This document shows, one piece after another, positions 1 to 64,000 of a stretch of 64,000 nt of DNA. This DNA comes from an uncultured Actinomycetes bacterium (lineage in GTDB: Bacteria > Actinomycetota > UBA4738 > HRBIN12), in contig CAVZMG010000002.1 in assembly GCA_963776425.1 (NCBI GenBank), forward strand, positions 1,122,732 through 1,186,731, in the 5' to 3' direction. The notes under the pieces were generated by a model that did not search any database, was not told where the DNA came from, and saw only the letters and a list, made by a program, of their open reading frames with translations. A program made the translations under genes and the position numbers. Positions within the stretch are counted from its first letter, which is position 1. The number at the start of each line of letters is the position of its first letter.

Positions 1-223
1 ATGGACGCGCCGGCGAAGACCCACGATGCGCTCTGACCCAGGCTGAACGCGCCGCCGGAGTTGGTCGTGAACCGCAGGTCCAGCACACCGGGGATCAACG
101 TGAGGGGCGGCCTCCCAGCCAGCGAACGCTCCACCCACACCTTGCTCACCCGGTCGAGCACCCACACGACCCCGGCCGTCGCGAACAGCACGGCGGCGGA
201 ACGGGAGCGGAGGGACACGGCGG

Positions 224-610
224 CTACCGCCGCGATTGGGCCTGGGCGTCCTTGATGCAGAGATCGACGTACGGGAGCGCTTTGACGCGTGCCTTCTCGA
301 TCGGTTTGCCGCAGATGTCGCAGATCCCGTAGGTGCCGTCGTTCATGCGCTTGAGCGCGCGGTCGATCTTCTGGAGCAGATCCCTGACGTTGTTCTCGAT
401 CGAGAGGTCCTTCTCACGCTCGAACGTGGCCGTCCCGGCGTCGGCCGACTCGTCGTCGAGGCCCACGTCTCCCGAGAGATCGGACTGGGTCACCGCGAAG
501 GAATCCTCGACGATCGTGGTGAGCTGGGTGTCCAGCTCGACCCGCTCTTCTTCCAGGCGAACCCGCAGGTCACGGAGCTCGATCTTGGTCAGTTTCGTGG
601 TCCCGGCCAT
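224..610 (-). CDS. DksA/TraR-family C4-type zinc-finger regulator (probable start at MAGTTKLTK)
   Basis: C-terminal CDICGKP...LC motif and coiled-coil N-terminus typical of DksA/TraR; ORF 224..658 trimmed to internal ATG. Confidence 0.55.
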   Translation of the reverse strand: MAGTTKLTKIELRDLRVRLEEERVELDTQLTTIVEDSFAVTQSDLSGDVGLDDESADAGTATFEREKDLSIENNVRDLLQKIDRALKRMNDGTYGICDICGKPIEKARVKALPYVDLCIKDAQAQSRR

Positions 611-659
611 GGTCGAGGGAGGGTAGCACAGGGGTCCTCGACGGACCGGTAACCGCACG

Positions 660-920
660 TCAGCGGCCAGATAGCCGGCTTCGGAGGTCCTCGGCCGAGA
701 GGCCCTCCACGACGAACACCTTCGAGCGCGAACGAGCTCCCGATCTCAAACGAACGTGCGTCTTCGGCACGCCCAACGCCGCCGCGAGGATCGTGGCCGC
801 CTCGAGGGTGGCCCTTCCGCCTTCAGGCGCGGATCGAACGCGAACCCGCGGCCCGTCGGGCCCGATCTCGACCCCGGCTCGCGTCGATCGCGGGATCACT
901 CGCACAGCGATGCTCCCCAT
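660..920 (-). CDS. DUF167 (YggU-like) small protein
   Basis: MGSIAVRVIPRS...LEAATILAAALGVPK pattern typical of YggU/DUF167; start moved to internal ATG. Confidence 0.45.
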   Translation of the reverse strand: MGSIAVRVIPRSTRAGVEIGPDGPRVRVRSAPEGGRATLEAATILAAALGVPKTHVRLRSGARSRSKVFVVEGLSAEDLRSRLSGR

Positions 921-989
921 GGTCGAGGTGTAGCATGCCGGGACAGGCGTCGACGGGAACACGGTCGCGAGGACCGCGGAGCCAGAGCG

Positions 990-1245
990 AGCCGGGGATG
1001 GTGTGAGCCCGGTGCCGAGCCCTCGCGGTCATCCTCCCCGAGCCGCTGCCCGAACCGGAGTGGGAGGTCCTCACCCCGCAGTAGACGCAGCCGGGCCCCG
1101 CCCGTGAACGCGGGAGGCCGTGATGGCGGCCGTGAGCGGTCGGCGCCGCGAGGCGCCGACAAGCGGGGTGGTACCGCGGGGCCTCCGCCTCGTCCCTGCA
1201 AGGGACGAGGCGTTCCGTGTCTTCGGGCACGGGAGGAGGCGAGCG
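990..1245 (+). ncRNA. T-box leader (Ile-responsive) upstream of ileS
   Basis: Conserved T-box sequence GGGTGGTACCGCG at 1166-1178. Followed by a perfect 12-bp hairpin CGCCTCGTCCCT-GCA-AGGGACGAGGCG (1186-1212), then GGGAGGAGG SD and the ileS ATG. An ATC triplet lies in the upstream region (1031-1033). Actinobacterial ileS is known to carry T-box leaders. Confidence 0.5.
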
Positions 1246-1248
1246 AAC

Positions 1249-4200
1249 ATGTCGCGGTTCGAACCGGTAGCTCCCAAGGTCGACTTCCCCGAACTCGAAC
1301 GACGCATCCTTGACGTGTGGCGCGACGCCGATGTGTTCCGCGCGAGCATCGAGCTCCGCAAGGACGCGCCGCTGTGGATCTTCTACGAAGGACCGCCGAC
1401 CGCGAACGGCAAGCCGGGGATCCACCACGTCGAGCCGCGCACGTTCAAGGATGTCTACCCGCGGTTCAAGACGATGACCGGCCACTACGTGCCCAGGAAG
1501 GGCGGCTGGGACTGCCACGGCCTCCCGGTCGAGCTCGAGGTCGAGAAGGAGATCGGCACGACGGGCAAGCGTGACATCGAGGCGTTCGGGATCGCGGAGT
1601 TCAATCGGCTCTGTCGCGAGTCCGTCGGGCGCTACGTCGACGACTTCGAACGGCTCACGGAGCGGATCGGGTTCTGGATCGATATGTCCGACGCGTATCG
1701 GACCATGGACACCGAGTACATCGAGAGCGTGTGGTGGTCGCTCAAGCGGCTCTTCGAACGCGGGCTCCTGTTCGAGTCGGACAAGGTGACCGCGTACTGC
1801 CCTCGTTGCGGGACCGCTCTTTCCGACGCCGAGGTCGCGATGGGCTACCGCACCGTGGACGATCCCAGCGTGTTCGTGAAGCTGGAGCTTCTCGATGTGC
1901 CCCAGCTGCCGGACCTCGTCGGTGCATCGCTCCTGGTCTGGACCACCACACCCTGGACGCTCCCGTCGAACACCGGCGTCGCCGTCCTGTCATCGGGGAC
2001 CTACGCGGTCGTGGACCACGACGGCGAGCGACTGATCCTGCATCAGGCGCTCGTGGAGCGGGTGCTGGCCGTGGAGGAGGCGGGGACGGCGGTGGACGGG
2101 GCCGCCCTGATCGGCGCGACGTACCGACCGCCGTACCCCAACGTCGACGGAGCGCACACCGTGGTCGCGGGCACATTCGTCTCGATCGACGACGGGACCG
2201 GGATCGTGCACCTCGCACCCGCGTTCGGCCCTGAGGATCTGGCGCTCGGGCGAGCCGAGGGCTGGCCGGTGTTCAAGCCCGTCGACGACGCCGGCCGGTT
2301 CAACGACCTCGCGCCCCCGTTCCTCCGCGGATCGTTCTTCAAGGATGCGGACCCGGTGATCGTCGAAGACCTCCGCGATCGCGGGATCCTGTTGCGGGGC
2401 GAGACGATCGAGCACGCGTATCCGTTCTGCTGGAGGTGCGATACGCCGCTCCTCTACTACGCGCGCTCGACGTGGTACGCGCGCACGACGGCCGTGAAAC
2501 CGCGCTTGCTCGAGGTGAACGAAGGCGTGCACTGGTTCCCCGATCACATCAAGCACGGTCGGTACGGTGATTGGCTCGAGAACAACGTGGACTGGGCCGT
2601 GGGTCGCGAGCGTTACTGGGGAACGCCCTTGCCCTTGTGGCGTTGCGCCGAAGGCCACGTGACGCCGATCAGCTCGTTGCAGGAGCTGGGCGCGCGAGCG
2701 GGGCGCGACGTCTCTGACATCGACCCGCATCGGCCGTTCATCGACGAGGTGACGTTCGCGTGTCCCGAGGACCCCTGCGACGCGACGGCGACCCGCGTCC
2801 CCGAGGTGATCGACACCTGGTACGACTCGGGCGCGATGCCGTTCGCGCAGTGGGGATACCACCCCGAACTCGGTCGTGGTGAGGAGATGTTCGCCCAGCG
2901 CCATCCCGCTGACTTCATCTCTGAAGCGATCGATCAAACGCGCGGCTGGTTCTACACGTTGATGGCGGAGGGCGTGCTGCACTTCGACGAGACCACGTAC
3001 CGCAACGTGGTGTGCCTCGGGCATCTCGTCGCGGCCGACGGGAAGAAGATGTCCAAGTCGCTCGGCAACGCCCTCGATCCGTGGGAGGTGCTCGATCGCC
3101 AAGGCGCTGACGCGCTCCGCTGGTTCATGATCGCCAACGGCTCCCCGTGGGCCTCGCGCCGGATCGGACATGAGGTGTTGGACGAGATCGTTCGCACGTT
3201 CCTGTTGACCCTTTGGCACGTGTACGCGTTCTTCGTCACGTACGCGAACGCCGAGGGCTTCGATCCAGACACCGCCCCACCCTCAGACACACAGCTGCCG
3301 GCTCTCGATCGATGGGCGCTGTCACAGCTCGCCGATACGACACGCACGGCTCGGGAAGGGCTGGAGGCCTACGACGCCACCTCCGCAGCTCGCCGGATCT
3401 CGGCATTCGTCGACGATCTCTCGAACTGGTACGTCCGCCGCTCGCGACGGCGGTTCTGGGATCCCTCAGGCGGAGGGGGCGATGACGCCCGCGCGGCGTT
3501 CCACACCTTGCATACCGCGCTCGTCACCGTGTCGCAGCTCCTGGCGCCGTTCACGCCGTTCATCGCCGAGGAGCTCTGGAGGAACCTCGCCTCCCGGCGG
3601 CCGGGCGTGGCCGTGTCCGTCCATCTCTCCGACTATCCGCTCGTCGACCCGGGCGCGATCGACGAACGGCTCGACGAGGCGATGATGGTCGCGAGGGCGG
3701 TCGTCGAGCTCGGCCGCCGCGTTCGCGTCGAGACGAAGACGCGCACACGGCAACCCCTCTCAGAGGCGGTCGTCCATACGGCGACCGACCACACGGCCAT
3801 GACCGAGCTCCTGCCCCTGATCGCCGAGGAGCTCAACGTGAAGGCCGTCGTGTTCGCGGGATCGGAAGCGTCGTTCGCCCGGTGGCGCGCCAAGCCCAAC
3901 TTCAAGGTCCTCGGTCCCCGGCTCGGCCCACTGGTGAAGCAGCTGGCTGAACTTCTCGAGGCGGACGATGGCTCGATCGCTGCCGTTCTGGCGGCCGGCG
4001 GGGACGCACCCGTCACGCTCGCGGACGGCTCGGTGGTGACCCTAGGGCCCGACGATGTGGAACTCTCGAGGGCCGTCACCGAGGGGTGGGGCGTCGCCTC
4101 GGACGGAGGCATCACCGTGGCACTCGATCTGGAACTCACCGACGACCTCCGGCGCGAAGGCGTCGCGCGCGAGATCGTCCGAGCCGTTCAGGACGCGCGC

Positions 4201-4425
4201 AAGGCCGCCGGCCTGGACGTGAGCGATCGCATCGCGCTCGGCATCTCCGCAGCGGGGAGGATCGCGCACGCGTTCCGCCTCGACGGAGCACAGATCGCCA
4301 CGGAGACACTCGCGGTCGAACTCGCCGATCACGAGCTCGCCGATGCGTCGTTCCGTCAGGAGGTCAGCGTCGACGGAGAGCCGGTCGTCATCACCCTGCG
4401 GACCGCGCCGACCCAGATCGCCTGA
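1249..4425 (+). CDS. ileS: isoleucyl-tRNA synthetase (1058 aa, type 2 / actinobacterial form)
   Basis: HIGH-type motif (GKPGIHHV), KMSKS, editing domain, full length match to IleRS; ATG at 1249 (MSRFEPVAP). Confidence 0.95.
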   Translation: MSRFEPVAPKVDFPELERRILDVWRDADVFRASIELRKDAPLWIFYEGPPTANGKPGIHHVEPRTFKDVYPRFKTMTGHYVPRKGGWDCHGLPVELEVEKEIGTTGKRDIEAFGIAEFNRLCRESVGRYVDDFERLTERIGFWIDMSDAYRTMDTEYIESVWWSLKRLFERGLLFESDKVTAYCPRCGTALSDAEVAMGYRTVDDPSVFVKLELLDVPQLPDLVGASLLVWTTTPWTLPSNTGVAVLSSGTYAVVDHDGERLILHQALVERVLAVEEAGTAVDGAALIGATYRPPYPNVDGAHTVVAGTFVSIDDGTGIVHLAPAFGPEDLALGRAEGWPVFKPVDDAGRFNDLAPPFLRGSFFKDADPVIVEDLRDRGILLRGETIEHAYPFCWRCDTPLLYYARSTWYARTTAVKPRLLEVNEGVHWFPDHIKHGRYGDWLENNVDWAVGRERYWGTPLPLWRCAEGHVTPISSLQELGARAGRDVSDIDPHRPFIDEVTFACPEDPCDATATRVPEVIDTWYDSGAMPFAQWGYHPELGRGEEMFAQRHPADFISEAIDQTRGWFYTLMAEGVLHFDETTYRNVVCLGHLVAADGKKMSKSLGNALDPWEVLDRQGADALRWFMIANGSPWASRRIGHEVLDEIVRTFLLTLWHVYAFFVTYANAEGFDPDTAPPSDTQLPALDRWALSQLADTTRTAREGLEAYDATSAARRISAFVDDLSNWYVRRSRRRFWDPSGGGGDDARAAFHTLHTALVTVSQLLAPFTPFIAEELWRNLASRRPGVAVSVHLSDYPLVDPGAIDERLDEAMMVARAVVELGRRVRVETKTRTRQPLSEAVVHTATDHTAMTELLPLIAEELNVKAVVFAGSEASFARWRAKPNFKVLGPRLGPLVKQLAELLEADDGSIAAVLAAGGDAPVTLADGSVVTLGPDDVELSRAVTEGWGVASDGGITVALDLELTDDLRREGVAREIVRAVQDARKAAGLDVSDRIALGISAAGRIAHAFRLDGAQIATETLAVELADHELADASFRQEVSVDGEPVVITLRTAPTQIA

Positions 4426-4606
4426 TCACGCCGATCCCAAGGAGGAACAGCCCGCCCACGCTGACGACGAGCGCGACCAGTGGCGGACCTGCATCGTTCC
4501 CGTCCGCGATGAGCGCGACGGCGAGGGAGACGGCCGCCGACAGGATCAGGATGAAGGCGACGCCGAAGGGCAAGGCGACCGCCGCGCGACGATCGCTTTG
4601 GCTCAC
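4391..4606 (-). CDS. small two-helix membrane protein (71 aa), hypothetical
   Basis: Two hydrophobic helices (AVALPFGVAFILILSAAVSLAVALI / LVALVVSVGGLFLLGIGVI) between ileS and divIVA; convergent 35-nt overlap with ileS 3' end. Confidence 0.3.
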   Translation of the reverse strand: MSQSDRRAAVALPFGVAFILILSAAVSLAVALIADGNDAGPPLVALVVSVGGLFLLGIGVIRRSGSARSAG

Positions 4607-4750
4607 TCCTCGCCCCAGAACAACTCCCGGAGGGTGCGATCTCCTTCACCCGGCGCGCCGTCCTCGTCGCCACCGTCTGCTGCCGAGACCGACGCGGTGG
4701 CCGGCTCCTGTACGCGGATCGGCTCCGTCGGGCGGGCGTCCGGCACTCGC

Positions 4751-5428
4751 TCACGAGCTTCCGGCGCCTCGACCGGTTCCGGCGTGGATGGCGGCGGCGC
4801 GGCGGCGGGAGGCGCGACCTTCGCGACCGGTGGCGGCCGGGGTCGCGGCGGCCGCCGGCGCGGGGGTCGAGTCGGCCTTCGGAGGGGCGGGCGTGGTCAC
4901 GGCGGGTGTCGGCGGCGTCCCCCGATCCGCGCTCCGGCTCGCCTTCGCCATCCCCTTCACCGATTCCGCATGCCCCTGGACGAGCGACGCCAACTGCTGG
5001 AGGAATCCCTTCTCTTGGGAGAGGAACGCAGCAACGGCCGCTCGGCCCGCGTCGGTCGCCAGCCCACCTGATGTCGCCGCCGCTTGGTCGCGGGCGGCTT
5101 GCACGATCGATGCTGCCTCATCTCGGGCACGTTGGATGATCTCGTCGGCCTGACGGGACTGGTCGACGAGGTCCGGCGCCCCGATCGGGAGCGCGGACGG
5201 AGCCACCGGGAGTCCGCTCGCGGAGCGCAGCCGTTGGTTATCCTCGGCCAGTTTCGTCATGGACTCCGTGACCTGATCGAGGAACTCGTCGACGTCGCGC
5301 ATCCGGTACCCACCGAACCGCGAAACGCGGAACTCCTTCTGCTGGATCTCCGCCGCCGTCACGGACGACGACGCGGGCATCCCGCTGAAATCCTGCGCGT
5401 CGTCGGTGCCTTTGTCCTTGTTCCTCAT
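4751..5428 (-). CDS. divIVA: DivIVA-domain cell-division protein (Wag31-like); true start may be internal ATG near 5380
   Basis: N-terminal DivIVA motif (FRVSRFGGYRMRDVDEFLDQV), coiled coil, Pro/Ala-rich tail; position after yggT-sepF. Confidence 0.8.
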   Translation of the reverse strand: MRNKDKGTDDAQDFSGMPASSSVTAAEIQQKEFRVSRFGGYRMRDVDEFLDQVTESMTKLAEDNQRLRSASGLPVAPSALPIGAPDLVDQSRQADEIIQRARDEAASIVQAARDQAAATSGGLATDAGRAAVAAFLSQEKGFLQQLASLVQGHAESVKGMAKASRSADRGTPPTPAVTTPAPPKADSTPAPAAAATPAATGREGRASRRRAAAIHAGTGRGAGSS

Positions 5429-5450
5429 GGGACCTCCCTCGCTCCCCCGC

Positions 5451-5732
5451 TCAATGGCAGAACACGTTCTGCAGCACGAAGATGATCACGAACGCCACGA
5501 TCACCGACAGGTCGAGCGCACCCGCGGGCGGCACGATCCGCCGGATCGGCGTCAGCGCCGGCTCCGTGATGTCGAACAGTAGCTCGAACGCTGTGCGCAC
5601 CGGACCCGTGACGGGGACGCGGATGCCCGCCAACTCGACCCAACTCACGATCACCCGGATAAGCAGGACGATCCAGTAGATCGTGAGCGCGAGGCAGACC
5701 AGCCGAAGGAAGGGGTTCGCCGCGCAGATCAT
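5451..5732 (-). CDS. YggT-family membrane protein
   Basis: 93 aa, two TM helices, conserved position between sepF and divIVA. Confidence 0.75.
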   Translation of the reverse strand: MICAANPFLRLVCLALTIYWIVLLIRVIVSWVELAGIRVPVTGPVRTAFELLFDITEPALTPIRRIVPPAGALDLSVIVAFVIIFVLQNVFCH

Positions 5733-5795
5733 CGGCTGGGAAGGCTAGCAGCACCGCGCCGGCGGGTCGCATCGTGCGGCGAGGCCCGGCGCTGG

Positions 5796-6266
5796 TCAGA
5801 ACTGGTTGTAGAACGCGCCGCCCGCGATACGTTCGCGCTCTTCGGCCGAGACCTCGACGTTGGCCGGGGTCAGCAGGTAGACCCGGTTCGCGACGAGCTC
5901 GATCTTGCCATCCAAGCCGTACACGAGACCCGACGCGAAATCGACGAGTCGCCGAGCGATCGTATCGTCGGTGCTCTGCAGGTTCATGATCACGGCAGTG
6001 CCTTCCTTGAAGCGGTCGGCCACCTCCCGCGCTTCGTTGAACCGCTTGGGCTCGGATTTGTAGATCGCGGAGGATGCGGAGGCCATCCGCGGCGATGCGA
6101 TCGTCCGGACCACCCCTTCGGTCTCGGAGGGAACCTCGCGAACCGCCTGAGGCTTCATTCGGCGAACCGGCGCCGGCTCCGCCTCGGGCATCTCGTCGAC
6201 GAAGTCGTCCTCGTCCTCGACCAACCCGAGGTAGTTGAGCGTCTTCTTCCACACGCCGGCCATCAC
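5796..6266 (-). CDS. sepF: cell division protein SepF
   Basis: C-terminal SepF core (GTAVIMNLQSTDDTIARRLVDFASGLVYGLDGKIELVANRVYLLTP). Confidence 0.85.
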   Translation of the reverse strand: MMAGVWKKTLNYLGLVEDEDDFVDEMPEAEPAPVRRMKPQAVREVPSETEGVVRTIASPRMASASSAIYKSEPKRFNEAREVADRFKEGTAVIMNLQSTDDTIARRLVDFASGLVYGLDGKIELVANRVYLLTPANVEVSAEERERIAGGAFYNQF

Positions 6267-6278
6267 TTCCTCCCTGAC

Positions 6279-6965
6279 TTACGGCACCCGGGGACCGAAC
6301 AGCGCCGTCCCGACGCGGACCATGGTAGCGCCTTCCTCGACCGCGACCTCGTAATCCAACGACATCCCCATGGACAATTCCAGCACCTCAGGGTGGTCGT
6401 GCGCGACCCGGTCGCGCAGCTCCCGGAGCTTCGCGAACGTCGGTCGGGCGTCCTGTGACGTGCCCGCCACAGGGGGGATCGTCATCAACCCGATGAGCCG
6501 CAGCCCGTCGAGCACGGCAACGTGGTCGGTCAGGGCCGAGATCTCCGACGGCGCCGCGCCTGCACGTTCACCCGTGAAATCGACCTCGATCATGGCGTCG
6601 AGCGTCCTCCCAGCTTCGGCCGCCCGGCGCGCGAGGCGCTCCGTCGGCCGGCCGCCGGCGACGGTCTGGACCACATCCGCCAGCGCGGCCACGTGATGGA
6701 CGCTGTTCGTCTGGAGCGTGCCGATGAAATGCCACCGGGCGCCGGGAACCGACGGGCGCTTCGTTCGCAACTCGCGTACGTAGTTCTCCCCCACGTCCGT
6801 GAGTCCGGCTCGGACCGCCGCCGCCACCATCTCAGCGGGGACCGACTTGGCCGCGCCAACGATCCGGACCCCGGCCGGGTCGCGTCCCACGCGCTCGCAC
6901 GCACCCGCGATCCGTTCACGAACCTCGTCAAGGTTCGCTCGGAGCGATCCCTCGGACCAACGCAT
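6279..6965 (-). CDS. YggS-family PLP homeostasis protein (alanine-racemase-fold)
   Basis: Conserved YggS motifs (WHFIGTLQTNSVHHV, LSMGMSLDYEVAVEEGATMVRVGTALFG); start trimmed to MRWSEGSLRANL. Confidence 0.85.
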   Translation of the reverse strand: MRWSEGSLRANLDEVRERIAGACERVGRDPAGVRIVGAAKSVPAEMVAAAVRAGLTDVGENYVRELRTKRPSVPGARWHFIGTLQTNSVHHVAALADVVQTVAGGRPTERLARRAAEAGRTLDAMIEVDFTGERAGAAPSEISALTDHVAVLDGLRLIGLMTIPPVAGTSQDARPTFAKLRELRDRVAHDHPEVLELSMGMSLDYEVAVEEGATMVRVGTALFGPRVP

Positions 6966-7103
6966 CACGTCAGCGTGCCAGAACGAGGAACGGGGGGCGG
7001 GGAGGTCTCCCGGCCGAAGAGGCGGGGGAAGGGCGCCTCTTCCACTCGGAACCTCCCCGCCCCCCACAGCGCGAGGCCGCGCGGGGCGGACGGATCGTCC
7101 GCG

Positions 7104-8270
7104 TCAGTTCTTGAGGAAGTCGGGGATGTCCAGATCCTCCTCAGCATCGAAGGACACGCCCGACGGCTCATGGTCGGCGCCGGACGTGAAGACGTCGGCG
7201 TCCTCGTCCGAGTCGTCGGTCAGGATCGACGGCAAAGGCTCGTCTCGACCGCTCCCGCCGGTCGGCTCCTCGAGCAGCCGGGAGAGCCGACTCTCGAAGC
7301 GGCTCGTGTCTGCGGAGACCGCGAGCTTGTCGAACCCGGCGGCGACGACCGTGACCCGCACCTCTTCGCCGAGCGCGTCGTCCACGACAGCTCCGAAGAT
7401 GATGTTCGCGTCGGGGTGCGCGACCTTGGTGATGTGATCGGCCGCCGCGTTAACCTCATGCAGCGACAGATCCGTCGGGCCGGCGATCGAGAGCAAGACG
7501 CCCTTCGCGCCGTCGATCGACGACTCGAGCAGCGGTGAGGAGATGGCGGCCTTCGCCGCGTCGACCGCCCGGTTCTCCCCCGTCCCATGCCCGATCCCCA
7601 TCAGGGCCGAACCCGCGCCCGTCATCACCGACTTCACATCCGCGAAGTCGAGGTTGATGAGACCGGGAGTGGTGATGAGCGACGTGATGCCGTCCACTCC
7701 TTGGAAGAGGACCTGGTCTGCCATGCGGAACGCATCCACCATGGGGGTCGTCGGATCGGACACCTGGAGGAGACGATCGTTGGGGACCACGATCAACGTA
7801 TCGACGGCCTTCTTCAGTTCGGTGATCCCGAGGTCCGCTTGGGTTGCCCGTTTGCGACCTTCGAACCCGAACGGTCGCGTGACGACGCCGATGGTCAAGG
7901 CGCCCAGACCTCTCGCAACCTCGGCGACGACCGGGGCTCCGCCCGTGCCGGTGCCACCACCCTCGCCCGCGGTGATGAACACCATATCGGCGCCCTTGAG
8001 GATCTCTTCGATCTCATCGCCGTGCTCGTGCGCGGCGGAGCGGCCGACTTCTGGGTCCGAACCCGCTCCGAGACCGCGGGTCGTCTCTCGTCCGATGTCG
8101 AGTTTCACCTCTGCGTCGGACATCAACAGGGTCTGAGCGTCGGTATTGACGGCGATGAACTCGACGCCCCGGAGGCCTGCCTCGATCATCCGGTTCACCG
8201 CGTTCACGCCGCCGCCGCCGATCCCGATGACCTTGATCACGGCGAGGTAGTTCTGGGGAGCATCCATCAT
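7104..8270 (-). CDS. ftsZ: cell division GTPase FtsZ
   Basis: GGGTGTG tubulin signature, full-length FtsZ; GGAGGA SD 6 nt upstream of ATG. Confidence 0.97.
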
Positions 8271-8469
8271 CGCTATCCTCCGCGCGGCGGGCTTGCGGCC
8301 CGTTCGCTACCTGGGGAAACGCCGTACCTCACAACCGAACCATAACCGTAACGTTGAGCTTGATTGTTATATCTACCTCAACTGGAGAGGGCAAACCTAC
8401 TAAGAAAGGCCAGGTCCGTCAAGCGTCGCCGGGACCTCGATTCGTCCTCTCGATGACAGCGAACGGGCT
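8271..8469 (-). promoter_or_regulatory. ftsQ-ftsZ intergenic region with AT-rich segment (probable ftsZ promoters/leader)
   Basis: 199-bp gap, locally AT-rich (accataaccgtaacgttgagcttgattgttatatctacc) in a 70% GC genome; SD before ftsZ. Confidence 0.35.
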
Positions 8470-9207
8470 TCAGGAGAACGTCGCGGTGGGGGCGGAAGGC
8501 ACCCCGACATCTGCGGACCGCAGGGGGGTCCCCTGCGCCCCTGCCCAACGCAGCAACGCGCCCAGCGCCTCCGCCTTGTCGGTCAGCTCATCGGGCGTTC
8601 CGTACGAGATCTGGGCTCCGGAGCGCAGGTCGACCTGCAACTCTCCGTCGACGAGGATCGCGACCTGCGCCACCTGGCGCTGCAAGACGGTGGGCATCGC
8701 GGCGAGCGCTCGCGCCGCTCCGCTCACCAAGGGGGCGCTGGGTTCCGGCCCGGACGGGTCTGCATCCACGATCCGAGGATATGCAGTGGCCGGGTTCGCC
8801 ACATCCAGGAGCGACCCATCCTCGGCCACCAACCGCAGGACGCCGTTCAACGTCGTCACGGCGACCGCGGTGTGTTCGCGGACGTTCACGTCCAGCGTGG
8901 TGGGCAGCTCCTTGGTGATGGTCGCCGACGCGACCCAGGGGTCCGCCTCCAGCCGCCGCTCCGCCGCCTGAGCGTCCAACGTCACGACGTTCGTGCTCGA
9001 TCCGATCCCCGCGATCCGCAACGCCTCCGCTCGGCTGAGGTGATCGAGTCCGTGGACCCGGATCGTCTCGGCGTGGAGGAGCGGGCCCTGGATCGCGGCG
9101 AGCGCGATGGACCCGAGGACCACGACCGCGATGAATAGGAACGCCGGGATCCGCCATCGCCGATGCTCCGCCGGAGTGGACAGATGGAGGTCACCGGCGG
9201 GCGTCAT
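8470..9207 (-). CDS. ftsQ: cell division protein FtsQ/DivIB (POTRA domain)
   Basis: N-terminal TM helix, POTRA-like region, position between murB and ftsZ. Confidence 0.7.
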   Translation of the reverse strand: MTPAGDLHLSTPAEHRRWRIPAFLFIAVVVLGSIALAAIQGPLLHAETIRVHGLDHLSRAEALRIAGIGSSTNVVTLDAQAAERRLEADPWVASATITKELPTTLDVNVREHTAVAVTTLNGVLRLVAEDGSLLDVANPATAYPRIVDADPSGPEPSAPLVSGAARALAAMPTVLQRQVAQVAILVDGELQVDLRSGAQISYGTPDELTDKAEALGALLRWAGAQGTPLRSADVGVPSAPTATFS

Positions 9208-10183
9208 CGAACGCTCCGATCAGCCGGACCTCCGGGACCAGCGATACGCCGCTGGCCCGCTCCACGGCTCCCTCGATCTCGCGGATCAGCGACCAGACAT
9301 CAGCAGCACTCGCGCCGGGGTCGGCCACGATGAAGTTCGCGTGCTTCTCCGAGACGGAGGCGCCGCCCACCCGGCGGCCCTTGCCCCCGGCGGCCTCGAT
9401 CAACCGGGCCGCGTGGTCCCCGGGTGGGTTCGTGAAGACGCTTCCGCAATTGGGTTCGGCGACCGGCTGGGTACGGCGCCGCCAGCTGCGAGCGGCTTCC
9501 ATCGACGCGCGGATCGCACTCGGGTCGCCGGTGACGAGTCGGACGGTTCCGCCGGTGACCACGGCATCTTCCGCCAGTGCTGAGCGCCGATACGCGAAAC
9601 CGGCGTCCGCAGCCGAAACCGTCTCGGGACGGCCCGCACGGAGCCGGTAGGTCTGGACCTGTTCCAGTACCTCGGCCATGTCGTGTTCGTGCGCCCCGGC
9701 ATTCATGCGGATGGCGCCGCCGAGGCTCGCGGGGATCGCGACGCCGAACTCGAGCCCCTCCAGACCGTGGCGCAGCGCAACCCCCGCGAGCGCCGGAAGG
9801 GGCATCGATGCCCCGGCCGTGAGCCGAGCACCGTCCCGCGCCGCCCACCGGTAACCGCGACCGAGCCGGAGGACGAGCCCCGCGAACCCGTCGTCGGAGA
9901 CCAGGACGTTCGAACCCTTCCCGAGGATGACGAACGGGATGTCGCTTTGCGTCAGGGCCTCCCCCGCCGCCGCTAGATCCTGATCGGACTCCGGCTCAAG
10001 GTAGAGCGCGGCGGGCCCGCCGAGGCGGAACGACGTCAGCGGGGCCAGGGGGAACGCGGTGCGCAGCCGGTCCCCACAGGCCGCCCGCAGGATCTGTTCC
10101 GCGCGCGCGATCGCTTCGGTCACGACGCCTCCTCGCGGATCCGTTCGAGGGCGGCGTCGCCGAGCATCCAGACGTCGCCGCAC
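9191..10183 (-). CDS. murB: UDP-N-acetylenolpyruvoylglucosamine reductase
   Basis: FAD-binding MurB motifs (RLGGPA, ILGKGSNVL, CGSVFTNP, GGASVSEKHANFIV). Confidence 0.9.
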   Translation of the reverse strand: MRRRLDARRRRPRTDPRGGVVTEAIARAEQILRAACGDRLRTAFPLAPLTSFRLGGPAALYLEPESDQDLAAAGEALTQSDIPFVILGKGSNVLVSDDGFAGLVLRLGRGYRWAARDGARLTAGASMPLPALAGVALRHGLEGLEFGVAIPASLGGAIRMNAGAHEHDMAEVLEQVQTYRLRAGRPETVSAADAGFAYRRSALAEDAVVTGGTVRLVTGDPSAIRASMEAARSWRRRTQPVAEPNCGSVFTNPPGDHAARLIEAAGGKGRRVGGASVSEKHANFIVADPGASAADVWSLIREIEGAVERASGVSLVPEVRLIGAFDDARR

Positions 10184-11559
10184 CCCATCGTGATCACCAG
10201 ATCGCCGGGACGGACCTCTCGGGTGAGGAAACCCACGACATCCCGCCGATGCGGGAGGTAGATGATGCGCGTCTCAACATCGGCCTCCGCAGCTCCGTCG
10301 ACCACGAGCTTCCCGGTCACGCCGGGGATCGGCTCCTGGTCTGCCCCGTAGACATCCGTCACGATCAGGAGATCTGCCTCGCGGAGGCTCTCGCCCAGCT
10401 CGCGCCAGAGCGCCTGGGTCCGCGTGTACCGATGCGGTTGGAAGACCGCGACGAGGCGCTCGGGTCCGGTCCGACGTGCGACGTCGAGCGTCACGGCGAG
10501 CTCCGTCGGCACATGGCCGTAGTCGTCGTAGAAAGCAGCTCCACGCGCGTCTCCGCGATGTTCGAACCGACGATGGACGCCGCCGAACCCGGCGAGCGTC
10601 TCGGCTGCCCGACCCGCTTCGACCCCCACGATCGCGGCGGTCGCGATCGCCCCGGTCGCGTTCAGCAGGTTGTGCGCTCCGTCCACCTTCAACCGGACGT
10701 CGACGCGCGCTCCCTCCGGGGTACGGACGACGCCCGACGATCCGCCGGGACCGACGTCACCGATCGACAAGAGCCAGTCCGCGTCAGCGCGGGTGCCGTA
10801 CCGCGTGGCGGAGACATCGGCCAAGGCGAGCGCTCGCGCGACGCCTTCATCGTCGCCACACGCGACCACGTCCGCACACCGGGCCGCGAAACTCCCGAAC
10901 GCCCGCTCGATCTCCTCACGGCCACCGGGGTAGAAGTCCACGTGATCGACCTCGACGTTCGTGATGATCCCGATGGACGGTGCTGTCAGCAGGAACGAGC
11001 CGTCGCTCTCGTCGGCCTCGAAGACGAATAGGTCCCCTCTGCCCGATCGCGCCCCGCTCCCGCTCTCGTTCAGGTCGCCTCCGATCAAGAAGCTCGGATC
11101 GAGACCCGCCTCCTCGAGGATCACGGCAACCATCGACGTCGTCGTGGTCTTGCCGTGTGTACCGGCCACCGCGATCGACCGTTGATCGCCGGCGAGCGCA
11201 GCGAGCGCCTGGGCACGCGCCCAAACCGGGATCGAACGGGCACGCGTCTCCACGAGCTCCACGTTCCGTTCGCCGATGGCGCTCGAGACGATCACGACAT
11301 CCGGTGCGCCGAGCCGTGCGGGATCGTGGCCGACCGTGGCGTCGGCCCCGAGTTCGCGGAGCTCACCGAGTCCCTTCGAGTCCTTGAGATCCGAACCACT
11401 CACCGAGATCCCGCGCGCGAGGAAGAGCTTGGCGAGGTTGCGCATCCCTGCTCCGCCGATCCCGATCAGATGCACGCGCTGCACACCGTCGAGCGTCGGG
11501 ACGGGAAGCGTCGGGATGCTCCCCGGCGGCGGCACGTACAGGGCTCCCTGTTGCGTCAC
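10120..11559 (-). CDS. murC: UDP-N-acetylmuramate--L-alanine ligase
   Basis: HLIGIGGAGM, GTHGKTTTTSM Mur-ligase motifs; length 479 aa. Confidence 0.9.
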   Translation of the reverse strand: MTQQGALYVPPPGSIPTLPVPTLDGVQRVHLIGIGGAGMRNLAKLFLARGISVSGSDLKDSKGLGELRELGADATVGHDPARLGAPDVVIVSSAIGERNVELVETRARSIPVWARAQALAALAGDQRSIAVAGTHGKTTTTSMVAVILEEAGLDPSFLIGGDLNESGSGARSGRGDLFVFEADESDGSFLLTAPSIGIITNVEVDHVDFYPGGREEIERAFGSFAARCADVVACGDDEGVARALALADVSATRYGTRADADWLLSIGDVGPGGSSGVVRTPEGARVDVRLKVDGAHNLLNATGAIATAAIVGVEAGRAAETLAGFGGVHRRFEHRGDARGAAFYDDYGHVPTELAVTLDVARRTGPERLVAVFQPHRYTRTQALWRELGESLREADLLIVTDVYGADQEPIPGVTGKLVVDGAAEADVETRIIYLPHRRDVVGFLTREVRPGDLVITMGCGDVWMLGDAALERIREEAS

Positions 11560-12662
11560 CGCTCAGCCACCTCCACCACGAGTCGCGCGAAGCGATCCGC
11601 AGCATCCGGCTTCCCCCAACCGTGCGCGGCGGATCCCATGTCAGCGCGATGGCCGGGATCGTCGAGCAAGGTCGAGACCCGCTCAGCGAAGACCGCCGCC
11701 GTGAGGTCGTGGTCGAGGACGAGCTCCGCGGCGCCGACCCGAACCAGCTCACGGGCGTTCGCCTCCTGGTGGCTCTCGGTGGCGTGTGGGTACGGCACGA
11801 GGATCGCGGGCAACCCGCAGATCGTGAGCTCCGCGATGGTCGTCGCCCCCGACCGCGCGACGACGAGGTCGGCGATCGCGTACGCCAGCTCCATCCGATC
11901 CAAGAACGGGAGTGCGCGCAGCCGTGGGCCGGCACCATCGTTCGTCGTCGGAACGAGGTGCGCATCCTGCTTGGGACCGGTGAGCACGAGCAATTGGAGG
12001 TCGTCGCGTCCCGCGAGGAGAGGCAGGGCGCCCGCCACGACCTCGTTCAGGTGCTGCGCACCTTGGCTTCCGCCGGTCACCAGCACCGTACGTCGTTGGC
12101 GTTCCAGGTCGAGCACCTGGACGGCCTCCGTCACCAGCTCGGCCCGCCGCGAAGCCACGAGCGCGATCTCATCGCGGACCGGGTACCCGATCACCTCGAT
12201 CCTCGGATCGCCGGGCAATCGTCCGCGCGCATCCTCGAAGGCAACCGCCACGGCGTCCGCCGACCGGGCGAGGAGCCGGGTGGCGAGGCCCGGGACCGCG
12301 TTGGGTTCGTGCAGCACCGATCGGATATGCGCGCGACGGGCCGCCAGCATCGGCGGCACGCTGACGTACCCGCCGAGACCGACCGCGACGTCGGCACCCT
12401 TCACGAGCGGAGCGCAGCGCATCGACGAGCGGAGCGCGACGATCGGCGCCTTCACGGCGCGCCACGAGAGCTCGCGATAGAACGGCAGGGCATCCACCGC
12501 ATGGAACGCATACCCGGCCTCGGGAACGCGGGTCGCCTCCTGGCCGGTCCGTGATCCGACGAACCGCACGTCGGCGCCGTGGTCGCGGGTGAGCCGCTCG
12601 GCCAACGCGAGCGCCGGGATCACGTGTCCGCCGGTACCTCCCGCCGCGATCAGCACCTTCAC
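11556..12662 (-). CDS. murG: undecaprenyldiphospho-muramoylpentapeptide beta-N-acetylglucosaminyltransferase
   Basis: VKVLIAAGGTGGHVIPALALA N-terminus, GT28 C-terminal domain; GTG start at 12662 overlaps ftsW stop (GTGA). Confidence 0.9.
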   Translation of the reverse strand: MKVLIAAGGTGGHVIPALALAERLTRDHGADVRFVGSRTGQEATRVPEAGYAFHAVDALPFYRELSWRAVKAPIVALRSSMRCAPLVKGADVAVGLGGYVSVPPMLAARRAHIRSVLHEPNAVPGLATRLLARSADAVAVAFEDARGRLPGDPRIEVIGYPVRDEIALVASRRAELVTEAVQVLDLERQRRTVLVTGGSQGAQHLNEVVAGALPLLAGRDDLQLLVLTGPKQDAHLVPTTNDGAGPRLRALPFLDRMELAYAIADLVVARSGATTIAELTICGLPAILVPYPHATESHQEANARELVRVGAAELVLDHDLTAAVFAERVSTLLDDPGHRADMGSAAHGWGKPDAADRFARLVVEVAER

Positions 12663-13912
12663 GCGGCCCCGCTCCTGGTGGCCGCGTCTCGCCGTGGCGT
12701 ACGTCGGCTGCCACGCGCGACCGAGATCAGCACACCGACCGCCGCGAGCGTGACGATCAACGCAGATCCACCGAACGAGACGAACGGCAGCGGCACCCCG
12801 GTGATCGGCAGCAAGCCCGTGACGGCTCCGAGGTTGACGATCGCCTGCAACCCGATCCACGACGTGATCCCCGCCGCCAGGAGCCGCCCGAACGTGTCGG
12901 GGGCGCGAACGGCGATCCGGATCCCCGCGTAGATCATGACGCCGAACAAGACGAGGACGACCATCTCGCCCAAGAGGCCGAGCTCCTCGCCCAACACAGC
13001 GAAGATGAAGTCCGTGTGAGCGTTCGGCAGGTATTGCCACTTCTGTCGGCTCGCGCCCAAGCCGACGCCGAACCATCCACCCGACCCGAGCGCGATCAAC
13101 CCCTGGATCAACTGGTACCCCGTGAACCGCGGGTCCTTCCAGGGATCCCAGAACGCCAGGAACCGCGCCCGCCGGTACGCGGTGCCGGCGATCAGGTAGA
13201 CCGACGCGGTGAGCGCGGCGAGGCCCGTCACCAGCAGGTAGCGCATCCGCACGCCGGCCACGAAGAGCATCAGCATGACGCTCCCGACGATCACGATCGT
13301 GGTCCCCAGGTCCCGCTGGAGCAACACGATGCCGGCAATGACCACCACGATCGGTCCGAGCGGGAGCGCGACGTGGAGCCAGTCGTCGAGGCGCGGCCCC
13401 TTCGTCGACAGGATCGACGCTGCGAGCGTGATCACGGCGAGCTTCGCGAACTCCGACGGCTGCAGCGTGAACGGGCCGAGCGCGATCCACCGGGACGCGC
13501 CGTACGCAGACGTTCCCGCGGACGGATGGAGCGCGAGCAGCAAGAGCGCCACCGAGACGGCGACGAATGGACCGGCGAGCCGACGCCATGCCGTGTACCG
13601 CATGCGGGCGGTGAAGATCATCGCGACCACGCCGACGAGGGCGTACAGCGCCTGGCGCTCGAAGAACCAGAAGCTGTTGTCGTAGGTCGTGAATGCATAG
13701 ACGGAGCTGGCGGAGAAGACCTCGACCACCCCGATCAGCGTGAGCACGATCGCGGGAACGAGCAGGAGGATCACGTTGGTCCGCGCGACCGCAGCCGGCC
13801 CTTTGGCCACCCGGCGGTGCGGAGGACGCACGACGTGAAGCCTGCGGGGACGAGCATCTGGCGCGGTAGCCGTCGCCGGGGCTCGCCGCCGAGTGGGGGC
13901 CCGGTCAGCCAC
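12659..13912 (-). CDS. ftsW: peptidoglycan glycosyltransferase FtsW (SEDS family)
   Basis: 10-TM SEDS protein with conserved QPSEFAKL and NAHTDFIFAVLGEE motifs. Confidence 0.9.
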   Translation of the reverse strand: MADRAPTRRRAPATATAPDARPRRLHVVRPPHRRVAKGPAAVARTNVILLLVPAIVLTLIGVVEVFSASSVYAFTTYDNSFWFFERQALYALVGVVAMIFTARMRYTAWRRLAGPFVAVSVALLLLALHPSAGTSAYGASRWIALGPFTLQPSEFAKLAVITLAASILSTKGPRLDDWLHVALPLGPIVVVIAGIVLLQRDLGTTIVIVGSVMLMLFVAGVRMRYLLVTGLAALTASVYLIAGTAYRRARFLAFWDPWKDPRFTGYQLIQGLIALGSGGWFGVGLGASRQKWQYLPNAHTDFIFAVLGEELGLLGEMVVLVLFGVMIYAGIRIAVRAPDTFGRLLAAGITSWIGLQAIVNLGAVTGLLPITGVPLPFVSFGGSALIVTLAAVGVLISVARGSRRTPRRDAATRSGAA

Positions 13913-15254
13913 GGGCGCCCACCTCCTCCATCAGCGCGCGTGCCGCCGCCGCGAACCGATCGCCGCGCTCCGCGTAATCCTCGAACATGTCCCAACTCGC
14001 GCACGCCGGAGCGAGCAGGACGACGCCCGGCCGAGCGGCGAGTTCCAGTGCCACACCGGTCGCCTCCTCGATCGAGGGGGCGACGCGGACCGGAACCGAT
14101 CCCTCGAAGGCCGCGACGATCGCAGACGCGGACTCCCCGATCGTGACCACGGCGCGCAGCCGATCCGCGCGGGAGACCAACGGCGACAGATCGACGCCCT
14201 TCGAGCGTCCGCCCGCGATCAGGACCGCGTCGCGCACACCATCGATCGCCGCGAGCGCCGCATGGACGTTCGTCGCTTTCGAGTTGTCGATGAATCGGAC
14301 GCCGTCGACGAGCGCGACCACCTCACCGCGATGATGTTCCGGGGTGAAGCTCGCGAGGCCGCGTCGGACCGCTTCGGCGCTTGCCCCGAACGCCATCGCG
14401 GCCGCGGCCGCAGCCGCAGCGTCGGCGCGGAAGCCCGCCCGCTCACCGTCCACTGACCCGAGGCTCGACTCACCGTCGAGGCGCGCTACCAACCCCTCGT
14501 CGCGGTAGCCGACCTCGCCGACATCCGGCTCCCCGAGCCTGAACCAGATCGCCGGCGCGGGAGCGCGGGCCGACGTCGCCTGTGCCAAAGGATCATCGCG
14601 GTTGCCGACGTGGACATCCTCGGACGTCTGCATGCGGAAGATGTTCGTCTTCGCGTCGACGTACCCATCCAGGGTTCCGTGCCAGTCGAGATGGTCCGGC
14701 GACAGGTTCAGGAGCACCGAGATCTTCGGGTGGAACGACTCCACGAACCGCAGCTGGAAGGACGATGCTTCGACCACGAGCGCCTCGTGTCCTTCGCGCG
14801 CGGCGACCGCGAATGGATGACCGATGTTGCCGCATGCCACGGCATCGATCCCACCCGCGCGCAGGCAAGACGCGATCATGCCCGTCGTCGTCGTCTTGCC
14901 GTTCGTGCCGGTGATCGCCACGAACGGGACACGGCACAGGCGTGCACCGAGCTCGAGCTCGCCCCAGATCGGGATCCCGAGCGCCTGCGCGTGCGCCAGG
15001 ATCGGGGCGTCTTGGGGAACCCCTGGGCTCGTGATGACGAGCGTGGCTCCCTCCAGGTGACCGGCCTCGTGTCCTCCGGTGGCAACCGGCACGCCGAGCG
15101 CCCGGAGCTCGGAGAGGCGTTCGATGCGCTCTGCCGGTCGCGTCTCCGTGACGCGGACGTCCGCGCCCTCCTCTACGAGCACGCGAGCGGCGGCGACACC
15201 GGCGACGCCGGCACCAACCACGACCACGCGCTCGTCGGCGAAGTCGCCGGTCAT
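13905..15254 (-). CDS. murD: UDP-N-acetylmuramoylalanine--D-glutamate ligase
   Basis: VVVVGAGVAGVAAARVL Rossmann N-terminus, ITGTNGKTTTT motif; ATG overlaps mraY stop (ATGA). Confidence 0.9.
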   Translation of the reverse strand: MTGDFADERVVVVGAGVAGVAAARVLVEEGADVRVTETRPAERIERLSELRALGVPVATGGHEAGHLEGATLVITSPGVPQDAPILAHAQALGIPIWGELELGARLCRVPFVAITGTNGKTTTTGMIASCLRAGGIDAVACGNIGHPFAVAAREGHEALVVEASSFQLRFVESFHPKISVLLNLSPDHLDWHGTLDGYVDAKTNIFRMQTSEDVHVGNRDDPLAQATSARAPAPAIWFRLGEPDVGEVGYRDEGLVARLDGESSLGSVDGERAGFRADAAAAAAAAMAFGASAEAVRRGLASFTPEHHRGEVVALVDGVRFIDNSKATNVHAALAAIDGVRDAVLIAGGRSKGVDLSPLVSRADRLRAVVTIGESASAIVAAFEGSVPVRVAPSIEEATGVALELAARPGVVLLAPACASWDMFEDYAERGDRFAAAARALMEEVGARG

Positions 15255-16309
15255 CCGAGACCGCCGCGGCCGATGAAGTCGACGTAGTAGAGCCCTAGTC
15301 CGACGGCGACGAAGAGCCCGGAGATGATCCAGAATCGGACGATCACGGTGAACTCCGGCCACCCGGCGAGCTCGAAGTGGTGGTGGATCGGCGACATCCG
15401 GAAGATCCGCCGGCCGAATCCTCGGAACGCGATCACCTGCAGGATCACCGACATCGTCTCGATCACGAAGAGTCCACCGAGGATGATCAGCAAGAGCTGC
15501 GTGTTCGTCGTGATCGCGAGCGCGCCCAGCAGTCCTCCGAGCGCGAGCGAACCCGTATCGCCCATGAAGATGCGGGCCGGCGCCGCGTTCCACCAGAGGA
15601 ACCCGGTCGCCGCCCCCATCATGGCGGCCGCGATGATCGCGGTGTCGAGCATCGCGTCGATGTCCACCGGGTAGCACGCCGCCGGCGGTCCACCGACGCA
15701 CGTGTGCCGGTACTGCCAGAACGCGATGAACACGTACGCCGAGAACGCGAGGATCGATGAGCCCGATGCGAGGCCGTCGAGTCCATCGGTCAGGTTCATC
15801 GCGTTCGACGAGGAGGTCAGGATCACGAAGGCCCACACCATGAAGAACGCACCCAGCTGCAGGCCGGTCGGACGGATGAACGAGAGGTCGGTCGACGTAC
15901 CGGTGTCGCTCGAGAAATGCATCACGATGACCGCGAAGATGACCGAGACGATCGCGGTGCCTAGGAACTTCTGTGCCTTCGAGAGACCGAGCGAGCGGCG
16001 GCGGCGCACCTTGAGGAAGTCGTCCCAGAAGCCGACGGCGCCGAACCCGACCGCCGCCAGCAGGAGCGCCAGACCCGCAGGGGTGACCCGCTGGAACGTC
16101 AACCGCGAGGCGAGGTACCCGGCCACGAGGCCGATCAGGATCACGATCCCGCCCATGGTGGGCGTTCCCATCTTCTCCAGATGGGTGTGCGGGCCATCCT
16201 CACGGATGCGCTGACCCCACCCCCACGCCCGGAACGCGCGGATCGCGATCGGCGTGCCGAGCAACGTGACGCCGAGCGCGAACGCGGCGGCGAGCAGGAT
16301 GGACTTCAC
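15251..16309 (-). CDS. mraY: phospho-N-acetylmuramoyl-pentapeptide transferase
   Basis: EDGPHTHLEKMGTPTMGG and downstream MraY motifs; GTG start overlapping a TGA that ends murF in the +1 frame. Confidence 0.9.
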   Translation of the reverse strand: MKSILLAAAFALGVTLLGTPIAIRAFRAWGWGQRIREDGPHTHLEKMGTPTMGGIVILIGLVAGYLASRLTFQRVTPAGLALLLAAVGFGAVGFWDDFLKVRRRRSLGLSKAQKFLGTAIVSVIFAVIVMHFSSDTGTSTDLSFIRPTGLQLGAFFMVWAFVILTSSSNAMNLTDGLDGLASGSSILAFSAYVFIAFWQYRHTCVGGPPAACYPVDIDAMLDTAIIAAAMMGAATGFLWWNAAPARIFMGDTGSLALGGLLGALAITTNTQLLLIILGGLFVIETMSVILQVIAFRGFGRRIFRMSPIHHHFELAGWPEFTVIVRFWIISGLFVAVGLGLYYVDFIGRGGLG

Positions 16310-17668
16310 CGCAACGCCTCCGCCAGTCGCTCGAGACCAGCGACGCGTCGATCCCTTGAACAGCACCAGGTCTCCGGGGCGCGCGCTCCTGCGGACGTCA
16401 CCCAATGCGTCCTCGGGGTCGTCGTAGCAGGCCACGTTCTCCGGCTCGACGCCTTCGCGGACCCCGGCCATGGCGATGGGGCGGGCAGTCTCCCCCACGG
16501 CGATCAGCCGGTCGACGCGGATCCGAGCCGCCAGTTCACCGATCCGCTCGTGTTCGCGAGCGGTGATGGCGCCGAGTTCCGCCATGGTGCCGAGGACGGC
16601 GATCAGATGCCCGTCACCCGCCATCCAACGCGCTGTCTTGAGCGCCGCCGCGGTCGACTCCGGGTTCGCGTTGTACGCGTCGTTCACCACGCGAACACCA
16701 TCGGGCGTGGTGAACGTCTCCATCCGCCAGCGGGAAACCGACGCCTGAGCCAATCCCGCGGCGCACGCGGCGAGCGGCACGCCCACCGTTATCCCGGTGG
16801 CCAAGGCCGCCAACGCATTGGAAACCATATGTTCGCCAGGCACCGCGAGCGACACCGGCACGCGATCGGAGGCACGGACCGCGTCGAATGATGCGCACCC
16901 GTCGGCTCCGAGCGTCACCGACTCCGCCCGCACGTCGGCGCCGTGCGACGACCCGAACGTCACGATGCGGCCTCGACATCGTCCCGCGTAGCCGGCGACG
17001 ACCGGATCGTCGGCGTTCAAGATCGCGACGCCGTCCGGGTCGAGCGCCTCGACGGGTTCGGCCGATGCCTCGACGATGCGCTCCCACGACCCGAAGATCT
17101 CCAGGTGGGCGACCCCGACGTTGGTCACGATCGTCACGTCAGGGCGTGCGATCCCGCAGAGGATGGCAACGTCGCCGACGTGGCGCGCACCCATCTCGGC
17201 CACGACGACCTCGGTGTCCGGCGGGGCCGTGAGGATCGTCATGGGCAGACCGACCTCGTTGTTGAACGACTCGCGGCTCGCGTGCGTGCGGAACGAGGAC
17301 GCCAGCACGGCGGCGGTGAGGTCCTTCGTCGACGTCTTCCCGTTCGCGCCGGTGACCGCGACCACGCGGCCGGGCATCCCTGCACGCTCGTCGCGCGCGA
17401 GCATCATCAACGCCTCACCGGTGGAACGGACGGACACCGCCGGGCCGTCGACATCGAGCCCGTCGCGGATAAGGACCCCCGCGGCCCCGCGCTCGAACGC
17501 CTCGGGCACGAACCGGCCGCCGTCCGTTCGCTCGCCCGGGAGCGCGACGAACAGCGCTCCGGGGCCGGCGTCACGTGAGTCGGTCACCACAGACGTCACC
17601 TCGACGTCCTGCCCTAGGAAGAGCCCGCCGACGGCGCGGGCCACGTCGGACATGCGCCGTGGCCTCAT
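16306..17668 (-). CDS. murF: UDP-MurNAc-tripeptide--D-alanyl-D-alanine ligase with apparent frameshift about 16345
   Basis: Full MurF body in frame with mraY and no intervening stop. The conserved MurF C-terminus (...DRRVAGLERLAEALR*) is in the +1 frame about 15 codons before the mraY start. Confidence 0.8.
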
Positions 17669-19179
17669 GTCCGCCTCCCCAGGGCCTCGAGCTCCTCGCG
17701 CGCCACGACACGATCGTCGAACGGGATCGTCCGATCTCGGAACTCTTGGACCGGCTCGTGTCCCTTCCCGGCGATCACGACCACGTCACCCGATCGGGCA
17801 CCCTCGACCGCGAGCCGGATCGCTTTGCGCCGGTCCGGCTCCACGACGTGCTCGCCACCACCCTCCCGGGCGCCGGATCCGATCTCTTCGATGATCGCGA
17901 GCGGGTCTTCCGACCGAGGGTTGTCCGTGGTGATGATCGTGAGGTCGGCGTTGGCCGTGGCCGCGGCTCCCATGGCGGGACGCTTCGAACGGTCGCGATC
18001 CCCCCCACAGCCGAACACGAGGATGAGGCGACCGGACGCCAGCGGGCGGGCCGCGCGCAGCACGCTCCGGATGCTATCCGGCGTGTGGGCGTAGTCCACC
18101 ACCACCAGGGATCCTTGTCCGGCTTCGATCGGCTCCATCCGCCCGGGGACAGCCCGCAACCCGCCGATCCCTGTGCGGATCGGATCGTCGGAGATGTCCA
18201 GCACGCGAGCGGCGGCCACAGCCGCCAGGACGTTCGACGCGTTGAACCGGCCCCGGAGCGGCGACCGGATCCGAAGGCCGTCCAGGGTGAGCGAGAGGCC
18301 GTTCGCGTCCACACGCACGTCCGTGGCTCGTACGTCCGCATCGCGATCGAGCGCGAACGTCGTGAGCGGGATCGTGGTGTCCAGGAGCTTCTCGGCCCAC
18401 GGATCGTCGAGGTTCACGACGGCGTGTCGGGCGTGAGTCGCCGAGAAGAGTCGCGCCTTGGCTTCGAAGTAGGACTCCATCGTCGCGTGGTAGTCCAGAT
18501 GATCCTGCGACAGGTTCGTGAACACCGCGACGTCGAGCGTCATCCCGTCGGTGCGGTGTTGCGTGAGCGCATGTGACGAGATCTCCAACGCCACGGCCTC
18601 CACACCCCGATCACGCATCGTGGCGAGATGTCGTTGGAGATCTGGCGCCTCCGGCGTCGTTCGCGCGAGCGGCAGCGGGTCGTCGCCGATCCGGATCCCG
18701 GTTGTCCCCACCACGCCCGTGGACATCCCCGCCGCGCGGGCGATCGCCTCCACGAGGTAGGTCACGGTCGTCTTGCCGTTCGTGCCGGTGACGCCGACGG
18801 TCTTGAAGGACCGAGCCGGCTCGCCGAACGCTTCGGCGGCGATCGGGCCCATCGCCTCCCGGACCGACGGGACACGGACCTGAGGCACCGCGAGATCGAG
18901 CCATCGGTCCACGACGAGCGCGAGCGCTCCCGCGTCGATCGCGTCGGGCGCGAACCGATGCCCATCGACGCGGTCGCCCGGTACGCAGAAGAACAACGCG
19001 CCGGCGGCCACCTCACGGGAGTCGAACGCGACGTCGTCGATCAGGACGTCACCGCCGGCCGGACGGATCTCGGCGCCCGGGACGACCGACGCCAACCGTT
19101 CGAGGGGAACCGGGGGGAAGGCGGGTGTCACCGCTCCCGAGCTTACCCGCGCCCCTGATCGCGGGTGCCCTGCCGTCAT
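17665..19179 (-). CDS. murE: UDP-N-acetylmuramoyl-L-alanyl-D-glutamate--2,6-diaminopimelate ligase
   Basis: Mur ligase motifs (VGVTGTNGKTTVTYL, DNPRSEDP). Confidence 0.9.
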   Translation of the reverse strand: MTAGHPRSGARVSSGAVTPAFPPVPLERLASVVPGAEIRPAGGDVLIDDVAFDSREVAAGALFFCVPGDRVDGHRFAPDAIDAGALALVVDRWLDLAVPQVRVPSVREAMGPIAAEAFGEPARSFKTVGVTGTNGKTTVTYLVEAIARAAGMSTGVVGTTGIRIGDDPLPLARTTPEAPDLQRHLATMRDRGVEAVALEISSHALTQHRTDGMTLDVAVFTNLSQDHLDYHATMESYFEAKARLFSATHARHAVVNLDDPWAEKLLDTTIPLTTFALDRDADVRATDVRVDANGLSLTLDGLRIRSPLRGRFNASNVLAAVAAARVLDISDDPIRTGIGGLRAVPGRMEPIEAGQGSLVVVDYAHTPDSIRSVLRAARPLASGRLILVFGCGGDRDRSKRPAMGAAATANADLTIITTDNPRSEDPLAIIEEIGSGAREGGGEHVVEPDRRKAIRLAVEGARSGDVVVIAGKGHEPVQEFRDRTIPFDDRVVAREELEALGRRT

Positions 19180-20888
19180 GGCAGCCCGAGGGCGTGGGGT
19201 GGCAGCGGAACCGGGGGGGCGGTGGGGATCCCCAGCCGCTGGATGGCATAGCGCGCGATCTGCTGGAACAGTGGGGCCGCGGCCACACCGCCATACACGG
19301 TTGCCGGTTCGTCCATGATCGCGGCGACGACGACCCGCGGACGTCCGGCCGGCAAGAACCCGATGAACGATGCGACGTACCGGTCAGCGTAGTAGCCGCC
19401 AGCGGGGTCCGGCTTCAGGGCCGTCCCGGTCTTGCCGGCCACCTGGTAGCCGGAGATCTGCGCGCTCGTGCCCGTCCCGTCGGCGACCACGTACGCGAGC
19501 ATCTGGGTCAGGATCGACGCCGTCTGGGGGGCGATCACTCGGCTCGTGGGTGACTGGGCTGCGGGCGTGAACGTCCCCGCATCATCGACGGTCCCGCTCA
19601 CCAGCCGGGGCTGCACCCACACGCCCCCGTTCGCGATCGTCGCGTAGACCGATGCCATCTGGATCGGCGTGACGCTGATCCCCTGTCCGTACGCGATCGT
19701 CGCGAGGCTCGCATCGCTCCAGTCCGACAGGGCCGGGACGATGCCGTCCGATTCACCGGGGAACCCCAGTCCGCTCGTCCGGCCGAATCCGAAACGGTTG
19801 ATGTACGAGGCGAGCGTCGTCTTCCCGATGACGCCGGCTACCTTCGCGATCCCGATGTTGCTCGACTCCGCGATGATGTCGCCGAGCGTCATCGTCTCAA
19901 CCGGGTGCGGGTGCGAGTCGTGGATCGTGTACTGGTCGACCTGCATCGACTCTGGAACCTGGAACCGCTGGGTGGTCGACACGTCGCCCGACTCGATCGC
20001 CGCGGCCGCCGTGATGATCTTGTTGACCGAGCCGGGTTCGAACGCGTCGGTGACGGCCCGGTTGCGCCACCGGTCGGGGTTCGTCTGGGCGAATCGGTTC
20101 GGGTCGAAGTAGGGGAAGCTCGCCATGGCGTAGATGTCCCCCGTCGACGGATCCATCACGATCACGGTGCCTGCCTTTGCCCCGTTGTCAGCGATCGCCT
20201 TCGCGAGCGCCTCCTGGGCCTGGAACTGGATCTCGCGGTCGATCGTCGTTCGCAGGTTCACACCGTCGACCGGATCCCTCGTGGCGTTGAGCCCCTGCGC
20301 GATCGGCTGGCCGTCCGGCGAGACCTCGACGGTCCGCTCCCCTGGCGTCCCTGCGAGCTCCGGGTCGTACTGCTCCTCGAGCCCGGCGAGGCCCGACCCG
20401 TCGACCCCGACGAACCCAAGCACCTGCGGCGCAAGCGATCCGGCCGGGTAGTACCGCTTCGAGACTGGGAGGAACCCGATCCCCGGGAGGTTGAGCGCCT
20501 CGATCCGTTGCGCGACATCGAGATCCACCTGCCGGGCCACGTACGCGAACGTCCCCACCCCCTCGAGTGCGGGTCGCACGAGCTTGGGCTTCTCGCCGAG
20601 GTCAGTCGCGATCTGTGCCGCCTCACCTTCGGGGTCGGTGACGAGCGACGGATCGGCGTAGATATCGCGAGCGTCGAGCGTGATCGCCAGGGGCACCCCA
20701 TGTCGATCGAGGATGTCGCCGCGTGACGCGGGCAGCACCGTCCGTCGCACCCGCTGGTCGAACCCGATCGCCGCCAGGTTGCTCCGGTCGCTCACCTGCA
20801 GGGTCGCCAGGCGCACCGCGATGGCTCCGAACGCCACCAACAACAGCGCGAGGAGCGCGATCAACCGCCGGCCAGTCCGACGCCTCAC
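19176..20888 (-). CDS. ftsI: penicillin-binding protein, transpeptidase (FtsI/PBP3-like)
   Basis: N-terminal TM helix, dimerisation domain, transpeptidase motifs STxK (ASFPYF.. SVNK), SxN, KTGT; GTG start overlaps ftsL stop. Confidence 0.85.
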   Translation of the reverse strand: MRRRTGRRLIALLALLLVAFGAIAVRLATLQVSDRSNLAAIGFDQRVRRTVLPASRGDILDRHGVPLAITLDARDIYADPSLVTDPEGEAAQIATDLGEKPKLVRPALEGVGTFAYVARQVDLDVAQRIEALNLPGIGFLPVSKRYYPAGSLAPQVLGFVGVDGSGLAGLEEQYDPELAGTPGERTVEVSPDGQPIAQGLNATRDPVDGVNLRTTIDREIQFQAQEALAKAIADNGAKAGTVIVMDPSTGDIYAMASFPYFDPNRFAQTNPDRWRNRAVTDAFEPGSVNKIITAAAAIESGDVSTTQRFQVPESMQVDQYTIHDSHPHPVETMTLGDIIAESSNIGIAKVAGVIGKTTLASYINRFGFGRTSGLGFPGESDGIVPALSDWSDASLATIAYGQGISVTPIQMASVYATIANGGVWVQPRLVSGTVDDAGTFTPAAQSPTSRVIAPQTASILTQMLAYVVADGTGTSAQISGYQVAGKTGTALKPDPAGGYYADRYVASFIGFLPAGRPRVVVAAIMDEPATVYGGVAAAPLFQQIARYAIQRLGIPTAPPVPLPPHALGLP

Positions 20889-21301
20889 GGCGCACCCCCA
20901 GACATCGAGCCGGGGACGTGCAGGATCACCACGTTCTGCGGGAGGACCATCTGATACCGAGCCGCCCACTCCGCGATCCGTTCCGGCGACGAAAGCGTCG
21001 CGGCTTCGGTGTTCAACACGGCATGTCGCTCCTGCAGATCGGCCACCTGCGACTGCGTCTCGTGGACCGCGAACGCCGTCTGCGCGAACATCGCGTTCAG
21101 CGCGACGACGCCCACGACCAGCAGCACGACGATCGTGGTGGCGAAGATCAGGAACGTGGGGTGGAACCCGCGGCGCGCCCGCCGATGACGCTGGGGAGGG
21201 GTTGCGGTCCGCGGGCGCACCGCGGTCGTCCGCGCGGGAGTCGCGGGACGCTTCGGAGCCGGAGCCGGGGCGCGGATGACGTGGGGAGCGGGGACGCTCA
21301 C
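20885..21301 (-). CDS. ftsL: FtsL-like cell division protein
   Basis: Single TM helix followed by coiled-coil (ETQSQVADLQERHAVLNTEAATL), position between rsmH and ftsI. Confidence 0.6.
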   Translation of the reverse strand: MSVPAPHVIRAPAPAPKRPATPARTTAVRPRTATPPQRHRRARRGFHPTFLIFATTIVVLLVVGVVALNAMFAQTAFAVHETQSQVADLQERHAVLNTEAATLSSPERIAEWAARYQMVLPQNVVILHVPGSMSGGAP

Positions 21302-22164
21302 GCGGCCTCCTCCACCCGTTCGGCCACCCGGAGCTTGGCGCTGCGCGCACGGGGGTTGGCCCGGATCTCATCCTCGCCCGGCTGCAGCGGCTTCTTCGTG
21401 AGGATCGCGAGCCGCTCATCCGAGCGGAACGCCTGCTTCACGATGCGGTCCTCTAAAGAGTGGTACGCGATCACGATCACGCGGCCCCCGGGAGCGAGGA
21501 GATCGACCGCCTGAGGCAGGGAGGCGGCGAGCTCCTCGAGCTCCCGGTTGACCGCGATGCGGAGTGCCTGGAACGTCCGACGCGCAGGGTGGGGGCCCCC
21601 CGGACGTCGTCCCACGGCACTCACGACCACACCGGCCAGCTGGTCCGTCGTCTCGATCCGACCGCGGGCACGAGCGCGCACGATCGCACCCGCGATGCGC
21701 CGAGACTTCGGCTCCTCGCCGAACCGGAAGATCAGGTCGGCAAGCTCCTTCTCGGGCAGCCCGTTGACGAGGTCGGCGGCGGTCGGCCCGTCGTCGCCCA
21801 TCCGCATGTCGAGCGGGCCGTCCTCGCGGTAGCTGAACCCACGCTCGGGTCGATCCAGGTGCATCGACGAGACCCCGAGGTCGTAGAGCACGCCGTCGAC
21901 CGAGCCGCCGACGTCGTCCTCGCCGACCTCTGAGAAACGCGCACCGACGGAACGGAACCGGTCGCCGTACGGCGCCAACAGCTCGTCCGCCAGCTCGATC
22001 GCCGACGGATCGCGGTCAACCCCGACGACGCGCTCGACGCCCGCGTCCAAGAGCGCGGATGCGTGACCCCCCGCCCCGACGGTCATGTCGACGACGACCC
22101 GTCTCCCCTTCAGGAACCCGACGATCTCGTGCACCATGACCGGATCGTGTGGCGCGTCCGCCAC
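21298..22164 (-). CDS. rsmH: 16S rRNA (cytosine1402-N4)-methyltransferase RsmH/MraW
   Basis: DMTVGAGGHASALL SAM-binding motif and RsmH C-terminal region. Confidence 0.9.
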   Translation of the reverse strand: MADAPHDPVMVHEIVGFLKGRRVVVDMTVGAGGHASALLDAGVERVVGVDRDPSAIELADELLAPYGDRFRSVGARFSEVGEDDVGGSVDGVLYDLGVSSMHLDRPERGFSYREDGPLDMRMGDDGPTAADLVNGLPEKELADLIFRFGEEPKSRRIAGAIVRARARGRIETTDQLAGVVVSAVGRRPGGPHPARRTFQALRIAVNRELEELAASLPQAVDLLAPGGRVIVIAYHSLEDRIVKQAFRSDERLAILTKKPLQPGEDEIRANPRARSAKLRVAERVEEAA

Positions 22165-22278
22165 GTCAACCGATATGACCGGCGAGGAGACCCAGACCGA
22201 TCGAGGCCAACACCGTCACGGCGGCCATCGCGATCAAGGACAGGCTCTGACGAACCTCGGTCCCGAGCTTGTTGGGGT

Positions 22279-22713
22279 TCATGTGTTCCTCCTGGGGTCG
22301 AGGTCGCCCGCCTGATAGGCAGAGGCGTACCGGTCCGAGTAGCGGTCGTAGGCGTCGCGATCCCAGATCTCCATCCGGTCGCGTACCCCCAGCACCACTA
22401 CCTCCTTATCGATGCCGACGAGCTCCCGCAGACGCTGCGGGATCGTCACGCGGCCTTGGCCGTCGAGCCTGACTTCATCGGACGAACCGAAGAACAGGCG
22501 GGCGTAGGCGCGGCCGTCCGCATCGGAAAGGGGCGAGGAAGCGACCTCGTCCGATCGCCGCTCCCATTCGACCCTGGGGAAGCAGAACAGGCAGCCGTCC
22601 TGGCCGATCGTCAACCAGAGCCCATCCGCGAATGCTTCGCGGAAGCGCGCCGGCAACGACACCCTGCCCTTGGGGTCGAGCTGATAGCTATGCGTGCCGA
22701 GCAGTTCGGCCAC
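22279..22713 (-). CDS. mraZ: transcriptional regulator MraZ (start at internal GTG, VAELLGTHSYQLDPKGRVSLP)
   Basis: Two MraZ half-domains with DxxGR motifs (LDPKGRVSLP, LDGQGRVTIP). Confidence 0.85.
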   Translation of the reverse strand: MAELLGTHSYQLDPKGRVSLPARFREAFADGLWLTIGQDGCLFCFPRVEWERRSDEVASSPLSDADGRAYARLFFGSSDEVRLDGQGRVTIPQRLRELVGIDKEVVVLGVRDRMEIWDRDAYDRYSDRYASAYQAGDLDPRRNT

Positions 22714-22729
22714 GCCCCCTCCCCTTTCC

Positions 22730-22768
22730 TCCACTTCGGGCCACTGTTATGCCACCTATACTCCACTG
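22730..22768 (-). promoter_or_regulatory. candidate MraZ operator: four GTGG direct repeats at 11/11/10-nt spacing in mraZ leader
   Basis: mRNA-sense AGTGGAGtataGGTGGCataacaGTGGcccgaaGTGGagg immediately upstream of mraZ; MraZ is known to bind GTGGG-type direct repeats with helical spacing. Confidence 0.35.
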
Positions 22769-22858
22769 CGTCAACAGCGGTTGGCACCGAATGGACGAGG
22801 CAGGGGCATGTTCGTGGGCGGAACGGGTCGATCAGGAACACGGAGCGTTCCCGATGGA

Positions 22859-23365
22859 TCAGCTCAGGTAGGCATCCCAACCCGGCTCGAGCCGGCCGAG
22901 GGTCAGGCGGAACCCGTCCGTCGGGGCGAACGGCCGGCGCGCCAGGTGGAACCCGGCTTCCTGTGGGGTCCGGTTCTCCTTCTTCGCGTTACACCGCCGG
23001 CATGCGGCCACCACGTTCTCCCACGTGTGGGTGCCCCCGCGCGACCGCGGGATCACGTGATCCAGGTTCTCCGCGGCCGCGGCACAGTACTGACAGATCC
23101 AGTCGTCACGGGCGAAGACCGCCCGGCGGGTCAGTGGCGCGTGGGGGCGGTACGGCACGCGGACGTAGCGTCGCAGGCGCACGACCGAGGGCGCCTCCAT
23201 CGAGATCGTGGCCGAACGGAACACCATCCCGTTCGTCTCCACGACTTCGGCTTTGTCCTTCAACACCAGGACCACCGCTCGCCGCGCAGGGACGACGGCG
23301 AGCGGCGCGTCGGAGGCATTCAGCACCAACGAACGACCCATCGAGGCAGTGTAGCCGGACACCAT
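22859..23365 (-). CDS. HNH endonuclease family protein (168 aa)
   Basis: CQYC...DHVIPRSRGG...WENVVAACRRCNAKK HNH/zinc-finger motif. Confidence 0.75.
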   Translation of the reverse strand: MVSGYTASMGRSLVLNASDAPLAVVPARRAVVLVLKDKAEVVETNGMVFRSATISMEAPSVVRLRRYVRVPYRPHAPLTRRAVFARDDWICQYCAAAAENLDHVIPRSRGGTHTWENVVAACRRCNAKKENRTPQEAGFHLARRPFAPTDGFRLTLGRLEPGWDAYLS

Positions 23366-23617
23366 CCTTCGACGGGCGGTGCTTGCCTCAGGCGAATCAC
23401 AAGCGTGTAATACTCACTCGAGATCGCGACGGGTCGGCCCGGGCGAGATGCCTGGGAGTTGCGAACAGGGGCCGCGCGGGGCGTCCGCCGCCCGGGCTGG
23501 CCCGTCGTTCTCCCCTCCACACTTGCGGTCCCTTGCTCACGCCGGGTGTCCGCATCGATCCGGAGGGAACCTCGGCCCGGTGTCGGCCCGTAAGATGGAA
23601 CGAGTCCCGGCCGGGAG

Positions 23618-24598
23618 GTGATCGTGGAAGTACGTCAGCGTCCCCAGGAGTGGCAGCGGTTCGCCGCGCGTTTCCATGAGATCGAAGACAACGTCGAGCG
23701 TGTCGTTCGCGGCAAGCACGGGGAGATCCGCCTCGCGTTGATCGCCTTGGTCGCCGAGGGACATCTCTTGATCGAGGACGTCCCCGGCGTTGGGAAGACG
23801 ATGCTGGCCAAAGCCGTCGCCCGCTCGATCGACTGCTCCTTCCGGCGGCTGCAATTCACACCCGACATGCTGCCCACGGACGTGACCGGCGTGAACGTGT
23901 TCAATCAGGAGCACGGCGATTTCGAGTTCAAGCCCGGGGCCATCTTCGCGAACATCGTGCTGGGTGATGAGATCAATCGTGCCAGCCCCAAGACCCAGTC
24001 CGCGCTCCTGGAATGCATGGAAGAGCGGCAGGTCACCGTGGATACACAGACGCATCCCCTCGGAACCCCGTTCATGGTGATCGCGACGCAGAACCCGATC
24101 GAGCACGAGGGGACGTACCCACTGCCCGAGGCGCAGCTCGACCGGTTCATGATGCGGCTGTCCATCGGATACCCCAGCGCCGAGGTCGAGGCGGAGATCC
24201 TCGCGAGCCACAGCGCCGGGACGCCGCTCACGGACATCGGTCCGGTCACCGATGCTCCAGGCGTGGCCGAGATGATCGTGCAGGCGCAACAGGTCCATGT
24301 CGCACCGGCGATCCGTCGCTACATCGTGGACCTCGTGGAGGCCACGCGACGGCACTCCGACATGTACCTCGGGGCGAGTCCGCGGGCCTCGATCATGATC
24401 CTTCGGGCTACGCGCGCGATGGCTGCAGCCGAAGAGCGCGACTACGTTATCCCCGATGACGTCAAAGCGCTCGCGGTGCCGTCGCTCGCCCACCGGATCA
24501 TCGTCACGGCCGATGCAGTCATGAGCGGACGGTCGCCCAGTGTCGTCCTGGAGGAGATCCTGGCCGACGTTCCGGTCCCGGTCGCGGAGGATCAGTGA
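23618..24598 (+). CDS. MoxR-family AAA+ ATPase
   Basis: Walker A GVGKT, Walker B, MoxR-specific regions ([41 protein letters not shown]). Confidence 0.9.
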
Positions 24599-25827
24599 CC
24601 CCGTCCGGCCGCGGGGCCGCCGTCCTCGTCGCCGGCGTCGCCATGTGGTTGAGCGCCCGGATCCTCGGGTCTCCCGGCCTAGAGGTCGTGGGCATCGGAC
24701 TCGTCTCACTCCCCCTCATCTCCGGTCTGTTCGTCCGGTGGCGTCACCAGCGGATCGTCGTCCGCCGGCGCCTCTCCGACGTTCGGGTCCCGCCGGGGAC
24801 ACGCGTGACCGTGCAGCTCGACGTCGAGAACCGCGGCGCTGCACCCACGTCGTTCCTGATGCTCGAGGATCGCCTGCCGCCTGCACTCGGTCGCCCGGCT
24901 CGTCTGGTCGTGGCCGGCATCGCCTCGCGGGGCACGCAGCGGGTCTCCTATACCGTGCTCCCGCAGACCCGTGGCCGCTATCAGCTGGGCCCACTCGTCG
25001 TGGACGTCTCGGATCCGTTCGCGCTGATGCGGCAACGCCTCGAGTTCGACGAGCGAGAAGAGTTGCTCGTGACCCCGGAGATCGAGGATCTCTCTACCGC
25101 ACCGGAATCGGCCTTCGGTCCGAACATCGGGGCCTCCCGGACGCGGAACCTGTTCCGGACCGGCGAGGAGTACTACACGATGCGCCAGTACCAAGAAGGC
25201 GACGATCTTCGCCGGATCCACTGGCCGAGCGTGGCGCGGACGGGCGCGCTGATGATCCGTCAGGATGAATCGTCCCGGCGGGCGAGCGGTCTGGTCTTCC
25301 TGGACTCGCGCGAGGGCGGGCTTGGGCCGTCCCGAGGGCCAGCGTTCGAGCGCGCGGTCTCGGTGGCGGCCACGCTCGGCGCGGTCCTCGCTCGCGGGGG
25401 ATTCACGCTCCGGCTGGCGACGGCCGACACCCAGCCCGCCGCACTCTCCGAGGATCGCTTCCTGGAGGCACTAGCGAGCGTGAGCCATGCGCCCGTCCGA
25501 TCGCTCGGGCCATCGCTCGCCCATCTGCGCACGAACGCGTCCGGGGACGCGACGTTCATCTTCGTCGGTGCGCCTCCCCTCCCGGGAGAGGCAACGAGCC
25601 TGATCCGGAGCGGCGGTGCCTTCGGGCCGAAGCTGGCCGTGTTCGTCTATCCCGTGGACCCAGACACCTTGCCGCCCGAACGGCAGACCGCATTGGAGGG
25701 GCGTGCCACGCAGGCCCGCCTCGCCCTGACCCGCGCCGGATGGGACTGCATCGTCTTGCCCCCGTCCGTCCGCCTGAAGGATCGATGGCACACCCCCAGG
25801 GAACGTCTCCTCGCGCACAGCGGCTGA
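24595..25827 (+). CDS. DUF58-domain protein (MoxR partner, VWA-like)
   Basis: DUF58 signature ([25 protein letters not shown]), N-terminal TM helices; overlaps moxR stop by 4 nt. Confidence 0.8.
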
Positions 25828-28085
25828 TCGCGCTCACGGCCGTCGTCCTCGTCGCGGTCGCGACCGCGCTCGCGTTCGGCCGGGTGTTCGTCGGTCACGG
25901 CTCGACCTGGCGGCTGATGGCGGTGGCGATCGCCTCGGCGTTGGCGGCGAGCGCGCTCGAACGGCGAAACCTCCTGCTCGCGACGGTCGTCTCGGCCGCG
26001 CTGCTCGTAGCTGCCATCGGCATCGTCGTCTTCCCGAGCACCACGTGGCACGGCTTACCTACCCTGGACACCCTTCGTCACGCGCTCGACTCGTCGCGCC
26101 TGATCGGCGAACAGGCGCGGCTGCAGGTCGCACCCACGGTGCCGCTGAGGCCCTTGATGCTCGCGGGGGTGGTGGCGATCTGGGCGGCGATGTTCTCCTG
26201 CCACGCGCTGGCGTTCCGGGCGGGGAGCCCGCTGCTCGCCCTGCTCCCTCCGCTCGCGCTCCTCACGTTCGCCGACACCGTCCTCGAGGAAGTGATCAAA
26301 CCGCAGTACGGGGTCGCGTTCCTCGTCGGGGCGCTGGCCGTCGTATTCGCTGATGCGTTGCGACGGGTCCAGGGCTGGGGTCCCATCTGGGTGACCGGCA
26401 CCGGACCCCGCGCGCGCCTTTCGGCCACCGCGGGGCGAGGCGCCCGGCGCGTGGCGGCCGCGGCCATCGCCACCGCGGCGATCCTTCCGATCCTGGTGCC
26501 CGGCTTCGGTTCCAAGGCGATCTTCGACATCAGCTCGACGTCGTCGGGTGATCGTGTGCGCATCGACCCGCTCGTCTCGATCCGCGCGAGTCTCACTCGG
26601 AGCGATCCGGTCGAGGTGTTCCAGGTGTCGTCGAACGTCCCGTCGTACTGGCGGATGGTGTCGCTCCCGAACTTCGACGGGACAACATGGCGGCCGGACA
26701 ACACGGTGACGGGAGCGCCGGTGACCGCCGATACGATCCTGCCGACGGGTCCGTCAGATGTGAAGGTCGAGACCCAGACGGTGGACCAGTCGTTCCAGGT
26801 CTCGAGCGGCATCGATCTCGACCTGCCTTGGCTCCCCGCCGCCTACCCCGCGCAACGGATCGACGCGCCTTCGACGTCCGTGCGCTTCGACCCGGAGAGC
26901 GGCGCGGCGAACCTGGACGGCAGCCTGAGCGGCGGCACGGTTTACCACGTCACATCGGTGATCCCGCAGCCCACGCCGGACCAGCTTTCCGTCGAGACGC
27001 TCGCCACCGGCGCGATCACGCGGTACACGTCGTTGCCGACGGACACGCTCGCCCAGATCCGGCCGATCGCCGAGCGGTGGACCGAGGGCGCCACCAACGA
27101 TTACCAGCGCGTCTTGATGATCCAGAACCGCCTGAACGACCAGAGCGAGTTCACGTACGACAAGACCGTCCCCGCGCGAGACGACACGTTCACCTTGTTG
27201 CAGTTCCTCACCGTCACCAAAGCGGGCTTCTGTCAGCAGTTCTCGAGCGCCATGGCGGTCATGCTCCGCAGCCTCGGGATCCCGGCGCGCATCGCCGTCG
27301 GCTTCACCGACGGGCATTTCGACCACGGCACGGGCACCTGGCGGGTCACCACGTCGGATGAGCACAGCTGGGTCGAGGTGCTGTCCCCGACGTACGGGTG
27401 GCTGACGTTCGATCCGACCCCGGGGAACTCGAACCCCACCGCCTCGGACTACGAGCATCCCGCAGTGACCTGTCCATCGGGGGTCCAAGGGTGCCTCCCC
27501 TCCGGGCCGGAAGGCGGAACCGCCGGCGGAACGGGCTCGCCGGGTAACCCAGCCGGCCTCCCGCGGCAACTGGTGAACGCGATCGGTCGACAGACCGTGC
27601 AGGCCGGGAGTCGGCTCGGACCGCTACCCGGAACCGATCCGGGTGCCGCACGCAGGACCTCGCGATCGCCTCTGCGGATCCTCTTCCTGGTGCTGCTGGT
27701 TGCCGGCGTGATCGCGATGTTGGCCATCCCTCCCGCCCGGGCGCTGGGTCGGCGCCGACGCCTGCGGAGGAGTCATGGGCATCCTCGGGCATTGATCCTC
27801 GCGACCTACGACGTGTTCACGCAACGGGCTGCCGATCTGGGGTACCCGCGGGCGGAAGGCGAAACCCTCGACGAGTACCGCGCCCGATTGGGGGCCTCCA
27901 CGATGACGGAGGGTCAACTCGACCGCTTGACCGCGATCGCGGTCCACGCGGCGTACGCCGCGGATGAGCCGGTCCCCGAAGAGGCCACGGAGGCGTCCGC
28001 GGCGGCCGAAACCACGCTTCACGAGCTCCGGCGCGCGACGGGTCTGGGACGGCGGATCGCCGGCCAGTACCGCCTGCGGCGCTGA
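25785..28085 (+). CDS. transglutaminase-like membrane protein (DUF3488 N-terminal TM domain + TGase core)
   Basis: TGase catalytic Cys/His/Asp region (GFCQQFSSAMAVMLRSLGIPARIAVGF ... DEHSWVEVL ... FDPTPG), multiple TM helices; start position uncertain. Confidence 0.8.
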   Translation: MAHPQGTSPRAQRLIALTAVVLVAVATALAFGRVFVGHGSTWRLMAVAIASALAASALERRNLLLATVVSAALLVAAIGIVVFPSTTWHGLPTLDTLRHALDSSRLIGEQARLQVAPTVPLRPLMLAGVVAIWAAMFSCHALAFRAGSPLLALLPPLALLTFADTVLEEVIKPQYGVAFLVGALAVVFADALRRVQGWGPIWVTGTGPRARLSATAGRGARRVAAAAIATAAILPILVPGFGSKAIFDISSTSSGDRVRIDPLVSIRASLTRSDPVEVFQVSSNVPSYWRMVSLPNFDGTTWRPDNTVTGAPVTADTILPTGPSDVKVETQTVDQSFQVSSGIDLDLPWLPAAYPAQRIDAPSTSVRFDPESGAANLDGSLSGGTVYHVTSVIPQPTPDQLSVETLATGAITRYTSLPTDTLAQIRPIAERWTEGATNDYQRVLMIQNRLNDQSEFTYDKTVPARDDTFTLLQFLTVTKAGFCQQFSSAMAVMLRSLGIPARIAVGFTDGHFDHGTGTWRVTTSDEHSWVEVLSPTYGWLTFDPTPGNSNPTASDYEHPAVTCPSGVQGCLPSGPEGGTAGGTGSPGNPAGLPRQLVNAIGRQTVQAGSRLGPLPGTDPGAARRTSRSPLRILFLVLLVAGVIAMLAIPPARALGRRRRLRRSHGHPRALILATYDVFTQRAADLGYPRAEGETLDEYRARLGASTMTEGQLDRLTAIAVHAAYAADEPVPEEATEASAAAETTLHELRRATGLGRRIAGQYRLRR

Positions 28086-28104
28086 GGGTCCGACCTTCGG
28101 CGGC

Positions 28105-28587
28105 TCAGGTCCCGGTCGCCGTGTGGGCCGCGGCCTCTCGCAAAGCCCGGACGAACCGCTCTCGATCCTCGCTGAACTGAGAGACGTTCGTCCGGACGCT
28201 CGTGGCGATGTCGTCGATCGCCACGAAGAACGCCATCTGCCCCTCACGCAGGGCGTCGATCACCTCGCCGTCGCGGCGGCAGATCTTGAAGATGCTCTGG
28301 CCGTCGGTGACGAGCTTCACGTCCGAGAGGTGCCGATCGAGGCCTGCCTTCTTGTTGAGGAACGCCCATGCGCGCCGAACGCGCTGCAATGACATCCCGC
28401 CGTCGAGCAGGGACTTCACGACGCGCAACGCGACGAGATCTCGGAACGAATAGAGGCGTGGGACGCCGGGTCTTCCGCCCGTGCCCTGGACCGTCGGCTG
28501 CACCAAGCCGATCTGGTCCCAGTACCGCAGCTGCCGCGCCGTGCAACTCGTGAACTTGCTGGCTTGATGAGCCGTGAACCCCTCCAT
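28105..28587 (-). CDS. MerR-family transcriptional regulator
   Basis: HTH (FTSCTARQLRYWDQIGLVQP) typical of MerR; start trimmed to MEGFTAHQ. Confidence 0.65.
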   Translation of the reverse strand: MEGFTAHQASKFTSCTARQLRYWDQIGLVQPTVQGTGGRPGVPRLYSFRDLVALRVVKSLLDGGMSLQRVRRAWAFLNKKAGLDRHLSDVKLVTDGQSIFKICRRDGEVIDALREGQMAFFVAIDDIATSVRTNVSQFSEDRERFVRALREAAAHTATGT

Positions 28588-28794
28588 GGACGCGCGCCCT
28601 TTCGACAACCTGCCTGCCACACCGTCTGCCGCATCCGCGCGATCGGCCACCACGAAACATCAACCTCGGGTGGACGGTCACGCGCCCAGGGGAAGGGGCC
28701 CCTTTGTACAGCAGCGCGGGAACGGGTGGCAAGCGCAGAGGTCAAACACCGCGACGAATCATCCGGACGGGCTAGTCGGCATCGGTCGTTCGTG

Positions 28795-29178
28795 TCAGTT
28801 CTGCGGCGGGTCGTTCGGGGGTACCTGCCGGCGCGCGAACCGCGCGGCGATGCGACCCATCAACCCCGTGAGCGTCAGCCGACCCGACGCCTGCATCTCG
28901 CGGATCTGATCGCGACCGAGCTGCCCGAGGTAGCGGTAGATCAACAGCGCTGACAGCACCATGATCACGAAACCCGCGGCCGCGACCAATGGGCTGACGA
29001 CGAACAGCAGCAACAGGAGCATGCCCGCGACGAACGCGAGCGCGGCGATCCGGATGCGCCGAGCGAGATGCGTGTAGAGGTCGGTGCGACCGACCTGCTC
29101 GACGAGGCGTGGGTCTTCCTCGGCGAGGCGCTTCTCGATCTCCTCGAGGATCCGTTGTTCGTGCTCGCTGAGGGGCAT
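28795..29178 (-). CDS. DUF3040-like small membrane protein
   Basis: N-terminal MPLSEHEQRILEEIEKRL + two TM helices, characteristic of DUF3040. Confidence 0.55.
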   Translation of the reverse strand: MPLSEHEQRILEEIEKRLAEEDPRLVEQVGRTDLYTHLARRIRIAALAFVAGMLLLLLFVVSPLVAAAGFVIMVLSALLIYRYLGQLGRDQIREMQASGRLTLTGLMGRIAARFARRQVPPNDPPQN

Positions 29179-29191
29179 CGGGTTCCTTACC

Positions 29192-29215
29192 TTGGGCCGT
29201 GGGGATCGACCATGG
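29192..29215. promoter_or_regulatory. TATAAT -10 element overlapping a degenerate LexA-like half-palindrome (TCGAAC-CATG-GTCGAT) upstream of DUF3040 gene
   Basis: mRNA-sense cccTATAATCGAACCATGGTCGATcccc, 30-50 nt upstream of the DUF3040 start. Confidence 0.3.
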
Positions 29216-29252
29216 TTCGATTATAGGGAGCCGTGCGACAGCGACGAGACCT

Positions 29253-30425
29253 TCATCGGTGGCGGTCGCGTTCGATCAAGGAGGCGGGACGAGCGGCTCC
29301 CCGCCCGAACCGCCGCTCGATCCGGTCGAGCGCCCGCTCCACGTCGCCCCAACGCTCCCCTTGGAGGAGCGCCAGCTGCTCGGCGCCCGCCGGGACCAGC
29401 CCGGTCGCCTGGACGCCCAGGAGACGGATCCGACGCCGCTCCCCCGGCAGGGATCCGTACAGCTCGGCCACCGTTCGGTACAGCTCTGCCCCCACCTCCG
29501 TGGGGCCGGACAGGGTCCGGGATCGCGTCAGGGTCTGGAAGTTGGCCAGGCGCGCCTTCAGCACCACGGTCCTGGCCCGATACCCGTCCTCGCGGAGCCG
29601 GACCGCCACCCGGCCCGAGAGGTCCAGGAGCTCACGGAGGATCTCCCGGTCGTCGTCAAGATCCCGTTCGAACGTCTCTTCGTGGCTCACCGACTTCGGC
29701 GGCTCGTAGGGAACCACGACGCGGTCGTCGGTCCCGTGCGCGAGGTCGGAGAGGTGATTGGCGGAGACATCGCCCAGCAACCGCTCCAGGATCGAGACGG
29801 GCATGCGCTCGAGGTCTCCGATCGTTCGGATCCCCAGCCGCCCGAGCGTCTCCCCCGTCTTCTCTCCCACCCCCCAGAGGCGCCCGACCGGGAGCGGTTC
29901 AAGGAACGCCGACACGCCGTCGGCCGGAACGTGCAGCAGCCCATCGGGCTTGCACCCGTCCGAGGCGAGCTTCGCCACGAATTTCGAGGACGCGACGCCG
30001 ACCGAGCACGTGACGCCGACCTCGCGGACGACATCCGCGCGGATCTTCGCGGCGATCGCTGCCGGCGAGCCGAAGAGCATCGTCGCCCCGGCGACGTCGA
30101 GGAACGCCTCGTCGAGCGAGATCGGCTCGACGAGCGGGGTATGGGCGAGCAACACTTCGCGGAAGCGGTTGGAATGCGCGCGGTACGCCTCGAAGTCCGA
30201 CGGCAGGAAGACGATGTCTGGGCAGAGCCGGCGAGCGCGGACGGCGGGCATCGCGGAGCGCACACCGAACACGCGTGCTTCGTAGGAGGCGGAGGCGACC
30301 ACCCCACGCGCACCCGCTCCACCGACCACCACCGGCTTGCCCTTGAGCGACGGATCCTTCAGGACCTCCACCGATGCGTAGAACGCGTCGAGGTCCACGT
30401 GGAGGATGGGCTCAGGGGGTCTCAC
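29253..30425 (-). CDS. dinB: DNA polymerase IV (Y-family), catalytic residues intact
   Basis: HVDLDAFYASVE and SLDEAFLDV motifs retain catalytic Asp/Glu (so not an inactive ImuB); 4 nt after dnaE2 stop. Confidence 0.9.
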   Translation of the reverse strand: MRPPEPILHVDLDAFYASVEVLKDPSLKGKPVVVGGAGARGVVASASYEARVFGVRSAMPAVRARRLCPDIVFLPSDFEAYRAHSNRFREVLLAHTPLVEPISLDEAFLDVAGATMLFGSPAAIAAKIRADVVREVGVTCSVGVASSKFVAKLASDGCKPDGLLHVPADGVSAFLEPLPVGRLWGVGEKTGETLGRLGIRTIGDLERMPVSILERLLGDVSANHLSDLAHGTDDRVVVPYEPPKSVSHEETFERDLDDDREILRELLDLSGRVAVRLREDGYRARTVVLKARLANFQTLTRSRTLSGPTEVGAELYRTVAELYGSLPGERRRIRLLGVQATGLVPAGAEQLALLQGERWGDVERALDRIERRFGRGAARPASLIERDRHR

Positions 30426-30429
30426 GTGA

Positions 30430-33400
30430 TCATCCCGCGGAGCCGGGACTCGAATGCCACAGCCGGCGCGCGGGCAGAGCGGGTTCCGTCGGTGCTCTCA
30501 TCGCTTCTTGCAACCGTCCCTCACCTCTCGCGCGATGCAGCGCGGTGAGGTCCCAGACCTCCTCGGCGATGATACTGACGCCCCGCACGCCGGTCCGCCG
30601 GAGCTCGCCCCACACGGCCATCGCGTACGCATGGAAGACCGTCTTCGCGACCTTCGGCTGCACCGACTCGAAGACCGTGACCTCGATCGGACCGGTGGCG
30701 TCGTCGAGCGTCAGGAAGATGATCCGCTGGCCGCTGCGGATCGCGGGCGTCTGCGAGGCCACCTTCACACCGGCCACCATCAGGTGCTCGCCGCCGCGAT
30801 GGCGGTGCAGGTCCTTCGTCCGGGTCACGCCAAGGTCGGCCAGGAGCGGCTCGAAGAAGCTCACGATGTGGCGACTGGCATCCAGGCCGAGCACCTCCAG
30901 TTCGGCGCGCACCACCTCGGCATCGGAGTAATCCGCGAATCGATGCGCGGGAGCGGCGGCATCGGCGAGCGTGAGCTGATCCCCCTCGCGCTCGGGTGCG
31001 GCGGTCATCGCGGTGTACAGATGCGTCCGGCGGTTCGCCTCCGCGTCGGCGTCTCGGAGCCGGTCGAACGCCCCGGCATGGGCGAGCGCCTCGGTCACCG
31101 GCCGTGCCACCACGGTGCGTCGGAGGAAGTCGCCCACGTCTCGGAAGGGTCGGTCGGCGCGCGCCTGCATGATCGAACGGATCTCGGCGGCGCTGATCCC
31201 GTGGACGTCCTGCAGCGCCAACCGGATGCCGAGCGTGTCGTCGTCGGTCTCCTCGGCCACGTACTCGGCCTCGCTGTGGTTGATGTCGAGGGGCAGGATC
31301 GGGATGCCGTGTTGACGGGCGTCTTCGAGCAGGAGCCGTCGCGGGTACATCCCTGGGTCGTGGGTGAGGATGCCGGCGAGGAACTGGGCGGGGTAGTGCG
31401 TCTTCAGCCAGGCAGATTGGTAGGTCGGGACGGCGAACGCCGCCGCGTGCGCTTTGCAGAACCCGAAGCTCGCGAACTCCGCGACCGCGTTCCACGTCTT
31501 CTCCGCGGCGGCGTGATCCACCCCGCGTGCGGTCGCTCGTTGGAGGAAGTCGGCGCGGAACCCCGGCAGCAGATCCTCGCGGTCGAGGTGTCGGCGGATG
31601 TGATCGGCGTACGTGAGGTCGTAGCCGGCGAGTGCCGCGAGCGTCTTGATCACCTGCTCGTGGTAGACGATCACGCCGAACGTCTCCTTCAACGCCGGTC
31701 GCAGGTCCGGATGGATGTAGACGGGGCGCTCCATGCCCGATCGGCGGCGCAGATAGGGCTGGATCATGTCGGACTTCACCGGTCCGGGACGGAAGAGCGA
31801 GATGTCGACGATCAGGTCCGCCCATCGGGTGGGTTGGAGCTTCTGGAGCAGCTCGCGCTGTCCGGGCGATTCGATCTGGAAACAGCCGAGCGTGTCCGAG
31901 GCACGGATGCGCTCGAACGTGGGCTCGTCGTCGGTCGGGATGCGATCGAGGTCGACCTTCTCGCCGGTGGTCCGCGCGATCTCGTCCAGGGCGTGTCGCA
32001 TCGATGAGAGCATCCGGATCCCCAGGACGTCGAGCTTCAGGTAGCCGAGGAGCTCGACGTCGTCCTTGTCGGCCTGGATCATCCGGTGGCCGTTCGCGCT
32101 GCGCTCCAACGGCACCCTCGAGACGAGGTCCTGCGACGACAAGACGATGCCGCACGGGTGCAGTGCGATGTGGCGCGGGAAGCCGTCCAGGCGTTCGGCC
32201 ACGCGGAACAGCAGTTCGAGCTGGGGCATCGGCAGGTTGATGCCGTGGAGCTCGGGCAGACGCTCGACCGCCTCGCGCAGGTGCCGAGCCGAGATGTGCG
32301 GGAACGCCTTCGCGACCACCCCGAGCTCGGCGTCGGGCAAGCCGAGCGCTTTCCCGACCTCGCGGACGGCGGAGCGGGCCCGGTACGTGTCGACCATGGC
32401 GACGCAGGCCGCGCGGTCGTCGCCGTGGCGCGAGAGCACCATGTCGTAGACGTCCTCGCGCCGCGCCGACTCCACGTCGATGTCGATGTCGGGCGGCTCG
32501 TCGCGCATCGGGTTCATGAAGCGCTCGAACGCCAGGTCGTGACGGACCGGATCCACGTCGGAGATGCCGGTCAGATAGCAGACGAGCGAGCCGGCGGCCG
32601 AGCCGCGGCACGCGCAGCGGATACCCATCGCCTTGATGTCCGCGACGATGTCGGCGACCGTGAGGAAGTACGCGGCGAACCCCTGCCGGTGGATCATCGC
32701 GAGCTCATGATCGAGCCGATCCGTGACCTCGGAGGTGGGCTCCACGTCCCGGTCCTCGATCCCGCGCCAGCAACGCTCGGCGAGGACCGAGGTGGCGGAC
32801 CGGCCTGCCGGCACCGGGAAGTCCGGGAAGTGGACCTGTTCGAGACCCAGGTCGAACGAGCACGTTTCGGCGATCCCGAGCGTCGCGTCGCAGAGATCCG
32901 GCCGCTCGGCGAACAGTGCGCGCATCGCTCGCGCCGGTTTCAGCCAGCCCTCGGCGTTCTGCCGGGTGACGTGGTTGTGGGCGACCGGCACGATCGCGCG
33001 CATGCACTCGAGCGCATCGGCCAGGAACGCGTCCTCGGGCACCAGGTAGCGAACCGGATTCGTCGCGACGGCGCGGACGTCGAGTGCCTGCGCGAACCGG
33101 AGCATCGCGCGAAGCTCGTCGTGACTCTCGCGTTCCACGCGATGCTCGACGGCCATGACGCATCGATCCGCACCGAACGCCTCGCGGAACGGATCGGCGG
33201 CGCGACGGGCGGCGTCGGTCGCGCCCGCGACGGCCAGACGGCCGGGCGCAGAGCGCGGGCCGAGGAACGCGATCAGGCCGGCCGCGTGCGCGCAGATCTG
33301 GGTCGCCGTGAGCGACGGATCGCTGCGCTCGCCGAGCATGTGGGCGTCGGTGATGAGGCGGCAGAGGTTCGCATAGCCCTCGTCGTCTTGGGCTAGGAGC

Positions 33401-33678
33401 ACCACATGAACGGGTGGCTGCGGGGCTCGCCTCGCCGGGTCTTCACCGCGGATCGTGAGGGAGGCGCCGAGGAGCGGGTGGATGCCTTCGTGTTCGCAGG
33501 CTTTGACGAACCTCGCGGCACCGTAGAGGGCGTCGCGATCGGTGAGGGCGACGGCGGGCATGTCGAGCTCGGCGGCGTGACGCGCGAGTTGCTCGGGGGT
33601 GAACGCGCCTTCCTTCAGGGAGAAGCACGACCGGACATCGAGGTGCACGAAGGATGGATCGGCGCGGTTGTCGCTCAA
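30430..33678 (-). CDS. dnaE2: error-prone DNA polymerase III alpha paralogue DnaE2 (ImuC), TTG start
   Basis: 1082 aa, PHP domain N-terminus (HLDVRSCFSLKEGAF), pol III alpha core; LexA box 18 nt upstream. Confidence 0.9.
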   Translation of the reverse strand: MSDNRADPSFVHLDVRSCFSLKEGAFTPEQLARHAAELDMPAVALTDRDALYGAARFVKACEHEGIHPLLGASLTIRGEDPARRAPQPPVHVVLLAQDDEGYANLCRLITDAHMLGERSDPSLTATQICAHAAGLIAFLGPRSAPGRLAVAGATDAARRAADPFREAFGADRCVMAVEHRVERESHDELRAMLRFAQALDVRAVATNPVRYLVPEDAFLADALECMRAIVPVAHNHVTRQNAEGWLKPARAMRALFAERPDLCDATLGIAETCSFDLGLEQVHFPDFPVPAGRSATSVLAERCWRGIEDRDVEPTSEVTDRLDHELAMIHRQGFAAYFLTVADIVADIKAMGIRCACRGSAAGSLVCYLTGISDVDPVRHDLAFERFMNPMRDEPPDIDIDVESARREDVYDMVLSRHGDDRAACVAMVDTYRARSAVREVGKALGLPDAELGVVAKAFPHISARHLREAVERLPELHGINLPMPQLELLFRVAERLDGFPRHIALHPCGIVLSSQDLVSRVPLERSANGHRMIQADKDDVELLGYLKLDVLGIRMLSSMRHALDEIARTTGEKVDLDRIPTDDEPTFERIRASDTLGCFQIESPGQRELLQKLQPTRWADLIVDISLFRPGPVKSDMIQPYLRRRSGMERPVYIHPDLRPALKETFGVIVYHEQVIKTLAALAGYDLTYADHIRRHLDREDLLPGFRADFLQRATARGVDHAAAEKTWNAVAEFASFGFCKAHAAAFAVPTYQSAWLKTHYPAQFLAGILTHDPGMYPRRLLLEDARQHGIPILPLDINHSEAEYVAEETDDDTLGIRLALQDVHGISAAEIRSIMQARADRPFRDVGDFLRRTVVARPVTEALAHAGAFDRLRDADAEANRRTHLYTAMTAAPEREGDQLTLADAAAPAHRFADYSDAEVVRAELEVLGLDASRHIVSFFEPLLADLGVTRTKDLHRHRGGEHLMVAGVKVASQTPAIRSGQRIIFLTLDDATGPIEVTVFESVQPKVAKTVFHAYAMAVWGELRRTGVRGVSIIAEEVWDLTALHRARGEGRLQEAMRAPTEPALPARRLWHSSPGSAG

Positions 33679-33695
33679 TGGCCAAACTCCCAGAC

Positions 33696-33711
33696 TCGAA
33701 CAGGTGTTCGA
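33696..33711. promoter_or_regulatory. LexA (SOS) box TCGAAC-AGGT-GTTCGA immediately upstream of dnaE2
   Basis: Perfect match to actinobacterial/Gram-positive LexA consensus TCGAAC-N4-GTTCGA. Confidence 0.75.
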
Positions 33712-33817
33712 GTCTAAGAGGGTGAGACCTTCGCTGTCCAGACCCGATCGTGCATCAAGTCACGCACGCCTCACGGCACGCTTAGCCATCGATGAGGAAC
33801 GCTGATGACGCCTTTCG

Positions 33818-33973
33818 CTACTTGACGGGCTTGTTACTGACGGGCTTGGCGCCTGGCGCAGGTCCTTTCGGTGGCGGAGCCAGCTGATCGGCCGTCTTCG
33901 GACCTGCCGGGTAACCACCCCGCTCCGAGACCCCAGCCGACCGCTTGCCGCCGCTCTGAGCTGCCTTGCCCAT
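33818..33973 (-). CDS. small Lys/Pro/Gly-rich protein (51 aa), hypothetical
   Basis: ATG preceded by GAGGTGA SD at optimal spacing; MGKAAQSGGKRSAGVSERGGYPAGPKTADQLAPPPKGPAPGAKPVSNKPVK. Confidence 0.35.
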   Translation of the reverse strand: MGKAAQSGGKRSAGVSERGGYPAGPKTADQLAPPPKGPAPGAKPVSNKPVK

Positions 33974-33986
33974 GGTGGTCGTCACC

Positions 33987-34628
33987 TCACGCATCGATGA
34001 AGTCGAGATACTCAACCTCAGCCCACCTGACGAGGATACCCGAGCCGGTCGGCACGACGTCACCGTTCGCGTCAAGCTCGAACTCTCCCGTCTCGGGATC
34101 CACGGAGTACGCCTCAGCCACGAACAGATCCTGCTCGTCTGGATAGCCTGCCGCGTACGAATCGAGCCCTTCGCCCGCGCTCGAGAACGCTCCGCCGAGC
34201 CATACCCCGCTCTTGAGCCTGAATCGGACCCATCCGTCAGGTCGCAAACCGAACAGGTGATCCCAAGCCCGCGGGGCCGGAGAGGGTCCGGTGAACGCTT
34301 TCGACCACGGTCGTTTGTTCACCGTGCCGCGCCCGACGATCGCTCCCAACGCGATCGGGACGAAGACGTAGAGGAGCGGCAAGGGCCAGAGTGCGATCGG
34401 AAGATCCCCGTCTCGAAGGCGACCGGTGAGGACGAACGTCCGCCATGCCCATACGGTGAGGGGAGCCACGGTTGCCTGGAAGACCGCCGAGGCGCCGACG
34501 AATCTCAGAACACGGTCCGCGAACCCAACTCCCCAGGCTCCAACGAGCCGCTCGAAGGACCAGGTGTACAGAGCACCGGGCAGGAGCGCGACGATCAGCA
34601 CGACGAGCGCTTGGAACGTGTCCGGCAT
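33987..34628 (-). CDS. hypothetical membrane protein (213 aa; N-terminal TM helices plus an Asp/Glu-rich soluble C-terminal domain)
   Basis: Three predicted TM helices in first 110 aa, then soluble domain; in a LexA-box-headed gene string. Confidence 0.5.
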   Translation of the reverse strand: MPDTFQALVVLIVALLPGALYTWSFERLVGAWGVGFADRVLRFVGASAVFQATVAPLTVWAWRTFVLTGRLRDGDLPIALWPLPLLYVFVPIALGAIVGRGTVNKRPWSKAFTGPSPAPRAWDHLFGLRPDGWVRFRLKSGVWLGGAFSSAGEGLDSYAAGYPDEQDLFVAEAYSVDPETGEFELDANGDVVPTGSGILVRWAEVEYLDFIDA

Positions 34629-34691
34629 GGTCTGTCCTCGATGGTCCCTTCAACGAGATCACGCTATCCAGTAGGGCTGACAGGGCATGAC

Positions 34692-34937
34692 TCAGTCCCA
34701 GAGACGTTCCATGTGCCAGGCGTCCCGCTGGCGGTCGTGATACAGATCCCAGACCGCGCCGCCCTTGGCTTCGACGCGCCAGTACTCGCGGTCGCGACCG
34801 TCGGCCCACCAGCGCCCCTCGATCCGCCACCGACCGATCACGTCGACCACCTGGTAGCGCCTGCCCCGCCACAGGAAGACCGCCGGCATCCCCGCGTCCC
34901 GTTCCACCTGGACGTCTTCGTCGTAACGCTTCGACAC
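34692..34937 (-). CDS. small Trp/Arg-rich protein (81 aa), hypothetical, LexA-box preceded
   Basis: GTG start with GGAGGA SD; perfect LexA box 36 nt upstream; sequence ...RRYQVVDVIGRWRIEGRWWADGRDREYWRVEAKGG... Confidence 0.5.
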   Translation of the reverse strand: MSKRYDEDVQVERDAGMPAVFLWRGRRYQVVDVIGRWRIEGRWWADGRDREYWRVEAKGGAVWDLYHDRQRDAWHMERLWD

Positions 34938-34972
34938 CCGTCCTCCGCCTCGTCCTTCGGGGCCCTCGGGAA

Positions 34973-34988
34973 TCGAACGTATGTTCGA
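34973..34988. promoter_or_regulatory. second LexA (SOS) box TCGAAC-GTAT-GTTCGA
   Basis: Perfect TCGAAC-N4-GTTCGA palindrome in the divergent region between 34937 (minus gene) and 35066 (plus gene). Confidence 0.7.
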
Positions 34989-35065
34989 GAGGGGAAGGCG
35001 AATCTACTCCCGCGCTCCGACAGCCGTCAAGACGGTCATCCGGAGCCCAGGGTAGGTTCCGCACC

Positions 35066-35668
35066 ATGTGGGAGTCGGGGGATCCGATCATGATCCGGGA
35101 GGTCTGGAACGGGCGGGTGTTCGAGGCCCGGCCGGCTTCCGTGGTCCTCGACCTGCCGTTGCAGACGACGCTCTACGTCGCGCCGTTCGTCCGCTGCGGG
35201 GTGGCGATCGACGACGCGAACGTGGAGCTGCGTTTCCCCGACCGGCCATGGCACCTCTACATCCGCGAGCGCGGCGACTTCGGGGTGCTCTCGTTCGCGT
35301 GGCCGGACACGCCGTACTCGATCCTGCTGCTGTCGGAGCCCGACGGCTCGCCACGCGGTTGGTACGTGAACCTGCAGACACCGCTCGTACGCACCCCGCT
35401 GGGGTTCGACACCGTCGACCAGCTGCTCGATGTGCTGATCCCGATGGACCGGTCGTCGTGGACGTGGAAGGACGAGGACGAGTTGGCCGAGGGCATCGCG
35501 CTCGGACTGTTCACCGAGGACGACGCCGCGGCGCTCCGCTACTGGGGAGAGCGCGCGGTCGAGCACGTCTTGTTGCGGCTGCCGCCGTTCGACGAACCGT
35601 GGGAGGACTGGCGCCTCGACCCCTCGTGGCCCGTGCCGGAGCTTCCTCCCGGATGGGACGTGGTGTGA
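35066..35668 (+). CDS. DUF402-family protein (FomD-like nucleotide phosphatase fold), putative
   Basis: ~200 aa with DUF402-like core (GWYVNLQTP...DLDVLI); assignment from motif recollection. Confidence 0.45.
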   Translation: MWESGDPIMIREVWNGRVFEARPASVVLDLPLQTTLYVAPFVRCGVAIDDANVELRFPDRPWHLYIRERGDFGVLSFAWPDTPYSILLLSEPDGSPRGWYVNLQTPLVRTPLGFDTVDQLLDVLIPMDRSSWTWKDEDELAEGIALGLFTEDDAAALRYWGERAVEHVLLRLPPFDEPWEDWRLDPSWPVPELPPGWDVV

Positions 35669-35709
35669 ACCGCTAGGCTGCCGGTCCAGCCATCTCGAAG
35701 GAGCTCCGC

Positions 35710-36567
35710 ATGAGCGATGTTCCCGGCGGTCCCACGCCTCCGCCTCCTCCTCCCCCTCCTCCCATGATGGGAGGACCGCAGGGCGGCATCCCGCCCAAGG
35801 GGCTCGGCGACATCCTCTCGGCGGCGTTCAACCTCTACAAGGCGAACGCCTCGAAGCTCCTCGTGATCGTGGCGATCGTCGTCGTGCCCCTGTCGTTCAT
35901 CAGCTCCCTGCTGTCGGGAGTCGTGTTCGCCACGGGGACCACGACGGAGGTGATCTTCGGCAGGACGGTCGAAGTCCCGGTCACGCGCGGCATCTTCATG
36001 GGCTTGTTCGTCGGGGCGATCGGCGCGGCGATCTCGATCATCATCTGGGCGATCCTCGAGGCCGCGATCATCCGCGCAGCCGCCCAGGCGACGATCGGCG
36101 ACCCGGTCGACCCAGAGGCGAGCTACCGGTACGGGTTCAAGCGGATCGGCAGCGTCATCCTGGTCTCGCTGCTCGTCGGACTCGCCGTGTTCGGCGGCCT
36201 GATCCTGCTCGTGATCCCCGGTCTCATCTTCGCCGTCTTCCTGTGCGTGGCGATCCCGGCGCTCATCGTCGAGAACCGGCGAGGCACCGACGCGATGAGC
36301 CGATCATGGAACCTGGTCAAAGGACACTTCTGGCATACCGTGGGCGTGGTCGTCGTCGCGGGGTTGATCACCGGGGTCATCGACGGGATCATCAGCTCGA
36401 TCGGGGGCAACGCCTGGTTCACCCGCTGGGTCTTCACCGCGATCGCGACGGTCCTCACCGCGCCGTACTCCGCGCTCGTCCTGGTCCTGCTTTACCTGGA
36501 TCTGCGCGCGCGGAGCGAGTCGCTGACGGCGGACGCACTCCGGTCCGAGCTCTCCGGGAACGGCTGA
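35710..36567 (+). CDS. polytopic membrane protein with Pro-rich N-terminus (PPPPPPPPPMMGGPQGG)
   Basis: GAAGGAG SD; 6 predicted TM helices; first gene of a plus-strand string with 11/65/5-nt gaps. Confidence 0.5.
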   Translation: MSDVPGGPTPPPPPPPPPMMGGPQGGIPPKGLGDILSAAFNLYKANASKLLVIVAIVVVPLSFISSLLSGVVFATGTTTEVIFGRTVEVPVTRGIFMGLFVGAIGAAISIIIWAILEAAIIRAAAQATIGDPVDPEASYRYGFKRIGSVILVSLLVGLAVFGGLILLVIPGLIFAVFLCVAIPALIVENRRGTDAMSRSWNLVKGHFWHTVGVVVVAGLITGVIDGIISSIGGNAWFTRWVFTAIATVLTAPYSALVLVLLYLDLRARSESLTADALRSELSGNG

Positions 36568-36578
36568 GGCGTTCCCAA

Positions 36579-39076
<2,498 letters not shown>

Positions 39077-39081
39077 CTCAG

Positions 39082-40128
39082 ATGCCGGCGCTCCGGATCC
39101 TCGGCGGCATCGCAGCACTGGCGTACTTCATCCTCACGATCCGCCGCTACCGGCGCCGCCAGATCAGCCGGCTGAACCTGATCATCTCGTGCGCGCTCGC
39201 GATCGTGGTCGTGCTGCTCGCCGCGGCTCCATCGGCGTTCAACCCGATCTTCACGCGGTTCAACTTCGGCCCGGGCAACGACCGGCGTCTGATCTTCGTC
39301 CTGATGGTCGCCGTCTTGGTGCTGTTCGGACTCGTCCTGCGTGTGCAATCGATCTCCGACGTGAACGAACGGAGCATCCGGCTGCTCGTCGAGGCGCTGG
39401 GCCAGGAACGGTTCGACTGGGACCGCGTGGCGGCGCTGCCCGAGGGACCTCGATTGGTGACGATCTCGCCGGCGTACAACGAGGCGGAGAACGTCGCGGC
39501 GGTGATCGAGGCGATGCCGGCCGACGTCGAGGGGTACCGCGTCGTCCCCGTCGTGGTGAGCGACGGCTCCGAGGACGGGACGGCGAGAGTCGCACGCGAG
39601 GCCGGGGCGTTCGTCGCGGAGCTGCCGATCCGGCGCGGCGGAGGTCTCGCGCTCCGGGTCGGCTACGACGTCGCGCTGCGGATGGGCGCCGACATCGTGG
39701 TCACGCTCGATGCCGACGGACAGCATCTCCCGGAGGAGCTCGACGTGATGATCGGGCCGATCGTGCGAGGAGAGGCCGACTACGTCAACGGCTCACGCCT
39801 GCTCGGCGAGTTCGAGAAGGAGAGCACGATCCGGCACTTGGGGGTGCACTTCTTCTCCCGTCTGGTCACACTCCTCACCGGCACGCGCGTGACCGACATC
39901 TCGAGCGGCTATCGCGCGGCGCGCGCCGACCTGCTCCGTGACCTCGTGCTCGAGCAGGATCAGTTCTGGACGAGCGAGATCCTGATCGAAGCCCTCCGGC
40001 ACCGCGCGCGCATCGCAGAGGTCCCGGTCACGATCCTCGCGCGCAAAGGCGGCAAGTCGAAGAAGCCGAAGTCGTTGAAGTACGGCTGGAACTTCTCGAA
40101 GGTCATCATCCAGACCTGGCTCCGCTAG
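39082..40128 (+). CDS. membrane-anchored family-2 glycosyltransferase (DPM1/GtrB-like)
   Basis: Two N-terminal TM helices then GT-A domain (ISPAYNEAENV, VVVSDGSEDGT, DADGQH DxD motif); 5 nt after sqdB. Confidence 0.75.
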   Translation: MPALRILGGIAALAYFILTIRRYRRRQISRLNLIISCALAIVVVLLAAAPSAFNPIFTRFNFGPGNDRRLIFVLMVAVLVLFGLVLRVQSISDVNERSIRLLVEALGQERFDWDRVAALPEGPRLVTISPAYNEAENVAAVIEAMPADVEGYRVVPVVVSDGSEDGTARVAREAGAFVAELPIRRGGGLALRVGYDVALRMGADIVVTLDADGQHLPEELDVMIGPIVRGEADYVNGSRLLGEFEKESTIRHLGVHFFSRLVTLLTGTRVTDISSGYRAARADLLRDLVLEQDQFWTSEILIEALRHRARIAEVPVTILARKGGKSKKPKSLKYGWNFSKVIIQTWLR

Positions 40129-40643
40129 AACGGAACCAGGTCGGTGTCCCGCCGGAGGAGCCAGCCGATCATCGCGACGGGAAGGGTCACCCCGATCACG
40201 TAGACGACCTTCGCCCATCCGACGTCGAACGCGCCGACGAGACCGATGAACGCGGCGACGAACGGTACGGGTGCGACGACGCGCCAGGTCCGCCACTGCG
40301 CGCGGTCGCGGGTGGCGAGGGTGACGGCCCCGGCCGCAACCAGGGTCGCCACGGTCGCCAAGACCACGCCGATCACGTGCACGGTGCCGTGCCAGCTGAG
40401 CCCGGCGTTCGGCGCGTCCGTCGGGAACGCCAGGAGGACGTCGCCGGCGGCCACCGCGAGCATCCCGACCCAGGCGACCGGAGAGCCGAGCGCGGGACGG
40501 AGCGCGCCCAGCGCGAACATCGTGTAGCACGCGCCGAGCCACAGGAACGCGAGCGTCTGCGGGAGTCCGGGCCACCCGCCCAATGCCATGCTGCTCGGCC
40601 ACCCGGCCCAGCCCGCCGACCTGATCACATCGGGTCGCGCCAG
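40125..40643 (-). CDS. hypothetical membrane protein (about 170 aa, 5 TM)
   Basis: Hydrophobic ORF at end of psuG operon; long Arg-rich upstream extension of six-frame ORF judged spurious. Confidence 0.4.
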   Translation of the reverse strand: MARPDVIRSAGWAGWPSSMALGGWPGLPQTLAFLWLGACYTMFALGALRPALGSPVAWVGMLAVAAGDVLLAFPTDAPNAGLSWHGTVHVIGVVLATVATLVAAGAVTLATRDRAQWRTWRVVAPVPFVAAFIGLVGAFDVGWAKVVYVIGVTLPVAMIGWLLRRDTDLVPF

Positions 40644-40708
40644 CGCCATCGAGAACGACACCGTGAGGAAGCCGACCGGGCCCGCGATACCGGCGGCCGC
40701 CGCACGCC

Positions 40709-41614
40709 TCACGGAGAGGCGAGCGTCGCCGCCACCAACCCGGCGACCCGGGCGTTGTCCTCGAGGAGCGCCAGGTTGGCATCCAAGCTGCGGCCGTCCG
40801 TGATCTGGGCGAGCGCGGCGAGCAGGAACGGGGTTCGGGCCTTGCCATGCACACCGTCCCGCTCGGCCCGCGCCTCCGCCTCGCGAGCGACGACCGAGAC
40901 CTCGTCCGCGTGCATCGCATGCTCGGCCGGGACCGGGTTGCACAGGAGCACGGTCGTCATCACACCCAGATCCACGGTGGCTCGGGCGATCGCTGCGGCC
41001 TCGGCCGGGGTGTCGACCCGATGCTCCAGCTCCACGGGCGCCTCCCGGGCGAGGAAGAACGGCAGCCGGTCCACGCCGTAGCCGATGAGCGCGACGCCCA
41101 GTTCTTCGAGCTTCTCCGCCGTCGCGACCGGATCGATGATCGACTTCGGTCCCGAGCACACCAGCAGCCCCGGTGTGCGGGCGAGCTCCAGGAGGTCGGC
41201 GCTCACGTCGGGGTCGTCGCCGGGGTGCACGCCACCGATCCCGCCCGTCGCCGCGATCGGGATACCCGCGCGCATGGCAGCCCACACCGTCGCGCTCACG
41301 GTCGTCGCGCCGAGGCCGCCCGACGCGGTCGCGATCGGGACGTCACGCCGCGCCACCTTCGCCGCCGCGCCGGGCTCCGTGAACCGCTGGAGCTCGTCTG
41401 CATGCAACCCGACCACGACCGACCCATCGACCACCCCGATCCAGGCCGGGACCGATCCCGCCGAACGGATCGCATCGCCCATCCGCTCGATGCATTCCTG
41501 GTTCCTCGGCACGGGGAGGCCTTGACCGATCACGCTCGTCTCCAGCGCCACCACGCCCACGCCGTCGCGGAGGGCGGCCCGGATGTCGGCTCCAACGCGG
41601 AACGCCTCGTTCAA
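40709..41614 (-). CDS. psuG: pseudouridine-5'-phosphate glycosidase
   Basis: IndA/PsuG family blocks (ALETSVIGQGLP, ATGGIGGVH, LVCSGPKSI, LLCNP). Confidence 0.85.
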   Translation of the reverse strand: MNEAFRVGADIRAALRDGVGVVALETSVIGQGLPVPRNQECIERMGDAIRSAGSVPAWIGVVDGSVVVGLHADELQRFTEPGAAAKVARRDVPIATASGGLGATTVSATVWAAMRAGIPIAATGGIGGVHPGDDPDVSADLLELARTPGLLVCSGPKSIIDPVATAEKLEELGVALIGYGVDRLPFFLAREAPVELEHRVDTPAEAAAIARATVDLGVMTTVLLCNPVPAEHAMHADEVSVVAREAEARAERDGVHGKARTPFLLAALAQITDGRSLDANLALLEDNARVAGLVAATLASP

Positions 41615-42483
41615 CGGGCGTCCTCCGGCCAGGTCGCCGCGCTCCCGGCGACGATGGCACCCGCCCGGCAGGCACGGCGGAGCGCTTCCGCCGGGTCGGC
41701 ACCGCGCACGAGCGCGCTGAGCAGCACGCCGTCGAACGCGTCACCGGCACCCGTCGGATCCACGTCGTCGACGGGTTCCGCCGCCTCTTCCAGGATCGTG
41801 CCATCGAACGACATCGCCGCGCCGGCCGCGCCGCGCTTGACGCACGCGAGCCGATAGCGTTCGCCCAGTCGGGCCACCGCCTCGCGCCCGTCGGCCCCGG
41901 TCAGCAGCTCCGCCTCTCGTTCGTTCGCGAAGACGGCGTCGGCGCCGGCGGATGTGGTCCGTTCCAGGAACGCGTTCACACCGAACGCCTCCACCAGCGG
42001 CCACGAGGCCGCCTCGACCGCGGTGAACGTCGCTCGCGAGCGGCGCAGGGCCTCGAGCGCCACCGCCGTCGTCGGCTCCTGCAGGAGGAGGTATCCCGAG
42101 ACCAGCACCGCTCCGGCGTTCAGCTCCGCCGGCAGGTCCGCGTCGATCAGCCGGGCGTTGGCTCCCCGGTCGGCGACCATCGACCGCTCCCCCGCTTCCA
42201 CGACCACCAACATCGTGCCCGTCGGTGCCTCGCGGTCGAACGCGAGCTCAGGCTCCACGCCACGCTCGGTCAACGCCTCGGCGAGGAGGTGCCCCGGGAG
42301 ATCATCCCCTACGCGTCCATGCACCCGGGCGATCGCTCCGTCGTGCGCGGCCCACACCGCTGCGTTCGCCGACGTGCCCGCCGGGTGCAGGCGGACCCGG
42401 CCGTGCACGTCCCCACCTCGCTTCAACGACGGCGACGACACGTGAACGTCGACCATGACGTCGCCCACCGTGATCACGTCCAT
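41611..42483 (-). CDS. PfkB-family sugar kinase (pseudouridine kinase-like)
   Basis: PfkB signatures (GDVMVDV, DPTGAGDAF); coupled to psuG. Confidence 0.75.
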   Translation of the reverse strand: MDVITVGDVMVDVHVSSPSLKRGGDVHGRVRLHPAGTSANAAVWAAHDGAIARVHGRVGDDLPGHLLAEALTERGVEPELAFDREAPTGTMLVVVEAGERSMVADRGANARLIDADLPAELNAGAVLVSGYLLLQEPTTAVALEALRRSRATFTAVEAASWPLVEAFGVNAFLERTTSAGADAVFANEREAELLTGADGREAVARLGERYRLACVKRGAAGAAMSFDGTILEEAAEPVDDVDPTGAGDAFDGVLLSALVRGADPAEALRRACRAGAIVAGSAATWPEDAR

Positions 42484-42505
42484 GGCCGCAGAGAGTAGCG
42501 GGACG

Positions 42506-43570
42506 TCACGCGCCGGTAGCGCCCTCCGACGCCCACGCACCGAACGCGCCCCAGAACGGATCCAGCCCAGGGTGTTCCAGCGGACGCTCAACGTCACCAG
42601 CGACCAGGACGCGGCCGGCCGAACGATCCGTCACCTCACCGACCACGGCCGCGTCGATCCCCTCCTGCGCCAACGCTTGCACGTACGCGAGCGCGCGCTC
42701 CGGTACCACGGTCGCGAGCAGGCTGCCCTCGGAGATCGAGATGTAGGGATCGATCCCGACGTGGTCGCACACCGCCCGGACCTCGGGACGGAGCGGGATC
42801 TTGTCGAGCTCGACCCGCATCCCGACATCCGATGCCACCGCCACCTCGAGCAGCCCGCCGAGCACGCCCCCTTCCGTCGCGTCGTGCATCGATGTCACCC
42901 CGTGGTCGCGCAGACCGAACGCGGCCGCGATGCGCGCCTCCGGGACCACGGTCATCTGTTCGAACAAAGCGTCCGCGTGTCGCACGACGTCTTCACCGAC
43001 ACCGGCGGCCAGCCGGTCGGGGAACGTGGCGGCGAACAGGGCCGTCGCCTCGATCGCCGCCCCCTTCGTGACGACGATCAGGTCGCCGGGCCGGGCCATG
43101 GTGGGGGTCACGTAGGCGTCGGCAGGCCCCGCCGCGAGGCAGGTCGCTCCACCGACCATCGGCCAATCGCACCCGTCGTACCGCGCGGTGTGTCCGGTGA
43201 CGATGGCGACGCCGAGGTCCGTGCAGGCACGGGAGAACGCGTCCCACAGAGCCGTCAGCTCCAGATCACTGATCGAAGGAGGGAGGTTGAGGTCGACGGT
43301 CATCCATCGGAGCGGCAGGCCGCTCGTCGCCGCGTCGGACGCCAAGATGTGCACGGCGAACCAGGCGGCGCGTTCCCAACCGTAGGCCGGGACGATGAAG
43401 ACCGGATCGGTGGTGAGCGCCATCGCCACCCCGTCCGCCACTCGGACCACGCCGACGTCGACGCCGTGTTGAGGTCCGACCAGCACGTCGGCGTCGACCG
43501 CTCCCAGTCGGCGCAGGATCACCCGCTCGAACAGTTCGGGCGTGGCCTTGCCGGTTCGCTGCTCGCTCAC
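42506..43570 (-). CDS. AIR-synthase-related (PurM-like) protein, ThiL/HypE superfamily
   Basis: PurM N/C domains (GPQHGVDVGVVRV...DGVAMALTTDP ; DATEGGVLGGLLE); GTG start overlaps thiE stop. Confidence 0.55.
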   Translation of the reverse strand: MSEQRTGKATPELFERVILRRLGAVDADVLVGPQHGVDVGVVRVADGVAMALTTDPVFIVPAYGWERAAWFAVHILASDAATSGLPLRWMTVDLNLPPSISDLELTALWDAFSRACTDLGVAIVTGHTARYDGCDWPMVGGATCLAAGPADAYVTPTMARPGDLIVVTKGAAIEATALFAATFPDRLAAGVGEDVVRHADALFEQMTVVPEARIAAAFGLRDHGVTSMHDATEGGVLGGLLEVAVASDVGMRVELDKIPLRPEVRAVCDHVGIDPYISISEGSLLATVVPERALAYVQALAQEGIDAAVVGEVTDRSAGRVLVAGDVERPLEHPGLDPFWGAFGAWASEGATGA

Positions 43571-44226
43571 GAGACGAGCCCTTCCCGCGCGCGGAAGCGA
43601 TCGACGACGTCCACGAGGGCGGCCGTGGCGGCCACGGGATCGGGGGCGGAGGCGACGGCCGAGATCACGGCGACGCCCGCCGCACCCGCCTCCAGGACGA
43701 GTTCGGCGTTCGTGGCGAAGATGCCGCCGATGCCGACCACCGGCAACGAGGTCATACCGGCGAGCGAGCGGAGGCCCTCCAGACCGTGCGGGAGCGCGTC
43801 GGGTTTCGTCGGCGTCGACCACACGGTGACCCCCAGGTAGTCCGCGCCGGCCCGTTCGGCGGCTCGGACCTCCTCAGGAGCGCCGGTGCTGATCCCCAGG
43901 ACCCGATCCGGACCCAGCCGGCGCCGGGCTCGGTCCATATCGTCGCCTTGCCCCAGATGGACACCGTCGGCTCCGCTCGCGACCGCCACGTCGAGTCGGT
44001 CGTTCACCACGAACAACACGCCCGCCGCCCGGCACGCAGGGGCGAGCTCGGCCGCGATCGGCAACAGGTCGTCATCCGCAAGCTCGGGGGCGCGGAGCTG
44101 GACCGCGGTGGCACCGCCGCTGATCGCAGCCCGCAGGACGGCCGCGTGATCCCGACCGGGGATGGACGCGTTCGAGGACACGACATACACCTGAAGCCGC
44201 CGTCGGTCGTCCAGCATGCGCTCCAT
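43567..44226 (-). CDS. thiE: thiamine-phosphate synthase
   Basis: TMP-TENI family motifs (VQLRAPEL, VNDRLDVA, GADGVHLGQ, LPVVGIGGI). Confidence 0.85.
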   Translation of the reverse strand: MERMLDDRRRLQVYVVSSNASIPGRDHAAVLRAAISGGATAVQLRAPELADDDLLPIAAELAPACRAAGVLFVVNDRLDVAVASGADGVHLGQGDDMDRARRRLGPDRVLGISTGAPEEVRAAERAGADYLGVTVWSTPTKPDALPHGLEGLRSLAGMTSLPVVGIGGIFATNAELVLEAGAAGVAVISAVASAPDPVAATAALVDVVDRFRAREGLVS

Positions 44227-44229
44227 CCC

Positions 44230-44751
44230 TCAGATCGCCGCGCGCGCCCTCGCCACCGCGCGCTCGCGACGGAACTTCTTCCAGTCGCTCACCTTGACCG
44301 AGAACGCGATGTCCGTCGCGATCGACGCGACGCAGAGCACGATCAACGCCGCCGCGCTCCACCACGGCGACCCCGAGGCCGGCCAGAACGCGAGGGCGAG
44401 CAGCGGGGCGATCTTCGTCATGATGGCTCCGGACGCGTGCATCCACGCCCGGCTCCCCGGATCTGCACGGAGGTAGGTCGCGTAGTCGCTCTTGAGACCA
44501 GGCCTCGGAGGTGGAGGTCCCCCGATGAAGTAGTCGGTGAACCGGATGTCCACGAGACGACCGATCGCCCAATGCGTCGGCGAATGGAGCGACACGGTCC
44601 ATACGACACCGGCTCCCAGCACCAGGAAGCCCGCGAGGGTCGACGACGATACGGATGCGGCCGCGATCGCCGCGGCGAGTCCGGCGAGCGTTGCAGCGAA
44701 GAGCACCGTGTTGCCCACCCAGACCGGAGGCCCGTCTGTGGATGGCGGCAT
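44230..44751 (-). CDS. hypothetical 4-TM membrane protein; possibly frameshift-fused to a 62-aa soluble N-terminal segment encoded 44752-44943
   Basis: Hydrophobic ORF; upstream ORF in another frame looks protein-like for only 62 codons (MAEAGVDPTPGFTADLDRIEAAVAAGD...) and then degenerates exactly where this ORF starts. Confidence 0.4.
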   Translation of the reverse strand: MPPSTDGPPVWVGNTVLFAATLAGLAAAIAAASVSSSTLAGFLVLGAGVVWTVSLHSPTHWAIGRLVDIRFTDYFIGGPPPPRPGLKSDYATYLRADPGSRAWMHASGAIMTKIAPLLALAFWPASGSPWWSAAALIVLCVASIATDIAFSVKVSDWKKFRRERAVARARAAI

Positions 44752-45108
44752 GGAAGGCGGCGGTGTCGATCCGGCCGATCTGCTCGGCGTAGCGGTCGAC
44801 GAGGATCCGGTCCGGCTTCACCACCGCCACGATGCGCCAGAAGCCGAGGACCTTCAGGTCCGTGTCCCCGGCTGCGACAGCGGCCTCGATCCGGTCCAGG
44901 TCGGCCGTGAACCCCGGCGTCGGATCTACCCCAGCTTCAGCCATTCTCGCTGCTCCCCACCGTAGAATCGCCCCCGGACGCGCTCCTCGGCTCTCGAGCG
45001 CTTCCCCCGAGGGAGGGTTCCGCCACGTCCAAGAGCATCGCACAGCCCACGGCCCCCGGTGACACCGGAGGCTCTGCACTCGTCACGCTCGACGGCCGCT
45101 ATCACGTC

Positions 45109-46902
45109 TTGGAGCGGATCGCCGCCGGCGGGATGGGCGAGGTCTTCCGCGCGCACGACGCGGTGCTGGCGCGGGAGGTCGCGATCAAGATCCTCCATCG
45201 CTCGCTCGCCGGTGATCAGCAGTTCGTCGACCGGTTCCGACGCGAAGCGCGCGCGGCCGCAGTCCTGTCCCACCCCAACATCGTCGCCGTCTACGACTGG
45301 GGATCGGTCGAGGGCATCTACTACATGGTGATGGAGTACGTTCGCGGCCGAGGCGTTCGCGACCTGTTGAACGCGAACGGCCGCATGGAGCCGGCACAGG
45401 CCGCGGAGATCGTCCGCCAGACACTCCTGGCGCTCGAGGCCGCGCACGCGGAAGGCATCGTCCACCGAGACATCAAGCCCGAGAACATCCTCGTCACCAC
45501 CGGCGGCACGGTGAAGGTGGCCGACTTCGGGCTGGCGCGGGCCTTCGCGGATGGACGTGCCACCCAGGCCGGGACCGTCCAAGGCACGGTCCAATACCTC
45601 TCGCCCGAGCAGATCCGCGGCGAGCCCTCAGATCCCCGATCCGACCTCTACTCGCTCGGCGTCGTCACGTTCGAGCTCCTGACGGGGAAGTTGCCCTTCA
45701 CCGGCGAGACCGCGATGAGCATCGCGTATAAGCATCTCTCGGGGCGTGTCCCGCGACCGTCCTCCGTCGTCCCGAGCGTCCCGTCCGAGCTGGATGGGTT
45801 CGTACTGTCGGCGACCGACCGCGATCGCGAGCTCCGACCGGAGAGCGCCGTGGAGATGCGACGCGATCTGGAATCGATCGCGCCCACGTTGCCGCCCGCG
45901 CGATCCCTGCAGGCGGTCGTGGGCGACCTCCCGGAGGTGAGCGCGGACGGCGACCTCACCGACCGGGTGCCACTGGTCGCGGCCACCACGCAGACGATCC
46001 CCCGGGTGGAGCGAGCTCGCCGCAAGCGCGGGAAACGGTTCCTGGGGATCGTCCTGCTGATCTTGGCGCTCGCCGCCACCGCCTGGGGCGCGTGGACGTA
46101 CGTGATCCCGCACCATGCCGATGTTCCGACCGTCACCGGCCTGTCGGTGGATCAAGCGCGAGCGCAGCTCGACGGCGCTGGGTTCACGGTGAAGCTCGCG
46201 ACCGGCGTCCATCGACTGCAGATCCCGGCCGGCCACGTGGCGCTCGTTCGACCCGCGGCCGGCACGACGCTCGAACGCGGCGCGACCGTGACGCTCGTTC
46301 CCTCGCTGGGTCCTCCGCCCGTCGACGTGCCCAGCGTGATCGGGAAGACGGTCGAGGAAGCCACGCCGATCCTCGCGAAGGGGCATCTCCGACTCACCCA
46401 GACGGCCAGGTACAGCGACACCGCCCCGGTCGGCCAGATCTTCGATCAGGACCCGCGCGACGGACAGCTGCCACGCGGCGAGGCCGTGCAGGTGTTCGTC
46501 AGCAAGGGCCCGCCGCCGCGCCCGATCCCGAGCGTGGCCGGCCAGACGCAGGTCGATGCGACCACGGCCCTGCAGAGCGCCGGGTTCGACGTCAAGGTGA
46601 AGTCGAAGTTCTCGACGGACGTGGAGGCCGGGACGGTGATCCGGCAATCGCCGGCGGACGGGGTCAAGGCGGACTACGGCTCCGCCGTGACGATCACGGT
46701 CTCGTTGGGGCCCAAGCATTTCCCCGCTCCCGACTTCCGCGGGCTCTCCCGTGCGAGCGCGCAGAGCCTGGCCGATCGGTACGGGTTGCACGTGACGTTC
46801 ATCGATGCCGCGGCCTATCCCGGGACGGTCGTCACGAACCAGAGCGTCGCGGTGGGTGCCCCGCTCACGTACGGCGACCCGATCACGCTGTACCTGGTGT
46901 GA
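45109..46902 (+). CDS. Ser/Thr protein kinase with C-terminal PASTA repeats (PknB-like), TTG start
   Basis: Kinase subdomains (VAIKIL, HRDIKPENIL, DFGLA, SPEQ), TM helix (FLGIVLLILALAATAWGAW), three PASTA-like repeats. Confidence 0.9.
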   Translation: MERIAAGGMGEVFRAHDAVLAREVAIKILHRSLAGDQQFVDRFRREARAAAVLSHPNIVAVYDWGSVEGIYYMVMEYVRGRGVRDLLNANGRMEPAQAAEIVRQTLLALEAAHAEGIVHRDIKPENILVTTGGTVKVADFGLARAFADGRATQAGTVQGTVQYLSPEQIRGEPSDPRSDLYSLGVVTFELLTGKLPFTGETAMSIAYKHLSGRVPRPSSVVPSVPSELDGFVLSATDRDRELRPESAVEMRRDLESIAPTLPPARSLQAVVGDLPEVSADGDLTDRVPLVAATTQTIPRVERARRKRGKRFLGIVLLILALAATAWGAWTYVIPHHADVPTVTGLSVDQARAQLDGAGFTVKLATGVHRLQIPAGHVALVRPAAGTTLERGATVTLVPSLGPPPVDVPSVIGKTVEEATPILAKGHLRLTQTARYSDTAPVGQIFDQDPRDGQLPRGEAVQVFVSKGPPPRPIPSVAGQTQVDATTALQSAGFDVKVKSKFSTDVEAGTVIRQSPADGVKADYGSAVTITVSLGPKHFPAPDFRGLSRASAQSLADRYGLHVTFIDAAAYPGTVVTNQSVAVGAPLTYGDPITLYLV

Positions 46903-47732
46903 GGTTCGGCGCGCACGTCCGTCGCAAGACGGGCGGCATCTCCGGGGCGGTCGAGGAGTGCCGGCTCCGGGGCGCGGATGCCGCGCAGATCTTCCTCTCG
47001 AACCCGCGCGGATGGGCGGGCCCGGCGTTCTCCGTCGAGGACGCCGCCGCGTTCCGGGAAGGATGGGCTGCGTCAGGTCTCGGACCGTTGGCCGCGCATG
47101 CCCCGTACCTGGTGAACATCGCCTCGCCCGACGCCGGGTTCCTGGAGAAGTCCCGCGCGCTCGCGATCGCGTCCGTTCGCGCGTGCGACACCCTCGGCGT
47201 CGACCTGCTCGTACTCCACGCGGGCGCCGGCGGTCCGAGCGAGCCGGACGTCGCGATCGAACGCGCGGCGATCACGCTCCGGCTGACTGCCCTGGAGGCT
47301 CAGCGTGTGCGCGTGGTCGTGGAGCTGATGGCCGGCACCGCCGGCGCCGTCGCCTCGACGATCGCAGAAGCCGCCGCCTTGCTCGGAGCCGCCGATGTGG
47401 ACACGATCGGGCTCTGTCTGGACACGTGTCACCTCTTCGCGGCCGGGTACGCGCTCGATGCCGCACCGGGCGTCGACACCTTGTTCACCGAGCTCCATGG
47501 ATATGGGCTGACCGACCGGGTCGGCCTGATCCATGCGAACGACTCGCGCTTCCGGTGCGGCGAGCACCGCGACCGGCACGAGAACATCGGGGACGGCTTC
47601 ATCGGGCTCGCCGGATGGCGCGCGATCGTCGCCCGGCCGGAGCTCGCGGATCTCGCGTTGATCCTCGAGACACCCGCGGACGCCGAACGTCAAGCCGCAG
47701 ATATCGCTCTGCTCCGGTCGTTCACCGGTTAG
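46899..47732 (+). CDS. nfo: endonuclease IV (AP endonuclease, xylose-isomerase TIM barrel)
   Basis: Nfo motifs (LLVLHAG, CLDTCHLFAAGY, LIHANDS); GTG start overlaps kinase stop (GTGA). Confidence 0.9.
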   Translation: MRFGAHVRRKTGGISGAVEECRLRGADAAQIFLSNPRGWAGPAFSVEDAAAFREGWAASGLGPLAAHAPYLVNIASPDAGFLEKSRALAIASVRACDTLGVDLLVLHAGAGGPSEPDVAIERAAITLRLTALEAQRVRVVVELMAGTAGAVASTIAEAAALLGAADVDTIGLCLDTCHLFAAGYALDAAPGVDTLFTELHGYGLTDRVGLIHANDSRFRCGEHRDRHENIGDGFIGLAGWRAIVARPELADLALILETPADAERQAADIALLRSFTG

Positions 47733-48519
47733 GCGGGTGCCCGAGCGGGAACCTCGTCCCCTCGGGGAACACTAGGTCGAACCGCTCCGCGAGGATCGCG
47801 AGGAGCTCCTCGGGATCTCGCACCTCGACGCGCTCCTCTCCGTCGGGACGTTGCACGCTGAGCCAGCGCTCCCAGAGCACCAGCCGCTCCTCGGGTCCGG
47901 GCCGTTGCACGGTGACGTGCTTCACGAACGTGGATGCCGGCCAGGTCGACGTGTAGTGGTTCGCCACTTCGAAGTCGATCGGGAGCTGCGGCTGCAGGTC
48001 GAACGCATACAGGTCGATCCACACGTCGTCGTGCAGCGAGCGAACGACCTGCACCTCGTCTTCCTGCTCCAGCCGGTAGGTCCAAACGCCCTGGTCCACC
48101 GGCCCGTCGTTCCCGAACGGGATCGGATCGAGCAAGCCGTCGCCGCCGAACCCGACGTCGGCCAGCCACCGGTCTCCCCCGGCGTCGACCGCGAGCGCCA
48201 TATGGGTTCGGGCGGACGCCTCCGCCCGCCCCATCCGCACGCGGGCCGCGAGCGGGGCGACGGTGAACCCGATCTGGTCGAGGACGGCGGCGAACAGCGT
48301 GTTCTGCTCGAAGCAGTAGCCGCCGCGCCGGTCGGCGACCAGCTTCGAGTGGAGGCTGATGAGGTCCAGCCGGATCGGCCGTCCGAGGAGGATGTCCAGG
48401 TTCTCGAACGGGATCGAGACGGCGTGCGCACGATGAAGATCGCGCAGCGTGTCCGGCGTCGGCTCCAGAGGACCCTCGTAGCCGATCCGTCCCAGGTAGG
48501 CGTCGAGGTCGACCGTCAT
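47722..48519 (-). CDS. arylamine N-acetyltransferase family protein
   Basis: NAT motifs (IPFENLD, RGGYCFEQN with catalytic Cys, HMALAV); start trimmed to MTVDLDAYLGRIGY. Confidence 0.75.
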   Translation of the reverse strand: MTVDLDAYLGRIGYEGPLEPTPDTLRDLHRAHAVSIPFENLDILLGRPIRLDLISLHSKLVADRRGGYCFEQNTLFAAVLDQIGFTVAPLAARVRMGRAEASARTHMALAVDAGGDRWLADVGFGGDGLLDPIPFGNDGPVDQGVWTYRLEQEDEVQVVRSLHDDVWIDLYAFDLQPQLPIDFEVANHYTSTWPASTFVKHVTVQRPGPEERLVLWERWLSVQRPDGEERVEVRDPEELLAILAERFDLVFPEGTRFPLGHPPNR

Positions 48520-48523
48520 CGCC

Positions 48524-49147
48524 TTAGGGTTCGAGCTCGGCGCGCGGGCCTTCCTGGTAGCTGTAGCGCTCCTCGCCGAACGGCTCGGCGTGGATGTGGT
48601 AGCCCCGCACCTCCCAGAAGCCCCGTTTGTTCTTCGCGCTGAACTCGAGGCCGGTGAGCCATTTCGCGCTCTTCCACGCGTAGCGCTTCGGGACGACCAG
48701 CCGGAGCGGCCAGCCATGCTCGGCGCTCAGATCCTGACCGTTGTTCCGCCACGCGACCAACACATCCTCGTCGTCCATCGCCTGCAGGGAGAGGTTCGAC
48801 GTGTAGCCGTGCGCACAGTGCGCGATCACCCATCTGGCCTCGGCGGCCGGCTTCGCCATCTCGAGGAGCGTCCGGAAGGGGACGCCCTCCCACGTGTTGT
48901 CGAGCGTCGTCCAACCGGTCACGCAGTGCATGTCTGCACCGACCGTCACGTTCGGCAGCGCGCGCAACTCCTGGTACGACAACGTGAACGGGTTCTCCAC
49001 CAGTCCGGAGATCTCCAGATCCCAGTTCGTCCCATCGAACTTCGGGATCGGGCCGTAGTGGAGCACCGGCCAGGTCTTCACGAGCCGTTGGCCGGGAGGG
49101 ACCCGGCCCGCGATCTCCTCCGGATAACTCTTCGTGAACAGGCCCAT
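48524..49147 (-). CDS. sulfite-oxidase-family molybdopterin oxidoreductase domain protein
   Basis: Moco-binding region (HCVTGWT, GVPFRTLL), cytoplasmic SO-family topology. Confidence 0.75.
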   Translation of the reverse strand: MGLFTKSYPEEIAGRVPPGQRLVKTWPVLHYGPIPKFDGTNWDLEISGLVENPFTLSYQELRALPNVTVGADMHCVTGWTTLDNTWEGVPFRTLLEMAKPAAEARWVIAHCAHGYTSNLSLQAMDDEDVLVAWRNNGQDLSAEHGWPLRLVVPKRYAWKSAKWLTGLEFSAKNKRGFWEVRGYHIHAEPFGEERYSYQEGPRAELEP

Positions 49148-49157
49148 CAGGTCTCCC

Positions 49158-50211
49158 TCACCGTCGGTCCGCGGCGATCGAACGCCAGGCGTCGAGCGCG
49201 AACGTCAATCCTTCGTCGTCGACGTCAACGTGCGTGACCATCCGAACCTTCCCTGACACGAACGTGGCGCCCACACCGAGGTCCCGCAGCCGTCCGATCA
49301 TCTCGGCCGGCGCGACCCCCTCCGCCTCCGTGTCCACGTAGACCATGTTCGTCTCCACGGTCTGCGGATCGATCGAGCCGGGGAAGAGCTCCGCGACGCC
49401 CTCGGCGAGGCGACGAGCCCGCTCGTGATCCTCATGCAGCCGCTTGGGACCTTCCTCCAGCGCGATCAGTCCGGCGGCGGCCATGATCCCCGCCTGCCGC
49501 CACGCCCCACCGAACAGGATCTTCAGGCGGCGCGCCTCCCGGACCTGCTCGCGGGTCCCGCAGAAGAGCGACCCGATCGGAGCCCCCAGTCCCTTCGAGA
49601 CGCAGAACATCATCGTGTCCACCTCGAGCGTGAACTCCGAGACGTCGACCCCGGCGGCGACGGCGGCGTTGAAGATCCGCGCCCCGTCCAGGTGGATCGG
49701 CAGGCCGTTGTCGTCGGCCACCTTGCGGATCGCGCGGAGCTCTTCGACCGGCATCACGGTGCCGCCGGCGTGGCCCATCGTGTTCTCGACCTCGATCAGG
49801 TCGACGACCTCCACGTCGTAGAGGTCCTCCGACTCGACCAGCGTGCGCGCGAGCGCGGCCGTCATCCAGCCCTTCGGCCCCGGATCTCCCGTCCGCGCGG
49901 TGATCCCGGACAGGACGGCCGAGGTCATCATCTCGGTGCTGGCGACGTGCGCGCCGAGGGTCGCGGCCACGAGGTGACCGGCGCCGGTCACGTGCAGGCG
50001 CAGCCCGATCTGGTTCGCCATGGTCCCGGTCGGGACGTAGAGGGCTGCCTCCTTCGCGGTCACCTCCGCCGCACGCTCCTGGAGCCGGTTGACGGTGGGA
50101 TCGTCGCCGAACCAATCGTCGCCGACCTCCGCGTCCGCCATCGCGCGGCGCATCGCCGCCGATGGCGTCGTCGACGGTGTCGGAGCGTAGGTCGACGCGA
50201 GAAAGGGTCAC
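49158..50211 (-). CDS. ltaE: low-specificity L-threonine aldolase with apparent frameshift near 50170
   Basis: Body 49158..50153 is LtaE. The conserved N-terminus [13 protein letters not shown] (GTG 50211) is in another frame and joins ...[19 protein letters not shown] after a 1-nt shift. Confidence 0.8.
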
Positions 50212-50222
50212 GGCCGGCCAGC

Positions 50223-51372
50223 CTAATACAGGAACATCGGCTTGCCGTCGACGTGTCGGATCTTGGGCCGGTACTGCTCGGCGTCGTAGAGCGAGTCGAC
50301 GTCCACGCGCTTGAGCCCTTGGCGGGTGATCTCGAGAGGCACGTTCACGTAGTTGCCGTCGCGGAGCGCCACCAGCCGGCCGGTCTTGCCGGCGAGCACC
50401 AGGTCGGCCGCCATCACCGCGTAGTTGATCGCCACCATCAGATCGAGCGAGTCGGGACTCCCCGAGCGCATGAGGTAGCCGATCTGCTGGTAGATGATCC
50501 CGTCGCCGGTGATCTCCCTCAGTTGTTCGCTCGTCTGCTGGCCGACCCCGCCGAGCTTCTTGTGGCCGTACGCATCCTCGGCGCCGCCCTGCACCATCTC
50601 GCCGCCGATGAGCGTCGCGCCCTCGGAGATGGTCATCATCGCGTACCGGCTCGGGTTCGCGGCCTTGTCCGTCCATCAAGAACGAGGCGAGCCGGTCGAT
50701 GTCGAACGGCACCTCTGAGATGATCGCCCGGTCCACGCCCGAGAGGTAGGCCGCGACGAGCGACGTCTCGCCGCTGTAGCGTCCGAACACCTCGACGACG
50801 GTCAGCCGCTCGTGCGATCCGGCACTCGTTCGCAGCTGGTGGATGAAGATCACCGTCCGCGTGATCGCGGTCGAGAAGCCGATGCAGTAGTCGGTGCCGT
50901 GGACGTCGTTGTCCATCGTCTTGGGGATCGCCACGACCGGCACGCCCTCCTCGGACAGCCGCAGCGCGAACGACAGGGTGTCGTCGCCGCCGATCGGGAT
51001 CAAGGCGTCGACGCCGAGGTGATCGAGCACGCGGAGCACGTGCGCCGTGTGGTCGCGGGGACCGTCATCGGTGCGGCCGGGTGCGAGGAACGCGGGCTCG
51101 TCGACCGGCCGAACCTTGGCTGGGTTCGTCCGCGACGTGTGGAGGAACGTGCCCCCGGTCCGGTCGATCGTGCGGACCACGCCGGGGTCCAGGCGTACGG
51201 TGTTGGCGTCGAGGGACGACGGGTCGTCCGGGTTCGATTCGAGCAGGCCGGCCCACCCGCGCCGGATCCCGAGCATCTCGTGGCCCTCGGAGACCATGCG
51301 CATCGTCGCGGCCTTGATGCTGGCGTTCAACCCGGGGACGTCGCCGCCGCCGGTGAGGATGCCGACCTTCAC
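50223..51372 (-). CDS. pfkA: 6-phosphofructokinase with apparent single-base frameshift near 50668-50672
   Basis: N-terminal 233 aa ([17 protein letters not shown]...) and C-terminal 138 aa (..[18 protein letters not shown]..) in different frames. Reading gacgGacaag as gacgacaag restores [21 protein letters not shown]. Confidence 0.8.
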
Positions 51373-51408
51373 AGGTGCCGACCTGAGGGGAGGCTCGCCT
51401 GGCTCAGG

Positions 51409-51585
51409 TCAGCCCTCGTCGCCCTCGTCGTCCTCGGCCTCGTCTCCCTCGGCTTCGAGCTCCTCGGCGCGGCGTTTGAGCACCTCGTACCACTCGGACT
51501 CGTACGCATCGACGTCGGCGACCGACTTCGGGGTCGAGCCGTCGTCCTCGCGCTCTTTCTCGGTGTCTTCCGTGGGTGTCTCCAT
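51409..51585 (-). CDS. small acidic protein (58 aa from METPTEDTEKERE...), hypothetical
   Basis: ORF with very acidic C-terminus (EELEAEGDEAEDDEGDEG); no clear SD. Confidence 0.25.
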   Translation of the reverse strand: METPTEDTEKEREDDGSTPKSVADVDAYESEWYEVLKRRAEELEAEGDEAEDDEGDEG

Positions 51586-51816
51586 GAGCGGACAGCATAG
51601 CTCCGCATCCGCCCCGAGGTCGGAGCGTTGCCCCCGAAGGATATGCGCGACCCTCACGGTAGGATGATGATGACGTGCTGGCGACCTGGGGATTCCTGGA
51701 GTGGTTCTTCGCAGCGATGCTCACCGCACTCGTCGGAGCCGTGAGCCTCTTCGCCTTGTTCGTGGCGGTGCAGCTGTTCCGCAACCCGGCGCGACACCCG
51801 CGCACGCGCCTGTAGA

Positions 51817-52494
51817 TCAGCCGATCTGGAGGTCCACGATCACCGGCAGATGGTCGGAGGCGACCGCGGCCGCCACCCCTCCCGTCTTGATCGTCCGGAT
51901 CGCAACCGGTCCACCGACGAACACGTAGTCGATCCGAGCCGAGGGAGCTCGCGCGGGGAACGTGGCGCCGTCTCCCCCGCCGGCTTCGATCCACCCATCG
52001 CGGAGCACGGACGCGATCCGCGACGGCGCGCGATGATCGGGCGTCACGTTGAGGTCTCCACCGACGACGAGCGGGGCATCGCCGAATGCCGCCACCAGAC
52101 GGACGAGGTCATCCGTCTGCCGGCCCCGCTCGTCGCCGTCGAGTCCCAGATGGATCGAGATCACGGTCGGGCCGGCCCCCGTATCCGCGTTGCGGATCCC
52201 GGCGACGAGCGCGCCGCGCGGGTATCGGCGGGTCGACCGCGCGAACCGCACGAGCTCGTTCGAGGTGAACCGCCATCGATCTGCGACCAGTACGGCGTTC
52301 TTGACCCGTCGGCGGAGCGGCGACCAAGGATCGCTCGCCACGTCCAGCCCGAGGTCCGACGCGAACCGTCGAAGCTCGTGGCGAGCCCCCGACTCTTGCA
52401 GCAGGAGGACGTCTGGCGCCAGGTCTCGGACGACCGCGGCGACGCCTTCGCGACCATCGCGGAACCCCCGCACGTTGTACGTGACGACGCGCAC
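51817..52494 (-). CDS. endonuclease/exonuclease/phosphatase (EEP) family protein
   Basis: EEP motifs (VVTYNVRG, DVLLLQE, GGDLN, SDHLPV). Confidence 0.75.
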   Translation of the reverse strand: MRVVTYNVRGFRDGREGVAAVVRDLAPDVLLLQESGARHELRRFASDLGLDVASDPWSPLRRRVKNAVLVADRWRFTSNELVRFARSTRRYPRGALVAGIRNADTGAGPTVISIHLGLDGDERGRQTDDLVRLVAAFGDAPLVVGGDLNVTPDHRAPSRIASVLRDGWIEAGGGDGATFPARAPSARIDYVFVGGPVAIRTIKTGGVAAAVASDHLPVIVDLQIG

Positions 52495-52498
52495 GGGA

Positions 52499-53437
52499 TC
52501 AGCCCGCGATGAGCTCGGTACCGGCAGCTCCGGCGAGTGCCTCAGACGCTTGATCCAGATCGGCGATCACCGCACGTGTCCCACCGGCCTCGACGAAGTT
52601 CACCGCGGCCTTGACCTTCGGTCCCATCGAGCCCGCCCCGAACTCCCCTTTCTTGAGGAGCGACTTGGCCTCGGTCACCGTGAGGCGGTCGAGGTCCTCC
52701 GGGTACAGGGAGCCGTACCCTCGCTGAACCTTCGGGACGTCGGTGAGGATCAGCAGGACCGGGGCATCGACCTCGTGCGCCAAGAGCGCCGCGGCCAGGT
52801 CCTTGTCGACGACGCCTTCCTTGCCGATCAGCCGCGGGCCTTTCTCGATCACCGGCACACCGCCGCCGCCACTCGCGATCACGATGGTCCCCTCCGCGAC
52901 GAGTCGCTTGATCACGGGCGTCTCCACGATCGAGCGGGGGGTTGGCGACGGCACGACCCGGCGCCACCCTCCATGCGGGTCGGGCTTCATCACGTACCCG
53001 CGTTCGCGCTCGAGCGTCTCGACCTCCGCCTCGTCGTAGAACGGTCCGACGAACTTCGTGGGGTTGCGGAACGCGGGATCCTGCGAGCGCACCCGGGTGA
53101 GCGAGAGGATCGTTGCGACGGGCCGCTCCATGCCCCGCTCGAAGAAGACATCGCCGATCGTCACCTGCAGCAGGTAGCCGATCTGGCCCTGGCTCTCCGC
53201 GCCACACACATCGAGGGGCATCGGGTGGACGACGTCTTTCGCCGCCTCCTGTTGCAGGAGGATCCGGCCGACCTGCGGGCCGTTCCCGTGCGTGACCACA
53301 ACCTCCCATCCGGCCGCCGCGATATCCGCGATGCTCTCCGCGGCCAGGCGGGACGCCCGGTACATCTCATCGAACGTGTCGTCCGCGCCACGGCGGAGCA
53401 GCGCGTTCCCACCGAGGGCGATCACCACCCGGTCCAA
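52499..53437 (-). CDS. arcC: carbamate kinase
   Basis: VIALGGNAL, VVTHGNGPQVG, GGGGVPV carbamate kinase signatures. Confidence 0.85.
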   Translation of the reverse strand: MDRVVIALGGNALLRRGADDTFDEMYRASRLAAESIADIAAAGWEVVVTHGNGPQVGRILLQQEAAKDVVHPMPLDVCGAESQGQIGYLLQVTIGDVFFERGMERPVATILSLTRVRSQDPAFRNPTKFVGPFYDEAEVETLERERGYVMKPDPHGGWRRVVPSPTPRSIVETPVIKRLVAEGTIVIASGGGGVPVIEKGPRLIGKEGVVDKDLAAALLAHEVDAPVLLILTDVPKVQRGYGSLYPEDLDRLTVTEAKSLLKKGEFGAGSMGPKVKAAVNFVEAGGTRAVIADLDQASEALAGAAGTELIAG

Positions 53438-53465
53438 GGCGCCTCCCGTCGAACGCGACCGCCGC

Positions 53466-54782
53466 TCAGCGCCCCAGGACCGGCGCCAGGACGTCCGTGA
53501 GCTGCGGCGAGTCGGGCAACACGTCGAGGTCGTAGCGGACGCGAACGGCCGGCTTCGAGATCGTGATGACCCGACGCAGGTCGATCGGCGTTCCGATCAC
53601 GACGAGGTCCACCTCCGCCGCGTCGATGATCTTCTCCATCTCGGCGAGCTGCCCGTCGGAGTAACCCATCGCGGGAAGGACAGGTCCCACGTCGTACTTG
53701 CGGAACGTCTCGTCGATCGTCCCGACGGCCCAGGGACGCGGGTCGACGATCTCCGCCGCACCGTTCAGCCGCGCCGCCACGACGCCGGCCCCGAACTTCA
53801 TCTCGCCGTGCGTGAGGGTGGGGCCGTCCTCGACGACCAGGACCCGCTTGCCGGCGATCGCACCCGGGTCGTCGACCGTGACGCGACTGTTCGCCTTCAC
53901 GACCGTCGCCCGCGGGTTCACGGTACGGATCGTGTCCTCGAGTTCGCCGATCTGCTCGGTGGACGCGGAGTCCACCTTGTTGATCACGATCACGTCGGCC
54001 ATGCGGATGTTCGTCTCACCGGGGAAGTAGGTCATCTCGTGGCCGGCCCGCAGCGGATCGGCGACCACGATGTTCACGGTCGGCCGGTAGAACGACAGGT
54101 CGTTGTTCCCGCCGTCCCAGAGCAGGACGTCGCACTCCTCCTGTGCCTGGGCGAGGATGTCCGCGTAGTCAACGCCGGCGTAGATGATCGTCCCGGACGT
54201 GATGTGCGGCTCGTACTCCTCGCGCTCCTCGATCGTCGTGTCGTAGCGGTCGAGGTCCTCGAGCGTCGCGTAGCGCTGCACGCGCTGCGCGTTCAAGTCG
54301 CCGTACGGCATCGGATGGCGGACCGCCACGACCCGCTTCCCGGCGTCCTTCAGGACCCCGGCGATCGCGCGAGTCGTCTGGCTCTTCCCCGAGCCGGTGC
54401 GCACGGCGCACACCGAGACCACCGGAACCTTGGCGTCGAGCATGGTCGCGTCGGCGCCCAGGAGCAGGAAGTTCGCGCCCGCGGCCATGGCCTCGCTCGC
54501 CTTGTGCATCACGTAGACATGGGAAACGTCTGAGTACGCGAACACGACGTCATCGACATGGAGCTCCTCGATCAGGTGCGTCAGCTCGGACTCATCGTGG
54601 ATCTTGATCCCGTTCGGGTAGTTCGGTCCGGCGAGCTCCGCCGGATACGTCCGGTCGTTGATGAACGGGATCTGGGTCGCCGTGAACGCCACGACCTCGG
54701 TGTCGGGGTCATCGCGGTACACGGTGTTGAAGTTGTGGAAGTCGCGACCGGCGGCCCCCATGATCAGGACACGACGCTTCAT
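53466..54782 (-). CDS. P-loop NTPase of the cyclic-2,3-diphosphoglycerate-synthetase-like family (putative)
   Basis: 438 aa; N-terminal MGAAGRDFHNFN Rossmann-like region, P-loop CAVRTGSGKSQTTR, EEREEYEPH block; family call from memory, unverified. Confidence 0.45.
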   Translation of the reverse strand: MKRRVLIMGAAGRDFHNFNTVYRDDPDTEVVAFTATQIPFINDRTYPAELAGPNYPNGIKIHDESELTHLIEELHVDDVVFAYSDVSHVYVMHKASEAMAAGANFLLLGADATMLDAKVPVVSVCAVRTGSGKSQTTRAIAGVLKDAGKRVVAVRHPMPYGDLNAQRVQRYATLEDLDRYDTTIEEREEYEPHITSGTIIYAGVDYADILAQAQEECDVLLWDGGNNDLSFYRPTVNIVVADPLRAGHEMTYFPGETNIRMADVIVINKVDSASTEQIGELEDTIRTVNPRATVVKANSRVTVDDPGAIAGKRVLVVEDGPTLTHGEMKFGAGVVAARLNGAAEIVDPRPWAVGTIDETFRKYDVGPVLPAMGYSDGQLAEMEKIIDAAEVDLVVIGTPIDLRRVITISKPAVRVRYDLDVLPDSPQLTDVLAPVLGR

Positions 54783-55083
54783 GGCTCTGTCCTTTCGAAC
54801 GAGGGATGTGATGCGCGGGTGGCGACGCCTCCCCGCTCTTCGGTCCGGAGCCTATCCCACCGTCAGACGTCCGGCATCGGCCGGTCGGCCCGGCACGAAG
54901 GGCCCGTTCGTCACCCTCGCTCCGGACCCGCGAACGTAGTCCGATGGATGCTCCGCCACCCATCCGCGTCGATCGACCGATGCAACGCGTACGTCACACA
55001 GCGGTGTGACCTCGAAGTCCCCCAGGCGCAAGCCATCGTGCGGCAAGGCGAGACCCTATCTGCACGGCACCGTTCGGCACAGG

Positions 55084-55650
55084 TCAGCCCGGCTCGAGGT
55101 CCCCGGGCACGTCGACGTCGAACAGCGTCCGCCGTTCAGGGTCGAGCGCGGTCCAGGCCCGCTCGTCGATCACGACGGGTTCGAGCGTTCCCAGCATCGA
55201 GCGGAGGCGACGACCCCCGACATGCAGCAACGTGTGGGTCGCGTCGAGCGCCTCGAGCATCCGCAACACACAGGGAAGGGGCCGGAACCGATCGGCGTCC
55301 GCGAGCGCGACCGCAGCCGCCTCCTCGGTCGCGGCGACGCGCAGCATCTCCTCGAGGACGCGGGGCTGGAGGTCCGGCATGTCTCCGCCGGCGACGACCA
55401 CGAGTTCTGTTCGGCAGGCCATGAGCCCGGCATACAGGCCCGCGAGCGGGCCTTCCCCTTCGGTGCTATCGCGGGCGAACCGGACGTCGAGCCCTCCGGG
55501 GAGCTCCGGCTCGGCCCCTTGGGGTGAGAGCACCACGACGATCTCTTCGCAGACCTCGGCGAGTCGCGCCACCGCGCCGTGGAGCAGCGGAGCGCCCCGA
55601 TAGGTCGACGAGAGCTTGTCCCCGCCGAACCGGGTCGACCGTCCCCCCGC
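55084..55650 (-). CDS. mobA: molybdenum cofactor guanylyltransferase MobA (start codon unclear)
   Basis: GIVLAGGRSTRFGGDKL nucleotide-binding motif and MobA C-terminal region. No ATG/GTG/TTG between the upstream stop and the GTG at 55572, which lies downstream of the conserved motif. Confidence 0.65.
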   Translation of the reverse strand, partial: AGGRSTRFGGDKLSSTYRGAPLLHGAVARLAEVCEEIVVVLSPQGAEPELPGGLDVRFARDSTEGEGPLAGLYAGLMACRTELVVVAGGDMPDLQPRVLEEMLRVAATEEAAAVALADADRFRPLPCVLRMLEALDATHTLLHVGGRRLRSMLGTLEPVVIDERAWTALDPERRTLFDVDVPGDLEPG

Positions 55651-55693
55651 CAGGACGATCCCGGTCGCGGCGGTGCCCGTAGTCTGCGACAGA

Positions 55694-56667
55694 CTAGTCT
55701 CGCTTCCGTTTCCGGGCGGCCGGGTCCTCGCCCTTGCGCGCCTGGACGAACGCGAACCCGAATCGGCCCTTGATGCAGAGATGGCCGTTCGTGACGTCGT
55801 TGTCCCACGGGGAGGTCACCTTGACGATCTCGTTGTCCTGGACGTGCAGCTCGAGCTCGCATCCCACGCCGCAATAGGGGCAGATCGTCTCAACGACCGT
55901 CTGCGCTTCCTCGTCCCATGAGCCATCCTCACGCTTGTCGTGCTCGCTCGTGAACATCAATGCGCCGGTCGGACACACCCCGATGCAGTTCCCGCAGTAG
56001 ACGCAGGCGGACTCGTTCAGCGGGACCGCGAACTCGGTCGAGATCCGAGCGTCGAACCCGCGACCGGCCACGGCGATCGCGAACGTGTTCTGTGCGTCGA
56101 CACCACAGGCTTCGACGCACTTGTAGCAGAGGATGCAACGCGAGTAGTCACGCACGTAGAGTTCGTTGTCGATCTTCACCGGCTGCGCGACGGACTCGGC
56201 GATCGTGGGGTCCTCCGGATCGTGATGATGCCCGGCCCATCGTTCGTCACGCTCCCCCGCGGGGAGGGATCCCATCCGCGCACCGAAACGATCGGGGTCC
56301 GTCCCGTACTCCCCCATCCACCGATGGACGTCGGCGCCGGTGAGCTCCGTGTCGACGCTCGACGCCAGGAACTCCATCACGAGCTTGCGTGAGTGCTTGA
56401 CGCGGTCCGTCTCCGTCTTCACTACCATGCCGTCCTCAGCCGGACGGCTGCACGCAGGGACGAGCGTGCGCGCACCCTCGACCTCGACGACGCAGACGCG
56501 ACAGGCGTTCACGGGCGTGAGGTTGTCGGCGAAACACAGCGTGGGGGTGTCGATGCCCTGGGCGCGGCATGCATCGAGGATCGTCGACCCGTCCGCCACC
56601 CGAACGGCCTGCCCGTCGACCTCGATGTCGAGCAGCCGCCGGGGTGGATCGAGCGGCACGGCCTGGC

Positions 56668-56671
<4 letters not shown>
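55694..56671 (-). CDS. formate dehydrogenase alpha, N-terminal Fe-S module (NuoG-like 2Fe-2S + 4Fe-4S clusters) as separate polypeptide
   Basis: 2Fe-2S ferredoxin N-terminus (CRVCVVEV), 4Fe-4S motifs (CILCYKCVEAC, CVYCGNCIGVCP), then CPYCGVGC...LCIKGRFGFAFV (the N-terminal cluster of FdhF-type Mo enzymes) before a stop. Confidence 0.8.
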
Positions 56672-58557
<1,886 letters not shown>

Positions 58558-58567
58558 CGCAGCTCCC

Positions 58568-60508
58568 TCACTCGGCGTCTCGCTCCCCCGCGGGCACGGA
58601 CACCCGCGGCAGCCGGTCGATCCGCACCGCCGTCGCCTTGAACTCGGCGGTCCCAGATTTCGGGTCGTTCGCCTCGATCGTCAGCCGGTTCGTCTCGACC
58701 TGGTCGGGGAAGTGCAGCGTCATGAACGTCAGCCCCGGCCGCAGCCCGCTGTCGAGATGGACCGGCGCCTCGACCGATCCGCGGCGAGAGGTGACGCGCA
58801 CCCGCTCTCCCTCGACGACGCCGAGCGCCGCCGCGTCCTCCGGCGAGATCTCGATCGACTCGGGCCGACGGAGCGGCGACGTATACCCACCCGTCTGGAC
58901 GCCGGTGTTGTACGAGTCGAGCCGTCGGCCCGTCGTCAGCCGCAATGGGAACTCGGCATCGAGCGCGTCGACCGGCGGGTCGTCGATCACCACGCTGAAC
59001 GGCGCCTTCGTTCCTTGCGTCTGGGGATCGTCGAACGCCCATAGCCGTTCGTGGAGGAAGAGCGTGCCCGGATGGGACTCGTCGGGGCACGGCCACTGGA
59101 TCCCACCGAGCGCCTCCAGGCGTTCGTACGACATCCCCGCGTGCATCGGTGAGAGCGAGCGGAGCTCGTCCCATGCCCCATGGGCCGTGACCTCTCCCCA
59201 GTCGCGTCCGAGCCGCTTCGCCAGCTGCGCGATGATCCAGATGTCGTCCTTCGCGTTCCCGGGTGGATCGAGCGCCTTGCGGACCCGTTGCACCCGCCGC
59301 TCGCTGTTCGTCACGGTACCCTCGGCCTCCGCCCACGCGGCGGACGCCGGGAACACCACGTCGGCGAGCTCCGCGGTCTTCGTCATGAAGATGTCCTGCA
59401 CGATCAGACAATCGAGGTTCTCGAGCAGCGGCGTAGCGTGCGTCGCGTCGGCCTCGGAGCTGGCCGGGTTCTCGCCGATCACGTAGACCGCCCGGATGTC
59501 CCCGCGCTCCATCGCGTGGAACATCTGGGTGAGGTGCCAGCCGTACTTCGGCGTGATCGGGACACCCCAGGCCCGCTCGAACCGCTCGCGCGCGGCCGCG
59601 TCCTGCTCGATGTCCTGGAACCCCGGGAGCTTGTTGGGGATCGCGCCCATGTCGCCGCCGCCCTGCACGTTGTTCTGGCCGCGGAGCGGGTTCACGCCGC
59701 TGCCGTAGACCCCGACATGACCGGTCAGCAGGCTGAGGTTGATCAGGGCGAGCACGTTGTCGACGCCGTTGTGATGCTCGGTGATGCCGAGCGTCCAGCA
59801 GATCACCGCGCGGTCGGCCTTCGCATACGCGTGCGCGACCTCCTGGATGATCTCGGCCGGTACGCCCGTCACTTCCTCGCCGCGCTCGAGGGTCCAGTCC
59901 ATCACCGAGTCGCGATAGGCGGCGAACCCGGTCGTCGCACCTTCGATGAACGTGTGGTGCTGCAGGTCGTTCACGATGATCTCGCGCGCCATCGTGTTGG
60001 AGAGCGCGATGTCGGTGCCGACGTCGATCCCGAGCCACAGGTCGCCCCACTCCGCGGACTCCGTCCGACGTGGATCCACCACGATCATCTTCGCCCCGTT
60101 GTGGATGCCCTTCAGGACGTGGTGGAAGAAGATCGGATGCGCCGCGCGCGCGTTCGATCCCCACAACAGGACGAGATCGGTGTGCTCGATCTCCTCGTAT
60201 GAGCTTGTCCCGCCACCTGCTCCGAACACGGTCGCCAGACCGACGACGGAAGGAGCGTGTCAGGTGCGGTTGCAGCTGTCGATGTTGTTGCTGCGCAAGA
60301 CCTGGCGAGCGAACTTCTGTGCGACGAAGTTCATCTCGTTCGTGGCCTTGGAGCAACTGAACAGGCCGACCCCGTTGCCGCCGTTCCGCTCGGTGGCGGC
60401 GCGCAGCCCGTCCGCGGCCCGATCAAGGGCCTCGTCCCAGGTGGCGATGCGCAACACGCCGTTCTCGCGGACCATCGGCTCGGTGAGTCGGGTGAGCCCG
60501 TTCGTCAT
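58568..60508 (-). CDS. fdhA: formate dehydrogenase catalytic (Mo-bisPGD) subunit, selenoprotein; in-frame UGA (60260-60262) aligns with active-site Sec
   Basis: ATG with AAGGAGA SD. SNNIDSCNRT-[TGA]-HAPSVVGLATVFGAGGGTSSYEE aligns with E. coli FdhF CARV-U-HGPSVAGL. Two six-frame ORFs (60260..61003 and 58568..60229) share one frame and are separated only by that TGA. Confidence 0.8.
60215..60257 (-). ncRNA. candidate bacterial SECIS element downstream of the fdhA UGA
   Basis: mRNA UGA-CACGCUCCUUCCGUCGUCGGUCUGGCGACCGUG: hairpin CGGUC-UGGC-GACCG with GGUCUG motif (E. coli fdhF SECIS apex is GGUC/GGUCUG). Confidence 0.4.
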
Positions 60509-60537
60509 CGGCTCTCCTTTCGACCGAACGTCGGTTC

Positions 60538-61545
60538 GTGCGCGATTGTACGCGCGCTCCATCCTCGAGCCGTGCCGATGCGCCTCGGTGGACGTGTCCG
60601 GGCTGGTCAAGGCGCTCAGCCAAGGTCCATCATGTGCGGGTGGAACAGATCCCGATCGGCGGTGCGGCCGATCCCTTCGACAACGTCGTCGCCTTGCCCG
60701 GTGGGCGGAGCGATCCGGACCGGGAGATCCCCGAGCCCGACGCGGAGCAGGTGGTGCCGGCCGAACCAGCCCTCGGACCGCTGATCGAAGAAGCCGCACG
60801 CATCGTGGCGGGATCCATCTCCGCCGTGACCGAGCTCGTCGTCTCGGCCCTGCAGGACCTCTCCGTTCGATCCGAAGCAGGGGAAGCCGATGAGGAGTCT
60901 TTCGACGGCGAACCGATGCCGAGGGATCCATCCCCGATCGGTGTAGCGGCCGGCGCGGCCGCCGGGCTGACGATGCAGCTGTCGGAGGTCGCCATCCGGG
61001 CAACCACCTCGTTCGCCGGAACGGCCGGACCGATGATGTCGTGGATCACGAGCCCCGCGGTGGTGCGCCGCGGAGTGGCAGACCTCAGGTCACGAGCCGA
61101 AGGATTGAACGATCGTTGGTCACAGGAGCGACCGGCCAGCGAAGACGCGGCCGCCTCGTTCGCGAGACGGCTCCTCCCGGAGCTCACGAGTGCCGTCCTC
61201 GACCAACTGGATCTGACCCAGATCGCGATCGACCATCTCGATATCGATCGGATCGTCGACTCGATCGATCTCGACGCGATCGTGGAACGGGTTGACATCG
61301 ATGCTGTCATCCATCGCCTCGACCTGGCCGGCATCGCCACCGAAGTCATCGGTGAGATCGACCTGCCCGAGTTGATCCGCGAGTCGACCGGCGCGGTCAC
61401 GTCGGAGACCGTTCGAACCGTGCGCCTCGGAAGCGCTGAGCTCGATCGCTTGCTCGGCCGCGTGGTCGACCGGTTGTTGCGCCGCGGAGCCGATGGGGAT
61501 GGCGGATCCGATGGCGCTCGGGATGACGAGGAGGCGCGATCGTGA
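60538..61545 (+). CDS. hypothetical protein with five about 9-residue hDhDxIhxx repeats (LDIDRIVDS/IDLDAIVER/VDIDAVIHR/LDLAGIATE); start uncertain (N-terminus overlaps fdhA promoter region)
   Basis: Protein-like composition from about 60640 onward; repeats visible at DNA level as recurring ATCGA(T/C) units around 61200-61380; translationally coupled (ATGA) to downstream RDD gene. Confidence 0.4.
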   Translation: MRDCTRAPSSSRADAPRWTCPGWSRRSAKVHHVRVEQIPIGGAADPFDNVVALPGGRSDPDREIPEPDAEQVVPAEPALGPLIEEAARIVAGSISAVTELVVSALQDLSVRSEAGEADEESFDGEPMPRDPSPIGVAAGAAAGLTMQLSEVAIRATTSFAGTAGPMMSWITSPAVVRRGVADLRSRAEGLNDRWSQERPASEDAAASFARRLLPELTSAVLDQLDLTQIAIDHLDIDRIVDSIDLDAIVERVDIDAVIHRLDLAGIATEVIGEIDLPELIRESTGAVTSETVRTVRLGSAELDRLLGRVVDRLLRRGADGDGGSDGARDDEEARS

Positions 61546-62174
61546 AGACCGAGCCCCGGCCGGTTGGAGGCGGGCACCGCGTGGACGTCGTTCCGGCAGA
61601 GGCGCGAAGCCTGCAGGGCCATCGTGCGGGTCTCGTGAGTCGCGCGATCGCGAACGTGATCGACTTCGCCTTCGTGTATGCGGCGGTCTTGGCTGCGTAC
61701 CTCGCCATCACCTTCGCGCTCTTCGTGTGGCGCGGATCCCGGTTCACGTTCCCCACGCCCTCGTTCGACCGCGTGATCCTCCTCGCGACGCTCTTCCAGA
61801 TCGCGTACTTCGCGACCTCATGGGCGACGTCGGGCCGAACGTACGGGGACCGGTTGATGGGGTTGCGTGTGCTCGACCGGAATCGGAAGACGCTTCGGAT
61901 CGGTCCTGCCCTGGCGCGAGGCGTCTTGTGCGCACTGTTCCCGGTGGGTTTGCTCTGGGTGGGGATCAGCCGAGGGAACCGCTCGGTGCAGGATCTGATC
62001 ATGCGCACGTCGGTGATCTACGACTGGGCGCACCGGGCAGCCATCGGCGAGCTCGGACCGGACGGTGTCGCCTCAGGTGATCCGCTCAGCTCCGGTGTAG
62101 ACGTTCAGCCGTCCGTCACGGACGAACCCGACGATCGTCATCCCGAAGCGCTCCCCCGCGTCGACGGCGAGTGA
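61542..62174 (+). CDS. RDD-family membrane protein
   Basis: RDD-type topology and motif (RAIANVIDFAF... GRTYGDRLMGLRV); C-terminal 100 nt overlap convergently with fdhD. Confidence 0.6.
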   Translation: MKTEPRPVGGGHRVDVVPAEARSLQGHRAGLVSRAIANVIDFAFVYAAVLAAYLAITFALFVWRGSRFTFPTPSFDRVILLATLFQIAYFATSWATSGRTYGDRLMGLRVLDRNRKTLRIGPALARGVLCALFPVGLLWVGISRGNRSVQDLIMRTSVIYDWAHRAAIGELGPDGVASGDPLSSGVDVQPSVTDEPDDRHPEALPRVDGE

Positions 62175-62909
62175 CGTCGGCGCACTCACCGCGCTCACGA
62201 TCGGGATCCCCGCGACCGCCGCTTTCTGGACGATCTCGAACGACAGCCTTCCGCTGACCTGCAGGATGCGGTCGACTAGCGGGATGCTCCCGGCGAGTAC
62301 TTGCTCGCCGATCACCTTGTCGACGGCGTTGTGACGGCCGACGTCTTCGCGAACCGAGATGAGTTCCCCGTCGGCGGTGAACAGTCCGGCGGCGTGCAGC
62401 CCGCCGGTGCGCTCGAACACGCGCTGATGCGACCGTAGCCGGTCGGGCAACGTTACGAGCGTCTCGGCCGACACCGTGGGACCCGGATTGACCGCGGCGC
62501 AGCGGACCTCGATGTCGTCGAGGGCAGCCTTCCCGCAGATACCGCAGGAGGACGTCGCGTAGAAGTTCCGGCGCACCCGTTCCGCATCGAACGGCCGAGC
62601 CACCCGCACCGACACCACGTTGTAGCGCTGATCCTCGCCGGGCAGGTTGTCGCAGTACGCGACCCGACCGACGTCGTCGGGCGCGATCAACCCCTCCGTG
62701 AACAGGAATCCAACGGCGAGCTCGAAATCGCCACCAGGCGTCCGCATCGTGACGGCCACCGAGCGGAGCTCCTGGTCGGGACCGGCGACCCGGATCTCCA
62801 TCGGCTCCTCGGTCGCGAGCGTGTCGGGGCGATCGCCGGACACCCCGTCATGCATCGCGATGACCCGAACGGGGGTCGAGCTCCTCCGGAGCGGTTCCGA
62901 CACGGACAT
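62073..62909 (-). CDS. fdhD: formate dehydrogenase accessory sulfurtransferase FdhD
   Basis: FdhD motifs (SSCGICGK catalytic Cys loop, GRHNAVDKVIG). Confidence 0.85.
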   Translation of the reverse strand: MSVSEPLRRSSTPVRVIAMHDGVSGDRPDTLATEEPMEIRVAGPDQELRSVAVTMRTPGGDFELAVGFLFTEGLIAPDDVGRVAYCDNLPGEDQRYNVVSVRVARPFDAERVRRNFYATSSCGICGKAALDDIEVRCAAVNPGPTVSAETLVTLPDRLRSHQRVFERTGGLHAAGLFTADGELISVREDVGRHNAVDKVIGEQVLAGSIPLVDRILQVSGRLSFEIVQKAAVAGIPIVSAVSAPTSLAVDAGERFGMTIVGFVRDGRLNVYTGAERIT

Positions 62910-62976
62910 GACCCCAGCGTAGAGCCGGCGTCCTTATCGGTCCATCCGCCCGCTCGGGACCGCCGAACCGTGAGCG

Positions 62977-64000
62977 CTAGGTCTGGTCGACCCCCGGTGC
63001 CTGCTGAGCGGCCCGGTACGCCTCCAGCATGTCCTGGATGGAGTCGAAGTACGCGTCCGTTCCGACCAGGTCGGTGATCCCGAACCGATCCAGCTCGGCT
63101 CTGACCTCGTCGTCCACGTCGGCGAACACCAGGCGCGTGCCGTGCTCCTGCATCTGAGCGTGCACGCTGACGAGCGTCTCACCGGCCGAGTAGTCGACGT
63201 CCCCGATCGCCGCCGCGTCGACGCAGAACCAGGTCGGCGCGCCGGCGGCGCGCTCCAGGAACCACCGGATCTCCTCCGAGAACCGGTTCGCGTTGGCGTA
63301 GTAGAGGCTCGCCGCGAAGCGGTAGACGACGAGCCCCGGTTCCACGCCTGCTTCCGTGTGGTCGGACACGGGCACGGAGCGGATCCGTCCCGAGGCTGTT
63401 CCGATCAGCACCGTGTCCTTCGGGCGATAGCCGCGCCGCAGGTGGTCCAGGACCGAGAGCACCATAGCGAGGATGATCCCTTGCTCCACCCCAACGCACA
63501 CCACGACCCCCGCGGTGACCGCGGCGACCACGAACTCATCGGACCGCCAGCGAAGGATCTTCTTCATCCCCAAGGTGTCCACGAGCTCGATGCCGATCAG
63601 GAACACGATCGAGGAGAGCACGGCCTCCGGCATGTACTGCAGGGGCTTCGTCAGGAACAGCAGCACGATCAGGATGATCACGGAAGTCGACAGCGTGGAG
63701 ATCTGACTCCGGCCACCCGCGCCGTCGACCATCTGGGTCTTCGTGGGGCTGCCGTTCACCACGAAGGTTCCGGACAGGCCCGCCGACACGCTGGCCAGCG
63801 ACAAGCCGACGAGATCGACATTCTCGTCGAACGCCTCGTTGTACTTCGCTGCGTAGGCGCGCGAGGTGGCAGCGCTCTGCGCCAGGACGACGATGAAGAT
63901 GGATGCGGCGGTCCGCACCAGATCGGTCCAGTGGTTCCATCCGGAGCTCGGGATGCCGAACGTGGGGAGACCGCCCGGCACCTTGCCGAGGACGGCGACG
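62977..64000 (-). CDS. SulP-family anion transporter, C-terminal part with STAS domain (5' end beyond window)
   Basis: SulP TM core fragments and STAS domain (LVVYRFAASLYYANANRFSEEI...); ORF open to window edge. Confidence 0.8.
   Translation of the reverse strand, partial: VAVLGKVPGGLPTFGIPSSGWNHWTDLVRTAASIFIVVLAQSAATSRAYAAKYNEAFDENVDLVGLSLASVSAGLSGTFVVNGSPTKTQMVDGAGGRSQISTLSTSVIILIVLLFLTKPLQYMPEAVLSSIVFLIGIELVDTLGMKKILRWRSDEFVVAAVTAGVVVCVGVEQGIILAMVLSVLDHLRRGYRPKDTVLIGTASGRIRSVPVSDHTEAGVEPGLVVYRFAASLYYANANRFSEEIRWFLERAAGAPTWFCVDAAAIGDVDYSAGETLVSVHAQMQEHGTRLVFADVDDEVRAELDRFGITDLVGTDAYFDSIQDMLEAYRAAQQAPGVDQT

Follow-up and report, generated by a model that had tools for sequence, protein, structure and literature searches.

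The minus strand of the window, by which we mean the whole 64-kb stretch of DNA analysed here, carries the genes of a formate dehydrogenase and of two accessory proteins (Table 1). Read from the ATG at 60508 to its own ordinary stop codon, a TGA at 58570..58568, the fdhA frame is open over 646 codons save for a single TGA at 60262..60260, which is codon 83 of fdhA. The listed ORFs 60260..61003 and 58568..60229 both fall in this frame, and the starting observation of the original prediction, two adjacent minus-strand ORFs in one frame with a single TGA between them, is thus seen directly in the sequence. The true start of fdhA is ATG 60508: the proteins of relatives align with FdhA from residue 1, and the GC3 profile shifts at ~60500, near this ATG. 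A coding extension upstream to 61003 was ruled out, as its translation is rich in Arg and Pro and matches no Pfam domain, and it is also disfavoured by the ribosome-binding site in front of ATG 60508 and by the point from which the relatives align. Across the TGA at codon 83 the GC3 phase is unbroken, and a single Pfam Molybdopterin domain (FdhA residues 7-432) crosses it, followed by a Molydop_binding domain at residues 522-626.

Table 1. Features of the formate dehydrogenase locus, in positions of the window
Feature	Product or role	Position	Strand	Basis or remarks
fdhA	Mo/W-bisPGD catalytic subunit of formate dehydrogenase	58568..60508	-	646 codons, predicted Sec at codon 83
SECIS element (predicted)		60217..60257	-	RNAalifold consensus, covariation, frozen codons, position match to E. 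coli fdhF SECIS
Ribosome-binding site AAAGGAGAG		60512..60520	-	Read from sequence; 5' of ATG 60508
fdhB	NuoE-NuoF fusion, diaphorase module ([2Fe-2S], FMN/NADH site, [4Fe-4S])	56668..58557	-	
fdhC	Fe-S subunit like the N-terminus of NuoG or FdsA, [2Fe-2S] and two [4Fe-4S]	55694..56671	-	
fdhD	Formate dehydrogenase cofactor accessory sulfurtransferase	62073..62909	-	Pfam FdhD-NarQ, 2.7e-68
mobA-like gene	Nucleotidyltransferase, molybdenum cofactor guanine dinucleotide formation	55084..55572	-	Pfam NTP_transf_3, 3.6e-19

The window was also scanned for other coding ORFs split by a TGA in the same frame. Under strict composition filters, with which the scan would miss the fdhA TGA itself and is not exhaustive, one candidate came up, the TGA at 51411..51409; it was rejected as a recoded codon, since it ends in the usual way a small acidic ORF that lies right in front of a phosphofructokinase gene.

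The product of fdhB matches the Pfam families 2Fe-2S_thioredx, Complex1_51K, SLBB and NADH_4Fe-4S and the NCBIfam families nuoF and nuoE, and its TGA stop overlaps the start of fdhC (ATGA). The 325-aa FdhC protein matches Fer2_4, Fer4 (twice) and, at residues 258-310, Molybdop_Fe4S4, so that the Fe-S chain resembling the N-terminus of NuoG is present here as a separate protein. FdhA lacks the N-terminal [4Fe-4S] domain; this domain lies at the C-terminus of FdhC, two genes downstream, where residues 260-310 align with residues 4-53 of E. coli FdhF, including the CxxCxxxC...C motif. The profile TIGR01591 (Fdh-alpha) is divided in the same way: positions 52-672 match FdhA with 654.4 bits, just below the cut-off of 666.25 because 51 profile positions sit on another polypeptide, and positions 1-51 match FdhC residues 262-312. 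The Fdh-alpha domain set is complete only over the two polypeptides together. The NCBIfam profile formate_DH_Act gave only 174 bits on FdhA against a cut-off of 1400. Among relatives, the split between the Fe4S4 and pterin domains is kept, as is the linkage of fdhA to the NuoE-like [2Fe-2S] and NuoF-like FMN/NADH modules; nearly all those with sufficient flank have fdhB after fdhA (62 of 80 loci), fdhD (NCBIfam NF001943, 313.8 bits, above the cut-off of 269) adjoins the operon in most, and the position of the mobA-like gene downstream of fdhC is kept in most. That the N-terminal [4Fe-4S] domain is absent from FdhA and encoded two genes downstream argues that the predicted complex is an NAD-linked enzyme of the FdsABG/FDH3 type and not an FdhF-type monomer. 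The domain content likewise suggests specificity for NAD+, that is, formate:NAD+ oxidoreductase activity.

The in-frame UGA stands at the active-site position where homologues have selenocysteine (Sec) or Cys. FdhA is 39% identical to residues 61-686 of E. coli FdhF over 634 columns, and U83, H84 and R276 align with U140, H141 and R333, so that the catalytic triad of a Sec or Cys ligand, an adjacent His and a conserved Arg is present. The peptide around the UGA, SNNIDSCNRT-U-HAPSVVGLATVFGAGGG, aligns with NNVDCCARV-U-HGPSVAGL of FdhF as had been proposed, and the suggested alignment of the joined 646-aa product to FdhF places codon 83 at Sec140, beside the catalytic His. Of the solved structures, formate dehydrogenases match FdhA best, in alignments that run through the same motif, and Cys is found at the equivalent position in one orthologue (P0005) and in FdhF of T. 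kivui.

Scanning found a relative in at least 584 species-level genomes, of which we examined 80 species-representative genomes (71-92% protein identity), all independent assemblies from many projects. The original prediction had named an authentic stop with two separate genes in close relatives as a result that would speak against it; what we found is a TGA at codon 83 in 80 of 80 genomes and conservation on both sides of it. The 82 residues upstream of the TGA are conserved while their synonymous sites vary, and that part is therefore selected as protein; together, these comparisons predict that both halves of fdhA are translated. The more distant relatives include Gaiellales and Thermoleophilia. 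In a rarer orthologue (P0005, locus L084) the codon is TGC (Cys). One further database relative, P0111, seems frame-shifted around the TGA region. The expectation that annotation pipelines split such genes was borne out in the databases: 118 of the best 120 homologues of FdhA, the closest being 91% identical, are fragments of 532-569 aa, and the five fragments that were fetched all start 6-13 residues past the TGA.

A hairpin with a GGUCU(G) apex had been noticed 3' of the UGA, and it is present as the upper part of a two-helix structure that RNAalifold returned for the alignment of the relatives. The lower helix pairs 60257..60252 with 60223..60217, leaving A60218 bulged, and is separated by an internal loop from an upper helix of 6 bp (60247..60242 with 60236..60231) closed by the apical loop GGUCU (60241..60237). 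The upper helix begins 12 nt and the loop 18 nt past the UGA. The apical GGUC falls in codons +7 and +8, which it also occupies in the SECIS of E. coli fdhF, and the predicted element is homologous in position to the latter. Three comparative observations bear on this structure: (i) 98.7% of cells are paired, compared with 92.1% in shuffled alignments and 25-73% when the structure is slid, and the observed pairing or covariation score was reached in 0 of 500 shuffles, (ii) the pair +17/+29 is C:G in 48 and G:C in 33 of 81 genomes and is broken in none, a tree of the downstream protein calling for 12 or more independent double switches, and the pair +8/+41 appears as U:A, A:U and G:U, and (iii) codons +6 to +8 (GTC GGT CTG), which lie in the 5' arm and the apical loop, have zero third-position entropy, compared with 0.8-2.0 bits at other invariant Gly, Ala and Val codons nearby, in genomes with a GC3 near 0.9. 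In the Cys orthologue the hairpin has decayed: the loop reads GGC CTC, the peptide is relaxed and the structure scores +0.1 versus -13.8 kcal/mol.

The support for the SECIS structure is comparative and not thermodynamic. The 66 nt after the UGA, when folded alone, are no more stable than shuffled sequences (z = -0.07), and their minimum-energy fold is a shifted hairpin, CGGUC/GACCG, which was ruled out by the covarying pair +17/+29, since this pair belongs to the E. coli-like hairpin. Rfam found no SECIS or tRNA-Sec family in the whole window at gathering thresholds and no match to the hairpin in 60100..60400 at E <= 10; its matches to Sernc350 and speF are chance matches. The comparative data offer an unusually clean, covariation-backed SECIS from a high-GC lineage without an Rfam match, and it could seed a covariance model.

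As the original prediction had stated, none of selA, selB, selD and the tRNA-Sec gene (selC) lies in the 64-kb window, as judged by tblastn, ARAGORN and Rfam. The tblastn searches used E. coli SelA, SelB and SelD and then SelA and SelB of one relative, L077, against the window and the 80 related loci. In L077, selA-selB lie 6-9 kb from the same operon, and this was the only one of the 80 loci with sel genes within 10 kb. ARAGORN found no tRNA-Sec in the window or the 80 loci, and Rfam found none in the six loci to which it was applied; an odd 95-nt 'tRNA-Thr' reported by ARAGORN in another locus (L076) was not confirmed as tRNA-Sec by Rfam. The one further tblastn match, a weak one to an ORF of the AIR-synthase family at 42506..43822 in the window, was considered as SelD and rejected (53 bits against a cut-off of 125), being nearer to ThiL or HypE by NCBIfam. 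In the lineage of L077, SelB proteins that have the SelB wing domain occur commonly. Among the best 120 SelB matches no SelB-bearing contig could be paired with a contig bearing this formate dehydrogenase, because these matches are all close to the Gaiellales query. We infer that selABCD are present elsewhere in the source genome.

Combining the position of the UGA with the comparative data on the protein and the RNA, we suggest, with a probability of about 0.93, that the TGA at 60262..60260 is a Sec codon in the FdhA subunit of a cytoplasmic, NAD+-linked Mo/W formate dehydrogenase. In this model, the mRNA just 3' of the UGA would fold into the SECIS hairpin during translation, SelB-GTP carrying Sec-tRNA(Sec) would bind the hairpin and bring selenocysteine to the UGA, and translation would go on to give the full 646-residue FdhA, in which Sec83 would be the ligand of the Mo/W-bisPGD cofactor beside His84 and Arg276. 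Both the insertion of selenium at codon 83 and its dependence on SelB are presumed here. The three genes, in the order fdhA-fdhB-fdhC, would encode one complex: FdhA would consist of the pterin-binding domains only, FdhC would give the proximal [4Fe-4S] domain in trans together with the NuoG-like chain of Fe-S clusters, and the NuoE-NuoF fusion FdhB would hand the electrons via FMN to NAD+. Maturation of the cofactor would be brought about by FdhD and the MobA-like protein.

Alternatively, the UGA could be read through without Sec, for example by near-cognate insertion of Cys or Trp or by a lineage-wide reassignment, with the hairpin as a mere stimulator of read-through. The lack of Sec machinery in the 64-kb window would fit such a scheme, which we nevertheless consider very improbable. 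UGA terminates both fdhA itself and fdhB and there is therefore no genome-wide reassignment of UGA, the hairpin matches the E. coli fdhF SECIS, which binds SelB, in position and in its apical GGUC, SelB occurs commonly in the lineage, with selA and selB linked to the operon in one relative, and a cultured actinobacterium whose enzyme has this architecture requires selenium for the removal of formate (PMC7176365). Still less credible is a TGA that acts as a real stop, leaving either a pseudogene or an 82-residue peptide and a protein of ~553 residues begun at an internal GTG. Gene callers have annotated almost every relative in this way, and here too the window is devoid of Sec genes; however, a disabling stop would not persist at the same codon in all 80 genomes at a divergence of 8-29%, purifying selection acts on both sides of the TGA in one frame, the TGA falls exactly on the catalytic Sec/Cys site and is followed by an RNA hairpin in which compensatory changes have occurred and synonymous sites are frozen, and the C-terminal fragment would have neither the metal ligand nor the beginning of the pterin-binding domain. 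Least likely of all is that a Cys codon (TGC or TGT) was turned into TGA by an error in sequencing or assembly. The existence of the Cys orthologue and the apparently frame-shifted P0111 might be taken to point to this, but the identical TGA recurs in 80 independent assemblies and the true Cys orthologue is without the SECIS features.

No bacterial selenoprotein is more widespread than formate dehydrogenase alpha (PMC5029168), and the recoding of UGA described here is of a well-known kind that is routinely mis-annotated as two genes; knowledge of Sec recoding or of formate dehydrogenases is left unchanged by the fdhA case. Its main value is for annotation. Nearly every database entry for this gene in the clade is a truncated fragment of ~555 aa, and the catalytic subunit, the active-site residue and the selenium dependence of the organism are therefore missed. 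What is new is the comparative evidence, covariation and frozen codons, for a SECIS in a split enzyme of the FDH3 type. The data suggest that the Sec form of this enzyme is widespread in uncultured soil Actinomycetota. A broader proposal, which we put forward as tentative and rather doubtful, is that Sec is kept near-universally by a large group of soil Actinomycetota, most of them uncultured, in a split, NAD-linked formate dehydrogenase with the [4Fe-4S] domain in trans. If this were true and the organisms were aerobes, the group would generally need selenium to oxidize formate, and its turnover of formate could be limited by the supply of selenium in soil. A particular order of assembly around Sec insertion and cofactor loading might also lie behind the separation of the Fe4S4 and pterin domains.

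The closest parallel was described from Actinomycetospora chiangmaiensis DSM 45062 (Rohwerder et al. 2020, PMC7176365): FDH3, a selenocysteine formate dehydrogenase that is cytoplasmic and NAD+-dependent. In that organism the removal of formate is selenium-dependent, all three FDH3 subunits were detected in the proteome and a SECIS was predicted with bSECISearch (PMC7176365). The published subunits, FdhA3 (640 aa with U80), FdhB3 (614 aa, NuoE and NuoF) and FdhC3 (316 aa) (PMC7176365), have their counterparts in the three-subunit split seen here: a metallopterin-only alpha subunit of similar length with U83, a NuoE-NuoF fusion as beta subunit (629 aa here) and a separate Fe-S subunit (325 aa here) with homology to the N-terminal domain found in alpha subunits of the FdsA type. 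FdhD appears in the protein table of that study (PMC7176365), and fdhD lies near the operon here. This likeness to the A. chiangmaiensis enzyme (WP_084681743.1) is judged from published lengths and domain descriptions. The lineages differ, A. chiangmaiensis belonging to the Pseudonocardiaceae and the present operon to an uncultured soil actinomycetotal lineage.

With E. coli FdhF the locus shares the catalytic domains, including the aligned Sec/His/Arg triad, and a SECIS that starts at an equal distance from the UGA; the upper stem here is fully paired over 6 bp and closed by a loop of 5 nt, whereas in E. coli it has an unpaired U on the 5' side. FdhF differs in being one polypeptide that includes its own N-terminal [4Fe-4S] domain and feeds hydrogenase 3, whereas here FdhC carries this domain and a NuoEF diaphorase serves as the partner. 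The mycobacterial selenoprotein formate dehydrogenase is likewise an actinobacterial enzyme with an in-frame UGA and a SECIS: fdhA-fdoG is annotated as two genes, and selC-selA-selB lie elsewhere in the genome (PMC13449736). It is of another subfamily, ~1060 aa long and of the FDH-O/FDH-N type, the FDH-N type being membrane-associated. The enzymes of the FdsABG type from Rhodobacter capsulatus (6tg9), Cupriavidus necator and Methylorubrum extorquens (FoDH1, 7e5z/7vw6), with PDB matches at E-values of 1e-122 to 1e-125, have the same redox modules, namely a NuoE-like module, a NuoF-like module, an Fe-S chain like the N-terminus of NuoG and a Mo/W-bisPGD domain. In these enzymes a single alpha subunit of ~950-990 aa combines the Fe-S chain with the catalytic domain, and conservation of the active-site Sec does not extend to those of Cupriavidus and Methylorubrum (supplement of PMC7176365). 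In contrast, the alpha subunit here is split between the Fe4S4 and pterin domains, the predicted metal ligand is Sec, NuoE and NuoF form one fused protein and the genes stand in a permuted order, with the catalytic subunit first and the Fe-S subunit last.

The gene for the formate dehydrogenase catalytic subunit, fdhA, follows one minus-strand frame from the ATG at 60508, which AAAGGAGAG at 60520..60512 precedes, to the TGA stop at 58570..58568. The frame has 646 sense codons and a sole internal stop, a TGA at 60262..60260 (codon 83). The two ORFs described in the original prediction as sharing this frame around a single TGA (60260..61003 and 58568..60229) are mechanical halves of the one frame; the extension of the first upstream of 60508 was rejected as coding on its GC3 profile, being an Arg/Pro-rich, high-GC artefact (genome GC 68.8%). 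The Pfam Molybdopterin domain covers residues 7-432 uninterrupted across the TGA, with Molydop_binding at residues 522-626, and the GC3 phase is identical on either side of the TGA. The single domain and the shared phase together argue that the joining of the two halves is not due to chance.

In BLASTP, FdhA is 39% identical to E. coli FdhF (from NC_000913.3) over 634 columns and, as predicted, the TGA aligns with the E. coli selenocysteine (Sec): U83, H84 and R276 fall on Sec140, His141 and Arg333, the catalytic triad. The top solved-structure matches are all formate dehydrogenases, and the alignment runs through the same CxRxCH motif. A reassigned genetic code is ruled out, given that fdhA and the gene after it (ATGA overlap) both end normally at TGA. 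At a second site, 51409..51411 (minus strand), two well-coding ORFs also lie in one frame across a single TGA; this was rejected as a Sec codon, since the TGA there normally terminates a small acidic protein encoded directly upstream of a phosphofructokinase gene.

With one genome taken per species, at least 584 genomes had a relative, and in all 80 of the best of these (71-92% identity; almost without exception MAGs carrying the labels Actinomycetota, Actinomycetes, Gaiellales or Thermoleophilia, with soil surveys as the origin of many) codon 83 is TGA. Residues N-terminal to the TGA are conserved while synonymous sites there vary, which indicates that selection acts on the 82 N-terminal residues as translated protein. 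The expectation that annotation pipelines split such genes is borne out by the best database homologues, 118 of 120 of which (71-91% identity) are fragments of 532-569 aa; five that were fetched start with VVGLATVFG or VFGAGGG, directly past the stop. The homologue P0005 (646 aa, 74% identity) reads NRTCHAPS, with Cys at the Sec position. Another, P0111 (ENA, 644 aa, 71% identity, contig of 68112 bp), is a full-length gene call whose sequence shows no relation at residues ~20-45 and 70-115, as though another frame were read across the Sec region; the probable explanation is either an indel in the assembly or a true pseudogene.

RNAalifold, applied to 81 sequences each spanning the TGA with 3 nt of upstream and 57 nt of downstream sequence, returned a consensus of two helices 3' of the TGA (Table), so that the short hairpin with a GGUCU(G) apex proposed at this place is present and has comparative support. 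On this structure 98.7% of cells are paired versus 92.1% in column shuffles, none of 500 of which reached 98.7%, and sliding the 3' partners lowers pairing to 25-73%. Counting codons from the TGA, the third bases of Val +5 and Ala +9 pair as C:G in 48 and G:C in 33 genomes and as nothing else, a switch requiring at least 12 independent double changes on a neighbour-joining tree of the downstream protein; in the lower helix the third bases of Ala +2 and Gly +13 form U:A, A:U and G:U, with some mismatches. At codons +6, +7 and +8 (GTC GGT CTG) the third positions show zero entropy across the 81 genomes versus 0.8-2.0 bits in nearby invariant four-fold codons, and GGT at +7 is frozen despite a GC3 of about 0.9. 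In the E. coli fdhF SECIS, codons +7 and +8 likewise hold the apical GGUC. L084, the locus of the Cys-type (TGC) orthologue, has GGC CTC as its loop codons and a relaxed peptide after them (LDTAFHAG); evaluated on its sequence, the SECIS structure gives +0.1 kcal/mol as against -13.8 kcal/mol. The single-sequence fold gave z = -0.07 and preferred a shifted hairpin, and the hairpin matched no Rfam family; the element would have escaped a purely thermodynamic search.

Selected features of the formate dehydrogenase region and of the AIR-synthase-family region
Feature	Position	Strand	Remarks
AIR-synthase-family ORF	42506..43822	-	weak ThiL, HypE and SelD matches, all under cut-offs
Probable thiamine-phosphate synthase gene	43567..44226		adjoins AIR-synthase-family ORF; assigned by eye from sequence
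438-aa protein	53466..54782	-	downstream of mobA; weak CobW/P-loop Pfam hit only
fdhC	55694..56671	-	325 aa; two genes downstream of fdhA
fdhB, NuoE-NuoF fusion	56668..58557	-	between fdhA and fdhC
SECIS lower helix	60257..60252 with 60223..60217	-	RNAalifold
SECIS upper helix	60247..60242 (GUCGUC) with 60236..60231 (GGCGAC)	-	RNAalifold
SECIS apical loop	60241..60237 (GGUCU)	-	RNAalifold
335-aa ORF	60538..61545	+	no Pfam hit; between fdhD and fdhA
RDD-family protein	61542..62174	+	between fdhD and fdhA
fdhD	62073..62909	-	upstream of fdhA

The window lacks SelA and SelB homologues and tRNAs of any kind, in line with the statement that no sel genes are in this window, and its Rfam scan gave zero hits. 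The AIR-synthase-family ORF was rejected as SelD, as ThiL and HypE fit better. Among the 80 related loci, searched with flanks of at most 10 kb, selA and selB occur near the operon only in L077, a Gaiellales MAG, where they are adjacent (18244..21035, minus strand; the selA hit ends and the selB hit starts at 19734, a one-base overlap) on the strand opposite to the operon and 6-9 kb downstream. The lineage of L077 is rich in SelB proteins that have the SelB wing domain; among the SelB homologues listed, none was matched to a contig with this formate dehydrogenase. No tRNA-Sec was detected in the 80 loci with these flanks, the 22-kb L077 locus included. In the related locus L076, ARAGORN calls a 95-nt 'tRNA-Thr (cgt)' at 4950..5044 (minus strand), of a length typical of tRNA-Sec; its anticodon is wrong, no Rfam tRNA reaches the gathering threshold there, and the call is probably a false positive.

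The enzyme itself is split. FdhA scores just under the TIGR01591 cut-off (654.4 versus 666.25 bits) because the profile is matched only from position 52; positions 1-51, the CxxCxxxC...C [4Fe-4S] domain, correspond to residues 262-312 of FdhC, which also carries a [2Fe-2S] and two ferredoxin-type [4Fe-4S] domains resembling the NuoG/FdsA N-terminus. Judged by domain content, the complex is most likely a soluble formate:NAD+ oxidoreductase in which the FMN of FdhB would receive electrons from Mo/W-Sec by way of the [4Fe-4S] domain in trans and the clusters of FdhC. A mobA-like gene follows fdhC, and the order fdhD-fdhA-fdhB-fdhC-mobA is kept across relatives, including the Cys form. The pair formed by the 335-aa ORF and the RDD gene recurs (31-61% identity) in about 18 of the 80 loci; elsewhere it is missing and fdhD abuts fdhA. 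The pair has the look of an operon insertion. The 438-aa protein is 73-95% identical across relatives, at times more than FdhA, and is syntenic with the operon in most loci, the Cys-type L084 among them. In L084 the operon lies beside genes for formate-tetrahydrofolate ligase, glycine-cleavage T protein and 5-formyl-THF cyclo-ligase (7204..8874 and 5800..6891), which suggests a link to one-carbon metabolism.

In total, the Sec codon of the original prediction is real and its interpretation was correct. Found in a lineage that systematically has such genes mis-annotated, it represents a textbook Sec/SECIS case and thus a further instance of an already known phenomenon; the SECIS is backed by unusually clean comparative evidence, and the case reveals no new mechanism. 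Formate dehydrogenase alpha is the commonest bacterial selenoprotein (822 organisms; Peng et al. 2016, PMC5029168), and actinobacterial examples are well documented, with an FDH-O-type enzyme in ~40% of surveyed mycobacterial genomes (PMC13449736). Compared by published description rather than alignment, fdhA-fdhB-fdhC has the exact architecture of FDH3 of Actinomycetospora chiangmaiensis, in which FdhA3 (640 aa, U80) shares homology with FdsA-type subunits in their metallopterin-binding part only, FdhB3 (614 aa) combines NuoE and NuoF, and FdhC3 (316 aa) is a separate Fe-S subunit; in that organism selenium is needed for formate removal, and proteomics of cultured cells detected all three FDH3 subunits (PMC7176365).
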